From: Yuukianura sp. NJ FZ-2021
Taxonomy: Eukaryota
DNA length: 64,000 nucleotides
Direction of reading: 5' to 3'
NCBI GenBank assembly: GCA_046563655.1
Contig: CM102285.1
Span: 14,942,001-15,006,000, forward strand
Shown here: positions 1-64,000 of the stretch, in pieces
How positions within the stretch are numbered: the stretch's first letter is position 1
Layout: the number at the start of each line of letters is the position of its first letter
Translations under genes and position numbers: made by a program
Notes under the pieces: generated by a model
What the model saw: only the letters and a program-made list of their open reading frames with translations
Databases searched by the model: none
What the model was told of the DNA's origin: nothing

Positions 1-3000
1 TCAAAATTTAAAAAAATCAATAGTAGGTTCCGAACGTAACTTCGGAGTTAAATTTCACAAAAGTTTTCATTTAAAAAAAATTTTTGACTGGAGAAAACTG
101 AATTTTGTGCATGAAAAATGAATCGGAGAGAAGCGGGAGAAAAATGGATAAAATTGGAAGAAGAGAAAACAGAATTGATTTGTGAACCTGTCTACATCCG
201 AAACGACTATGATACTTTTCCGTTAACGGCTAAACGGCTCGATTGAGTTATGATCATAAGTGCTTAGAGTATCCTCAGAAATTTAATAAAAGTGTGCGTT
301 CATCTTTGGATGTAATTTGATTTATGTCCTCATTCCACAAAAAAAGAGGAGAAAAACAGCCCAAACCGCACCAAAATTTCACTTTTTGTAATTTAGTATT
401 TTAGTCATCAAATTTCAATAGGTTTCTCTTCTTCCTTTGAACTTTTAGACTAACACAAAAGTCAAAACAGGCTTTTCATGTGATAATTCACAAATTACGT
501 AACAAAAGCATGGGGGGTTAAGTGTACCACTTTAGAGAAGAGTGGGGGGGGGATTTAGAATGAAATTGCATAAATTGAAACAACAAAAGAGAAATCACCC
601 CAAAGTGACTTTTGTTTTCCTTAATTAAATGGTGCAAATCAAGTTCAAAGCACGCGACAAAAAAACACAATTCTGCGTATGCTAATTAATTATGTAAGCA
701 TGAAGTGTGAATGGTCTTATTAAAACCAAACAACAAACAAACGCAAGTCACAAAAAACTGAAGTTATCACACAAATCAATCTAAACATTATTAAATTCTA
801 CCAATTACCTTGCTGCATTTTGCTCCGCCTCTCCCCCCACGGTTTAATTGCAAATCAAACTGTCAATTTAAGTAAACTATACAAATCAAACCTTTACCAC
901 AAAAAAAAAGCAAAACAAAGAGTTTTAGTGTTTAGTGGAAATGGAAATCGATAGAAAGCTTTTGCCGCAAGCATAGTTTTCCATTTCATTCGTAATTGAT
1001 CATTGTTTGCTCAAGGAAGCTTCAAGATCCCATGTCATTCAATACTTCTTTTCTTTTCCACAACATTTCAAAAAAAATTTTTTTTTTTTTGAAAAAGTGC
1101 AATTTGGAGTTTGAAATTACGATCCTGCCAAACCTGTCTTGTTTCATTTTTGTATTTCTCGTCAAGCCTTGTCACTTTTACTTTGTTCCACTTTTCACTT
1201 TACAAAGTCTACATAGAATGAAGTACGTAAACAATTGGATTTCTGTCATAAAACTGTCGCGCTACTCTCACTTTTTTCCAAGTTTTAAATTTCAAAAAAC
1301 ATAGCGAAAATTTTGAAAACCCAAAATTTCTGTACTGCTGTAGCGAAATATGGATTTTATGAGGCCAAAATCTAGTTTTTTTAAATTTGGATTTATAACA
1401 AATTCTGCAAAGATCTTGTTTCTTACCTTTTCAAAATCATGAACTAATAAATTCTGCAGTTTTTGAAATTTCTCAGATTCTTTCGAAATTTTGAAAATTG
1501 AGGTTAGGAATACACAAAAGAAAGGTGTTAAGAAAGATTGCGTTTGTGTTGATTTTGACTTGTAAGCCACAGAAGTTGGTTGTTAAGCCAGAGAAAGGAG
1601 AAAGTTCTTTTGTTTCTGGAGCTTAGGAAGTTTTAAGCCAAAGTGAATGGGAAGACTAAGCTGGGTGAACTGAGGGCTGGAATGGACGCTGGAAGCGCAG
1701 GGCAGTGCTCAACAAGCGTCAATTCCCAAGGCTAAACTCCCGTTCTGCAAGGACTCAACACAGTTCTGGACAAGGTTCCTTGACAACGAAAAGCGAATTT
1801 TTTAACAGGTTGGGTACTACCTCGGTTGTTGACAAAAAAAGGTACCAAATCTAAATCTTTAATAGGTGAGGTAATACCACATTCTTTTTTTACAAAATCA
1901 AAACATGTGGTATTACTCCACCTATTAAAGAAAATCAAAGTCAACAAACCTTGGTTCCGACTTTCGACCACTTTCACTCCCACCTCCAAACAACAAAATA
2001 ATTGGATAGCCAAGTCATAAAAAACTTTGGTAGGGTTTTACGATTTTCAAAGACATAACATTTTGATTCTTGGTCGTTTATAACCTCAACTTATGCAAAA
2101 TCCTCTTCAAAATTCAAAATTTTCACTGTGAATTCCTTCAACAACTAAATTCGACAGAAATAATTTTATGAACGATTGAAATGAAATTCTTTTAGCCGAC
2201 TTTTAAGTTTAACTTTTTTTTCGAAGGTATTGTGAAAGGTAAAGTCATTTAATTTGAGGTTGTTTAAAAATGGAAAAGAGTTTGAAAAGCGTTTGGCCGT
2301 GCAGGTCCAAGGACAACGGAACGCTCAGGCACTCATCACTTTTTCACGACTTTCTCCAAACCAATGCTTTCTCTTTCCTAGCTCAAAACCATTGAAAAAC
2401 ATAACCTAACAAAACATAACCTAACATATGAAACACGACAAACGAATAGAGTTGCACTGTGACCAACCATAACGCTCTTTTGCACCGGTCTTTGTTTGCT
2501 CTCAGTTGTTCCACTTTTTAGAAGAAAAAAAATGAAAAAACTCGAAAGCCTATTGTTAAAAAGTGCACTTGAAAGTGAAAGTTACAAAAAAAAATGTAAC
2601 AGGAATGCTTGACACAATTTCATTAGAGCAGGAGAAAGTTAGCTTTCAGAGAAAGTTTCATATTTTTTTTTAATTCACGAACTTTTTTTTAAATTTCTTG
2701 AAATTGGATCAGAATTGAAATTAAGTTTGAAGTATTTTATGAAAAAAGAAATCATTCTCACTCAACTTTTCTCTGAAATTCAGTTTAGAATTGGGTTTAA
2801 TTTGAATAAATTTAGAAATTTTGGGAAAAGTTAAAAAAAGAGACTTTTTTCTTTCATTTCCATTTCCATTAGGATTTGAAAGTTAAGCTTTCTCCAGAGA
2901 AAAGCCGAAGTTCTGGAAAGCACTTGAGAGGAACGTGGGCATTTTCTGTCAGAAGAAGCTTAAAAATTGTAAAAATTCTGAAAATTCCAAAACCCAAGTG

Positions 3001-6000
3001 GAAAGCCTGCGGCTTCTTTCTCTTTTTTTCAAATTTGGAAACTCCGAAAAAGTAAAAACGGCGGGAGTTACATAAAATTCGGTTTTCCTGGAACCATTTC
3101 CTTTGAAGTGGCCGTGTCCAGAGTCCATGAGCGGAGTATTCCGCCTTTCTCCTTCCGGTTGAGCAGCAGTTTCTGTTCAGTAACTGAACTTCAGTTGCTG
3201 AAATTCAGTTTAATCTAATAGAAATGCTCTGGAGAAAGTCACTTTCTGCCTGGAACTGGAGCTGCAGGAGGTTCCTCAAGTGTCAGAGGGAGGCTGGAAG
3301 TGACTCACGAGCCTTTTAATTCTCAAGTCCAGAGGCTTCTCAATTCAATTTACACTCCACTTTTAGTAGAGAAGAGATTAAGTTACTTTAGGATTCTCAA
3401 ATAAAACTTTTATCAAGCCATTCTCGTATTTCATGAGGCGGAAAATTTAATTTCCCACTCATTTTAAAACCATTCTATCCTCCTACGTGGGCAAGGAAAA
3501 TATGACCTCTGCAGAGGTCAATGACCTCGCATGACCTTACTTTAAAACTTTTTACGTAAAATTCAAAAAGTGATTCAAAGTAACTAACCAAACTTAATGG
3601 ATTAAAAACAATCCAAGAATACTGAGTGACGCAGAAAACTTCTGCAAAAGTTTTGGATTTTACTAATTTAAAGGGAATTTTTTTTAGAGGCGCATAAGAA
3701 TCGCAACAAACAAGCGTTTTGCGTCTTCCGCGCGGAAATGTTTTGAAAATCGACAGTGTGAGGAGTGACATGGTTACTATTGTCAGTTGACTTAAATAGA
3801 TGACCTGTGGGACATTCCTTGTGGATGGCTGGGATCCCACTTATGGTTAGGCTAACGTTAGGTTGGGAGGCATTAGGTTAAGGTTAGGCTGGAAGGCATT
3901 AGGTTAAGGTTATGTTGTGCAAGGGATGTCCACTTGTCGTCCTTGAAACCTTAATGGTTCCTTGGACGTAAAATATGGCTAATGGTCCAGAGCCAAGGAA
4001 TGAACAGGAAACCGGAGGTTAGGAGGTTCAAGTGCCAAGTTTTGGAGGAAGTAACTACGAAACATGTTTTAACTGGAAGGTTTTTCAGCAAGACTTTCCA
4101 AATTCTAACATTTTCAGTTTTTCAGTGCAATTCTGTGCACTCGGTGACTTTTCAAGTTGGAGTCTTTTGAAAATAAAAAAAATTGAGGATTTACTCCGCT
4201 TTCTCTTCCAGTCGGCTTCACGCTGAAGCTTTCTCCACCAAAAGTATCTAAAAACCAAAACCAATTTCCATAACTCCGAGCTTCCGTTAAGCTTTTTTGG
4301 TTAGGCTAACTTTTAACGTATGCGAATTGGAAAGGAAATGGGACAAAGTCTTGGCATCTTCATGCCTTTCTTCCGCATAAACAACACAGGTTTCACCTTT
4401 CACTCTTAGCCTAACATCAGCTTAACATTAGCCTAAGACCAACCTAACATTAGCCTAACATTAACCTAACTTAGCCTAACATTAACCTAACGCGTGCCTT
4501 CTTATTCCAAGAACAGACTAACTTTTTTTATGGCCACTTTTTACTTACTAAAAATTCTTGCTGAGTTTCATAAATTGCAGAATTTCCAGCGTAATTACCA
4601 ACATCATAAAATTTCTACTATGGCTATTTTCTTAAACTAAATTTTATCTGGAAAAAACATAAATATTCATAGAAAAAGTTTATGAATTTCAAATCACGAA
4701 CTTTAGTCACTCCAGCTTTTACAAAAAAAATCTTCATGACAAGAACTAAAACTGAAACGCAATTAACTATGAGTTTCCTTGTTCTAACTAACTCTTCAAA
4801 GTTAATTTTGACCTACTTAATTCCTAATTTCAACATCAGTCGAAACTTTATAATTTCATTTCTTAAAACTTTTTATGAACAGCATCAGCTAATCGTTTTC
4901 GTTGTGAGCCTTTGATTTTCGCATTTAATCGATTTCTGATCTGTCAACCGTTTTTAATTGTTCTAAAAAAACGTTTTCTGTTTAGTATAATTTAATTTAT
5001 ACATCGCATTTAATGTTTCTAACTTCTTTTCCGTTTTTTTTTTTGAAATTTGAGAACTTTTTGAATGTTTTTTGGTGTTGATTTCGGTCGTTTGGAGGAA
5101 TGAAAGGTGTGAAAATGAGTTCGTGCTAAAATGAGTCATGGTGCTTAGTATTTGAAATGATTTAGTTAAGGTGGTTGATAATTGAGTCTTTACGGAGAAA
5201 TTAGTGGTTGAATTAAGGCAATCGCGCAGCGTGTCCTATTAATCACAACCGGAATTTCCTTGTTCTATACGCATGCGCCAACTCACACTCGGTCAACAAC
5301 GCTTCACTTACTTAGCTTTCTAAGTTAAAAACATAACCTATGCTTAATAACCCACAATGATCATAATCAACTACAGTTATAACTATTTAAGTTATACTTA
5401 GGATTAACACACTAGGAAACTGATTTTGACAAAAGATAAACACCTCTCAGGAACAGTTTCTCCCTTCCTTCAAAAAAAGCATCAAACTTCCGTTTTTTAC
5501 TGTTAACTTCGCACCAAACTGACAACAAACTGACCTTCATTCTTGCACTAAATCTGCAACTGCATTGTACTTTACTAAAAATCCACTCAGAGGTCATTGA
5601 CCTCGTCGCTTGACACATTTCGAGGTCATTGATCTCTCCAAGTCACTTGACCTCCAAAGGTCAAACCAAAAATACAAAATTTCAAAAAACTTGAAACTTC
5701 AGAACATAAACGCCTCTTGCAGTTTTAGAATTCCAAAATCAGAAAACTCTTTAGAATTTTTTAGCTTACTTTTGCTTCACAGTGTGGAAAATCAGCGGCA
5801 GAAAACTAAAAAGTTAATTTTAAAAACTTAAAAATTGGATTTTACTTTACCTTAAACCGTAAATGCAGAATCCAGAAAATAAAAAACTACGCACTTCGTG
5901 CAGAAGTCTTTGACTTTGGAATGTTTCGCAATCGGTGTCTGCGGATCAACTGAAATTTGAATTTGGAATGACAGAATTTGCAGATTTATGAGAAGTTGAG

Positions 6001-7157
6001 AGACAGTGATGGAAGTGTTGACCAGTGAAGTTCTTATCACTCACTTTTTAAAATGTGTGTCACTTCCTAACCTAACTTTTAAAGTAAGATTAAAAGTTAA
6101 GTTGGCTTCCTGTTGACTGCAACGGAGCAGTTGAGAGACTGCCGCTTTGAAACTGATGCTGGATGGAATTGTTTTGCAGAAGCCCCTCAAGTATTTGTAG
6201 GATGTGAAACGTAAGTTGTTTTGAGGGTATAGCTCAGTGTTAGGGATTATTTCAATTGTTAGTGAATATACCTTATGCATTTTACAACTCACCAATCCCC
6301 CTAAGAACCACTTACAGGAATAGCCTACCTGTGTCTCTTTACTGTTGTGGAAAAAATACAGTCCAAGATCCATTATCTCAAGGCAGACTTCACCTATGGA
6401 CTAACTTTCCACTTACAAGAGAAAACTGAACAAAAAATTTAAATGTTAGGGGAACTTAACCTAGAGATGCTTAATGATGTGCTGGAAGAATCCTGTTTTC
6501 AAAAAAAAAGTTACCTAAACATGCAATAGTTTGAGAGATTCTGCTTCTTGAATTGTGAAATCAACTTTTTCAATACTTGAAGCGATGTGTTTTACTGAAG
6601 ACGCTTCCTATTTTCCGGAAATTTTCATGAATTCTCCTAAGATTATCATCAGATTTTCCTAAAATTTTCCAGAAAGTAAAGAAGAATTTTATAACTTTAT
6701 TTTAAAAGATTATTGTTCCCAGCAGAAAGAAAATATCAAGTGACTCGTTTTGTACTAAATACTGAAGAATTGGAAATTGGAAATTTTTGAAAAATTGAAA
6801 AGGAAATGGTTGATTAATCTGAATTTGGTTTTGTGGGTAATTATCACAGATTGTCATTGTGTCTCTCTGTCAATCAGAAAGACCAGAACCAAAACTCGTT
6901 TTGACACAATTTGGTCTTTGTTTTTGTGTGAAAGTGAAAGGATGTTGACGGTAAGACTGGAAACTGGTTTACGTTAAAAAGGAAACTTGGAATGTCGTGT
7001 CTAATGGTATTGGTAACATGATTTGGAATGAATTGGGAATTGCCAAATTGGGTTTACGGTAACTTCTCTAAACTTTATAGATTTTAACGGAAGCTTTTCT
7101 CTAGGAACGTTTCGTCTACACAGGAAGAAGCCAGGCATGGGAGTTTAAAATCCATTT

Positions 7158-7804
7158 TCAGCGAGTTTTGCGCTTTTTGTGTCGTCCGAACAGCGATTTT
7201 AGACTTCCGCCTTTGGAACTGAAGTTCATGAGTCCGAAACCGAAGAGGATAAGTAGTGTTCCCAGCCATGATAAAAGCGCCATGCTCTCATTGAACAGGG
7301 CTCTTCCAATTAGGGCCTAAATAAGAAAGTGTAATTAAAATTTGAAGCGAAGACGTGACTTGGCGACAGTTCTTAGAAAACTTACGGAAGAGAAGAAATT
7401 GGCAGCAGTGTTTGTCACAGTTGCTTCGAGAGAGGTATGACAGTAGCGCAGTGCTTTTAGAAACGTAGTTAACATTACTGCATTCACTAAAATCATCAGT
7501 ACAAACGCCAAACTCCGGATGTATAACACTTTCTACAAAACGGATCAAAATGTTAGTTTTTCATAAAAATTTTACCAAAATCAACCAATACTTAATTCAT
7601 TAGCCTTACCTGATCGCAAAATTTATCGGCTTCAGTCAAGGTCAGACGGAAGAACGATGTACAAACGTTTTCGCAGTGCCACTGCGTCTCACTCTGAGTC
7701 ATTGCGAATTTCCCAAACGTTCCAGCTACGCATGCCAATATGCCTGATGTCACGGCAAACGTAAATCCCTTCAACTTCTGCGGCGACTCCTTATTAGCTT
7801 CCAT
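7158..7804 (-). CDS. TMEM42: Transmembrane protein 42-like, 3 exons
   Basis: Spliced translation MEANKESPQKLKGFTFAVTSGILACVAGTFGKFA...LMILVNAVMLTTFLKALRYCHTSLEATVTNTAANFFSS|ALIGRALFNESMALLSWLGTLLILFGFGLM...KKRKTR*. The KAL..S..ATV..TA.NF.SSA..G...F.E pattern matches TMEM42. GT-AG introns. Confidence 0.8.
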
Positions 7805-8135
7805 GCTGTTCCAGTTTGGATATCCAAAACTAAATTTAAAAAAAAATCATTAACTACAAAGCAAAAAAAAATCAAACCAAAAATAAAACATGACATAATT
7901 TCGAAATTCCTTTACTTTTTAGACTGATTCTTTGAGGCTCTTGTTGAGAGGAAGGTGTTAGCATGGACAGCTTAATCCTTGGTGTAATTGGAAGGAACGA
8001 GTCAATTACTAATTAGTTTTTACTAATCAACAACAACAAAAATAAACAAGTTCTCTTATGTGAATCTCAAATTGAACAGCTGTAATATGTAAACAGACCA
8101 GGGGTCGCCTAATCCTCAGAATCCGCTGATCTCCT

Positions 8136-8210
8136 TTTGGCGGGAATCCGCTTTTGCCCTCTTATTTTTGAATTGGTATTTTCACACCTCCTGTTCGGGC
8201 TGGACCAATA
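8136..8210 (+). promoter_or_regulatory. Candidate cell-cycle promoter elements upstream of polo (E2F-like site, CHR, CCAAT)
   Basis: TTTGGCGGGAA at 8136-8146, TTTGAA at 8167-8172 and CCAAT near 8206, in the ~900-bp divergent TMEM42/polo spacer. The motifs are short and support is contextual only. Confidence 0.35.
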
Positions 8211-8707
8211 GGAGAGTTGGTTGTTGGGATTTGGAACAAATCCACTCGGCAGAAAGGAGAGGGAACACAAAGCACGGTTTAGCAATCACTTCTTGTCTCC
8301 GGCACAACAAAGTCAAGTAAACAACGGTATCTTTGGATCTTCCGGAATTCAGCAACAGATAAGCCACACGGACTAAGAGGAGAGAGGTCAAGAGGTCACA
8401 GTCACATCCACATAAGGTATCCTCGTATCTCGACTTTATCATTCGACTATCGACTATCGCCATTCGCCAATGTTTTATGCGGATTCTTATCTTGCAGTGT
8501 CTCTCTTTCGTTCTTATCTGGATTGCTTTATTCAAGATTCCGAGACGGGAAGACTGAAGTGAAACGTAATCCACACGACGCTTAGGCTGGAGTATCGCAC
8601 TGCTGTGAATAATAAGTAATCAAAACTATTTAACACCAGGTACTGTTTCTATCTAATTACAAATTGCGAATAAGTTGTAGCGATTGATTTAAAATTTAGG
8701 TCAGAAG

Positions 8708-11192
<2,485 letters not shown>

Positions 11193-12195
11193 TCCTTTTG
11201 GGATATGGATGATTATCTTGAGTGTATCGATGATTATCTCTTAGGATATCCATGATTATCGCTGAAACCCTATGTTTCTAACTTACTATTTTGTATGGAA
11301 GCCTTAGCACTGGCTATCCTCTCCATTTTTCGAGTTTGTAACAACGTAACCTTTGACCTTGGCCTACTTTGGCCTCGTGTCACTACACCATTTTCGTACA
11401 TTTTACTTTTTCAATTTCACTTTAGTTCAAAAAAGTTCCATTTTCTCAAACGAGTAAACAAGGATTGACAAAGATAAACAAAAAACTGCCCAATGTATAT
11501 TTTAGTAGGATAATATTTTTACGTGTAAATTGTTAGGAGATAAGTACAGCAACTCACTTTTTCGGCTCAATGAAATTTTAATTCTCAAACTCACATTTGC
11601 GTTTTTATTTTAGTTTTTAAAGAGGTGCAAAAGTATTTTTTTTAATAAGCGTGTGTGTATATAAATTAGTCTAAAAACTTAATTCGAGCTAAATCAAAGA
11701 AAAAAAAATCAGCAACAAAATTTTTTTTTCAAAATTTCGAAAAAAAAAAAAAATTCAAAATTTCGAAAAAAAAAAAATTTTTTTTTTTTAGAAAAAGTAG
11801 AAATGAAAAGTAGGCAATTCTACAAACACCCACGCTCGCGCTCTAACTCGCTTAGATCTGAGATCGGAAAGTGCCGAACCATGCCCTCATCGAGACCATG
11901 AAAATCGTTCGTTACGCGACAGGATGCATTCCCACCCACCCATGCACCACCCTTCCAACTCATCTGAATTCGACAAATCAACGCAGATCTTACGATTTTA
12001 GGTTCCCGCCAATCGCAACTCACCGGAGTTGCATCAGCCACTTCCACAGCTTCTTCTGCCAGTTTCGGTCCGTCTTCATCTCCCTCCATCTTCTCCACAC
12101 AGTCAACGTCTGCTGCTCGTACCGAGAAGACCTCGCCATTCCTTTCGTCAGCATCCATCTTGCTTTTTCCCACTTGGACAACACAACAGGTAACA

Positions 12196-12420
12196 CCGAA
12201 AATGACCTCTGCGAAAGTTGTTTAGGGTTTTAAAGGGAACATTTTTTGTCTTATAAAGTATGGCACTGTGACCGTTCCCTGAGGTCACAGGTCGACCTAA
12301 AGGAAGCCGAGAAATCTTCTTTGAGCTGTGACGTCAGGGAAGGGTCACAGTGCCATACATTATAGGACAAAAAATGCTCCCTTTAAGACCCTGAACAACT
12401 TTCACAGAGGTCATTTTCGG
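12196..12420. mobile_element. Foldback/MITE-like element with 95-bp inverted arms and a 35-bp spacer
   Basis: 12196-12290 is the reverse complement of 12326-12420 with about 8 substitutions. No ORF and no clear target-site duplication. Confidence 0.6.
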
Positions 12421-12751
12421 GTTTGTCTAAGGTCAGTTTTCACAAAAGTACTTTGAAAATTTTCAATACATGGGAGAGTATGGGAGTGCGTTAAAGTTGG
12501 TCCCTTCCACCCGGTCGGCCCTACTACATTTCTCTGGACATACCGTCACTGTATCTTTTTCATTGATTAATAAATTAATCCTCATTGCAGTTCCCCTTTT
12601 TACCTCATTTACTCGTCTTCCGACGTACTTCCGGGTGACCTTTGAGTCGGCCCTTCGGGTAGTTCTCTCCGAACTTTCCCTCAGTGTCGTAACGTAATAA
12701 CCAAATTTGAGTTGTATACTATTTATAATAATTTGTGTTTAAAAAAGGAAA

Positions 12752-13402
12752 ATGGTGATCAGTCTCGACCCCAACAACTTGAGGGCCTACTTGAATCTGG
12801 TGGAGGAAAAGGCATTGCAATACACCGGAAATGGTAACGGTCCACAGTTGGAAGCTGCTGTCAAGTCTCTTGGCGAACAAATTGAGTTGTGGCTGGCCAA
12901 GGAAAAGCTTCGTCTCCACTTCATGATGTTCAACCTTGAGCAGCCTTACTATAAATCACTCAAGGGATGGTTGGATTTCCAAGAGTAAGCATATAACAAT
13001 TATCACAATTTTCAACTCGTTTCTACGGAAACAAAATACAGATGTACTACTGTTTTAGCTGGCTGGCACTCACTATCCTTTATTATACCATATTTTTCTC
13101 GTGTAACGCACAAGAGTATAGGCGAGAAATTACGGTGATTCATGTTCGTAATTGAAATGAATTAACTTTTTGTTAGAATATTCATATTCAACCGGAGGTT
13201 TGGAATGTGGCTCTTTGAGGAAGGAACTTTCGAGAACATTGGAATTGGTTCGTACGAGAACTGGCGGTTTGGTGGCTACAATGGTGGAAACTTCGAAAGG
13301 AGTGGAGAGCCGGTGAAATTGTTCCGCAAGTGGTATGGTGGTAGGCATTATGGACTTCCACGGCGCGTTACGTTTAGAAAGATTGAATCTCGATGCTCCT
13401 GA
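12752..13402 (+). CDS. 152-aa YvgO-like (bacterial stress-protein family) protein; exons 12752-12984 and 13177-13402
   Basis: GT-AG intron 12985-13176 joins the exons in frame (459 nt total): ...LHFMMFNLEQPYYKSLKGWLDFQEIFIFNRRFGMWLFEEGTFENIGIGSYENWRFGGYNGGNFERSG... This resembles the YvgO pattern N.M.FNL.Q.Y...G.W.FE.G.F.N.GDGG..NW.F.G. Confidence 0.7.
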
Positions 13403-13880
13403 TCAGCTGATCAAGGTAAAACTTGCGAAAAAGCAGCAAACGCCAATTCCAAATGAAACAATCCAAAATTCACTATGTTCTCTGTCATTTTCAGAGTCTT
13501 CCAATCTGCAGGCTCAACGTCGCAGTTCCAGATTTCAACTTTCTCCACAAACTTGTGTCGTAGCAGTTGAGCAAATTTTCGAAAAACTAAAATGTGTAGA
13601 TGAGTTGATTATATTCCTTTTTGTTAAATTGGTTGGTTAAATAAAAGTTGGGAAAATAAAAACAAGGATTTCTTATTTTTTTGTGAGTGCTCTCTTCCAG
13701 CTCTCTTGTGAGCTCTATTAAAGTCCGCGATTCCCGGTTTCAAATCAGAGTGTACAGTCAGCTGAGACGGGGTGACACGCCCACCGAGTTCGTTTCTGTA
13801 GGCTAAAGAAAAAATAACACTAAGATTTTCATGTTTTGTGTACTTGTACAGTGAGCTGCGAATGTTGTGAACCAAAAAAC

Positions 13881-13973
13881 TTTCTCCTAAATCTCTTTTC
13901 CTTTCCACCTCGATTTCGGCCCTTGGATCAAGGGTTGAAATCGAGGTGGAGAGGAAAAGGGGTTTAGGAGAAA
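13881..13973 (+). other. 45-bp hairpin with a 3-nt loop; candidate structured RNA
   Basis: 13881-13925 pairs with 13929-13973. All five non-Watson-Crick positions are G:U on the + strand. Confidence 0.6.
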
Positions 13974-14142
13974 GGTTTTTTGCTCCAAAACATTCGCAGC
14001 TCACTATATGTATGCAATGCAATGACAGGAGCGCATGAGCTGAAAATCATTGACAATTGATTTTATGAAGTTTTTGACACTTTAATGTACAGCATCGTGA
14101 ATATCGTTGTAACTCTCGAAACTTTTGAAATTAGAAACTAAT

Positions 14143-16869
14143 TCATTTGAATTGGAAGTTTGATTTCTGTTCGGCGTAGAGTTTGTTCAAGTCTTGTACA
14201 ATTCCACGCAGAAAATTAGTTTCTTCACGCAGTTTGAGCTCGTTATTTTCGGCAACGAAGCACCGGGCACTCAGTTCTTTGATGTAGTTCATTCCGATAC
14301 CATTCTGAAAACACAAATATCAAAATTCAAAAATGAAATTTTGAAAATTTTAAAATTTTGTTTTACTGGGAGTCGTTTAGCGTCTTCCTCAATTTTCTTG
14401 CGTAGAATTCGAATCACAGAATTGGAATCTGCAGTTTGAGTTTGCGCAAAAGTGGATTCCGTTGGTAACCAATCTCGGATTTCTTGGTGCAAGCGATTCA
14501 CGTACTCTTCGTAGCGTTCAATCTTTTCAAAATTTGAAAACAAACTATCAAAATCAACTTTTTAGAACAAAAAATGTCAGTTTCTGAAAATTTTTTATTT
14601 CTTCAAACCTGTGTTGCTTGCAAAGCAATGATTTCTTGAGTTGCCAATTCCTTTTTATGAGATTCAGTTGACTGCTGTTGCCATGACGACGGTGTTGGTG
14701 ACGACGTGTGCTGTTGCCATGACGACGGAGTGGGTGACGACGTGACACTTTGTGGGTACTGGACAACTGGACGTCCTGGAGGAATCTGCTGGACAACTTC
14801 CTGGATCATTGCATTCATTCTCTTCTGGATGTAAATTTCCTGCTTCTCTTCCTCCAGTTTCTCAAATTGCTGGTGGATATAAGCTGCTAAACGACTCAGA
14901 TCAACTGTCTAGAAAATAAAAACCAAAATAATTCTTCCTCAAAAACTGAAAAAACTATTCAAAATTTTGAAAATTGTTGTTTTGAAAATGTTACTTGAGG
15001 TGTTTGGAGATCCACTTGGGACATTTCTTTACTCATGCGTCCAACTTGTTCTGCGACTTCTTCTACTCGTTTCTGGAGATTCAGATTTGATGATTGGATT
15101 TCCTGTACTTGTCGACGCAGAGCCAACTGCGTCGAATCCTCTGCGCAGCCGTTGAAAAATCCACTGTCTCTGCGTTCCTTGATTTTGTCGAGTGGTTCCG
15201 TTGATGCGATGAGTGAAAAGTAGTCTTCCTCCAACTGCTTAAAAGTTTGGTGACTTTGGTAAATCAAAATGTTCTTCTCCAGTAGCTCAGTTCGAGCAAA
15301 CAAATTGGCACTGTCAGTCTTGATTTGAGATACAAGTCGCTCTGCTTCTGAAATCTAAAAACAAAAAGAAACTCAAAAATTTCGAAAAACTTTAAAAGTT
15401 TGAAATTCAAAAACTAAAGATTTAAAAATTTCTACTAAGATTTTGTCCAAAGACGTACCCCCTCTTGAGCACAAATTCGTAACTGAGCATCTCCGCTTCC
15501 TTGACCCAGTGTTTGTGTTGGCCAAGTCTTCCTGTACAAAATTTCAAGGTCACTTGGAGCAGGGTCAAGGTCAAGGTCAATGTGTCCATCTTCAGATTCA
15601 GTCTTTGAGTAATTCAGTCTCTCCTGCAAAAAAAATAAGGCCAATTTCCAAGGAATTTAAAAATTACACTTAAAATTTTATTTTCGTTTTTTAGAAATAA
15701 TTATCACAGCATTTTGTCACCCGGAAGGTGAAAAAATATCAATTAGTTGCTCAATTAAAAGTAATGACGTAAGTGAATTTCTAAAAAACAGAATTTGAAA
15801 TTCTGAATTTCTAAAAAAAATGAACACAACTCTACGATTTTCTAAACAAACTACTTTTGCCACAAAATCGTACGTGTACAACGGCATTGGATCTACGGAG
15901 AGTACTCCGTAAAGTTTAAAAATTTAAGTGAAAATTGCGTGGCTAAAAAGCTAAATTTCTAAGGAATAGGTTAAAGCTGCACCGTCAGTTTCAGTTTCAA
16001 AGGCTAAGATCAAAAGGTCACAGCGCCAACTTGCAAGGCCAAAACGAAAGGCCTCTTAAATTCTAAAAACGTTTCCTAAAATTGTAAAAACGTTTTAAAT
16101 TCTAAAATTTGAAACTTTAGACACGAAAAATCCGTCCAGCGACAGAAGAGTGAGTGGAAGATGGAAGTGGTTGGGCGTTTCCGCGTTTTAGAGCGACGAG
16201 AGCGTCTTGGAGATGGGCTATCGTTACCTTTTGCATTGTAATCTCAGCATCCTTAGATGACATCTCCTTCAGCGCTGCATTTTTAGACGCTTTCAGCGAT
16301 TCCAGCTCCAGTTCCAGCTCACGGATTCTGGACTCCTTCTGCGCAGTCTCACTTTCACTCTGGGCCAACTGACTCTTGAGATCCAGCATGGACGAAAGTA
16401 GAGAGTGCTTGGCAGTACTGTCCATGTTGTTGTTTCGGTTCATCTCGGCAGTAGTACTTCCAGTATTCTTACTTCTCACTTTCAGCATTCCAGTACTTCC
16501 AGTATTCTTTAAAAAAAAGTTACACAAATTAGAAACTCGTTTTTCACAAAATTCAAAATTCGGCTTACATGAAGGACCAAAAAATTGAAAACGAAAAGCA
16601 GCAGCAAAGAAGTCGAAAACAAAACGAAAGCAAAACCATGACAACAGCTAAATAAAAAGCTCACGCATGTGCAAAAAGTGAAAGATTTTTCTAAAAAAGC
16701 AACTTTTTCAAAATATTTTTCAAAAAGCACTTTTTTCTAGAACAAACATTTTTTTTAAAAGTGCAAAGAATGTCACTACCGTCATCAACTGAGTCTGCTG
16801 ATTAGTCAGTCTTCCAGCACCTTCTTGACTAGAAACCCAGCGCCCAATCCCAATTTCCATTTGACTAAG
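14143..16869 (-). CDS. Coiled-coil exon set (module B); alternative C-terminus of the upstream coiled-coil gene, or a separate gene
   Basis: Seven phase-0 GT-AG exons read in frame: LSQMEIG...QLMT | NTGST...SRIRELELELESLK...MQK | ERLNY...QEG | ISEAERL...TPQ | TVDLSRL...ATQ | IERYEEY...RLP | NGIGMNY...FQFK* (stop 14143-14145). Confidence 0.65.
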
Positions 16870-17021
16870 CTAAAATAGAGCAAAGTAATTATAATGACTA
16901 ATTACTTGTAATTAGGTAATTAAGTAATTACGAATTACTTGTAATTGCAAAGAATTCAAAAGCAATAGTATTTACAATTACAGTTTGTATTGGATTTAGA
17001 AATAGGGAATAGGTAAAAGGT

Positions 17022-20000
17022 TTAATATAAACTTTTTCGGTTCGTTTGTCGTTTCCTTTGAGTTGATGTCGTCGTTTTCGTAATGTTTCGGTTCGTATCG
17101 GAAATCGGTTCGGTTCGTTTCGTTTGTGCGACGATTTCACTATGGTGGTGTCGACTGCTAGTAGGCTTGGATTCCTTGCCAAGATTTTTCTTGGTGTCTT
17201 TAATCCAATTCTGGATGACAGACTCATGACTTTGTTCTGGAAGAGATGCAAGTACTTCGTCAATATTCTGAGTCCATCCAGAAATGGAGTCTCCTGGAGC
17301 AGCACTTCCTGGAGGAACGATACGGTTTTTCTTCTTTTCCTGGACAACGACAGGGTGAGACCCCTTGGCTGCAACCATCGATCCAAAAGTTTCGGTAAAA
17401 CTTCCGGAATCTCTGATACTCTTCGGTACTTGAGTCGGTTCGTCACCAGCTCCACTGCTAGATTGGCCTTTACCGTGATTCGGTGCCGGATGTCGGTTCG
17501 TTTCCTGATGTCGGTTGTGATAGTGTCGAGCCGCTCGAACTCGAATTGTACGGGCTTCTGGAAACTCCGACATCAAAGTTCTGGAAGAATCAAGTGCCGC
17601 TCCCAGAAGATCTTCCAACTCCTCATATTCGGAACGATTCGGCTTTGACGACTCGGTACGACCGGACTGTGGTGCATCTTGTCCGGCTCCACCTCGCTCA
17701 ACGATTTTCGGGAACCGGTACTCTTCCGGTATTGAAGCTTTTCGGCCGGACGCAACAGAAGGAGTTGACGTACCGTCAAGTTGCGGTGGAAGTTCCGGTA
17801 ATTTGAAACTTCCGTCGTGTCGGCTCGGTTTCTTGGACAACTTTCCTGAAGATTGGTCACTTGATTGGCCAAGAACAAGTCCGAAACGATCCGAAAAGTA
17901 TTTGACAATCTTCGTAGTCCGAGCACTCGAATTTTCAATTGGTGGCAACTTTTCGGTTCCGGATTTCTGTGGTTCCTAATTTTGGAAAAATGAAAATTTG
18001 GAACTTGAATTTTCTTGAACTAACTTTTTCACAAAAATATATCATCAATGTAACTTTTTAAAAATATTTTTACCTTGACGTTGGGCTTTGGTGGCTTTTG
18101 ACTTTTCTTAGAAACTGAGTCCCCCGGCGGTGGCTTCGTGACGATTTTCTTGGGTGGGTGGGGCGTTGGCGGTCGTGGCGGTGGGACTCCTGGTCGCGGT
18201 GAATTCGTGGAAGACGCGGCGCGAATTTTGGCTGCAAGTGGAATGGCTGTGGGTGGAGGTTTCTTGCTGTAAAAGTGGGCGTTCCACGAAGGTTTGTGTG
18301 CTAATGCTTCAGAAGTTGGTCTGTGCTTGTCACGAGGCGAAGCATTTGTGCTGCTGATCGCTTCTGGCTCAACTTTCTCTTTGGAATGGCGTATGCGTGA
18401 CGCTGATTTGGCAGCATTTTGAAGCAGAGACGAAGAAATGTGATGATGGTGCTCTATCTTGTCAACCTTGGGTCAAGAAGAGGAAGGAAAGGGAGGGAAC
18501 TTTTGAAATGGACAGGTGAAAAATGGTTGCCATGGTTACATGTCCACGGTTGCCATGGTTACACTTACCCGGTCGTAGAGAATGTCCAGTTGTTCCTGGA
18601 GGTTTTTGACCATTTCAGAACTGCTGCCGAAAAGAGTTTCAGCTTCTTTACACTTTTCTTCAAAAATCTTCACTTCTTCATGGATGGAGGCCAGTTTATC
18701 TTGATTCTCCAGCAGAGATCGAACTTTGTCTTTGGTCACTTGCGAATCCTGGGAATAGGAATTACATGAATTACATTGAATTACTTAGTAATTACAAGTA
18801 ATTACAGGTAATTACTCACCACGTAGAGACTTTTGAGAACACCTTTGATTTGGGTGACATCGACAAGCCGTTGGTTCATTTCGGTTTTGAGTGCAGAAGC
18901 TTCGGATTTGGCTGATTCCCGCTCAGTTCGTGCCACATGAAGCTCGTCTTTGAGTTCCCTCATGTCCCACACAAGGTCACTCAGCTCTCGGTCTCTCCCA
19001 TTTTTCTGTAAGTAAACCAAAAAGAAAAAAAATTCAAAATTTTGAAATTTTTGAAAACTCTTTTTTGTTTTTTTGAGAAAAGTTGTTACAGCGCTGACGA
19101 GGAAGCTCTTTGTAAACAGGTCATGTGACTCCTCCAGCCGTTTATGGTAGTCGTGATTCTCGGCTTCAAGAGAAGCAATTTTGGAGTGAAGTTCAGTTCT
19201 CTCTTTTTGTAGATCCAAAATCAACCTGAAAAAAAAGAAGTTGAAAATGAAGATTTTCAAAATTTGAAATATAAAATTTTGTCTTCTTTACTCACTTTTC
19301 TTTTTCCGAATTTGATTTGTCTGCTTCGGACTTTCCTTTTTCCAAATTCGTAAATTTCTGCTCCAGTTCCTGCAACTTTGCTTCAGTTTCCTAGAAAAGT
19401 GGCAAAAATTTAAGATGTTGGAAGATGATGGTTGATATAAAGTTGAAAGTCCTAAAAGTACTATAAGTAAAAGTACTAAACGTAAAAGTACTACTGATAT
19501 AAGTATAAAAGTACTTGGAAGTATTAGTACTTACTCGAACTTGGCGAGCACGGTCTTGAGTAAAGACTGTTTGGACTTCGCTTCCAGGCAGTCCCGGGTA
19601 GAGATCAAATAGATGCTTGTACGTTTTAGTGTTGAGGTTGAGTCCACTGATGTCCCACACTCCCCAGTCACGAATTCTCGTGATCAGTTTGATGAGACTG
19701 GCATGCTCCTCTTCAACTGCTTCCAGCTTCTGTTCCAGTGCATTCTTCTTCTTCAGCAGATCGTCTGCCTCCACATAAAACAGCTAAAAAAGAGAAACAA
19801 CGTAAAGTAAAACTTAATCGATTAATCAATTAATTTATATAAATTGTTGGTAAAAATTGTTTACTTGAAGGTGTCGCTCCGTTTCGTCTCTGTGACTGAC
19901 GAAACTTTGTACTTGCTTCTCATACTCCTGGATCACTGTCATGTGCTCCATCAGCATCTGCGCTGATCGCTGAACTTTTCCTTGTAGCAACTGGATCTTC

Positions 20001-20713
20001 TCCTCTGCCTCTTTTTCCATTTCGTCAATAGTGTCTATCAGCACGCGGTTCTGCTCGTTCAGGTCACGAACCCAGTCGGACATGATGGCATTCTTGACCT
20101 GAGAGAGAAATTGAGAGAAGTCAGAGGAATGCTGTTCTGAAAGGCTGGCAACGGTTAAGTATTTAGTACTTTGACCTACCTCCAGACACGAGTTGTCACT
20201 GTCATGGTCATTAGCTTCAGCACTTGCACTGGACTCTGCTTCTAGTAACTTTTGTTCATATAAAGTATTGAAGTTGTCCAGAAGATCTTGGAGGTACGGT
20301 GTGTTCTTGTTCTCCTTCGGTGTACTTGAAATCACGGGATCCGGAATCGTTTGAGTTACGTTTTTAGTAAAAGAAGAATCGTCGTCTGATCGAGGTTCCT
20401 GAGTGGCAGTTCCACGTCGAGATAAGCCAGGAGACCCAATTGATAAGACTGGTGACATGACTGGAGTGACGAATCTAGATCCACTGACAGACGACTCGCC
20501 GACGTCAGTGTCGTGGTACCCATTGAAGAACTGTCCAGCAGCTCCAGTTTCTGAATAGTTTCCAGAATCATACACTTCTTTGTCACGGTCATGGTCCGGT
20601 GGAGTTAGTAGTTGCTTGGTATGCTGCTCGTCAACATTTTGTGTTAGGTGGTGGTCGTCACCGTGTATTGATGTGACAGGGTCCACTTGGTCCATGATAC
20701 TACATTGGTTCAT
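17022..20713 (-). CDS. Uncharacterised coiled-coil protein with a Pro/Ser-rich basic tail (module A)
   Basis: Long ORFs 19835-20746, 19391-19774, 18802-19260, 18536-18739 and 17022-17948 linked by GT-AG introns. Heptad-rich segments such as DWVRDLNEQNRVLIDTIDEMEKEAEEKIQLLQ. The ATG at 20713 is inferred. Confidence 0.7.
18526..18562 (-). promoter_or_regulatory. Two tandem RFX X-box motifs (GTAACCATGGCAAC) in an intron
   Basis: Identical 14-mers at 18526-18539 and 18549-18562 fit GTNRCC-N(0-3)-RGYAAC on the minus strand. Confidence 0.5.
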
Positions 20714-20807
20714 GTGACTCCTGAAAAAAATCAAGGTCCATTTCAAAAAATCCGAATCTTGAGAATCATCTGATTATTCCAAAACAAAAACACGGAGTGA
20801 CTTTGTG

Positions 20808-20821
20808 GTTACCGTGGTAAC
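20808..20821. promoter_or_regulatory. RFX X-box GTTACCGTGGTAAC in the divergent meckelin/coiled-coil promoter
   Basis: Near-palindromic consensus match about 150 bp upstream of the ATG of a ciliary transition-zone gene. Confidence 0.75.
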
Positions 20822-20969
20822 GAAAATCCAAAACAGAAACGACATCAACAAGAACAACTAAGCCTTTTCAAGTCAGTTGTGTCCAATATCCGTGAAAGTT
20901 GAATGTCAGCATCGAATCCTCAAATCTACTTGGTTGGTGTGGTTGTCGTTACTAAAACGTTGTCCAAAA

Positions 20970-23900
20970 ATGGCAAAGATTAGTTTGACCTTGACCATGT
21001 TTATGTTCCTTATCTGTTTAAATCAAAACTGTAAAAGTGAAAATACATTTTCGTATGTCAAACCTACCAGTTGTCTTGTGAGTAACAACGACACGTTCTC
21101 CGGGGTCAAACTGGGTTGTGTCAAATGTCACTGGGATGTCATCAACGGTTCTTCCTTGACCTCCTCAAGTACGTTACTCTTTCAATTACTAATTAAACGA
21201 AATCGTAACGTTGGAGTTTAGCTTAGACAGAATTTTTCTACGAAGGGAATTAGTCGTGTAAATTACATTTAATTTTTAAAAAACAGCTGTTCGCAATTTG
21301 GACAAAAAATGTTGCGCCAGTATGACGTCACGCACTATTACGCAATGACGTCACATTGTAAAAACATGTAACGCGTGTCTAGTCCATGTTATGAGCACGA
21401 ACTTAAGTTTTACACAAAATGAATTATTTTTATAGCATAATCAATTAGTTTGACATAATAGTTATGAATTTTAAATATTAAATATCAATTTTTTTTTACA
21501 CTTCGAATGATTTATTCAAATCAAACTTTTGAAAATGGGATTGGATTTACTTAAGATAAATAAATTCGATTACTAGAATAAAGAAAATTAAATAAATTAA
21601 ATATCAATTTGTACAACTATTCTGTTGTTCCAGAAACTGGAAAGTGCTCTGCATGTCCCACTGGATACTGGAAGAGTGGAGATACTTGTAAATACTGTTC
21701 AAATGGAACCGTCACGGAAGGTCAAAGGTCATGTCTTCAGTGCTCTGCTTCTTATCCGTTCAACCAAACTACTCAAGCTTGTGACCCTTGTCCTCAAGGT
21801 CACATTCACCGTAAGTCAAAAAAGTCAAAATTGAAGCGGCAACCTCAAAAAAAAATTAATTAAAGTCAGTTCTAGTAGTTCCAGCCGTAGCTGAACATAA
21901 ATTTAGTAGGAAAATCACTCTTTTTAAATAACATAATTCCAAATTCCAAAACGTTAAAAATTTAGTAGGAAAATCACTCTTTTTAAATAATATAATTCCA
22001 AATTCCAAAAAGTTAAAAGTTTAGTAGGAAAATCACTCTTTCTAAATAGCATAATTCCAAATTCCAAAAAGTTAAAAGTTTAGTAGGAAAATCACTCTTT
22101 CTAAATAAAATTTAGTAGGAAAATCACTCTTTCTAAATAGCATAATTCCAAATTCCAAAAAGTTAAAAGTTTAGTAGGAAAATCACTCTTTCTAAATAGC
22201 ATAATTCCAAATTCCAAAAAGTTAAAAGTTTAGTAGGAAAATCACTCTTTCTAAATAGCATAATTCCAAATTCCAAAAAGTTAAAAGTTTAGTAGGAAAA
22301 TCACTGTTTCTAAATAGCATAATTCCAAATTCCAAAAAGTTAAAAGTTTAGTAGGAAAATCACTCTTTCTAAATAGCATAATTCCAAATTCCAAAAAGTT
22401 AAAAGTTTAGTAGGAAAATCACTCTTTCTAAATAACATAATTCCAAATTTCAAAACGTTAAAAGTTTAGTAGGAAAATCACTCTTTCTAAATAACATAAT
22501 TCCAAATTTCAAAACGTTAAAAGTTTAGTAGGAAAATCACTCTTTCTAAATAACATAATTCCAAATTCCAAAAAGTTAAAAGTTTAGTAGGAAAATCACT
22601 CTTTCTAAATAACATAATTCCAAATTCCAAAAAGTTAAAAGTTTAGTAGGAAAATCACTCTTTCTAAATAGCATAATTCCAAATTCCAAAAAGTTAAAAG
22701 TTTAGTAGGAAAATCACTCTTTCTAAATAGCATAATTCCAAATTCCAAAAAGTTAAAAGTTTAGTAGGAAAATCACTCTTTCTAAATAACATAATTCCAA
22801 ATTCCAAAACGTTAAAAATTTAGTAGGAAAATCACTCTTTTTAAATAACATAATTCCAAATTCCAAAACGTTAAAAATTTACTGAGATCTCTGAAACTGA
22901 AACTAAGCTGAAACGAAGGCTGAGAACTGAAAAGGCGTTTTGAAAATTCTTATTGCTAGTTTTTTAATTTTTAGTCGTCCGAAAACCGAACGGTGGATCA
23001 GAAGATGTTCTGGAATGTGTGAAATGTGTTGACGGAATGACCCCGTCGAGGTCATCTGAAACTTGTGAACCATGTCACCCCTCATTTCCAAAGGAATTGA
23101 GTGTCAACGGAAACTGTACTTGTGCAGACACTGTCATCAACGGAATCTGTCTCCCTCCAAATCCTCTTCCCGTGACCTTTGACCCCAAAAATATGTACAA
23201 AATTCGATACGACAATGTTGACCCAGTAGAGTCAAAATTCTTAACCGACAATGTCATTCCTGCATACCATCTTTGTAAGGTCAGTCTTTAAAAAAAAGTC
23301 AAAAAATTCTATTTTAGACTTTACTAAAATTAAAATTAGGTAAAAATTTACTAATTTTAATGAAATTCCAATTTCAGAAAGAGAAAAACGAAACAGCGTG
23401 TCAAATTTTAGCCAACTCTTGCACCCTGCAGTTGTATTTTTCTGGAGAGGACAATTCCTGTAAACTGCTGGAATTCCTGGACAAGAACGAAGGGAGTTCG
23501 GGAGTTCGTTCGGTTCTTCCGAAAGTGATTTACGAAGATCATTACCCGATTCTGCAAATGCCGGAATTCATTCCACAGGAATTCACGGCCAACTTGGACG
23601 AATTCTCTTCGGATTTTAACATTTCCGTGGCACGGTATCTCTTTACTGGAGAATTCCTTGGACTGACTGCACTCCCTGACCTTTTGCCATGTCAAGGTCA
23701 CTTGACCTCCAAAAGAATCAAACAGAAGTTTGGAGTGACCTCACGCAGTCGGTGTAGCATTAAAGTCAATGACTTTATGGAATTCCTGCCATCACAAATG
23801 GAATTCTGGGACGTTTTTCTAAGTTTGGAAAACGAACAGAAACGAACTCTGTACTCCCTCCCAGTCAAAATTATGAATCTCAAGAAAAACTCTGTCAAAA

Positions 23901-26900
23901 TCAACGAGGTAAGATTCAATTTCTGAAATATTTGAACAATTTGAATTTCAAAATTCACTTTCAAAATGTCTGAAATTTTGATGCAGGCTGATGATAAGTT
24001 CCAGTGGCTGCTTGTTCGGAGATTTTTCTTGGCCGATACAATTGGTGGAACGGAGGAGGTCAGCGGGTCAAGTTCAAAGTCAACCAAATCAGCATCAAAA
24101 GTTATTCGCTACATTGAAAAAATTCACGTCGCGTAAGTCCTTTGGCCGTTTTTCACGTCGCGTGAAAAATTTCGTAATTTTGAAGAAAATAAGCCTGCTT
24201 TCTCACATATTAGATCGGAAAAAAAGTTTATGCACCTTTTCGAAAGAAAAAGCGTTTTTTTTATTTTTATATAATAAGGAGTTATTATATAAAATACGTA
24301 TATTTATAAAATTCAAAAAAAATTATAGAGAAAACTATAGAGTGATTCTGATTCCGCGAGTCTGATTGGTTCAAAAACTTTACATTGCGCGAGATAGGGA
24401 ATGAGATTAGGAAAAATACATTGCGGAAAACTTTTGACCTGTGTTTTTTTATACAAGAAAACCAGGGTACTAAATTTTTTAGTTTTATCCGGCGTTCGAC
24501 TTTTTTAACAAAGATTATTTCCTTTTAAAACTTTTTTTTTAATTTTCTTTATCTTTTTGAATATTGGCAGCATCCAGTTGCAGCAACAAGAAAATGCTGG
24601 CCGAATATTCGTTCCAATTGTTACTGTTCAGTACAATCAATTCACTGATGAAAACATTGCAGCCAACAGTCAAATTCAGTTCAGTTATGAAGTGGAGTAC
24701 TTTATGGACATGAGCAGAGCCATGGAGGATATCAAGGTCAGCATTAAACGTTTAACGTTTTTAAAACGTTTTTCATAAAACGTTGTTTGACCAAAAGTTG
24801 ACGTTTTTTGACAAAAGTTAACGTTTTTTGAACCAAGGTTGACGTTTTTTGGATTTTGTTTAGATTTCAGTTGGAGTCATCAGTTCCTTAGCTGTTCTTT
24901 TAGCAGCCATTCAAACATGGACGTGGAACAGACGAAACGGCCGAGCCGAAATCGATCTAGAAACGATTTTGACGCTTTTTCTAACGTCGTGCGGAAACAT
25001 CGCTGATGCGTTCGTTCTGGTTTCTTTCTGTACTGGTCTCTACTGGTGGATTTTCTTCAAGAAGCAAGTGGCAGTACATGTACTGCTGCCGCAACCGAAC
25101 CAGGAACGACTCATCCGAGACTTGCTCATTTCAGCCTTTGCACTCAAGGTATTTTACGAAACAAACAGAATTTGGATTTAGAAGTTTCCGTTTTACTGAA
25201 ATTTTGAATTCAGAATTTCCAGTTTTCTGAAATTTTGCAATTTTTGTGCTAGATTGTCGACGTTCTGAAGATGATTGGACGCCAAGTGACTGTTGACATA
25301 TTTTTCATCGACTGGGAAAAACCGAAAGCCGGAACGACCGTCCAGCATCCGTCGAGTGAAGACAAGTCGACTTCCCGAACACTTCCGGAAACTCCCGACG
25401 ACAAACAAAGTGTCAGCATTTGGCGGTCGTATTTTGTCGCCAACGAGTGGAACGAAATTCAATCTCTCCGGAAAATCAACTTCCCGCTGCAAATTATACT
25501 CGTCCTGCTTTTCTTAGAGGTGAGGAAGCGATTTCAGAAAATTTCAGAAATCTGAAACTTTTCGAATTTTGAAAACTTTGTTTCGAAATTGTAGGTGTTT
25601 GGTTTGAAGTACTGGGGATTACATTGGCCAAACATGACCGTGAATCCAGGCACCGTGGACAGCGACATTCCGAACAGCACCGTGGCACGGTTCACGACTT
25701 CAACAATCGTTTTCCTGTTGCTGGGTTTGATCCAGTGGCTCTGCAACGTCGGAATCTACGAACGATTTGTCTGCAACAAAATCCAAGACTTTGTTGACAT
25801 TTGCACTCTGGCTAATGTCAGTGTCTTCATTTTATCGGCTAAGCAGTATGGATACTACATCCATGGAAGGTAAATCCAGGTCTCTGATTGGTTGTTGGAA
25901 TGGGCCAATCAGCTACTTTGGTTTCTGCACAGGTCTGTCCATGGTTTTGCTGACACGGACATGCGCACAATGGTTGAGCAGTTGAACAGAGAAGAAGAGG
26001 ATTTGTGTGGACGTCGCGGATTGGTTCCGACGTACGATCAGCAAACGTTTATCATCTCCATTCCCAAGGCACTGCGTTTAGTATACGATCAGGTGCTTCA
26101 ACCACTATATGTGGTGAGTACTTCTGATTGGCTGAAATTTCTCTTTTTCTGATTGGTTGCAATTTCTCTGTTTCTTATTGGTTGAAATTCTGGTTCTAAT
26201 GGGTTGAAATTTCCCGGCCTATGATTGGTTACAATTTCTCTGCTTATTATTGGTTGTAATTTCTTTTTTTTTGATTGGCTGAAATCTCCCTGTTTCTGAT
26301 TGGTTCAAATTTTTCTGATTTCTGATTGGTTGAAATTTCTCTGTTTCTTTATTGGTTTAAATTTTGAGTATTTTACCGCAGAGTTCCAAGGGACTGACTT
26401 ACGCAGCATCAAGTGCCACTGGAGGTTCAAAAGGTTCAGCGACAACTGTCGCCGCAACAAAATCGGGCAGTGCGTCGTCGCAGTTGAACGAGAGTGCACA
26501 TGCGTACCACTCCATGAACAGATTCCTGACGTCGTTCTTAGAACATTCGCTGAGTGACATTGACTACGAGGTCAGCGACAAGTCATTCATTGAAACCACT
26601 TTGGACATGGAGTTCCAGGACAACGGAGACACAGCTATTTTCTACAACGGTGAACAGTTTACCTGGAATCTATTTCAAAACATAACTAAAACTTTGAGTC
26701 CAATTTTAAAATTTTTGTTAGACGATGGTAACGCATTTGCTTCAACTTTGTTCTACGGTAACGAACACACTTTGTTCCTCTTTGACCTCTATGTCTTCAA
26801 CTTCGTTGACCTCTTGACCCACAACTTTGTTCTCGCCGGAATTGTCACTTTCTTGTTTGACATTGTAAGTCACTCACTCAAAAGTCAACTTTTTATAATA

Positions 26901-27209
26901 ATTTTACTACAACATTTTCTTTTATAGTTAGGATTTTGAGTTGAACTTGAATTTTGCATCTTGTACATTATATTTTGCATTTAGTCCATTTTGAATTTAG
27001 TACATTTCGTATTAGTACGTTTTAAATTTCGTACATTTTGAACTTAGCACCTTTTGTATTTGGTGCATTTTGTTTTTCTAATTCTAAGTTTGTTTTAAAT
27101 TCTCACTGTATGTTTTTTTATGTTTTAGATGCTGAAGTGCCTAAGAAAATCGTTGGGGAAGAGGAACTTGGCCAGGAAGACTCTGATTGACAGGCGATTT
27201 CTCATCTAA
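20970..27209 (+). CDS. TMEM67: Meckelin (ciliary transition-zone protein), multi-exon
   Basis: Signal peptide and Cys-rich ectodomain; ACQILANSCTLQ, LVRRFFLAD, VDIFFIDWEKPK, VSIWRSYFVANEWNEIQ, FVDICTLANVSVFIL, YGYYIHGRSVHGFADTDM; C-terminus LGKRNLARKTLIDRRFLI*. Confidence 0.96.
21901..22881. repeat. Intronic minisatellite, 59-bp unit, about 17 copies (one truncated)
   Basis: Unit TTTAGTAGGAAAATCACTCTTTCTAAATAGCATAATTCCAAATTCCAAAAAGTTAAAAG, head-to-tail with no spacers, in a meckelin intron. Confidence 0.97.
26120..26360. repeat. Degenerate intronic repeat built on (C)TGATTGGTTGAAATTTCTCT
   Basis: About ten imperfect ATTGG-containing units in a meckelin intron. Confidence 0.7.
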
Positions 27210-27647
27210 GATCAAATTTCATATCCAACGTCCACTAAAAAGAAGACGTAAAAGGAGAAGTTTAATTATTAATCGATTGATAATGATAATCTAAGTCATA
27301 AACTAACTGGAAAGCATAATTTGATTTTACTAGAGTCATCCAAAATGTTAATAGCTCAGTTAAAACTAGGATAACATCCTACGATTAAAACTTGTAACTC
27401 TGACTTCCTCTGCATTTGAATGTTAAGTGTAAAGTTGAGAAGGTGGATTTGGGTTTTAGTGGTGGACTGGACAAGAACTTCCAGGAAAAAGACGCTGACA
27501 CTACTATTCCTCCTTTTGCTCACACTTCAGGTTGACCTCTCACAAGTATCGAGGTCAATTCATAGGAAAAACTCACTTCTCAGTTCAATTCTTTGCACAA
27601 GTTTCAAATTGAAAGTTTCAATCTAAAATTGCAGTTTGCAACTCGCA

Positions 27648-28192
27648 ATGAGCAAGTTTCTGCTTCTAGTCACTGCGATCTTTGTGATTTTGCTGGACAT
27701 CAACTGCATTTCTTCACTTCCGGTGGAAGATGCAAGGATCAAGCAACATGTACAGTCAGAGTCACGGTAACAACTTGACCTTTGACCTTTGACCTTGAAA
27801 ACAATTTTTTTGAAGTTGATTTTTGGAGTTGAAGAATTTGAGGTTGAAGATTTATACTAGATTTTTTAAATTTTCTGTTTTTAGAAATTTTGATTTGCTG
27901 AAAATGACTGAATTGGAGTTCATTCTAATTTGTACAATTTTGGCGGCGTTCATCCTCATTTTCGTCTGCTTTTTCGCCATTTACATCTGCTTTGATGATA
28001 TTCGCTACACCAAGAAAGGTAAACCATGACCTTTGACCTTTGTGACCTTGACCTCGTGACCTTGGAATTTGACCTTCGTAACCTTTCATGCTAACTTGTT
28101 TTTAACTTTAAGAAGCTGCTAAGAAGTTGCAGTCGCCACCAGAATTCTTCAAAATGAGCAAAATGACGACACCGACCGGACGCAAATTGTGA
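27648..28192 (+). CDS. Orphan 110-aa single-pass membrane protein (signal peptide plus one TM); exons 27648-27766, 27885-28018, 28113-28192
   Basis: Exons of 119+134+80 nt = 333 nt join through GT-AG introns with matching phases: MSKFLLLVTAIFVILLDINCISSLPVEDARIKQHVQSESRNFDLLKMTELEFILICTILAAFILIFVCFFAIYICFDDIRYTKKEAAKKLQSPPEFFKMSKMTTPTGRKL*. Confidence 0.7.
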
Positions 28193-28377
28193 TTTCCCTT
28201 TTTCTGTGTTAAAAGCTTTCCGGTTTGTTAAATTCAAGGTTAATTAGTTAATTTAATTACAAATTATATAAAAAAGTATGTAAAATGTTAAAGTTTTTGT
28301 TATAAAGTTGTTAAATTGTTGGATTTTGTAGACTGACCTCTGCCCTTTGACCTTTTGACCTTTGAGTTTTATTGTCT

Positions 28378-29456
28378 TTAGAGAAAAAGTTGCACAAGAA
28401 GTGAGATTGTGAGAAATATGAGAATTAGAGGAATTAATAGAACGATTCCGTCCGGAACTAAAGTTCCCGGAAGCATTCGGAAAGGCAAAGCAATCCACGA
28501 ATCGCACGGAATGTCCGTCACGGTCATATTTTCTCGAATGTCGGAATTCCGTCCAGAAAATGTCGCCAGGTAAGAGTCATTTGGCGACAGTTGACGCGTG
28601 TACTCTCTTGCGACAAAAATCGGACTAGGATTGCAATCTTTGAACTCATCTGCATCTGCGTCATCATCCTCCTCCAGAAACGTTTGTGATTGGTCGTCAT
28701 CGTCTAAAAACAGAGTTGGTTCAGAAACAAGTGGTGACAGAATCACTTGCGTACTGTCGCAGCAACTTGCGACATCCTCCTGCGATTGGCTTGCTTTGGC
28801 AGGATTTTTCAAATTCTCGCGCTGGCCTCGTCCAAAGTTTGGATTTGCGTAATACGACACAATTGAGTGCATACTTTCTCCTGAACCGCTTTTTCCAGCG
28901 TTAGCGCAGCGCTCATCTTCTTCTGCGTAGAAATCAGAGTCTGACGCTTCATCGACGTCAAAAACGCTGCTGCTCGACTCTGTGATACGAAAAAACGACG
29001 CTGAAGATCTCTCGGGCGAGAAAGTTTCAAACTTTTCGGCAATTCCTGTGCTTGAAAATGAGTCTTTGGATGCAACCGTATTGGTTGTCGCTGATGCTTG
29101 ACCTTCTGGGCGACATGCCACGGCGACATTCAAACCGTCGTGGATTCCACTGCGACGTCGCACTTCCCGAAGACCAATCCGCAGTAAGTTTTGTGATGCA
29201 GTGAGAGTGAGTGGGCTTCCAGGGGCCGAGTGTGGCCTGGATCCAGCGTCTCCTATGCCTTCCATTCTCTGAAATGTTCAAAATTGAATGAATCTTGACC
29301 TTTGACCTTGTCGTTGGTTTGACCTTTGACCTTTGACCTTACGATGGAACGATGGGACAGTTTTGAGGACTTCGTGGGCGCTTGTGGAGTTAAGGCGTCG
29401 TAGGCTGCGTTGAGATTGGTCAAACAAGAATTAACTGGTGAACGATTCCAGGACAT
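28378..29456 (-). CDS. Orphan Ser/Asp-rich protein with a C-terminal transmembrane anchor, 2 exons
   Basis: MSWNRSP...SHRSI, then a phase-0 intron, then RMEGIGD... into the 295-aa ORF ending DGIVLLIPLILIFLTISLLVQLFL*. Confidence 0.7.
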
Positions 29457-29582
29457 TCCTTGAGAGACAGCAGCAGAAAAACGTAATAAAAACGTCAAAA
29501 CGTTTGCGCTGATGAAATGTCAAAGGTCATGTGAAACTTGGGGGGAGGGAGTTTGTGTTTGGGTTCAAACTTAAGCATTTGT

Positions 29583-29596
29583 GTTACTATGGCAAC
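29583..29596. promoter_or_regulatory. RFX X-box GTTACTATGGCAAC
   Basis: Close consensus match about 127 bp upstream of the inferred ATG (29456) of the tail-anchored gene. Confidence 0.6.
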
Positions 29597-30302
29597 AGAC
29601 ATTTCAAAGTTTCAAAAAGATAGACTTGTCTTCACGCCGTATAAAATTTTAATTTACTTTTGTACCTCAAAGTTACGGTAAAAAAATATTTAGTTTTTTG
29701 AGGTGGACTTATCTTGTGGGATGGAAAATTTTTGTTCTTTTGTATAAATTATGTATTCATCATTTCATGAGTAATTTGTGATTAATTAGTTAATTAATTG
29801 AGTTAATCGATTAGTGTTGTTATTGTATTAAATAGTGGTTTAGGTAAGTTAAATTTGGTGCAAGTGAGGTGAGATGACTTTTTGTCTCTTATCTCCACGT
29901 GTAAAGCCCAATTGAAAGCTGTCATTTCATTTCTCTAATCTCTTCTTGTGTATCTTGTCATTCGGTATTCTCAGTAACTGAATTTGTTCAATTACTTTCA
30001 GTAGTTTAGTAAAACTCCCCTTCCACATCTACCATCAGCAACTGCAGAAGGGAGGTGAGAGAGAGTTACTAATTACTATTTGAAAGGGGATGTAAATCTT
30101 TTCAATTGGTTACTTCAACTTCAAGTGTTACAGCTGACCATTTCATTCCATACTTTTGTATATATTGGAATTCAATTACTAATTGTTGTGTAAAATTGTA
30201 AGGTACGAGATTTTACCAAGAAGAAGGGCACAGCAGGAAGCTTAGAAGGAAGCTGAAAGTACACAAAACGTTGAACGGACGTTGATATTTCGTAGGATCA
30301 AA

Positions 30303-31766
30303 ATGCATTTTGCGAAGATATCGTCGTTCGTCGGACTATTTTTAGTCAGTTGCCTAGTAGAACTGTCCAGTTCTCAGCATCGAGTGGCACCCGGAGTGCC
30401 ACCGCAACAGTACGATCCAAATATGGCCCAGCACCAGCAGTATGGACAGGGTCATGGACATCCACCTCCACCGCAACAACATCGAGAACCGTACCATCCT
30501 CAGCAACAGCAAGTATGATACTCCCAATTCATTTTTAAACTTACCAATAATTGAGAAGCTTCGCTTTAGTTAACATTCATTTTTGTTTCATTAGGTGCCT
30601 ATTCAGCAACAGCAGTATCAGCAGCAAGTTCCAGTTCATCAGCAGCAGGTCCCTGTTCATCAGCAGCCACAGGCTCCTTTGCATCAAGTTCCAGTTCAAC
30701 CGCCTGGAGGTCATGGACATGGTCAGCCACAGCAACATCATCAGCAACCACCCGGAGGACATGGACACGCACATCCACCAGGACATGGTCCTGGACAGCC
30801 AATTCTGGATACTTCCAATATAGGCCAAGAGAGACAGTAAGAAAAAACGAATTTGTTACGTTTTCCAACTTTCTGGAAGTATTTCTTACACAATCTTGTC
30901 TAATTTTAGGCATATCCAGGAACATATGGCAGTCCCGATTGATACTTCTCAGATGAGTGAACAGGAGCTGCAATTTCACTACTTCAAAATGCACGATGCT
31001 GACAACAACAACAAGTTGGATGGTTGTGAACTAGTCAAATCCCTCATTCACTGGCACGGTAAGCAACTAAATTGCTGCCAACCTCCAAAATACTCTTAAA
31101 TATCCTGTTCGCTTCATCTTCTTGATTACCAACTTTCGATTACTTCGATTACTCTATTTCAATTAACTTTAACTGGAGAGGGAAATGCAAAACGCTGTTT
31201 GTTTTGTGTCCAGATGCCTCCAATCACGATCCAAAGGCTGGTCATGCCATTCCAGAAGCCAAACTGTTTCCAGACGACGAACTCATCAACATGATTGACC
31301 CCATTTTAGAAAACGATGACAAGAACAGAGATGGATTCATCGACTACGGAGAGTTCGTTCAAGCTCAAGCTGCTGCCGCTGCCAGGAGTACAGCCAAGCA
31401 CAGCGCTTAAATTAACCAACATTCCAGAACTACGGTGCTTTATTAACGATGACATTATTTCACTTCCACCTTCTACTTTTACAGTTGTCTCCCACTTCTT
31501 GTGGCATTCTTTTTAAAACTTAACGAATTTAACTCAATTACTCAAGTATCAATTACTTTTACTATTAATTATCAAATGTAGTTCATGAAGGGGGTGAAGA
31601 TGAGCATGGAAGTTCATTTGAGGATGATCAAATAGCACACGTAGTTGACCAAGTATTAGATTATGATGTCAACCAAGATGGAATGATTGACTATCAAGAG
31701 TTCATGGTAGCACAGAACTTGGCCCAGAAGAAAGACAAGAAGAAGTGTGACAGTTGTGGAGATTAA
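30303..31766 (+). CDS. MCFD2: MCFD2 homologue (secretory EF-hand protein) with two alternative last exons, 31214-31410 or 31582-31766
   Basis: Signal peptide, Q/H/P-rich linker, [35 protein letters not shown], then the second EF-hand [14 protein letters not shown] (exon A) or [13 protein letters not shown] (exon B). Confidence 0.92.
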
Positions 31767-32292
31767 TTAAGTAATTGCGTAATTAAGATTTAATTTTAAC
31801 TTGAATTGGGTTTTAGAATATCATCTCATGGATCTTCATTAGTCCATTTTTAATCATTTTATTTTTGTGCTGATACAAAATTAGCGTAAATGGAAACCTA
31901 AATTGTAAGTTTAGTAATTAGGAAAAACAGAGCAAAATACTTGAATAAAGGTGGACGGAAATGGATTAATTAGTTAATCATTGATTAATTAGTGAGTGAG
32001 TAGAGTGATTAAAGTGTTAATTGTTTGTGTTTAGAAAAAAAAAAGGCGGGAACTTTAACCTCCACACGTGATAGATGCAAAACAAAAACAAAAGATTATG
32101 TCAATTCTGTTTTTCTTTGTTTTAGTAAGTTAGAAAATTGAAGTTTCTTTCGATTTTTGCACATTCTGGAACCGTTGTTCAACTGAAAAAGGTAACAAGG
32201 AATAGTAGTTAGTAATAAAATAAATTGCCGACTTTCTTAGTAGATTTGACTTTAATTGCTCATGTGTTTTAACTTCATCTGTAGGGAAAACG

Positions 32293-34344
32293 ATGAGGAG
32301 GTCAACCAGAAGAACAAAAGTTAAAGAAAACGAGTCTAACGATACAGCAGTACCCGATCCTGATCCTGATTATGTTCCTGTTCCTGATCCTGTTGACGAT
32401 GATGTGGAAAATGTGAATGTCGCTGTCCAGAGTAAGGAAACAAATGAAAGCGATGAAGAAGATGATGAAGTTGGCTCGAAGAATTTTCCACAGGCGTGTC
32501 ATGTTATTCCATACAAATCCAACATTCTGAACAGTCTTGATGGAATCTTGTACAACAACTGCCGAAAGAAAGAGCGACGACCATTGCAAGAGGCCATGGT
32601 GAGTTTGACAATGTCAAACGTCTGACATTTTACTTCAAACGTTTTAGTTCACGTACAATTTTGTTGTGTAGGTGCGAAAACTGAGCGTGAAAGGAAACTT
32701 AGAAAGGTTCCAACAATCGTCCAACACAACGCAGAGATTCGGCCGAAGAATTACGGAAATCTCGTGGAGTCCAAAGGAACCTTACTTGGTCGGAGCAGCT
32801 TGCAAGTTTGGTGACATTCTGCTGTTCAGAGGCTCTTATGATCAACATGGTGAATTGAAAATGCAGCAACGCCTTGCTATCAAAGGGGTAAGAAAATAAA
32901 GCGAAAAGGACGGACAGTCGTGTGATTCGTAAATCAATGTCAATTGTTATGTTTTTGCAGCCCGGGCCGGACGGAGCCATTTTCTCTATTCGGTATGACG
33001 AACGTCGTCGGAATCTTTTCTATACTGCCGGTTTGGATTCTATGGTGAACTGCTTCGATATTGAACGAGAAGGAGAACGGGTTCATGAATTCTACAACAC
33101 TGGAGACTACAAGTACAAAACGATTTTTTCTTTCATCGTTCTTAAGTTAATTTTGAAGTGAACTTAACTTTTAATTCTTTGTGTAATTTCCATGCTAATA
33201 GTCACTGGTTTACATCCATGGACGTTTCACAACCAACCAGAACGCTACTCGCAGGATGTACCAAGGGATACATCTATCTCAGCACTCTTGACGGAGAGAA
33301 TATCGCCAAAACCAGAATTCACAAAGGCAAAGTATTCCATGTCGAGTTCAATCAAGTGTAAGTCGAAAACGTTGTTTAAAAAAAACCTATATAGAAAGTA
33401 AAGTAATTGGCAGTGTAAAACAGGTCTGACCTGATCTCTACTACATTTCTTTAGACTTCCACATCTCATCGTGACCTCGTCAATTGACAAGACTGTGAAA
33501 CTCTGGGACCTCCGACAACTCTCAGAAAACAAACCTCTGTGTGTATTGTCTCATGAAAAACCAGTGAATGTCGCTCGATTTAAGTAAGACACACTAAAAA
33601 AGCATCCTGCTTTATAAGCCTCAAATTCTGACGTTTTTGTTACGACAGCCCTCTCAACAGTTCTCGGTTGCTAACCAGTGACCAGAGATATGACATCCGA
33701 GTTTACCGTGGACCAAACTGGAATCAAACAACTTATATCAAGCAACCTCATCGTCAATTCCAGCACCTCACAGCAATAGTGGCCAACTGGCATCCTCTGA
33801 GTGATATCATTGTGATTGGGAAGTATCCAGTAGTGCCCAGGGGGGCACCAGCTCCGTCTCGTCCAATTCAGTTTTTTGATGCTGACAGTGGAGACATGAT
33901 CCACCAGTTGTTTCCAACCTACAACGAAATTGTGAGTCTCAACGCCTTCAACCCCATGGGGGACATTTTAGCTGCCGGACAAGGTGAAAATGCATTCCAA
34001 GATACTATTTTTCATGAAATGTAAAAGAGATATCTATCTAGAGTTGATATACTATCGAGTGTTTGTCTTTTTTAGGTCGAAACCTTCTGTTTTACAATCA
34101 GCAAGACCATACTCAAGTGCTGGACAAGCAATCACGACTGTTGAAGCGGAAGAAAGACAGTTACCCGGATGTCCATTTCGACCGTCATCGTCAACGTGCT
34201 CGGCCAGATTCGGATTCTGGTGAGGAAGATGACCAAGATGCCAATGAGAAGAAGAAGCGTAAACGTAAAGGACCTTCGGCTAAACCTCCAGCAGCCAAAA
34301 AGGGAAAAACGTCACAAAGTGGAACCAAAACGAAAAAGAGTTGA
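32293..34344 (+). CDS. DDB2: DNA damage-binding protein 2 (WD40), multi-exon
   Basis: FGRRITEISWSP, IHKGKVFHVEFN, SSIDKTVKLWDLR, LLTSDQRYDIRVY, QPHRQFQHLTAIVANWHP (the FQH lesion-probing hairpin), IVSLNAFNPMGDILAAG. Confidence 0.88.
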
Positions 34345-34643
34345 GAACATCAATCAAACTTTTTACTGACGGGTATTCTAGGTTCTCTCAAGAAAAAAAG
34401 TTGTTTGGAATTTAGTCCATACACAATTGCTGTACCTTACAATTCTTGGTAACTTTACAATTAATTTTTCGAGTTTCTTAAAAATCGCTTTTCTAAACAA
34501 ACAAAGTTAGCTTCTAAATGACTTACGTTGAATAAACGATAAATAATGTTCGGTGAACTAAAGATTCCATAGAAGTCAAAGTGTTATCAATTCTACACAT
34601 TTAACTTTTTAGTTTCAGTTACCTCCATTTGAGATCAAAGTTC

Positions 34644-35253
34644 TTAGGATAGCGGTCGTTCGTCACCTCGAATTGCTCGGTATTTGGCCATTTCCACTGG
34701 AAATACATTTGTGAGTTCAACGAGTAGGTGAGCTCGGAATCTTCGGTAGGCATCAATCTTCCCCTTGACTGCTTCATTCTTGTTCATCGCCTTCTCCATG
34801 CAGTCTTTTGTATACAACTGAGGATTCCGTCCTTCATCGATGTAGCTGTCAATGATGAAAACGAGCCAACTAATTAGCTAAACCCAATAATTATATCTTA
34901 GAAATTGAATATCGCTGAATGGATTTAAGCCTCGACTCACTCGAAGACCTCCAATGGTACATGTACATCCTGCACTTGTGGTTGGGATTTGAGACGATCG
35001 ATTTCTTGAAGTCCAGTGACGATTGTTTGTCTACCGAAAAAATCATCACAAAAAGTCAATCGTCGGCCATATTTGATATTTCCTAAGCAGAACGATGAAA
35101 TCAATCGATTAATGACAGTATATTGACTTACATCTTCTGATTGAGTACATTTTGCCCTTGGGGTTGGAAATCACTAACGATGATAGTGATCTGTCGTATG
35201 TTTTCAATAAACATCTCCAGCTGACTCTCCAAATTCTCCAGTGGGGTAGCCAT
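34644..35253 (-). CDS. MED10: Mediator subunit 10, 3 exons (absent from the ORF track)
   Basis: MATPLENLESQLEMFIENIRQITIIVSDFQPQGQNVLNQK...VQDVHVPLEVF.YIDEGRNPQLYTKDCMEKAMNKNEAVKGKIDAY...KYRAIRGDERPLS*. Confidence 0.93.
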
Positions 35254-36108
35254 TTTAACAATTAAAAGTAATTCCGAGCTGAAGTTCTCTCTCGTACCCG
35301 TCTATTTCTTACCGAAAAACCGAAATCTTGTTTTTTTAAGTAAAGTATGATTTTTAGTAAAGTAATTGATTAGATTAATCAAGGAATCTCTGGATAACTG
35401 TACTCTTTGGAAACAAAAATGAATGAAGTCCCGTTCTTTTCTTATCAAACTTTCACTTCCCTTATCTTCGATTTGGTTTGACTAAAAGCTACTTACAGCT
35501 TTCCTTCACTTCTGACATACATGGGCGTAAGTATTATTTCTTTACGTAAACATTGTCGTACTACTTTCTATTTAACTGAGTATTGTTAATTAATTAGTGA
35601 AAACATATTTAATTAATACTAGTAATTAAATATTAATTTTATACTGCTTGTTTTATGTTGTATTGTTATTGTTATTTAAAATAGTATTATGTCCATCTAT
35701 GCAACTTGGCTTCATTGGGGTAGTGTGGAAGTAACTTTTAGTCAAACCATGAATTCCGAAATCACTCACATGTTTCGTGTTTTCATATTCACACGTTTTG
35801 GAATTAATCACTGGAATTTTAGTGTCGTCCAACTCAATTACTCTCGTCTTATTCAAGAAGCTATCCTCCGTTGGTAAGTCATGTTATTATGGAAGTATGC
35901 TAATTAGCCAATTTATTGTTTAGGTGGAAGTGCGTCAATCGACTGACCAAGTTATTTTTAGTATAGAAGAATTTACGAATTTTTATTTTTTTGTTTTAGT
36001 GTTATGGTGTTGGCTCGCGGGGGATAGTGGATCGTTGCAGAATTTTAAAGATTGGCTGAACATCGGTAAACTCTGTCAATTGTCAAGTCAATTAACCCCG
36101 GCAGTACT

Positions 36109-39100
36109 ATGAAGTTGTGTGGATCATTTGGTTGGAAACGACTCAACAATGTCCTGCAAGCTCCAATTCCATTTGGCCAACGACATTTGTACCGAAGTTC
36201 TACTTCACTTCAACTTGATCCCTCTTCGCCAACAAAGTCAAAGAAAGTTGGCAGTCCAAAAAAGAAGTACTCGGATACTGTCATTCTCCCCAAAAGCGAT
36301 TTTCCTTTAAAAATTTCACAAGAGAATCGAAAAGAACACGAATTAGCTTTGGCAGTGGTAAACTAGTGCAGATATAAAATTGGTTAACTAGCAGTATAAA
36401 AATGATTTACTTAATTTTATTTTCCATTTAGAGGTTAAAGTTTGACAAACTCTATGCATCTCAACTGCAATGGAGAAGAGATCAACCTGAGTATATTCTG
36501 CACGATGGTCCTCCTTATGCCAACGGCGAGGCACACATTGGACATGCTGTGAATAAAGTAAGCCAATCTTATCGAAATCTGATTTTAAACAAGAAATTAC
36601 CGATTTTGTTTGATTTCAACAGATTTTAAAGGATATTACCAATCGGTACAAGTTGTTGAGAGGCTACAGAATCAATTATCGTCCAGGATGGGACTGTCAT
36701 GGGCTTCCAATTGAACTCAAGTCTACCAAAGAAAAGTTAGCAATCGGAGTGAACCCGAACGATGTTCGTGGAGCATGTAAGCCAAGAATCTTCAAAGAAA
36801 ACAGGAACTTTATCGATTTTTGCAATGTCTTAACAACTTTTTGTGAATTTTTAGCTCGCGACGTTGCAAATGAAGCTATACTGAAGCAGAAACAAGCTTT
36901 TCAAAGGTGGGCTGTCATAGGCGATTGGGAAAATCCTTACAAAACGTTTGACAAGGACTACGTCAAAGCCCAGTTACAACTGTTTCACTTGTTGTATGAC
37001 AAAGTAAGTCAATTAATCTAAGATTATTTAATTAATTAGTAACAACAATAATTGAGTTAATTTATGTTTTCAGGGCCTGCTGTACCGAGATCTGAAACCA
37101 GTCTACTGGTCACCTTCCAGTCAGTACGTAAACTCCACAAGCATAAGCAACTAATTAGCTAATTCTTGCTTTTCAATTAATCATAATCTTAACATTTTTT
37201 AGCACTGCTCTGGCCGAAGCAGAGTTGGAGTACGTATCAAATCACGAGAGTACTTCCATCCTCCTCAATCTCGATCTCAATCTCAATCTTCAACAATTTA
37301 TGTCCCAAATTGGTTCAGTTGTTCCCGCCCAGTTTGATAATGTACTGGACAAGAAAGTTTATGCAGTCATTTGGACCACGACACCATGGACACTTCCGTC
37401 TAATACTGCCGTGGCTTACTGTGCCGATGAAAAATATTCTGTCCTGTACAATGGGCGGATCCCAGCAGACAGAAGAGACTTCTACATCGTGGCTACGAAA
37501 CTCATACCTCAGTTTGAATCTTTACTTGAGAAGAACATGGAGATCTTGACTGAGTTCTCTGGCGACCATTTGAAGAATCTGACCTACCGACATCCGTGGT
37601 TTGAAGATCGTCGTCAGCCTTTTCTGGATTCAAGTCATGTGACCATGGACAAAGGCACGGGGTTGGTCCACATTGCTCCGGCACACGGTCCAGACGATTT
37701 TCTTCTTGCTCTGAAACATAACTTACCGATAGTGAGTGAAACAAAATGTAAAATACCGTATTTATCGGGGTATAACGCGTATTCGCATATAATGCGTAGT
37801 GAAATATCATTTCCAATCTCAAAGTTTCGATTTTATACAAGATGGAAGATTTTGAAATTATGATTTTGTTTTGTGTGTTTTTGATTTTTAGGAGTGCTTT
37901 GTTGATGATGAAGGGAAGTTTGACTCGAGACTTGGAGCCCTTAAGGGTCTTCCTGCTCTGACGATGGGAAATACACAAGTTTTGAAGAAGTTAGAAGAAT
38001 CGGTTCTCTACAAAGATACTAAATTTGTTCACTCTTATCCCTACGATTGGCGTACCAAGAAGCCTGTTCTCGTCAAAGCCAGCATGCAGTGGTTTCTCAA
38101 TACTCAAAAACTAAAGGAAAAAGCTGTAGTGAGTTAATCGATTAATTTAATTTATGGATTTATGCATGAAGTTTAACACTTTTTTGGGAACTTGCAGGAA
38201 CTGCTGTCAAGTGTCAACATTTTTCCTAAAAATATCCAGAACGGAATGGCAGCCCAAGTTATGAGCAGGCCTTACTGGTGTATTTCGAGACAAAGGTTGT
38301 GGGGTGTACCGATTCCTGTTTTGTACAACAAGGAAACTGGAGAACCTGTTGTTAACAAGTAAGTTTTAAATTTTTAGAATACTAGAATTCAAAAATCTTA
38401 TTTTTAAAATTTTTAAAATTTTAAAATTTTAAAACAGGAAAATAATCGACAAGATGTGTGAAGTTTGTGATCGAAATGGAAATCTGGATAGCTGGTGGAC
38501 GCTTCCTCCGTCTGCATTTTCGGATAATAAGGAAGCTGATACACTGTACGAAAAAGGAAAGGTGAAGAAATACTTGGACCAAACTAATTAGTACTCTAAT
38601 TAATCAAGATTTTTCAATGTTTTCATACTAAAAACTAAAATCTGAAACTAACTTTTGTGTTTTTCTTTTCAGGATATTTTTGATATTTGGTTTGACAGTG
38701 GAATTTCTTGGCATTTGTTGGATGGAAAGACGGCTGACTTATGCGTGGAAGGACTTGATCAATTCACTGGTTGGTTCCAGTCCTCTCTTCTGCTCTCTTT
38801 GGCTGTCAGAGGAACTGCACCTTACAAGTAAGCTATGAAATTTTTGAAAATTTTAAGAAAATTTTCGAAAAGTTTGTTTTTAAGTTTTTTTGAAAGTTGC
38901 ATGAAATTTTATTTCTTACAGAAATCTGTTGGTTCATGGGTTTGTTGTGGATGAAGACAACAAGAAAATGTCAAAATCTCTTGGGAATGTTGTCCATCCC
39001 ACTTCGGTTACGGATGGAGACAAGGCACTTACTAACGGAAAAGCTTTTGGAGTGGACGTACTGAGGTAAAATTCAAAATACTAGAAATCCAATCCAAACT

Positions 39101-40388
39101 TTAAAAAAGGAAACGAAAAGTTAATCTTGAAAATGGTTTTTTTTTCAGATGGTGGGTAGCGTCGCAAGGTTCCCAGGGATCCAGCATGGCTTTGAGTACG
39201 ACTGCACTTCGCTCGGCTGAAGAAAATATCCAGAAGTTGCGACATGTTTTGAAGTTTCTTGTGAGTTTTACTAACGAAAAGGCCAATGAGGACATGGATG
39301 TTGACGAAGTGACTTACGATGAGTTGGAGTACATGGACCAGTACATGCTCCTCCTACTCAACAAGTTCCAGAAGGAAGTGACTGAACAGTATGAAGGATT
39401 TGCTTATCATAGAGTCATGATGAAAGTGGTCCATTTTGTGACTGTTCATGTTTCGGCACATTATTTGACATGGGTCAAAGATAGGTGAGACAAATACAAA
39501 TAAAGCGAAACTTTTCAAAATTTTCTAAATTTTTTGTTTGAAATTTTAGACTTTACTGTGACCGAAAGGACAGTCAGAGCCGGAAGTCAGCCATGTACGT
39601 TCTCAACCAAATTTATTTAACTTTGATCAAAACGCTTGGTCCAGTTTTGCCATTTTTAACGGAGGAGAGCTACTCGTACTACTCGGCGGGTAAGACAAAA
39701 AATTCACTAAATTGAAGTGAAGAAAGGTCAGTTTCGGTTTTAAAAAAAAAATTATGTTTCTGTGTTTTTAGTTGAAGAGTCATTGTTCAAGTACACTTGG
39801 TTCAACGTGGGAGAGGAGCAGTGGGACAATGGACATGTGAATGACTTGTTTGCTCTGGCGCTGGACATTAGAACGAGTCTCAACCATGTTATTGGTGAAA
39901 ACGATCAAAAACAAGTGTGGGTTGAAATTATTTGTAATCAAAGCAACTTCAAAATGCTGCAGGTAATTTTTGAAAAAAGTTGAAATTGCAGAAATATGAG
40001 GCATAGAGTTGAAAATTATAAGTTTTTTGAAATATTTGTCTAGGTTCTGCACCCTGATGAATGTAATTCTGAACTTTGTGATATTTTACAAGTATCTGGA
40101 GTGACGCTTCATTGCAGCGATCAAGCCGATTTTAGTATCAATCCTTACGGAGTTTCTCATAGTCTGAATGGATTTTCCGTTGGAGTTTCGAAGACAGAGA
40201 AGATGCAGTGTGCTCGTTGTCGTCGCTTCTGTTGTACAGAGGGGGATGTACTTTGTTCCCGTTGTGCAGCGATTCTGAAAGTGACTACCATAGGAACTCC
40301 AATTGAACAGCAGCAAAGAGCAGTGGAAGTTCCAGAAATTGTGGAAGATGCTCAACAACCTCCAGCAGAAATCAGGAGCAGAACTTAA
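36109..40388 (+). CDS. IARS2: Mitochondrial isoleucyl-tRNA synthetase, multi-exon
   Basis: Transit-peptide-like N-terminus; [71 protein letters not shown] near 38965; C-terminal CARCRR...CSRC. Confidence 0.95.
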
Positions 40389-41598
40389 CACTTTCTCAAT
40401 TACTGTCCAAGGTTAGTTTTATTCCTGACCTTCAATTTGTGACTGAAGCCGAGTCAACTTCTTTTCAAGATGAAAGTTGTCTGTACTGTGTTCAAATATT
40501 TGAAACAGAAGACAAATCTCTTAGTTTTCTTCAACTTTATCCTAACTTTAAGTTAACAGCTTTACGTTAACGTAACGTTAGCTCAACTTTACGAAAAAGC
40601 ACGATGGATTTAAGAAAAATTGAGTTGTTGTACGAAAACTCCGGGTAGAATTTAGAGAATGTTAAATTGGATGTAATTTTTTTCAAAATTGTTTTCAGTT
40701 TAAACGATACGAATAGACGTTAGGAGGGAGTTTAGCTTTGGAGAAGCTTGGAATCTGTGGACTTGATTAAATTGCAGTAAATTATTTGATTTAAAGCAAT
40801 TGAGAATTTGTTAACAAATTGAAACAAGAAGCAGAGGCAGGGAATGCGAAATTGTGCGTGTGGCTGGGAAGCTGCCTTCGCTTTAATTTGTTTTCCAGAT
40901 CCACAAATAGCAGCAGTGTTTTGAAGATTGAAGTAAAAAATGTGAGTGTCAGGCCATTTGTGCCTGGCTATGTCTAATCTCCTTAGTTTTGGTTTTCAAG
41001 ATCTGTTGGATGAGCAACTTCAAGATGCCTGTTGGATCTCCTTGTACTTGTGGTGTACTTACCGTTGTTGGCACCTCCCTGCCCAGCCCTCATCTTTTAT
41101 TTATGTAAAAGTGGTTCAATGCCATTACCAACACAGTGAAGACTGAGGAGGAAGTGTCAGTGGAGTGTCGGTGTTCACAGGATGATCAAGTTCCTTTAGT
41201 TCTTCACTTTAGCAAAATTTAACTTTGGGTTTTGTGTAATGATGCCATTGTAATCTCTGTTTTTGTGCTAGAAACACCCACACACCTCAACGGAAGTTGC
41301 ATTTTAGTAGACTAACACACAAACCATCAAAGGACTTCCCAACCAAAACGTAAAAGGGCACAACAAAACTTTTTTTTTCACTCGTGTGAAAAACTGGTTT
41401 TTGGTTGAATTTTGTCGTCGAGATTTCAACACGGGAAGGATTTACAAGAGCTTTCTGTCTTAACATCCAATCTTAACATTCGGAATGTACAGTAATGTCC
41501 TCAAGTTTCAACATTTTTTGAAGAAAAGTTTTCAAGAGTGAAAGGTCAAAAAAAGAGAGGCATTGGGATTGGAGGTCAAAGGTCAAGGAAGTTTGATC

Positions 41599-42386
41599 AT
41601 GATGGACAGCTCGAATCGTGACTATCCAGTACGGTCTGCGCAGCCGCCAGGATCAGAACGACCGGTTGTCATGACAACAACTACGACGACGACAGTGTCT
41701 CCAGCCTATTCTCTGGACTGGATAAAGTTGGACATTGAGCACTTCAAAACGGTGCCTGGAATACTCAAGTTGGTCCAATGGGTAACACAAAATTCAAAAT
41801 TACTTTTTGCAAAATCGAGGGAAGTAGAATCTTTTCTAACTGGATTTGACTTTTTTTTTGAATGTTTTCAGTTTTTGGGAATTCTTTGCATGGCGTTTGG
41901 ATCTCCGAGCTATTTTGGTGGTGGTGACTTCTTCCTGTTCGTCGTCGTCTTGTGCTTCATCGTCACTTTCTTCTGGATTGTCATCTACTTTCTGTCAATA
42001 CGAGAAGGACTCCAGCTACCCATCCCTTGGCTCATTCCCGTAATTACAATTAACTAATTCAACTGAACTTAAGAAGCAATTACATGAATTTTTATTTCGC
42101 AGGAGTTCTACTACACTGCCGGTGCTACACTGTTCTACTTTCTTGCCTTCATCGTCCAGTTTGTTACGTATAGTCATGGGTCCTACATAGCTTCAGCCGT
42201 AAAACACACACATACTTTCCAAAATATTCAATTTTCTGAAAGTAACTTTCAAAATTTTGGAATTTTTTAAAATGTTTTTTTTAGGTATTTGGAATGTTTA
42301 ACACCGTAGCATACGGTGCGGGCGCTTTCTTCCTGTTCAAGGACTGGAAACAGAATGCAGGAGGCGTCAACTCTCCCAACGTCTGA
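41599..42386 (+). CDS. MARVEL-domain (CMTM/plasmolipin-like) protein, 4 exons
   Basis: TTTTTV...HFKTVPGILKLVQW|FLGILCMAFGSP...|EFYYTAGATLFYFLAFIVQ...|VFGMFNTVAYGAGAFFLFKDWK: four TM segments in the MARVEL pattern. Confidence 0.88.
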
Positions 42387-43198
42387 ACGTTGTATCGCTG
42401 CAGCGAGAAAAACTGCAAAATCGCTTCAAGCGATTTCAGGAATTGAAGACGCTCCTTCCAGTGCCTCCTTGTGGGTCCATTGTGAAAGCTTTTAAGGCGT
42501 CTTCCAGAATAATCGATTAATCAGTATTCTATTATCCATTTTTAATAGAACTCTCCCTACTAATTACTCTAATTTTAATATAATTAGAAAAACTAACCCG
42601 ATGCCATTGAGGAGTACAAACAATTAACAACAAAATCAATCCATAATGGATTCCCATTTTTGGATTTCAAATGTAGAACGTTTGAAGGGAACAACTCAGG
42701 AAATGGCAGGGAAGAGGAACTTTTTAGCACAAAGTGACAGCTACTCCACCTTGTTCTAATTCCCATTCTAATTTAATTTGTAATGATTATAAACCAAAGG
42801 TTAACAATTTAACAAATGTGACACAAGTGCTAACTGAACTCAAAGTATAAAGTTAAGTAATTGTTAAGTTAATGAATAAATCATACGAGATTTGGTTTAC
42901 AGTGAACAACGAGTGTGTTTTTATTTTTGGGATATCTAAGTTTTGAGTAAATTGAAATTTTTGCAATTTATTGTTTTTTTTTTTCGTACGGTTGCAAATA
43001 AACGAGATGTGAAATGTTGAAAAAAATTGAATCTTGCTGACATTATTGGTTAAAGTAAAAGACGATGATTAAAAAGCTTCTGGCCGGCAGAAACTGCTCA
43101 TTGAGGAACGTTTCAAAAGTTTAACCAACCGGGACGGCTTATACTGCAATCCGAACTTACAGTGGATGTAAATGTGGAGTACCGATTCGGAATGTGCT

Positions 43199-44314
43199 TT
43201 AACTAGCTTTTAGTTTTGCGATTCGTTCTTCCAGGTCATCTGTAGTTGGGATACTTGGTAGGTCAACTCCAACTTTTCCACGACCAGCAGCAGGAGCTTC
43301 GGCAACCTGGAAGTGACAAATGACGAATGTTTAGTGATACGACATCATTAGTGAAAATGTTTCATTACTGTAAGCATTTTGATTAGAAGGCTCACTTTTC
43401 CTGCAATTTCGATTCCAATTTCATCCAGGATTTGGTTCACAATTTGGTCTTGCTCTGCTTCATCGCCGGATTCATCAAAAATGTCATCTAAGGTGTCACT
43501 GACTAAAAATTAAGAAAATTCTTGGTTACCTCTGAGAAAGTACTTTAGGTAAAAAGACACCACATGACCCCGCAATTTACATAACATTTTTGTGCTTACT
43601 CATCTCATCGGTCATTTCCATCTTTGTAGAAGCTTTGCTAAACTCCTGTAATGTCTTGTTCATCTTGACAGGATCCATGACCTTATTCATTTGACCCATA
43701 GCCCCTGTTGTGCTTTTCAGAGCATCCGCCATGGTGGAACTGGACTGCATTATCTTCGCTTGTGTTCCAATCGATTGTACCTGTGGATCATTGAACTCAG
43801 CAATCGAACAAAGTCCAGTTCAAAATGATGATTTCGTTTGTCTTTTGCCCATGACCTACCTTACTAGAAGCTGCATACGTTTTAGTCTTCTGTTTTCTCA
43901 ACTGAACAAGTTGTTTTGCCAAAACAGTACAGGCTTCTCGGTTGCCAGTGTTGGCTGCCTTTTTAATCTCCAGTTCCTAACAACAAGTTCAAAGTCAATT
44001 ACTTCTTGTACAATTACTAATTGGTAACATGTGAAACCTGTATTAGCAAATTCTCACAAGTTTCTTCTCCTCCCGCTCCAGATGAAGCCGCTCACGATCA
44101 ATATCTCGTCCCACTTTTCGGAGAGCTCTGTCATTTTCTCGCATTAGTTCTGTAAAAGAATTAGAGATTCATGAATACATTCTTAAAATCAACACTGTTC
44201 CATTCGCAAATCGGAAGTGACCCTCAATGACCTAATTTTAATAAGTAAAACATCTGAAACGTAAAAAAAGTATTTACCTTTGTCAGACTTCTTTCCAAAC
44301 CCGAAGAGTGACAT
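43199..44314 (-). CDS. CHMP2B: ESCRT-III subunit CHMP2B, multi-exon
   Basis: ELMRENDRALRKVGRDIDRER..LEREEKKLELEIKKAA..GNREAC.VLAKQLVQLRKQKTK...DTLDDIFDESGDEAEQDQIVNQILDEIGIEIAGK...LEERIAKLKAS*. Confidence 0.92.
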
Positions 44315-46101
44315 GGCTAATTAAACTTGGTTAATTAAGTTATGTAGTTAAAATTTAGAAGACAAATTTAATTAAGTGGGATAGTACTTTGGTAACTAAT
44401 TGATGAACGGGACTTCCAGTCTAAAAAAGTACACTTATCCAGAAATAAAGATTTGTTTTGTTGTTTTTGTCATAAGCGGATGAGTCATCTCTTATCTTAT
44501 CTCATCTTCAGTTTAGTTTCCCGCTTTTTCTCATTTGAATTTCATTTTTTGTGGGCGGGGTTTAGTCAAAAAGAGAAAGGGTGGCGTCTATAACTATCTC
44601 TGGCTCTTACGACCACGAAATTTCAATCTAAAATTCTAAAAATTCCTAAATTTAACGCCGCTGACATTTTTCGTTGACTACGAAATACAAGCAAGAAAAA
44701 ATCAGAAATGCAATTATGTTACAAATGTAAACACAAGTTTTGGGCATGTCAAAAATAAAATTCCAACATCCAATACGCTAGAATTTTATTAGGAAATTTG
44801 GAATTTATAAAAAAATAAAATTCCAAAATGCAATAAGCCAGAATTTTATTTGGAAAATTGAGTTAATGAACAATACAATTCAAAAACCCAAGATGCTGGG
44901 AATTTAGGAGGAAGTTTACAATGAACAGACAGACAGAGTGACAGCCAAGGCGGATGGATATAAAGTATCTACTGCTTCGCTGCTTAATAATGAATAATAA
45001 AAAAAATCATTATTTCATAATTAACTCTTGACCCCTCTTGACCTTTCATTAACGAATTTGTGTAACTCAGAATTTACCTTACCTTGATGATTCATGAATG
45101 CCCTTACTAGTAGAACTTTTAGTTGCATTTCTTTTAGTAGAAAAGAGCAAATGGGAAACTCATTTTCTAGAAATGCGAAAGTGGTTGGATTTTATGCGAG
45201 TCCAGGATGAGTCATTTGTGGAGAAAAAGAAGATGGAGCAGAAATGAGGTCACTTTCTGCACAGTGCAAATCGCTTCTTCTCACGACGCTCACAAACATC
45301 TCTCCTCAAAATCACTTTTTGTGATCCAGTTGTTTTTTCGGTGAGTGAGTAGGTGGGTGTTGCTAGTTTCGGAATTAAAAAGCCAGGGCGTGTCACTTCC
45401 GAAACACAGTCTCCCCTGACCTCAATCTTCAACGGAACAATTCGCAATAAACAAGAATCCAATTGGCATTTAGCAGAACTCTTTCCAAGGAAAAGGTGCA
45501 TTATAAACTGTAAACAAACATTATTGGTTTGTTTTATTTTAAATTAGGAGAAAGTTGCAAAGTGAAAGTCGACATGCATGAATAAGAATTCGTTCACAAT
45601 AACTACTGAACTTGCTCTATTTAATTGCATAATTATACTTTTCGCGAAAAGTTTTTCTGCTGGATTTGAGTCTTTCATTTAACATTTGAGAGATAAGTAG
45701 AAAAAGAAAAGACATCTTTGGTTAGGAAAACTAGAAGAGATTTGGTTAGTTAACCTAGACTTAAGTTCCACATTTGTTATCTTTATGCAAGTACTTGAGA
45801 ACATCTCTTGTCTCATACAAGGTTAGAATCGCTTGAGCCTTATAGTAGAATCGCTGGAGCATTTTAGAATCTGAATTGACGGAAACCGCATCCGGTGTCA
45901 GTTGTGGTTTTGGATTTGAGTAAACTTTCTGGTCGTTAGATTCACTTTGGCAAAATTATCTGTCTTAAGGATTAAGGTTTGGAGGGAACTTTTCTAAAGA
46001 TTTTCAATGTGTTCTTAAGTTTTAACTCATTTGTTGTTAAAAGTTTTAACTCGTTTTAACTTAAAACTAGTTTTGATTCTGTGTAGTTTGAAGCTGACAC
46101 G

Positions 46102-47229
46102 ATGTCTCACACTGTCACTGTGACGAGAACTACAACAACGGCAACAACTTCAGCCATCTTGCTAAATGTCGGATACTTCAAGAAGCCCATTGGCATTCTT
46201 AAGCTTCTCCACGTGGTAAGTTTTTGAAAAATGGATTTTGAAGTTTCAAAATTTTGAAATTTTGGAAATTTCAGTTGTTGGGGATAGTTGTGGTTGGAAT
46301 TACTGGAAACTACATTTCGTACTACTACGAACAGCGCTACACAAATATTTTTGTTCCGGAGTTGTTTCTACTCCTCATCGCCACAACGTGTCTCATCGCC
46401 TCCACCATTTTGCTCTTTTCATGCTTCGTTTCAATTGCAACGGCAACAATTCTACCAAAAACCATTTTTGTAAGTAGCTCGCGAAGCGAATTTTCACGTT
46501 TTCCAGCGCCAAACACCAAATTTCGCGTTATCATAACTCCGGCGTGAACCCACCTTAACGCCGATTATCCAGAGTTACTCAAAGTAGTGGGTAGAAAAAG
46601 GCTACGAGGAAGTTTTTTTTGCCACTTGAATCACAAAAAGTCCAAAAGGTTTGAAATTTTTTAAAATTTTGGAATTTGAATGTAGGAACTTTTGTTTCAT
46701 GGATTCGCAACGATTTTTCTGCTGATCTCTTCAGCAGTGTATATAGCTAGAGTCAGTGATTACTCTAACTCTCGATGGTACACAGCTCGAATGGCAGCAG
46801 GAGTAAGTTCTTTTTTTAACTAATTTCTTTTGAATTTTTTTTTTCAAAATTTTGGGCTGGATTGGACAAATTCGGAAATGCAGGAGTTGGTACAATTTTC
46901 TACTTTGTCATTCCTACTACTGATCTCTTCTGCGATTTGCATGGGGAAAGTAATTAGCAGAAACCAAATGTACCCGGAAATTTCAGAACCCGGATATGGA
47001 CCAAAGATATTCGCATCGGTGAGTTTACTACTATGCAAATCGCTTCCGTTTTGTGTCCATCCAGCCCACAATTACTTTTAAACTATAATAATTAATTAAT
47101 ATATATTTATATTTAAATATAGAATTAACTAACTTGACATTTTTTGAATTTAAGGTCCTTGGACTCATCAATGCCGTCCTCTACGGGGCAGCCACCTTCC
47201 TCTCCTACAAAGCATACAAAACTGGATAA
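46102..47229 (+). CDS. MARVEL-domain (CMTM4-like) protein with duplicated exon 3 (46686-46802 and 46884-47018)
   Basis: MSHTVTVTRTTTTATTSAILLNVGYFKKPIGILKLL...LPKTIF | ELLFHGFATIFLLISSA.. or ELVQFSTLSFLLLISSA.. | VLGLINAVLYGAATFLSYKAYKTG*. Confidence 0.88.
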
Positions 47230-47394
47230 ACTTTGTATAAGTTGAATTCGACGGACGTCAATTTTTGACGCGCAGGAAATCGCACGTCAATTTTTGGAGC
47301 GACGTGCGTCAATTCGTGTTCAGTTGAAACCTATTGCCTCTCTACTGTATCTGAACTCGGCTTAACTCATAGCATTTTTCTAAACAAGCGAATT

Positions 47395-47567
47395 TCAAAA
47401 AATCTTGAGCTTTCTGGAATCTTTTCGTCCAAAAATCAAAAAAATTTGAGCTTTCTGGAATTTCTTTTTCCAAAAATGAATAAATTTTGAGCTTTCTGGA
47501 ATCTTTTGATCCAAAAATCAAAAAATTGTAAGCTTTCTGGAGTCTTTTGATCTAAAAATGAAAAAAA
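47395..47567. repeat. Tandem repeat of about 42 bp, about 4 copies
   Basis: AGCTTTCTGGA(A/G)T..TTT...CAAAAAT recurs near 47408, 47449, 47491 and 47531. Confidence 0.75.
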
Positions 47568-48120
47568 TAGAAGCCTAAAGTGCCTGTGCCTTAAATTTCT
47601 AATTTCTTTTGCTGCGTGAATCTCTTCAATAAAAAATGAGTTTGTGCTAAAAATGTTGCTAACAAGCGCAACAGTTGTTGTTGTAATTAGTTTTTGTCTA
47701 AAGTGTGAATTTTTCTTAAGTTGATTGGATCATGTCATTGTGGGTTATTCACACTTTGAACTGAATGGAAGCAGATGCTTTTGGGAGAGAAGATGAAGAT
47801 GAAACTAAAAATAGCACCCAAATCTTCCATGTTCTTCAACTATTTCACTCCTCAAAAGAAAAATCGGGGCCACGAATTCCTTCACTTTTTCTAAAAAGTT
47901 CCTGTTTCAAAAAAGTCTTCCTGGATTCTTCACAAAGTTCTAAAAATTTGCAACTTTTTGAAACAATCTTCCGCAAATCTTGGCCCTGCGTTTCATCCCT
48001 TGACAGTCTTCTGGCTTATTGGTAAGAACTTTGCCAAAATAAACAGAAATTTCACAAAAGTGTTACACACTTGCGATTTTTAGTGCGAAATCAAAGTTGT
48101 GGAAGATTTTGGCACATTTT

Positions 48121-49241
48121 ATGGCTCGGGAGACTGCGCCTTCTGCTTCCGTCCGACCAATGCCGTCTGTCCACAACGTCAATCCGTCCAGCATTATGTC
48201 GTCTCCGCTGAGCAGGTCACGGGCAGATCGTCGTGCTGGAGACGGAATCTCCGTCTGCGGAATCTGCACTATCTGCACTTGTGTTCATCTCGATTTTCTT
48301 AAAAAGGCTCCCGGCATTTTCAAAATTGCAGAAGCCGTAAGTAATCGTTACACTTTAATTTTTTTTTGGTGCATGAATTGGCACACGCATCTATTTTTAA
48401 AATTGGGTTGACCTTTGATACTTTCCAACACACTTTGAGTGGCGCCAAACCTCACACGTTTTCAAAGTTTGCAGAAGCGGTACATAATCGTTCACTTCAA
48501 ATTTTTGGTACAAGAAATTTGTCACTGTTATGCAACTTTGAAAACCTAATTTTACCATTATTGACATTTTCGAAAACATGGTAAATGGCACCAAAATTTT
48601 CCAAAATTAAATTTGTTGACTTTTTAGCTCCTTGGCGTGACATGTCAGTTTCTGTTGGTCCAGTTCGGGTCATCGTATGCTCCTGACCTGGGAGACGCTT
48701 ACACTGAATTCCTAGTTTCAGTGTCATCATGTCTCCTCACGACAGTACTTCTGCTAGTTTCTTACATCCTGTCTAAGAATTCATATCATCTCATCCGATC
48801 TTCCATCTTTGTAAGTCTACAATTTCAAAATTCAAAACCGAATTTCCAAATTGCTTCAAAATTTTACGAACTTACGAAATTTTCCAGGAAACTGCGTTCA
48901 ACATCGTGGCTGCTTTTCTGTACATGTCTTCTGCTGCCTACTTGGCGTTTGCCGCCAACACAAAACTTGTCCACCGCTTGTCACACTTCAGTCTCCTTTC
49001 AAGCGTCTCCAGCATCACTGCATCATACGTAAGGAATCCAAAACAGTAATCATCACCTAAAATCTATAAAACTATGTTGTTAATCTATAAAAGTGTATAA
49101 ACTCTATAAAACTGTAATACATAATATTTAAAACTTAATTAAATTAATTTTATGTTATTGCAGACGCTGGGTTTCGTCGCAGGGATAGTCCATGCCATGG
49201 ACGCTTACCAATCTTACAAAACTTCTTATGGACTTTGCTAA
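48121..49241 (+). CDS. sing: Singles bar (MARVEL protein, myoblast fusion), 4 exons
   Basis: Cys cluster GISVCGICTICTCVHLDFLKKAPGIFKIAEA, then CQFLLVQFG...DLGDAY..FL...SCLLTT.LLLVSYILSKNSYHLIRSSIFETAFN..AAFLYMSS, as recalled for insect singles bar. Confidence 0.8.
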
Positions 49242-49446
49242 TGGAAACTAAAATTTGTCAAGGTTTTAATAAAATCTTTTTAAAATCTTTTCAAAATTGC
49301 AGTAAAAGTTAAAAAAAGGATAAGATTTTGTTTCTACACAAAACAAAGGATCAAGAGATAAAATATAGTAAAATATAAATAAGTTTTTAGCCTAAATTAA
49401 GTCCATTCTTGTGTCGATTGTCATCAAAGGTCAAAGTTCAAAGTTT

Positions 49447-52400
49447 TTAGAAAATGCATCTGTCCATAACCGTTGCTAAGATGGCCATTCTAACATACAT
49501 TCCAGCCTCTGCTTGGCGGAAGTAAGCTGCTCTTGGATCAGAATCAAATTCTGGACTGATTTCGTCCAGTCTCGGCAGAGGGTGCATGACAATGGTTCTC
49601 TTGGTGGCAGACGTCATGAGTCGAGGGGTCACACAGAATTGACCTCTCGCTTTTTCGTATTCTTCAATAGAAGAAAATCTCTCTTTTTGAATTCTCGTCA
49701 CATACAAAATGTCAGTTTCAGGCAGAGCTTCCTCCAGTGTTGAGTATTGGTCCTGCAAAAACGAAAAAAAAAACACATTTCAGCAAGTTATTGCAAAAAA
49801 TCTTGGACAAGGTTAGGTTAGGTTTAGGACAAGGTTTTTAAAATTATTATCAATTTTCAAAATTTTTCGAAATTTCAAAATTTTACCTGCGAAATGACTC
49901 CTTTTGATTTGTCTTGGACGTACTGCATCACATCTGACGGCATTTCCAGCCCCACTGGACTCACATATCGCAGTCTTACTCGATACTTGGTCAGCAACCT
50001 ACAAAATAGTTACTCCCTCCAAATTCTGTCTTTTTTAATTAAAAGTTAAAAGTAGTACTTGGCCAGTGAATGGACTGTCCTTCCATGCTTCAGATCTCCG
50101 ACCATCGTGATTGTCAAATTGTTCACAGTTCCTCGCTCTTCCCGAATTGTAAAAACGTCTAACAGCGCTTGCGTCGGGTGCTCCCCGACTCCATCTCCAG
50201 CGTTGATGATTGGCTTACGACACTTCGCTGCTGCTTTCTGAAATACGAAATGAAGATACTTGTAAACTTCTTTCTTAGTTTTCTTAATTTGTCAAATTTT
50301 GGTTAAAAATTGTTCGATTTATAAATCATACAGCAACAGCTCCCACTTCAGGATGCCGCAACACGACAGCATCACTGTAGCCACTCATGACCACAATGGA
50401 ATCTAGTATTCAAAAACAAAAACTTTTACTGTAGTTAATTACTAATTAACTTCGATTTTTCTATGATTACCCTCCAGTGACTCTCCTTTCTGGACAGATG
50501 AAGTGGTTCCGTCCATATGGATGACGGTGGCACCCAATCGCTGCGCAGCAGCAGAGAAGCTGCAACTTGTTCTCGTGCTAACTTCATAGAAAACGGACGC
50601 CACAACTTTTCCCTGAAAAAATTCGAAAGTATAAAATATTGGCAGTATATAAACTGAAATGCTGCCCACTTTGTGAAGTTTTTACCCTCAAGACAGTATC
50701 CAGACATCGTTCTTTTTGAACAGCGATTCTGAAGGCTTGAGCCAAATTGAAAACTGCATCCAGCTGAGCCTTGGTGAACATTTCCACGTTGACGATGTGT
50801 CTCCCGCCAATCGCTTTCAGCTCTTTCACGTCAGGAAATGTCATTTGCGGAAGAGATGGAGAGAAATGCTGTCCAGCGATTGTGGAAGAAACTACTGGAC
50901 CTCGGAATGCTGTCGCTGTTGAATAGAGTTCAGTCGAAGAATGCTGAGCTGGAGCCAGAAGTGTCACTGGCACTGCTACATGTGCTGGTTTCGGTGTGCC
51001 AAAACTATGCTGCGCTGCCAGGTCATGACCTTCCACTAACAAAAAGAAGTCAAGGTCAACATTTTCAAAAAAACACTCAAAATTTGATTCTTTATGAAAT
51101 TCCTTACATGAGTGATCCGAAGTGTCAAATATTCCATCGCCACAAGTAACGACGAGTTCGTTCGTAAAGGCATTCGGTACTTTTCCGAGTGCCGAACTGG
51201 GACGCGGACTGTGTTTGTCCAGCCACCCTTTAGATTTGGCCATACTCGTCACATAATGCGTATCTTTGACATCCATGCCGAATCCAGGAGGAACCAAAAC
51301 TTGTCCATCGACGTAAGCAGTCCGACCACGCAAAACGACACGACAAACAGCACCAGTCAACTTCCGGCCGTGAAACGGCGTCCACTTGCACTTTGTAAAT
51401 TGAGTCTCTCCACAAACTGTCCACTCTGCATCCATGTCAATCTGGAAATCAATCAAAAAGTTAAGTTTAATTGAAGAATTTAAGCTTAAACTTAGGAATT
51501 GGTGACCTCTGACCTCAAAGGTCAACTAACCTCGGCATAAGTGTTTGGCTGTTCAGGTAGATTGAAGATTCTCTTTGGATTTGTGTACAACCGAGTGATC
51601 ACATCGTCCAATTTGAGCAGCCCTTGGTTCACTGCAGTGAGAAAAAGTGGCAGCATCGTCTCCAGTCCGGGAAATCCAGGCGGAGGATTTTCTGAAGTTT
51701 TCTCTTGTAAAGTATGAGGAGCTGAAAGTCAAAAAGCAAAAATTCAGCCAAGACTTAGGAAATTTTTCAAAACTTTTTTTTTCTTTTGAAAAACTTACCA
51801 TGGTCAGAAGCAAAACAGTCAATGACGTCCAGATTGTCCCAAAGTGCTTTTCTGTCACTCTCTGATGCCAACCGTGGACAAACTTTGATTTTCTTGTCTC
51901 CTAAATGTGCCATGTCTTTTTCAGTCAAAAACATGTGATGTGGAGTCACTTCACACGTAATCCGGAGTCCCTATCACACAAAACACACTTTTTAAAAACA
52001 ATTTTCAAAAAAAGTTTTTGAAATAAAATTCTTACCTTTTGTTTAGCGCTTTTGATCAGTTCAATTTCTTCTTTGAGTGAAACATGGCAAATGTGGACCG
52101 GTCGATCATGGAGCCCCGCAAGAAGAATCGCTGCAGCGCAGGTTTTACTCTCTGCATGGACACACAGTGGCACATTGGTCGGCCAATGGTCAAAATGCTA
52201 CAAAAATGTTTCAAAATTTCAAAAAACTTCAAAAATTTTCAAAAAGTGACATTTTTTTGACTACCTTAGCCCAGCTTCCGATGTCATTCATTTTGAGCGT
52301 CGTGTAAGTATCGTTCAAGTACAATTTCAAGCCAGCCACAAGCGGAGCCAGGTCCGGAATTTCTTCAAAATTTGTTTCCGTTCCACCAACAAACAAAGCG

Positions 52401-55400
52401 TAGTCACACAACGCATTTTGTTTCGCCAGCTACAAAAATTTAAACAAAATTTTAACAATATATTAATGTTGAAAAGGTTTGAAAATCTCCATTTTCTCCA
52501 TTATGTTGTGTCAACTCACTTCTTTTGCTAAATCCAGCGTCGCTTTGTCCGTAATGGCTGGAGCAGTGTTTGGCATAGCACAGATCATAGTGAACCCTCC
52601 AGCCAGCGCTGCAGACGTTCCAGTGCAAAAATCCTCTTTGTGCGTCGCTCCAGGGTCCCTTAAGTGCACATGCTATATACATAACTTTGATGAAATGCCC
52701 GTGTATGCACAAACGTAATTTTTTTTAAGTATTTGGAAGGAATGTAGTGCGCGTGGTTAGTGTTATTAGCATGGCTTTTTCCAGTTTTATACTAATAAAT
52801 AATTCAAAATTACTTACTACGTCAATCAGGCCTGGAATTCTGATTGTTTTTCTGGAAGAGATGCAGTCAATATGCGGTTTGACGGACGGCGCATTTCGTC
52901 CAATTTTTCTCAAAGCCTGTCAGAAAACAAAAACAGACCACTTTTGTTACAATATTTCAAAAATTTCTAAAAAGTTCATGATTATTGAATTTTCCAAAAT
53001 CCAGTTGCTTTAGCATGTGATCTAGACTTTGACCTGTGATGAGGTCAACTGCATCACAGTTCAAATTCCAGTTGTCTATAATTGTTTAAATACGTCAATA
53101 CTTTTTAGTAGATTTGACACAATTCCAAATGAAGTTGACGTTTTTTGGTTCTCCAAATAACCAATCTGTCAAATGATCTAACTTATCAACTTCACTTTTC
53201 TAAAGTGGAAGTTGTTCAACCAAATTACAAGAGTTGTTAAACAACTAAAATTAACTAACCTTCTTTCCAAAAAACAACAATTTTCTCCAAAAAATGTACT
53301 TCAACTTGCAGTCTGCAAATCTCAAAATTTGCTAAACGCGCAGAACGACACTTCAAAAGTCAAATTGGAATTTACGCTCTCCACTCTCAATTTTTAGTTA
53401 TTTTGAAAAACTACAGTGTTTATCCTCTCCATTTTCTATAATCCCAAAATCCCTGATAAAGTTTAATATTTTCCAAAGCAAACTGAAATTCTGCAACCAT
53501 AAACCTAGATATAGGTCACGCGTGAAACACACTGCATTTTCAAAAACGTAAAACAAAGTGCAAAACAATTTTGAACAACTTTGAGATAAATTGTTACCTC
53601 AACGAGTAGTTTGGCACACTTGACGTCCGTGACGAGTGGTACGGAGTATTCCACGGCCAGTCGCCGTGTTCGGTAACCGTGCGTCAAGAAGGCTGACACG
53701 CGGCGTGCTCCGCCACTGCGCATGGGCAGGTTGATGACCAGGTCAAACTGCTTCCTCGCTAAGTAGTCTTGCAAATGCACAAGCTCACCCTTGTCACCAC
53801 CCTCACCAAGGTTCTCAAATGTCCACTCAACCGGCTCAACCTAAAACATCATAACAAATTAGTTTACATCAATATAAACTATTAAAATATAAAATGTAAT
53901 TTAGTAATTTGGATTATCAAATCAATATAATATAGTAATATAAAATATAAACTCATGAAATCATGAAATAACTTGGGCTTTCACCATCCGAACTGAAGAC
54001 ATTAGGTTCTTCCCATGAAATGAGTTTAAAAAACATTTGTTAACTGGCACATCGGCACCACAATAATTTTCATTGACTGGACGAAAAAGTATTTAAGGCC
54101 AAATTCCCGTCAGGAAGGACATCACTAAATTGTTTTTCAAATTGTTAAAAGTTTCAAAGTTAAAAGAAAAACACTTGACACTAACAAATATGATTTTGAA
54201 AAATAAAAACATGATTGTTGTAACAAATCACTTCAAGCATCACACTTGTCCTAGTTAAGTGATTGTACAAACCAGATAAATTTTCAGGAACGGAACTCTT
54301 CAAATTTTATACTAAGAAATTTTGAGAAAAAAAAACTAAGGTTAGGTTGTAAAAAAAAGAAATAGATATGAATTCCACAAAATTTATGAAATCACGAAAT
54401 CAGGGTACTCGTCATCAATTGCCACTGAATCAAGGTTCGCAAAAACTTTTAACTTTTAGCAAAAAAAAAATCGTCACAATTTCATACCAAAATCAAAGTC
54501 CAAGCACCAAAATGCATAGGTAGACAAAAAATTTTGAATCTTCAAAATCAGTTGATCCTTAATACTTCAAAATCAACAAAAAGATAAGATTTCCAGCATT
54601 TCTAAAAATTCAGTCTACCCAATCACAAACCGCGTTCCAAAAATTCAGCATATTTTTGCCCCAAATACAAAATCCATGAAAATTTTTATCTCAACCGTGT
54701 GAAAATTGCAAGACCTCTACAATGAATCAGTGATTGTTCAAAAACAAAAGCTTTTTAGCTAATCAATTATTCCACTAAAACTGATTAGCACTCTCATGTC
54801 TAACCAGTCGCCGATTCGTGCCAAAACCTTGTCATTTTCTGCAACCCAGTTCGAATCCAGCTATCGTCAAGTTACTTGTGTAACTTTAAAGTGAAAGGTC
54901 AGTGTAACTTTAAAGTCAAAAGTCAGTGTAACTTTAAAGTCAAAAGTCAGTGTAACTTTAAGGTCAAAGGTCAGTGTAACTTTAAAGTCAAAGGTCAGTG
55001 ACCCCCTGCAGCTCAAATCCTCTAACTAACCATGGGAATCAAGTTTAGTAGTCAAAAGAAAAAACGATTTCGCGAAACCGCGAACAAACCGGACGAACCG
55101 GAACACGTCGGCAGGAGTCAAAAGAGTATAGACGAAGTACTGACTGATTTTGACGGAACAGAGTTGCACTTTCTTCCATTCGCGGAGAGAAAAGCTCAGA
55201 TGGAAGAGTGGTTGCGTGATATCCAGGAGCACAACAGAGAGCGCCTGCGCAGAGAAATGCTCACTGATCTCCACACTTTCATCCTCAACAATGTCCTCCT
55301 CTGTGTCCAGTTCTACGCTAACTTCGACAGGTAAGTGGAAAAAAATGTTCCATGATCTCAAAATTGGAAACTTACGGCTATGAGGGTCAAATGCGAATGA

Positions 55401-58400
55401 ATTTGTCAGCCTAATCGTAACGTTTTCCAAATGCCTCCTGTAGAAAGGTAGATGGTGTGATGGTGTTTGAAAAAAACAATATTTTGGAAAATTTCAATTT
55501 GTCATAAATAAGGCAGTTACACTTTAGTGAACTTGTCAGCCTAATCGTAACGTTTTCCAAATGCCTCCTGTAGAACTTTGGCCTTTTTAAGGTAATTGAC
55601 CTTTGACTTGTGTTTCAGTGCCATGTTGGAGGCTAGGGAGTTTAAGAAATCGACAGAGGCCAAGATGAATGCCAAACTGAGTCCAATGTCAGACGACGGG
55701 ATGATCCTGGGAGAGCGGAAGTGTCTGCTGGTCCATGGCATGGGACATCAACTTGTCCAGAATTACATTTATCGTGACGACGGGTATTTGCAGAAGAAAA
55801 AATCACAGGAAAAAGCGGCCAATGAAGGTCGCAAGAGACAGGTCACGATTGCAGCAGTTCCAGAAAAGTAAGCACAACGTGACCTCAACTATTGTTTTTT
55901 AACACTAAAACTTTTTTGACTTTTTTTTTGAAATTCAAAATTTCTAAATTTTAGAAACACATCGATGGGCTTGTCAGACTTGGATGAGCCCCGAAGTACT
56001 TTTACGTGTGACAGCATTCTGCCATTTGAGTTTATCCTGACATGGGAAAATCTGGAAGTGTACAAAGACTCTGAGTGGGATAACCTCAAGGAATTTCAGT
56101 TCACCAAGGGGTCACCCGGGATATGTAGAGTCTGTCTGGAAGAAACTGACGACAAAAACAAAAGTAGCCAAATACAAATTAGCATAAATACAAATTAACC
56201 CAACTAAACAAACATTAACGAAATAACACAAGAATAGAAAATATTTCTAAGTAAAAATCCGAATTTTGAAACTCGCAGTTCCACGCGGTTTTGTGCGAGT
56301 TCGTGTCGTGGATACACCGGTATCGCTCCGACCACTTCCTCCAATTCCGGTTCATCTTGACAACGGTTCCAATTCGGCTTCTGGATCACTTGACTATGCC
56401 GCTCCAAGTTTCGCCAGCACAGCAGAACGGTCGGAACGTACTGACGACATGCACTTTGACCAAGACGAAGCCGTCCAGGAACTTCGATCCGAATCGGATT
56501 TTAGCACAACCGGAACCGGCAGCTCCAGTGAAAGCGATTCTGGAACCGATTCCGATGTTCCGCCCAACGACTACTCAACGGCATTCCGAAACGGTACAGA
56601 TTTCTTGAGCGAACTCAGACATCGTGTCGAGACGAATGCAAATGGCGAAAAAATTCTACAAAACTACATCAGCAACAGGTAAAACGGAAATTTTTCCAAA
56701 CTTTGTTATCAACTTTTCAACTCAATTTTTTTTTGTTCAAAATTTTAGTATTCCGAAATCCAGCAGTATTCCAAACCCCAAACCACTTTCAGAAGTGGAG
56801 TCTGACGAGGAATCTGAGTCTTCTGAGGAAGAGTCTGACCCCCGTCCATATTTCCAATCCCAACCACATTACGAAGTGAAACTTCCGACATTTTTGAGGA
56901 AACCGATCGACACAAACAGTGGACGGATGATCGGAGTTATACCGCAAAAGTATCAAGATGTCGTCAACGAATCGGAGGCACGCAAACACATAGTACACAA
57001 ACCGAAACCGTTACCGGTGTCTCACAGTGCCCCAACGAAACCGAAAAAGTTCGTGAAACCGGTTACGGTAGAGCCACCAAAACATAAAGTAAAAACAGCC
57101 CCACCACAGCCAGTATCTGAACCACCAAAACAAAAAACAAAACAAATACAACCGCAACCCATTGACCCACCAAAACTCAAAATCGAAGTGACCCCACCAT
57201 CTTCTCCACCAATTTCAAAAAAATCTACACCAGTATCGCAAAAATCTGCTCCGATGTTTGAAAAAAACAGACTCTTTCTCTCCCGCAACAGTATCATGCT
57301 TCATTCATCCCCGCTAGATCGAAAGTATGAAAATCTCTCAAATTTTGAATTTTTTTTTTCAAAAGTTTAAATTTTTTGAAAAATATCTAAAACTTCACTT
57401 TAACAGGAGGAAAATCAAATCACTTTCGAATCTTGCCCCACCAAAGGCTCCACCGCCGCCACCCATCCATGAAAAAAGTCCAAGTTCCGGCTACGACTCT
57501 TTGACTCCACCACAAAACGTTTTGGCTCGGTCACGCTCCAACTCCACTTCAGTTAATTCGGACGACATCAGTTACAAATGGCGCCAAAAAGAACTCAAAC
57601 GACTCTGGCAATTCATGCCCAAACGACGCACCAAAGCATCCGAACCACTCTCTACTTCTTGTTTTCAAAAAATCCAAATAGAAATTGACTCAGAGGACGA
57701 CGACATTTTAGAAGAGGACCCCGACGACCACTCCGGCAGTGGCTCAGACTCAGAAGTGTCGTCAACCAATGAGAAATCCAAGAATTTAAGCGAACCGAAG
57801 TTCGAAGACAGAACTTATCTCAACTCGGTCGGATTCTCTGCCGACTTCTGCTCAGAGTTCAAGCAAGTCGGTAGTCAGCTGGGGTTGGACGACGGTCCGC
57901 TCCGGAGTGCCGTTATTCTCGGTACGACAATTCGTTGTGCTTTGACTCAACAGATGGAGGTGGAACACGAACAGCCCCAACCGAGCACCAGTCAAAACGG
58001 CGGCGCGGGAGTTCGAAAAACCGTGAAAATGAAACCGCAGGAACTCGTTAGCAAATTGTACACGTTCACACCGAGTCTCTACAGCAAAAACTGGCCGCAA
58101 AAACCACTACTTTGGTGGAAACGGCGCATGATGCGTCAAGCTTGGGACGGAACTGAAAAGTGGCCAACACGTGATCAGGTGAGTAACCACTGTTATAACA
58201 GTAACCACCGTAACCATCATAGTAACCACCGTAACCATTTTATAATCACCAGGTAGAGGAAATCGAAGCTGGTGGATGCCACTTGATTCCACTTGGAAAT
58301 CGTTCAATCCACTCCACCCAGACTGAAAACGTTCAACAAACGTTAGTGTGGAGCGTCGCTTTTCCGCGCGCCGAAAACGTTTTACTGGACAGTTTTCGGC

Positions 58401-61400
58401 ACGTTCAGTGGCGCTGTCTCACTTTTGCTGCTCTCGTTTTTCGGACTTTTGTGGCCCCACTCGGTCCGCTCGGCGTTGGACTGGAACATGTTCGGAACAT
58501 CATGTACTTCATGTGTCACGAGGAATTCTTGTCATGGAACTTCGAACAACCAGCACTTCATCTCAAAGCAGTTTTGGACAGGTTGTATGACTGTCTTGGA
58601 CGGGGTGACATGCCCAGCTTCTTTGTCGTCGGACACAACATGTTCAAAAACATACCGACACAGAATCTACGCAAAGTCCAAGCCTATCTCAGCAGAGTTC
58701 GCAACAATTTGACGTTCCATGCAATTTACATGATCAGAAATTTAGTCCAGGTCAACGCCGATTTCTATCCGATGCCAAAAGACGATTTCAAAAAACTCTA
58801 CGACTACATGACCGTCTCCGAGAAACATATCCTCTACTACGTACGAAATTTCAAAATTTCCAAACTATTAACAATTTCGAAAAACACAGTTTTAAAAATT
58901 TCAATTTTTGAATTTCAGGTGAATCCTGTCCTATACGAAGGAATAACGACTGAAGATTTGAAAAAAGAAGCAAACGAAAAGAAACGCAAAAAACGTGAAA
59001 AACAAAAGATCAATCAAGCGCTTCTGATGAACGGGGTAACACTGAAATTTTTTTTAAAGAAAAAATTTCAGAGAAAATTTTTTTTCTAGGTTTTTTTTTG
59101 TTGAAAATTTTAGGAACTGATAGATACTGCGTATGGCAACGCAGTGAACGGAGGAGTCCCAAAATTTCGACCGATTGACCACGAACAGCGTAAACTTCGT
59201 CGAAAATATGACCGTTGGACGGAAAAACAACGAAAAATCAAAGAGGAGGAAGAGGAAAAGCAAAGACTCGCGGCCGAAGCAGAAAAATTGCCACAAGAAC
59301 GCCGAAATTCGATTGACTTGGACGAAAAACCACTCAAACAGCGTCAATTTTCAGCCCAGCGTCTTGGACTCGTTTTAAAATATTTTATCAAGCATTTTAT
59401 CAAAATGGCCGCCAAATCTTATCAATTCAAAACTTATGCTCAAGCATCCATGTACACTCAACACGTGGAAAACCTCCTGTCACTCCTCTACGAACTACCC
59501 AATGAAGCAGTTAGCGATGATTTCAAAAAATTTGAGGTTTGGAATTTTCAATTTTCTCGTATCAAATTTTTCCACCGAGAAAATGTCCACGACTGAATAA
59601 AATTTCTCACCAGAAGAAATGGTTAATCCTCCAACATCCACGTAAAAAATGTTCATGATCAAAAACTCTCCTTGGAGAAATGTTCATGACCAAAAACTCT
59701 ACGTGTAAAAAATATTAATTACCGAAAACTATCCTTGGAAAAAATGTCTTCCCCGGAAAATTGTCCGCCGAAAAAATGTTCATGACATAGAATGTAATTC
59801 ACAAACCACTCAACCTGTACACTAACTTTAACATTCATTTTCTTTCTAAACTTTTTTAGGAAGACGCCAAAGCTTTACGGGAAATGATCGGAGTGCGAAT
59901 GTTGGACTACATCCAAGAAAAAATGTCTTTGGTCGGAACCGGAGGGGCTGATACTGGAAATACTTCCAAAGTATTTGACCACATCGCTGCAATTATTTCC
60001 AGCCCACCACACGCTAGTTCTGGAATATTCTCCAACAATTGGGAACTTCGCACTCTGCCAACTCCAGAAATGTCAATGCGTTCTGCACGGAGTCTTGGTC
60101 ACTTGGAATCTTCTGTCAGGAATTCCGCCTTTTCCAGACAGATGAACCTAAACAACAACTACATGGCCAAGAGCTTAGCTTCCATTTCCATTTCCAGCTC
60201 AAACCGAACTAGAGATGAAGTCGGTTACGGTTCGGCCGGTTTCGGTTCAGCCGCTTACAGCGATTTCAATTTGTCACGTCCAGAACAAGGATTTTACAAT
60301 CAACGCAGAAATCCAGAAATTAAGTGGAACTCAAATCCAAACATGCAGAGTTCGAACCGAATTCGGTCACAAATGGACAGAGACAATGTCACTTTCGGAA
60401 CTCAAAACTACTGACGTTCCAAAAAAGTCTAAAATTTTTCAAAATTTCAAAAAAAAAAAGTCTTACGTTGATGCCGTGTTCCATGTAGTAGTCGGCCGTT
60501 CCAATACTTCCGTACAGTTTGTATCCCAAATTAGACAAAGTTCGGACACTCGTCAGGAACTCAGACTTGTGCTATAGTTTTACAGAAACAAAATGTATTA
60601 AAAACGTATTAAAATGTATTAAAATGTATTAAAATAAATTTATTAGTTTTAATATTAAAAGTTTTACCTTGTAAGCTCCAACACACAGGAGAATTGATTG
60701 TTGTGGAATCCGGAATCCAGTGCTGATCATCGCTTTTAGGTAAGCTTCGTGCCGAGTTTCACCGAAACAAGCCACCTCTCCCGTCGACGCCATTTCCACT
60801 CCCAGCATCACATCGGCTCCTAAAATTTCAAAAATTTCAAAATTTTGAAAAAAATTTTCAAAGAAGGAGGTTTTTTTTTGTACCTGCAAGTCGTGAAAAT
60901 GAAAATTGGGGCACTTTGACTCCAACTTTTCCTGTTCCCTTCATGATGTCCACTGGTTCCACAGTTTTTTTCATAATCACTTGCGTCGAAGCCGCTACAA
61001 AATCAAAATCCAACGTTTTCGAAACGAACGGAAACGATCTTGAAACGCGCAAATTACACTCGATCACCTTCAACTCATTGTCCTAAAGAAAAAAAAATTT
61101 GAAAACTAAAATTTCGATTTTGATGGATTTTGATGTGTGTTTTTTGTTACCTTTGCTAGAAGTTGCATGTTGAAGGGCCCAGTGACCTCCAGTTTTTTGG
61201 CAATGTCAGTGCAGATATTTTTGATCTTCCTGATCGTTTCTTCATTCAAATCCTGCGGTGGTGTGACCAAAGTCGCATCTCCAGAATGCACTCCAGCATT
61301 TTCCACATGCTCTGATACGGCCATACACACAATTTCTCCTCCAGAAGCAACTGCGTCCACGTCAATCTCCTTTGCCTCCACAATGTACTTGGAAATCACA

Positions 61401-64000
61401 ACTGGCTTGTCTTTGTTCACTTCTGAACAAGCACTTTTCAAGTATTTCACCAAATCCTGGTCATTGTGCACCACACACATCGCTGCACCACTCAAAACGT
61501 ACGATGGACGCACCAGACAAGGATAACCAACTTCATTCGAAAACTCCATCGCTGATTCCAGACTTTTCAACTCCTTCCACCTAACAAAAACAACAACTTT
61601 TTTCAAAAATTGTTCCAAAACAAAATTCAAAATCCTTATGAAAATTGTTGAAAGTCTGACCTCGGTTGAGAAATGCCGGCTCGATCCAGCATTCTGGAGA
61701 ACTTGAACCGATTCTCGGCATTGTCGATACTTTCTGGCGAAGTGCCGAGTATTTTGGCCTGTTGTCGGTGGAGGTCCATAGCGATGTTGTTCGGGAGTTG
61801 ACCGCCCATGCACAGAATGATGCCCTCAGGATTCTCAAGGTTGTAGATGTTCATGACCACTTCGAAGGAGATTTCATCAAAGTACAGTCTGTCACACATG
61901 TCATAGTCAGTGCTCACTGTTTCTGGATTGTAGTTGATCATCACCGTCTGCTTCCCTAAAGAACGCAACTCACGAAGACACCCGACTGCACACGAGTCAA
62001 ACTCCACCGAACTCCCGATTCTGTACACCCCAGATCCTACACAATTCAATCAAAAAAGTTTCAAAAACTAAAATTTTGAAAACTTTTAAAAATTAAAATT
62101 TTGGATTCTGACCAATGACAATGACATGGTAGCCTGGAAACGTAATGTCGTGGTCACTTGCACTGTAGGTCAAGTAGAGATAGTTGGTCGTTGCTGGCCA
62201 CTCCGCTGCTACTGTGTCAATTTGCTTCACAAATGGAAACACACCTAAGAATGTCAAAATTTCGAAAATTTCAAAATTTCAATTTTTTGAAAACTTTTTT
62301 TTTAATGGTAGGTGTTACCATATCGTTCTCTGACTGATCTGACGTTGAGTTCAGTGCTTTTGACACACAGAGCGATTTGTTTGTCTGAAAATCCGAGTTG
62401 CTTGGCTTCCACCAGAATGTCTTTGGTCAGTTCCTCTGTGCAAAGTTTCTCCAGCTCAATTTGAAACTGGACAACATTTTTCATCTTGTGCAAAAACCAG
62501 CGATCAATCTTCGTCAGTTCAAAGAGTCTGTCGATTGTGTAGCCTGACTTGAGCGCTGCAGCCAGCACATAAATTCTTGTGTCTGTCGGATGTTTCAATT
62601 CCTACAAAAACAGAACCAATTTCAGAATTCAAAATTTCAAAATCTTGATTTTTTTTTTTCAAAAAGTGTTACCTCGTCACATGCCGCTTGTGAATTGGGA
62701 TCGAATCCAAGTATGTTTTCGTCTGTCATGCGCAGAGCCTTTTGCAGTGTCTCTTCAAACCTTCGTCCAATTGCCATCACTTCCCCAACACTTTTCATTG
62801 AACTCCCAATCTAAAAGTTGAAAAAAAAAAATTCAAAAAAGTTCAAAATTTAGAAAATCCTTTCGTTTTTGATACCTTTGTGCTAACTCCAGAGAACTTG
62901 TGGAAGTCCCAATGCGGAACCTTGACTACACAGTAGTCCAGACTTGGTTCAAAGCAGGCCGTTGTGCATCCAGTAACGGAGTTGCGCAGTTCGACCAGCG
63001 ATTTCCCCAGCGCAAGTTTCGCGGCGACATAAGCCAAGGGGTAGCCAGTGGCCTTGGATGCCAACGCAGAACTTCTGGACAGTCGAGCATTGACCTCTAT
63101 GATGTAAAACTCATCTGAAGTGGGACAAAGAGCATATTGGATGTTACACTCTCCAACAATGTCCAAGTGACGAATCACTAAAAACAAAAAACACAATTTC
63201 AATTTCATTTTTTCAAAAAGTTGAAAAAAGGACATCATGATAAAAGACAATGCGCAAAGGGAACCTTTGAGTGCAGTGGCACGAAGCATAAAATAATCTT
63301 TGTTGTTTAGTGTCTGACTTGGAGCTACGACAATCGATTCTCCCGTGTGAATTCCCAGCGGATCCACATTTTCCATGTTACAAACCTAAAAAAAAACAAC
63401 AAAATTTTGAATTTCAAAATACTTTCAATCTGAAATTTTGATTTTTTTTTGAAAACTTACAGTAACGCAGTTATCGTAAGCATCTCGTACAACTTCGTAC
63501 TCCACTTCCTTCCAGCCCTTCATCGACTTGTCGATTATCAATTGACTTGACGTCGCCAGCGCTTGTACTGCCAGCGATTTCAGCTGATCTCGGTTATCAG
63601 CAAATCCAGATCCAAGGCCACCAAGACAAAACGCTGCTCTCACTAACACTGGATAGCCCAAACCCTCTGCAGCTTCCAGCGCCTGAAATTCAAAATTTCA
63701 AAAAAACTCAAAATATCAAAAATTTCAAAATTACTATAAAGTCCTTTTCTTACTTCTTCCACCGTACAAGCGATTGCACTCGGCGCAACTTTTTCTCCGA
63801 CTTCTTTCACTTTTTGTCCAAAGAGATTCCGATCCTCCGAAACAACAATCGAATTGATGGAAGTTCCCAGCACGCGGACTTTGTATTTTTCAAAAACCCC
63901 GCGTCTGTCTAGCTCAATTCCACAATTTAAGGCAGTTTGACCTCCAAAGGTCAACAGCACTCCGTCTGGCCTCTCATCATGAATCACTTGCTCAACATAG
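49447..64000 (-). CDS. CAD: CAD trifunctional protein (CPSase, DHOase, ATCase); 5' part lies beyond the window
   Basis: [47 protein letters not shown]. DHOase: [21 protein letters not shown]. ATCase: [38 protein letters not shown]. Stop at 49447. Confidence 0.98.
54878..55000. repeat. 24-bp tandem repeat, 5 copies, just upstream of the nested gene
   Basis: GTGTAACTTTAAAGTCAAA(G/A)GTCA-type units start at 54878, 54902, 54926, 54950 and 54974. Confidence 0.9.
55032..60414 (+). CDS. Large Mab21/cGAS-like-fold protein nested antisense in CAD intron 53841-60466
   Basis: Spliced ORFs give [36 protein letters not shown]...WWKRR...[22 protein letters not shown]...[13 protein letters not shown]...[12 protein letters not shown]...[20 protein letters not shown], which follows the Mab21 motif order. 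Long acidic and Pro-rich insertions. Confidence 0.8.
55403..55575. repeat. Exact 43-bp direct repeat in intron 1 of the nested gene
   Basis: TTGTCAGCCTAATCGTAACGTTTTCCAAATGCCTCCTGTAGAA at 55403-55445 and 55533-55575. Confidence 0.9.

Follow-up and report, generated by a model that had tools for sequence, protein, structure and literature searches.

That microbial genes can pass into animals is now well established, and a further case is in itself no surprise. The gene described here is most like those of the YvgO family, whose members in Bacillaceae carry an N-terminal Sec signal peptide and are secreted. To our knowledge, antifungal activity is the only activity tested in this family, and we know of no solved structure and no mechanism for its domain (YvgO/DUF7888). 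The YvgO proteins of Bacillus and Priestia are approximately 157–170 aa long and secreted; that of Bacillus thuringiensis SF361 is described as an antifungal protein in the excerpt consulted of one report (PMC8703302), and B. subtilis yvgO is a member of the SigB regulon as listed in the excerpt consulted of another (PMC7824861). Tandem repeats of the same domain occur in hypothetical proteins of Streptomyces chartreusis, in a Rubrobacteraceae S1 peptidase and in a Myxococcaceae GH18 chitinase, which are the best non-animal matches of the second exon of our gene. These bacterial proteins are multi-domain and secreted, and some are fused to enzymes, whereas the protein described here is a single domain.

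One animal relative has already been named: the protein XP_037040248.1 of the fungus gnat Bradysia coprophila is called YvgO-like in RefSeq. Because the family is already labelled in public annotation, our gene is less new than first thought, and it adds a further animal case. In the consulted part of its text, the genome paper of this gnat traces 28 'alien' P450 genes to springtails, mites and fungi and five terpene synthases to mites (PMC12051294). Like the gene described here, these are presented there as genes of foreign origin located in host chromosomes, but their attributed sources are springtails, mites and fungi, whereas the relatives of our gene are bacterial (PMC12051294). YvgO is absent from the main text of the same paper as consulted, with 0 occurrences of 'stress response protein' (PMC12051294). 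Titles and opening lines of abstracts in the literature on YvgO held nothing on arthropods, DUF7888 was not mentioned in the literature searched and no discussion of YvgO/DUF7888 in an animal was found there; supplementary transfer tables may list the Bradysia gene. A literature search combining horizontal transfer, fungus gnats and antifungal activity returned nothing related, and a preprint on germline-restricted chromosomes does not mention the gene.

We here describe a gene at positions 12752–13402 of a 64-kb stretch of DNA (the window). In the explanation that we favour and hold to be probable, it is a genuine animal gene, nuclear, transcribed and made up of two exons, with a YvgO-like (DUF7888) domain that came from microbes by horizontal transfer and with the function guessed at below. 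The product shares its domain with Bacillus and Priestia YvgO over ~75–110 residues, with 40% identity in the core and with the motifs 'FNL(S/E)Q.Y' and 'W.FE.GTF.N.G.G...NW.F.G' in common. It differs from Bacillus YvgO in having no signal peptide, an Ile in place of the Asp of G-D-G-G, four residues inserted after F-G-G and a C-terminus longer by ~25 residues, and in being encoded by a spliced nuclear gene. The Bradysia protein has the same G-I-G-S, insert and C-terminal extension, likewise lacks a signal peptide, and shares the position of the exon junction and the clade; it differs in having ~31 more N-terminal residues, predicted to be disordered, and in belonging to the other subclade.

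Exon 1 (12752–12984, forward strand) comprises the ATG, codons 1–77 and two bases of codon 78, and encodes the helical N-terminal half and first strand of the protein, including the motif MMFNLEQPY. It is followed by a spliceosomal intron (12985–13176, forward strand) of 192 nt with GT..AG ends, in phase 2 and with 33% G+C. The donor GTAAGC begins at 12985, and the acceptor, a pyrimidine-rich tract followed by TAG (...TTTTTGTTAG), ends at 13176. Exon 2 (13177–13402, forward strand) encodes the beta-rich core with the motifs W-L-F-E-E-G-T-F-E-N and G-I-G-S-Y-E-N-W, the four-residue insert and the C-terminal extension, and closes with a TGA stop at 13400–13402. The stop-to-stop frames from which the exons are drawn span 12743–12988 (81 aa) and 13166–13402 (78 aa), and the exon translations have 77 and 74 residues. 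An earlier note on this DNA, made from the letters alone, had proposed that two short open reading frames splice into one intact 152-aa protein. Joining the exons by coordinate with a script gives 233 + 226 = 459 nt and 152 codons with a single, terminal stop, the contigs described below keep this frame, and the motifs quoted in that note are found in the exon translations. The same frame has a stop codon 9 nt before the ATG, and a further coding exon upstream is possible.

The intron is real, and its site is common to the window gene, to the Bradysia protein (P0025), in which it is spliced, and to a second relative, P0005, which carries it as an in-frame read-through insert. In P0005 there are ~29 extra in-frame residues exactly at the junction, as an unspliced intron would yield. 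A third relative, P0004, crosses the junction without an insert.

To follow the gene in sequencing data, contigs from four runs (X1–X4) were compared with positions 8600–15000; X1, X2 and X3 come from one sample. None of the runs carries an RNA label, and the kind of X3 on record is a guess ('DNA?'). X3 contigs skip 10 of the 10 introns of the neighbouring polo gene, with GT..AG ends, and also the introns of the neighbour on the minus strand, with CT..AC ends, and because of this we infer that X3 is transcript-derived. No such intron joints occur for X1 and X2 among the 15 of 25 joints listed. Two X3 contigs join exons 1 and 2 at the boundary 12984|13177 with the frame kept, and among the runs compared only X3 has contigs that join the exons. 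The first (depth 123.6) joins 12981 to 13177 with GGA between, its shorter side being 27 letters long, and corresponds to the predicted junction apart from a synonymous change at 12982. In the second (depth 96), 12985 is connected to 13180 through GA; this contig matches the predicted junction in length but not at three bases, and is therefore from a diverged copy of the gene in which the frame is kept. A tblastn search of the 64-kb window with the spliced product found no second copy there. An unspliced X3 contig, of depth 4, covers 12955–13235. The exon junction 12984/13177 predicted in the earlier note is thus present in two contigs, and with X3 read as transcript-derived the gene is expressed. 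These contigs carry no information on transcript ends, strand or level.

The gene lies among genes of an animal. Upstream on the same strand is the polo kinase gene (8708–11192, forward strand), with 11 exons, 10 introns of 58–127 nt, a Pkinase match and two POLO_box matches; its exons join into a 606-codon frame with one stop. Downstream, a converging gene on the minus strand (14164–20773), drawn from open reading frames and CT..AC joints in X3, encodes a coiled-coil-like protein of no clear family, and Meckelin follows on the forward strand from about 20862, with matches at 22968–26927. The window further contains a class I tRNA synthetase, CAD-type domains and a Mab-21 domain, and a Pfam search of 44 open reading frames of the window found general eukaryote or animal families only. 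None of these genes points to an arthropod host in particular, and the one named relative of the YvgO-like product comes from a dipteran. The G+C content of the YvgO-like coding sequence is 46.8% and that of the polo exons 45.8%; the introns have 33.3% and 29.6%, respectively.

Bacterial contamination or a chimeric assembly would be in keeping with the bacterial relatives and with the position of the gene among repeats, where assemblies can break. Such an artefact would not be expected to have a GT..AG intron, contigs that join its exons, host-like G+C and animal genes on either side, and contigs of both X1 and X2 match the gene region at 98–100%. No listed contig covers all of 8600–15000, and a long-read link between the gene and polo was not seen in these contigs. 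Because polo and Meckelin flank the gene and its composition fits that of the host, we regard contamination as so unlikely that it can practically be set aside, in agreement with the earlier note, which had argued against it from the place of the gene between polo and a host-type gene. With host genes on each side, a spliceosomal intron and host-like composition, the gene is physically part of the host genome.

The same note had pointed to a resemblance to YvgO, which database searches bear out. An exhaustive HMMER search with exon 2 (74 aa) against 1,835,955,588 representative proteins returned 13 proteins at E ≤ 1e-3. Four of these are short close relatives (P0003–P0006; 59–65% identical, E 1.3e-16 to 2.2e-13). 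Five are bacterial proteins with 1–3 copies of a ~110-residue unit (E 5.7e-11 to 6.1e-4, 45–52% local identity), which follows the pattern "YNVMVFN ... VWVF.EGTF.N.GDGGY.NWAF"; these are P0007 and P0012 (Streptomyces chartreusis), P0008, P0009 (the Rubrobacteraceae S1 peptidase) and P0013 (the Myxococcaceae chitinase), and they hold 12 units in all. Four others (P0010, P0011, P0014 and P0015), long repeat proteins without the motif, were set aside by eye. An alignment (A1) of the exon-search relatives and of a single unit per bacterial protein, five in all, was then used for a profile search, with candidates picked by shared 5-residue words, and found 23 proteins among 1192 candidates. The matches include 'stress response protein YvgO-like [Bradysia coprophila]' (XP_037040248.1; 184 aa, on a 23 Mb contig, E 3.6e-27) and many Bacillaceae 'stress protein' entries of 156–157 aa (E 1e-19 to 1e-23). 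Precomputed annotation assigns PF25411.3 to the Bacillaceae relatives, and members of one cluster (P0038) are named "stress response protein YvgO" and "Putative stress response protein yvgO" (Priestia megaterium).

The likeness extends to the whole spliced product, and exon 1 aligns with the helix and the 'YNVMVFN' part of the microbial YvgO-like units. Compared with the Bradysia protein, the spliced product scores 151 bits and is 52% identical over 147 aa. It scores 38.5 bits (phmmer) against 'stress response protein YvgO [Priestia megaterium]' (P0060), to which it is 40% identical over 73 aa (pairwise blastp, E 3.6e-13), and it is 33% identical to a Streptomyces chartreusis protein over 124 aa. 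The blastp comparison of the spliced protein proposed in the earlier note hence places both the gnat protein and a named YvgO among its relatives. A profile of 27 microbial rows only, built to avoid circularity, gives 50.3 bits for the spliced product and 32.5 for exon 2 alone, compared with 8.8 for the best of 20,000 shuffles; exon 1 alone is not among the best 8 rows listed. The alignment to this profile is unbroken over residues 54–125 and passes through the junction at residue 78. At the level of sequence, the likeness to YvgO is real and beyond chance.

Several family models and databases gave no match. Pfam and NCBIfam found 0 families on each exon separately, and NCBIfam did not match the domain on seven relatives. 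The local Pfam model of the domain (PF25411.1, DUF7888; gathering cut-off 27 bits) likewise gave 0 families for both exons and for the Bradysia protein. Bacterial and other members of the family score only 10.7–22 bits with it, all below the cut-off and with P0043 the best at 22, and PF25411 was found in 0 of 2 Bacillaceae genomes that hold yvgO-like open reading frames; the local model is therefore too narrow to act as a test. Word-index searches with exon 2 (in the 'longer' and 'near' modes) returned no match, exon 2 had just two chance matches among PDB sequences (E 0.75 and 0.99), the ESM Atlas gave no usable match with exon 2 or with the Bradysia protein, and Rfam had 0 matches over the whole 64-kb window.

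Close relatives are rare. With exon 2 as query there are only four clusters of them among the 1.84 billion representatives, and one named animal protein, that of Bradysia coprophila, came from the word-index-based profile search. JGI metagenome contigs gave 152 pattern matches to exon 2 with 0 relatives among them, and viral contigs gave six pattern matches to the Bradysia protein, again with 0 relatives. Relatives of the Priestia YvgO were found at no fewer than 17 bacterial genome loci; among the matches listed, 16 are in Bacillaceae and the other, a broken copy, is in a record with the title Vibrio hannami. Plasmid records with relatives number 54 (Bacillus 28, Priestia 22, Streptomyces 2, Nostoc 1 and Brevibacillus 1).

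A maximum-likelihood tree was built from 31 rows and 154 columns, leaving out the partial sequences P0003, P0006 and P0041, the four spurious matches and near-duplicate Bacillaceae rows. The four animal-type rows group together in a single clade (support 100/100) on a stem of 2.6 changes per column, within which the window protein is sister to P0004 (94/82) and the Bradysia protein pairs with P0005. The narrow distribution in animals and the single clade of the animal-type proteins are in keeping with horizontal transfer. The earlier note had suggested a domesticated foreign gene that gained an intron and had named a spread of homologues across animals in species-tree order as a point against it; the animal-type rows are one clade, and the searches with exon 2 and with the word-index profile showed a narrow distribution among animals. 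Transfer from microbe to animal followed by intron gain is well supported, with its direction the part that we infer.

An old, vertically inherited animal gene that was lost nearly everywhere, with the bacterial likeness reflecting deep ancestry, would also have few living carriers. The long stem (2.6) shows much divergence, and because the wide search used only exon 2, half the protein, and the profile search a word index, distant animal homologues could escape detection. However, the exhaustive search found four close clusters among 1.84 billion representatives while bacterial proteins of 45–52% identity appeared alongside, only one named animal protein was found, and the core motif is 40% identical to that of Bacillaceae. 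We judge vertical descent to be highly improbable.

One acquisition fits the tree. The animal clade meets the microbial rows at an open polytomy, which allows for a donor of either kind, bacterial or fungal, and of more than one phylum. A fungal donor has in its favour that P0043, which we guess to be fungal, has the best local DUF7888 score (22 bits) and a secretion-type N-terminus, that the earlier note mentioned fungal members of the family and that a fungus-feeding host would meet fungal DNA. However, the spliced protein scores 38–41 bits against Bacillaceae proteins and 14 bits against P0043, the one putatively fungal row sampled, and the nearest non-animal rows by path length are Bacillus proteins. 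On balance a fungus is an improbable source.

It is also conceivable that the gene, already bearing its intron, was passed between soil arthropods, either to the lineage of the window or to that of Bradysia, instead of coming directly from a microbe. The alien P450 and terpene synthase genes reported for Bradysia in the consulted text of its genome paper provide a precedent (PMC12051294), the window protein is just 52% identical to the Bradysia protein, and the pocket around the gene has repeats on its flanks and is missing from another form in the sample. From its shared position, the intron must be older than the split of the two subclades. However, with the window and P0003–P0006 no conflict with a species tree can be demonstrated, and the two subclades (the window with P0004, and the Bradysia protein with P0005) fit old paralogues or ordinary divergence equally well. 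We consider such a secondary transfer rather unlikely, though not as improbable as a fungal donor.

In the explanation that we favour, a microbial gene carried over into an animal, the ancestors would most likely have been secreted proteins of soil bacteria. In Bacillaceae the family is common and its genes often lie on plasmids, and Streptomyces-type proteins bear the domain as tandem repeats. The gene would have entered an animal ancestral to a small lineage to which the fungus gnat Bradysia coprophila belongs. The signal peptide would then have been lost and a phase-2 intron gained; the protein would have acquired a short insert, become longer at its C-terminus and changed G-D-G-G to G-I/V-G-x, and the base composition of the gene would have come to resemble that of the host. 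The 152-residue product would form a single YvgO-like domain (Pfam DUF7888 in newer releases) of two helices followed by a beta-meander, which would bear the conserved loop W-x-F-x-x-G-x-F-x-N-x-G-x-G-x-x-x-N-W.

The changes in the loop are consistent among the animal-type proteins. In an alignment of 23 rows (A2; 17 microbial and 6 animal-type), the core loop has F, G, N and W without exception, and G-D-G-G is present in 17 of 17 microbial rows and G-I/V-G in 6 of 6 animal-type rows. Exon 2 of the window agrees with the animal type in A1, with G-I-G-S at the site of G-D-G-G. In terms of the core W-x-F-x-x-G-x-F-x-N-x-G-D-G-G-x-x-N-W, the window keeps all positions except that D-G-G is replaced by I-G-S, and the nearly invariant family residues in the A1 columns are retained in exon 2. 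The observation of the earlier note that GIGSYENW stands in place of the usual GDGGxxNW is therefore confirmed against all microbial rows of A2. Some bacterial repeat units in A1 also vary in the loop (G-D-L-G and G-D-G-S). Most animal-type rows have the four-residue insert after F-G-G, and the C-terminal extension of ~25 residues is found in the animal-type rows.

The animal-type proteins are also without the signal peptide of the Bacillaceae proteins. The modelled N-terminus of the window protein is hydrophilic, the highest 15-residue Kyte-Doolittle mean among the first 40 windows being 0.6, and it has no hydrophobic stretch, in line with the lack of a signal peptide that the earlier note had pointed out. 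Because both the signal peptide and the Asp of G-D-G-G are absent, a changed activity is possible; the window protein may not act like bacterial YvgO, and the role of the animal proteins may have shifted. The loss of the signal peptide together with a change in the most conserved loop raises the question of what role a once-secreted bacterial domain has inside an animal cell.

Structures were predicted using AlphaFold2 with the family alignment, the Bradysia protein being modelled in place of the spliced product of the window. The Bradysia model has two helices followed by five strands and a low-confidence tail, with 10-residue block means of pLDDT of ~76–89 over residues 41–130 and ~70 by residue 150. 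The Priestia YvgO model (10-residue block means of 78–97 over residues 41–157) shows its elements in the same sequence, with two helices before a beta-meander, which gives the structural comparison with YvgO suggested in the earlier note, with Bradysia as the stand-in. Foldseek against the PDB gave no match at E ≤ 0.001 for the Bradysia or the Priestia model. The weak top match of both models was Tctex-1 (5wi4; E 0.06 and 0.009). Like the two models, Tctex-1/DYNLT dynein light chains combine two helices with a beta-sheet, a likeness of fold only; identities are 7–14%, the scores are in the range of common arrangements and no homology is claimed. In the VIA wide search, the best match of the Bradysia model had Z 6.9 (rmsd 3.0, 89 aligned residues), a range rated as a common arrangement. 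Because none of the solved structures is a clear match for the fold (best Z 6.9), ideas on mechanism have to be drawn from context.

This context includes GH18 chitinase and trypsin-type (S1) peptidase domains, which are fused to the repeat-bearing bacterial relatives. Such fusions suggest a binding module for an extracellular, perhaps fungal, target, and they offer a first lead on mechanism. Our guess is that the animal protein would act as a non-enzymatic binding module that is now intracellular or leaves the cell by an unconventional pathway. A part in coping with fungi or stress is considered because of the antifungal YvgO of B. thuringiensis, the SigB-regulon yvgO and the chitinase and peptidase fusions; we propose it tentatively, as a possibility with more against it than for it. 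Given an antifungal family and a fungus gnat as the one named animal carrier, the ecological link is testable.

The copy could instead be transcribed yet useless, a decaying or neutral insertion. This would agree with the absence of the pocket from another form of the locus, with a contig depth in X1, a weak measure, of 44–70 as against ~200–276 for polo, and with the missing signal peptide and conserved Asp. However, the frame is intact, the nearly invariant residues are retained and the intron is spliced, G-I/V-G is common to 6 of 6 animal-type proteins of A2 and to exon 2 of the window in A1, and the second, diverged copy keeps the frame at the junction. A useless copy appears unlikely to us, to about the degree of a fungal donor.

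The pocket is a stretch of ~2.4 kb (11669–14055) between the converging 3' ends of polo and of the minus-strand neighbour, and it holds the gene and two foldback repeats. The first, MITE-like foldback (12196–12420) has arms of 98 nt that are 91% complementary, and its bin has a contig depth of 2820 in X1 and 466 in X4. The second (13847–14008) has nested arms of 57 and 37 nt, 86% complementary, and high depth in X1 and X2. With foldbacks of very high contig depth on either side of the gene, the description of a repeat-rich pocket in the earlier note is accurate.

A form of the locus without the 2.4 kb pocket occurs in the same sample. An X1 contig joins 11616 to 14056, and in an X3 contig (record 19) 7 letters separate 11668 from 14056. 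The latter differs from the window by only 2 letters over 11205–11668 and therefore represents the same locus. Contig depth in X1, which is a weak measure, is 120 at the pocket-less joint, compared with 44–70 for pocket-unique contigs and ~200–276 for polo. Target-site duplications were looked for at the borders of the pocket and none were found. The pocket-less form and the second diverged transcribed copy suggest a recent duplication, insertion or deletion. A more far-reaching reading, to which we give little credence, is that the gene belongs to a ~2.4 kb cassette with repeats on its flanks that continues to segregate, being present in the haplotype that was assembled and missing from the other form of the locus. 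At least one further diverged transcribed copy would lie elsewhere in the genome, and a bacterial gene of antifungal type would be duplicating or moving actively within genomes of soil arthropods and perhaps from one such genome to another. The alien P450 and terpene synthase genes of fungus gnats, for which such a history has been claimed, are the model for this reading. If the pocket is a presence/absence variant between two converging host genes, natural carriers and non-carriers could be compared. Between the first foldback and the ATG, X3 cover is near zero at 12452–12665.

Over window positions 8,600–15,000, contigs from X3, a sequencing run of the sample (organism A), lack all ten polo introns and skip introns of the minus-strand neighbour as well. 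Because these introns are skipped, we read X3, whose run type was guessed to be DNA, as a transcriptome, and it behaves as one. In a DNA contig of X1, a second run of the same sample, the polo 3' region is fused straight to position 14,056 (window 11,616–14,056), without the 2.4 kb pocket that holds the YvgO-like gene. A transcript-like X3 contig likewise links the polo 3' region to 14,056 and omits the pocket. In the left flank, identity to the window is 99.6%, and the 2.4 kb pocket looks like a presence/absence variant within the sample.

DNA contigs and exon-joining contigs alike carry a diverged second copy of the YvgO-like gene (runs X3 and X1; window 12,845–13,180). Its signs are compensating one-base gaps at 12,884–12,907 and a loose end ahead of 12,845, and at the exon junction it differs by three bases, with the frame intact there.

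The pocket also contains two foldback, MITE-like repeats (12,196–12,420 and 13,847–14,008), whose contig depth is very high both in organism A and in run X4 of the related organism B; they are members of a high-copy repeat family common to the two organisms. A rather G+C-rich stretch of the pocket (11,820–12,233) carries open frames on both strands, of 133 aa (minus) and 123 aa (plus), for which a Pfam search returned no matches, and X3 cover of this stretch is close to nil.

Among bacterial proteins, a Myxococcaceae protein (P0013) has three tandem YvgO-like units together with a GH18 chitinase domain, and a Rubrobacteraceae protein (P0009) has two together with a trypsin-type peptidase domain. 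The joining of tandem units to such domains hints at a role of the YvgO-like domain in targeting or binding. In a record titled Vibrio hannami (L017:1863–2217), the first ~95 residues of a yvgO-like stretch are identical to a Bacillus sonorensis ORF (L011), and stops interrupt the frame beyond them; a contaminant contig or decay of the copy could account for this.

Further host genes are covered by window positions 36,614–39,488 and 49,447–64,000, namely a class I aminoacyl-tRNA synthetase gene (plus strand), a CAD-type gene (minus strand) with carbamoyl-phosphate synthase, MGS and aspartate carbamoyltransferase domains, and an ORF with a Mab-21 domain (58,235–59,089).
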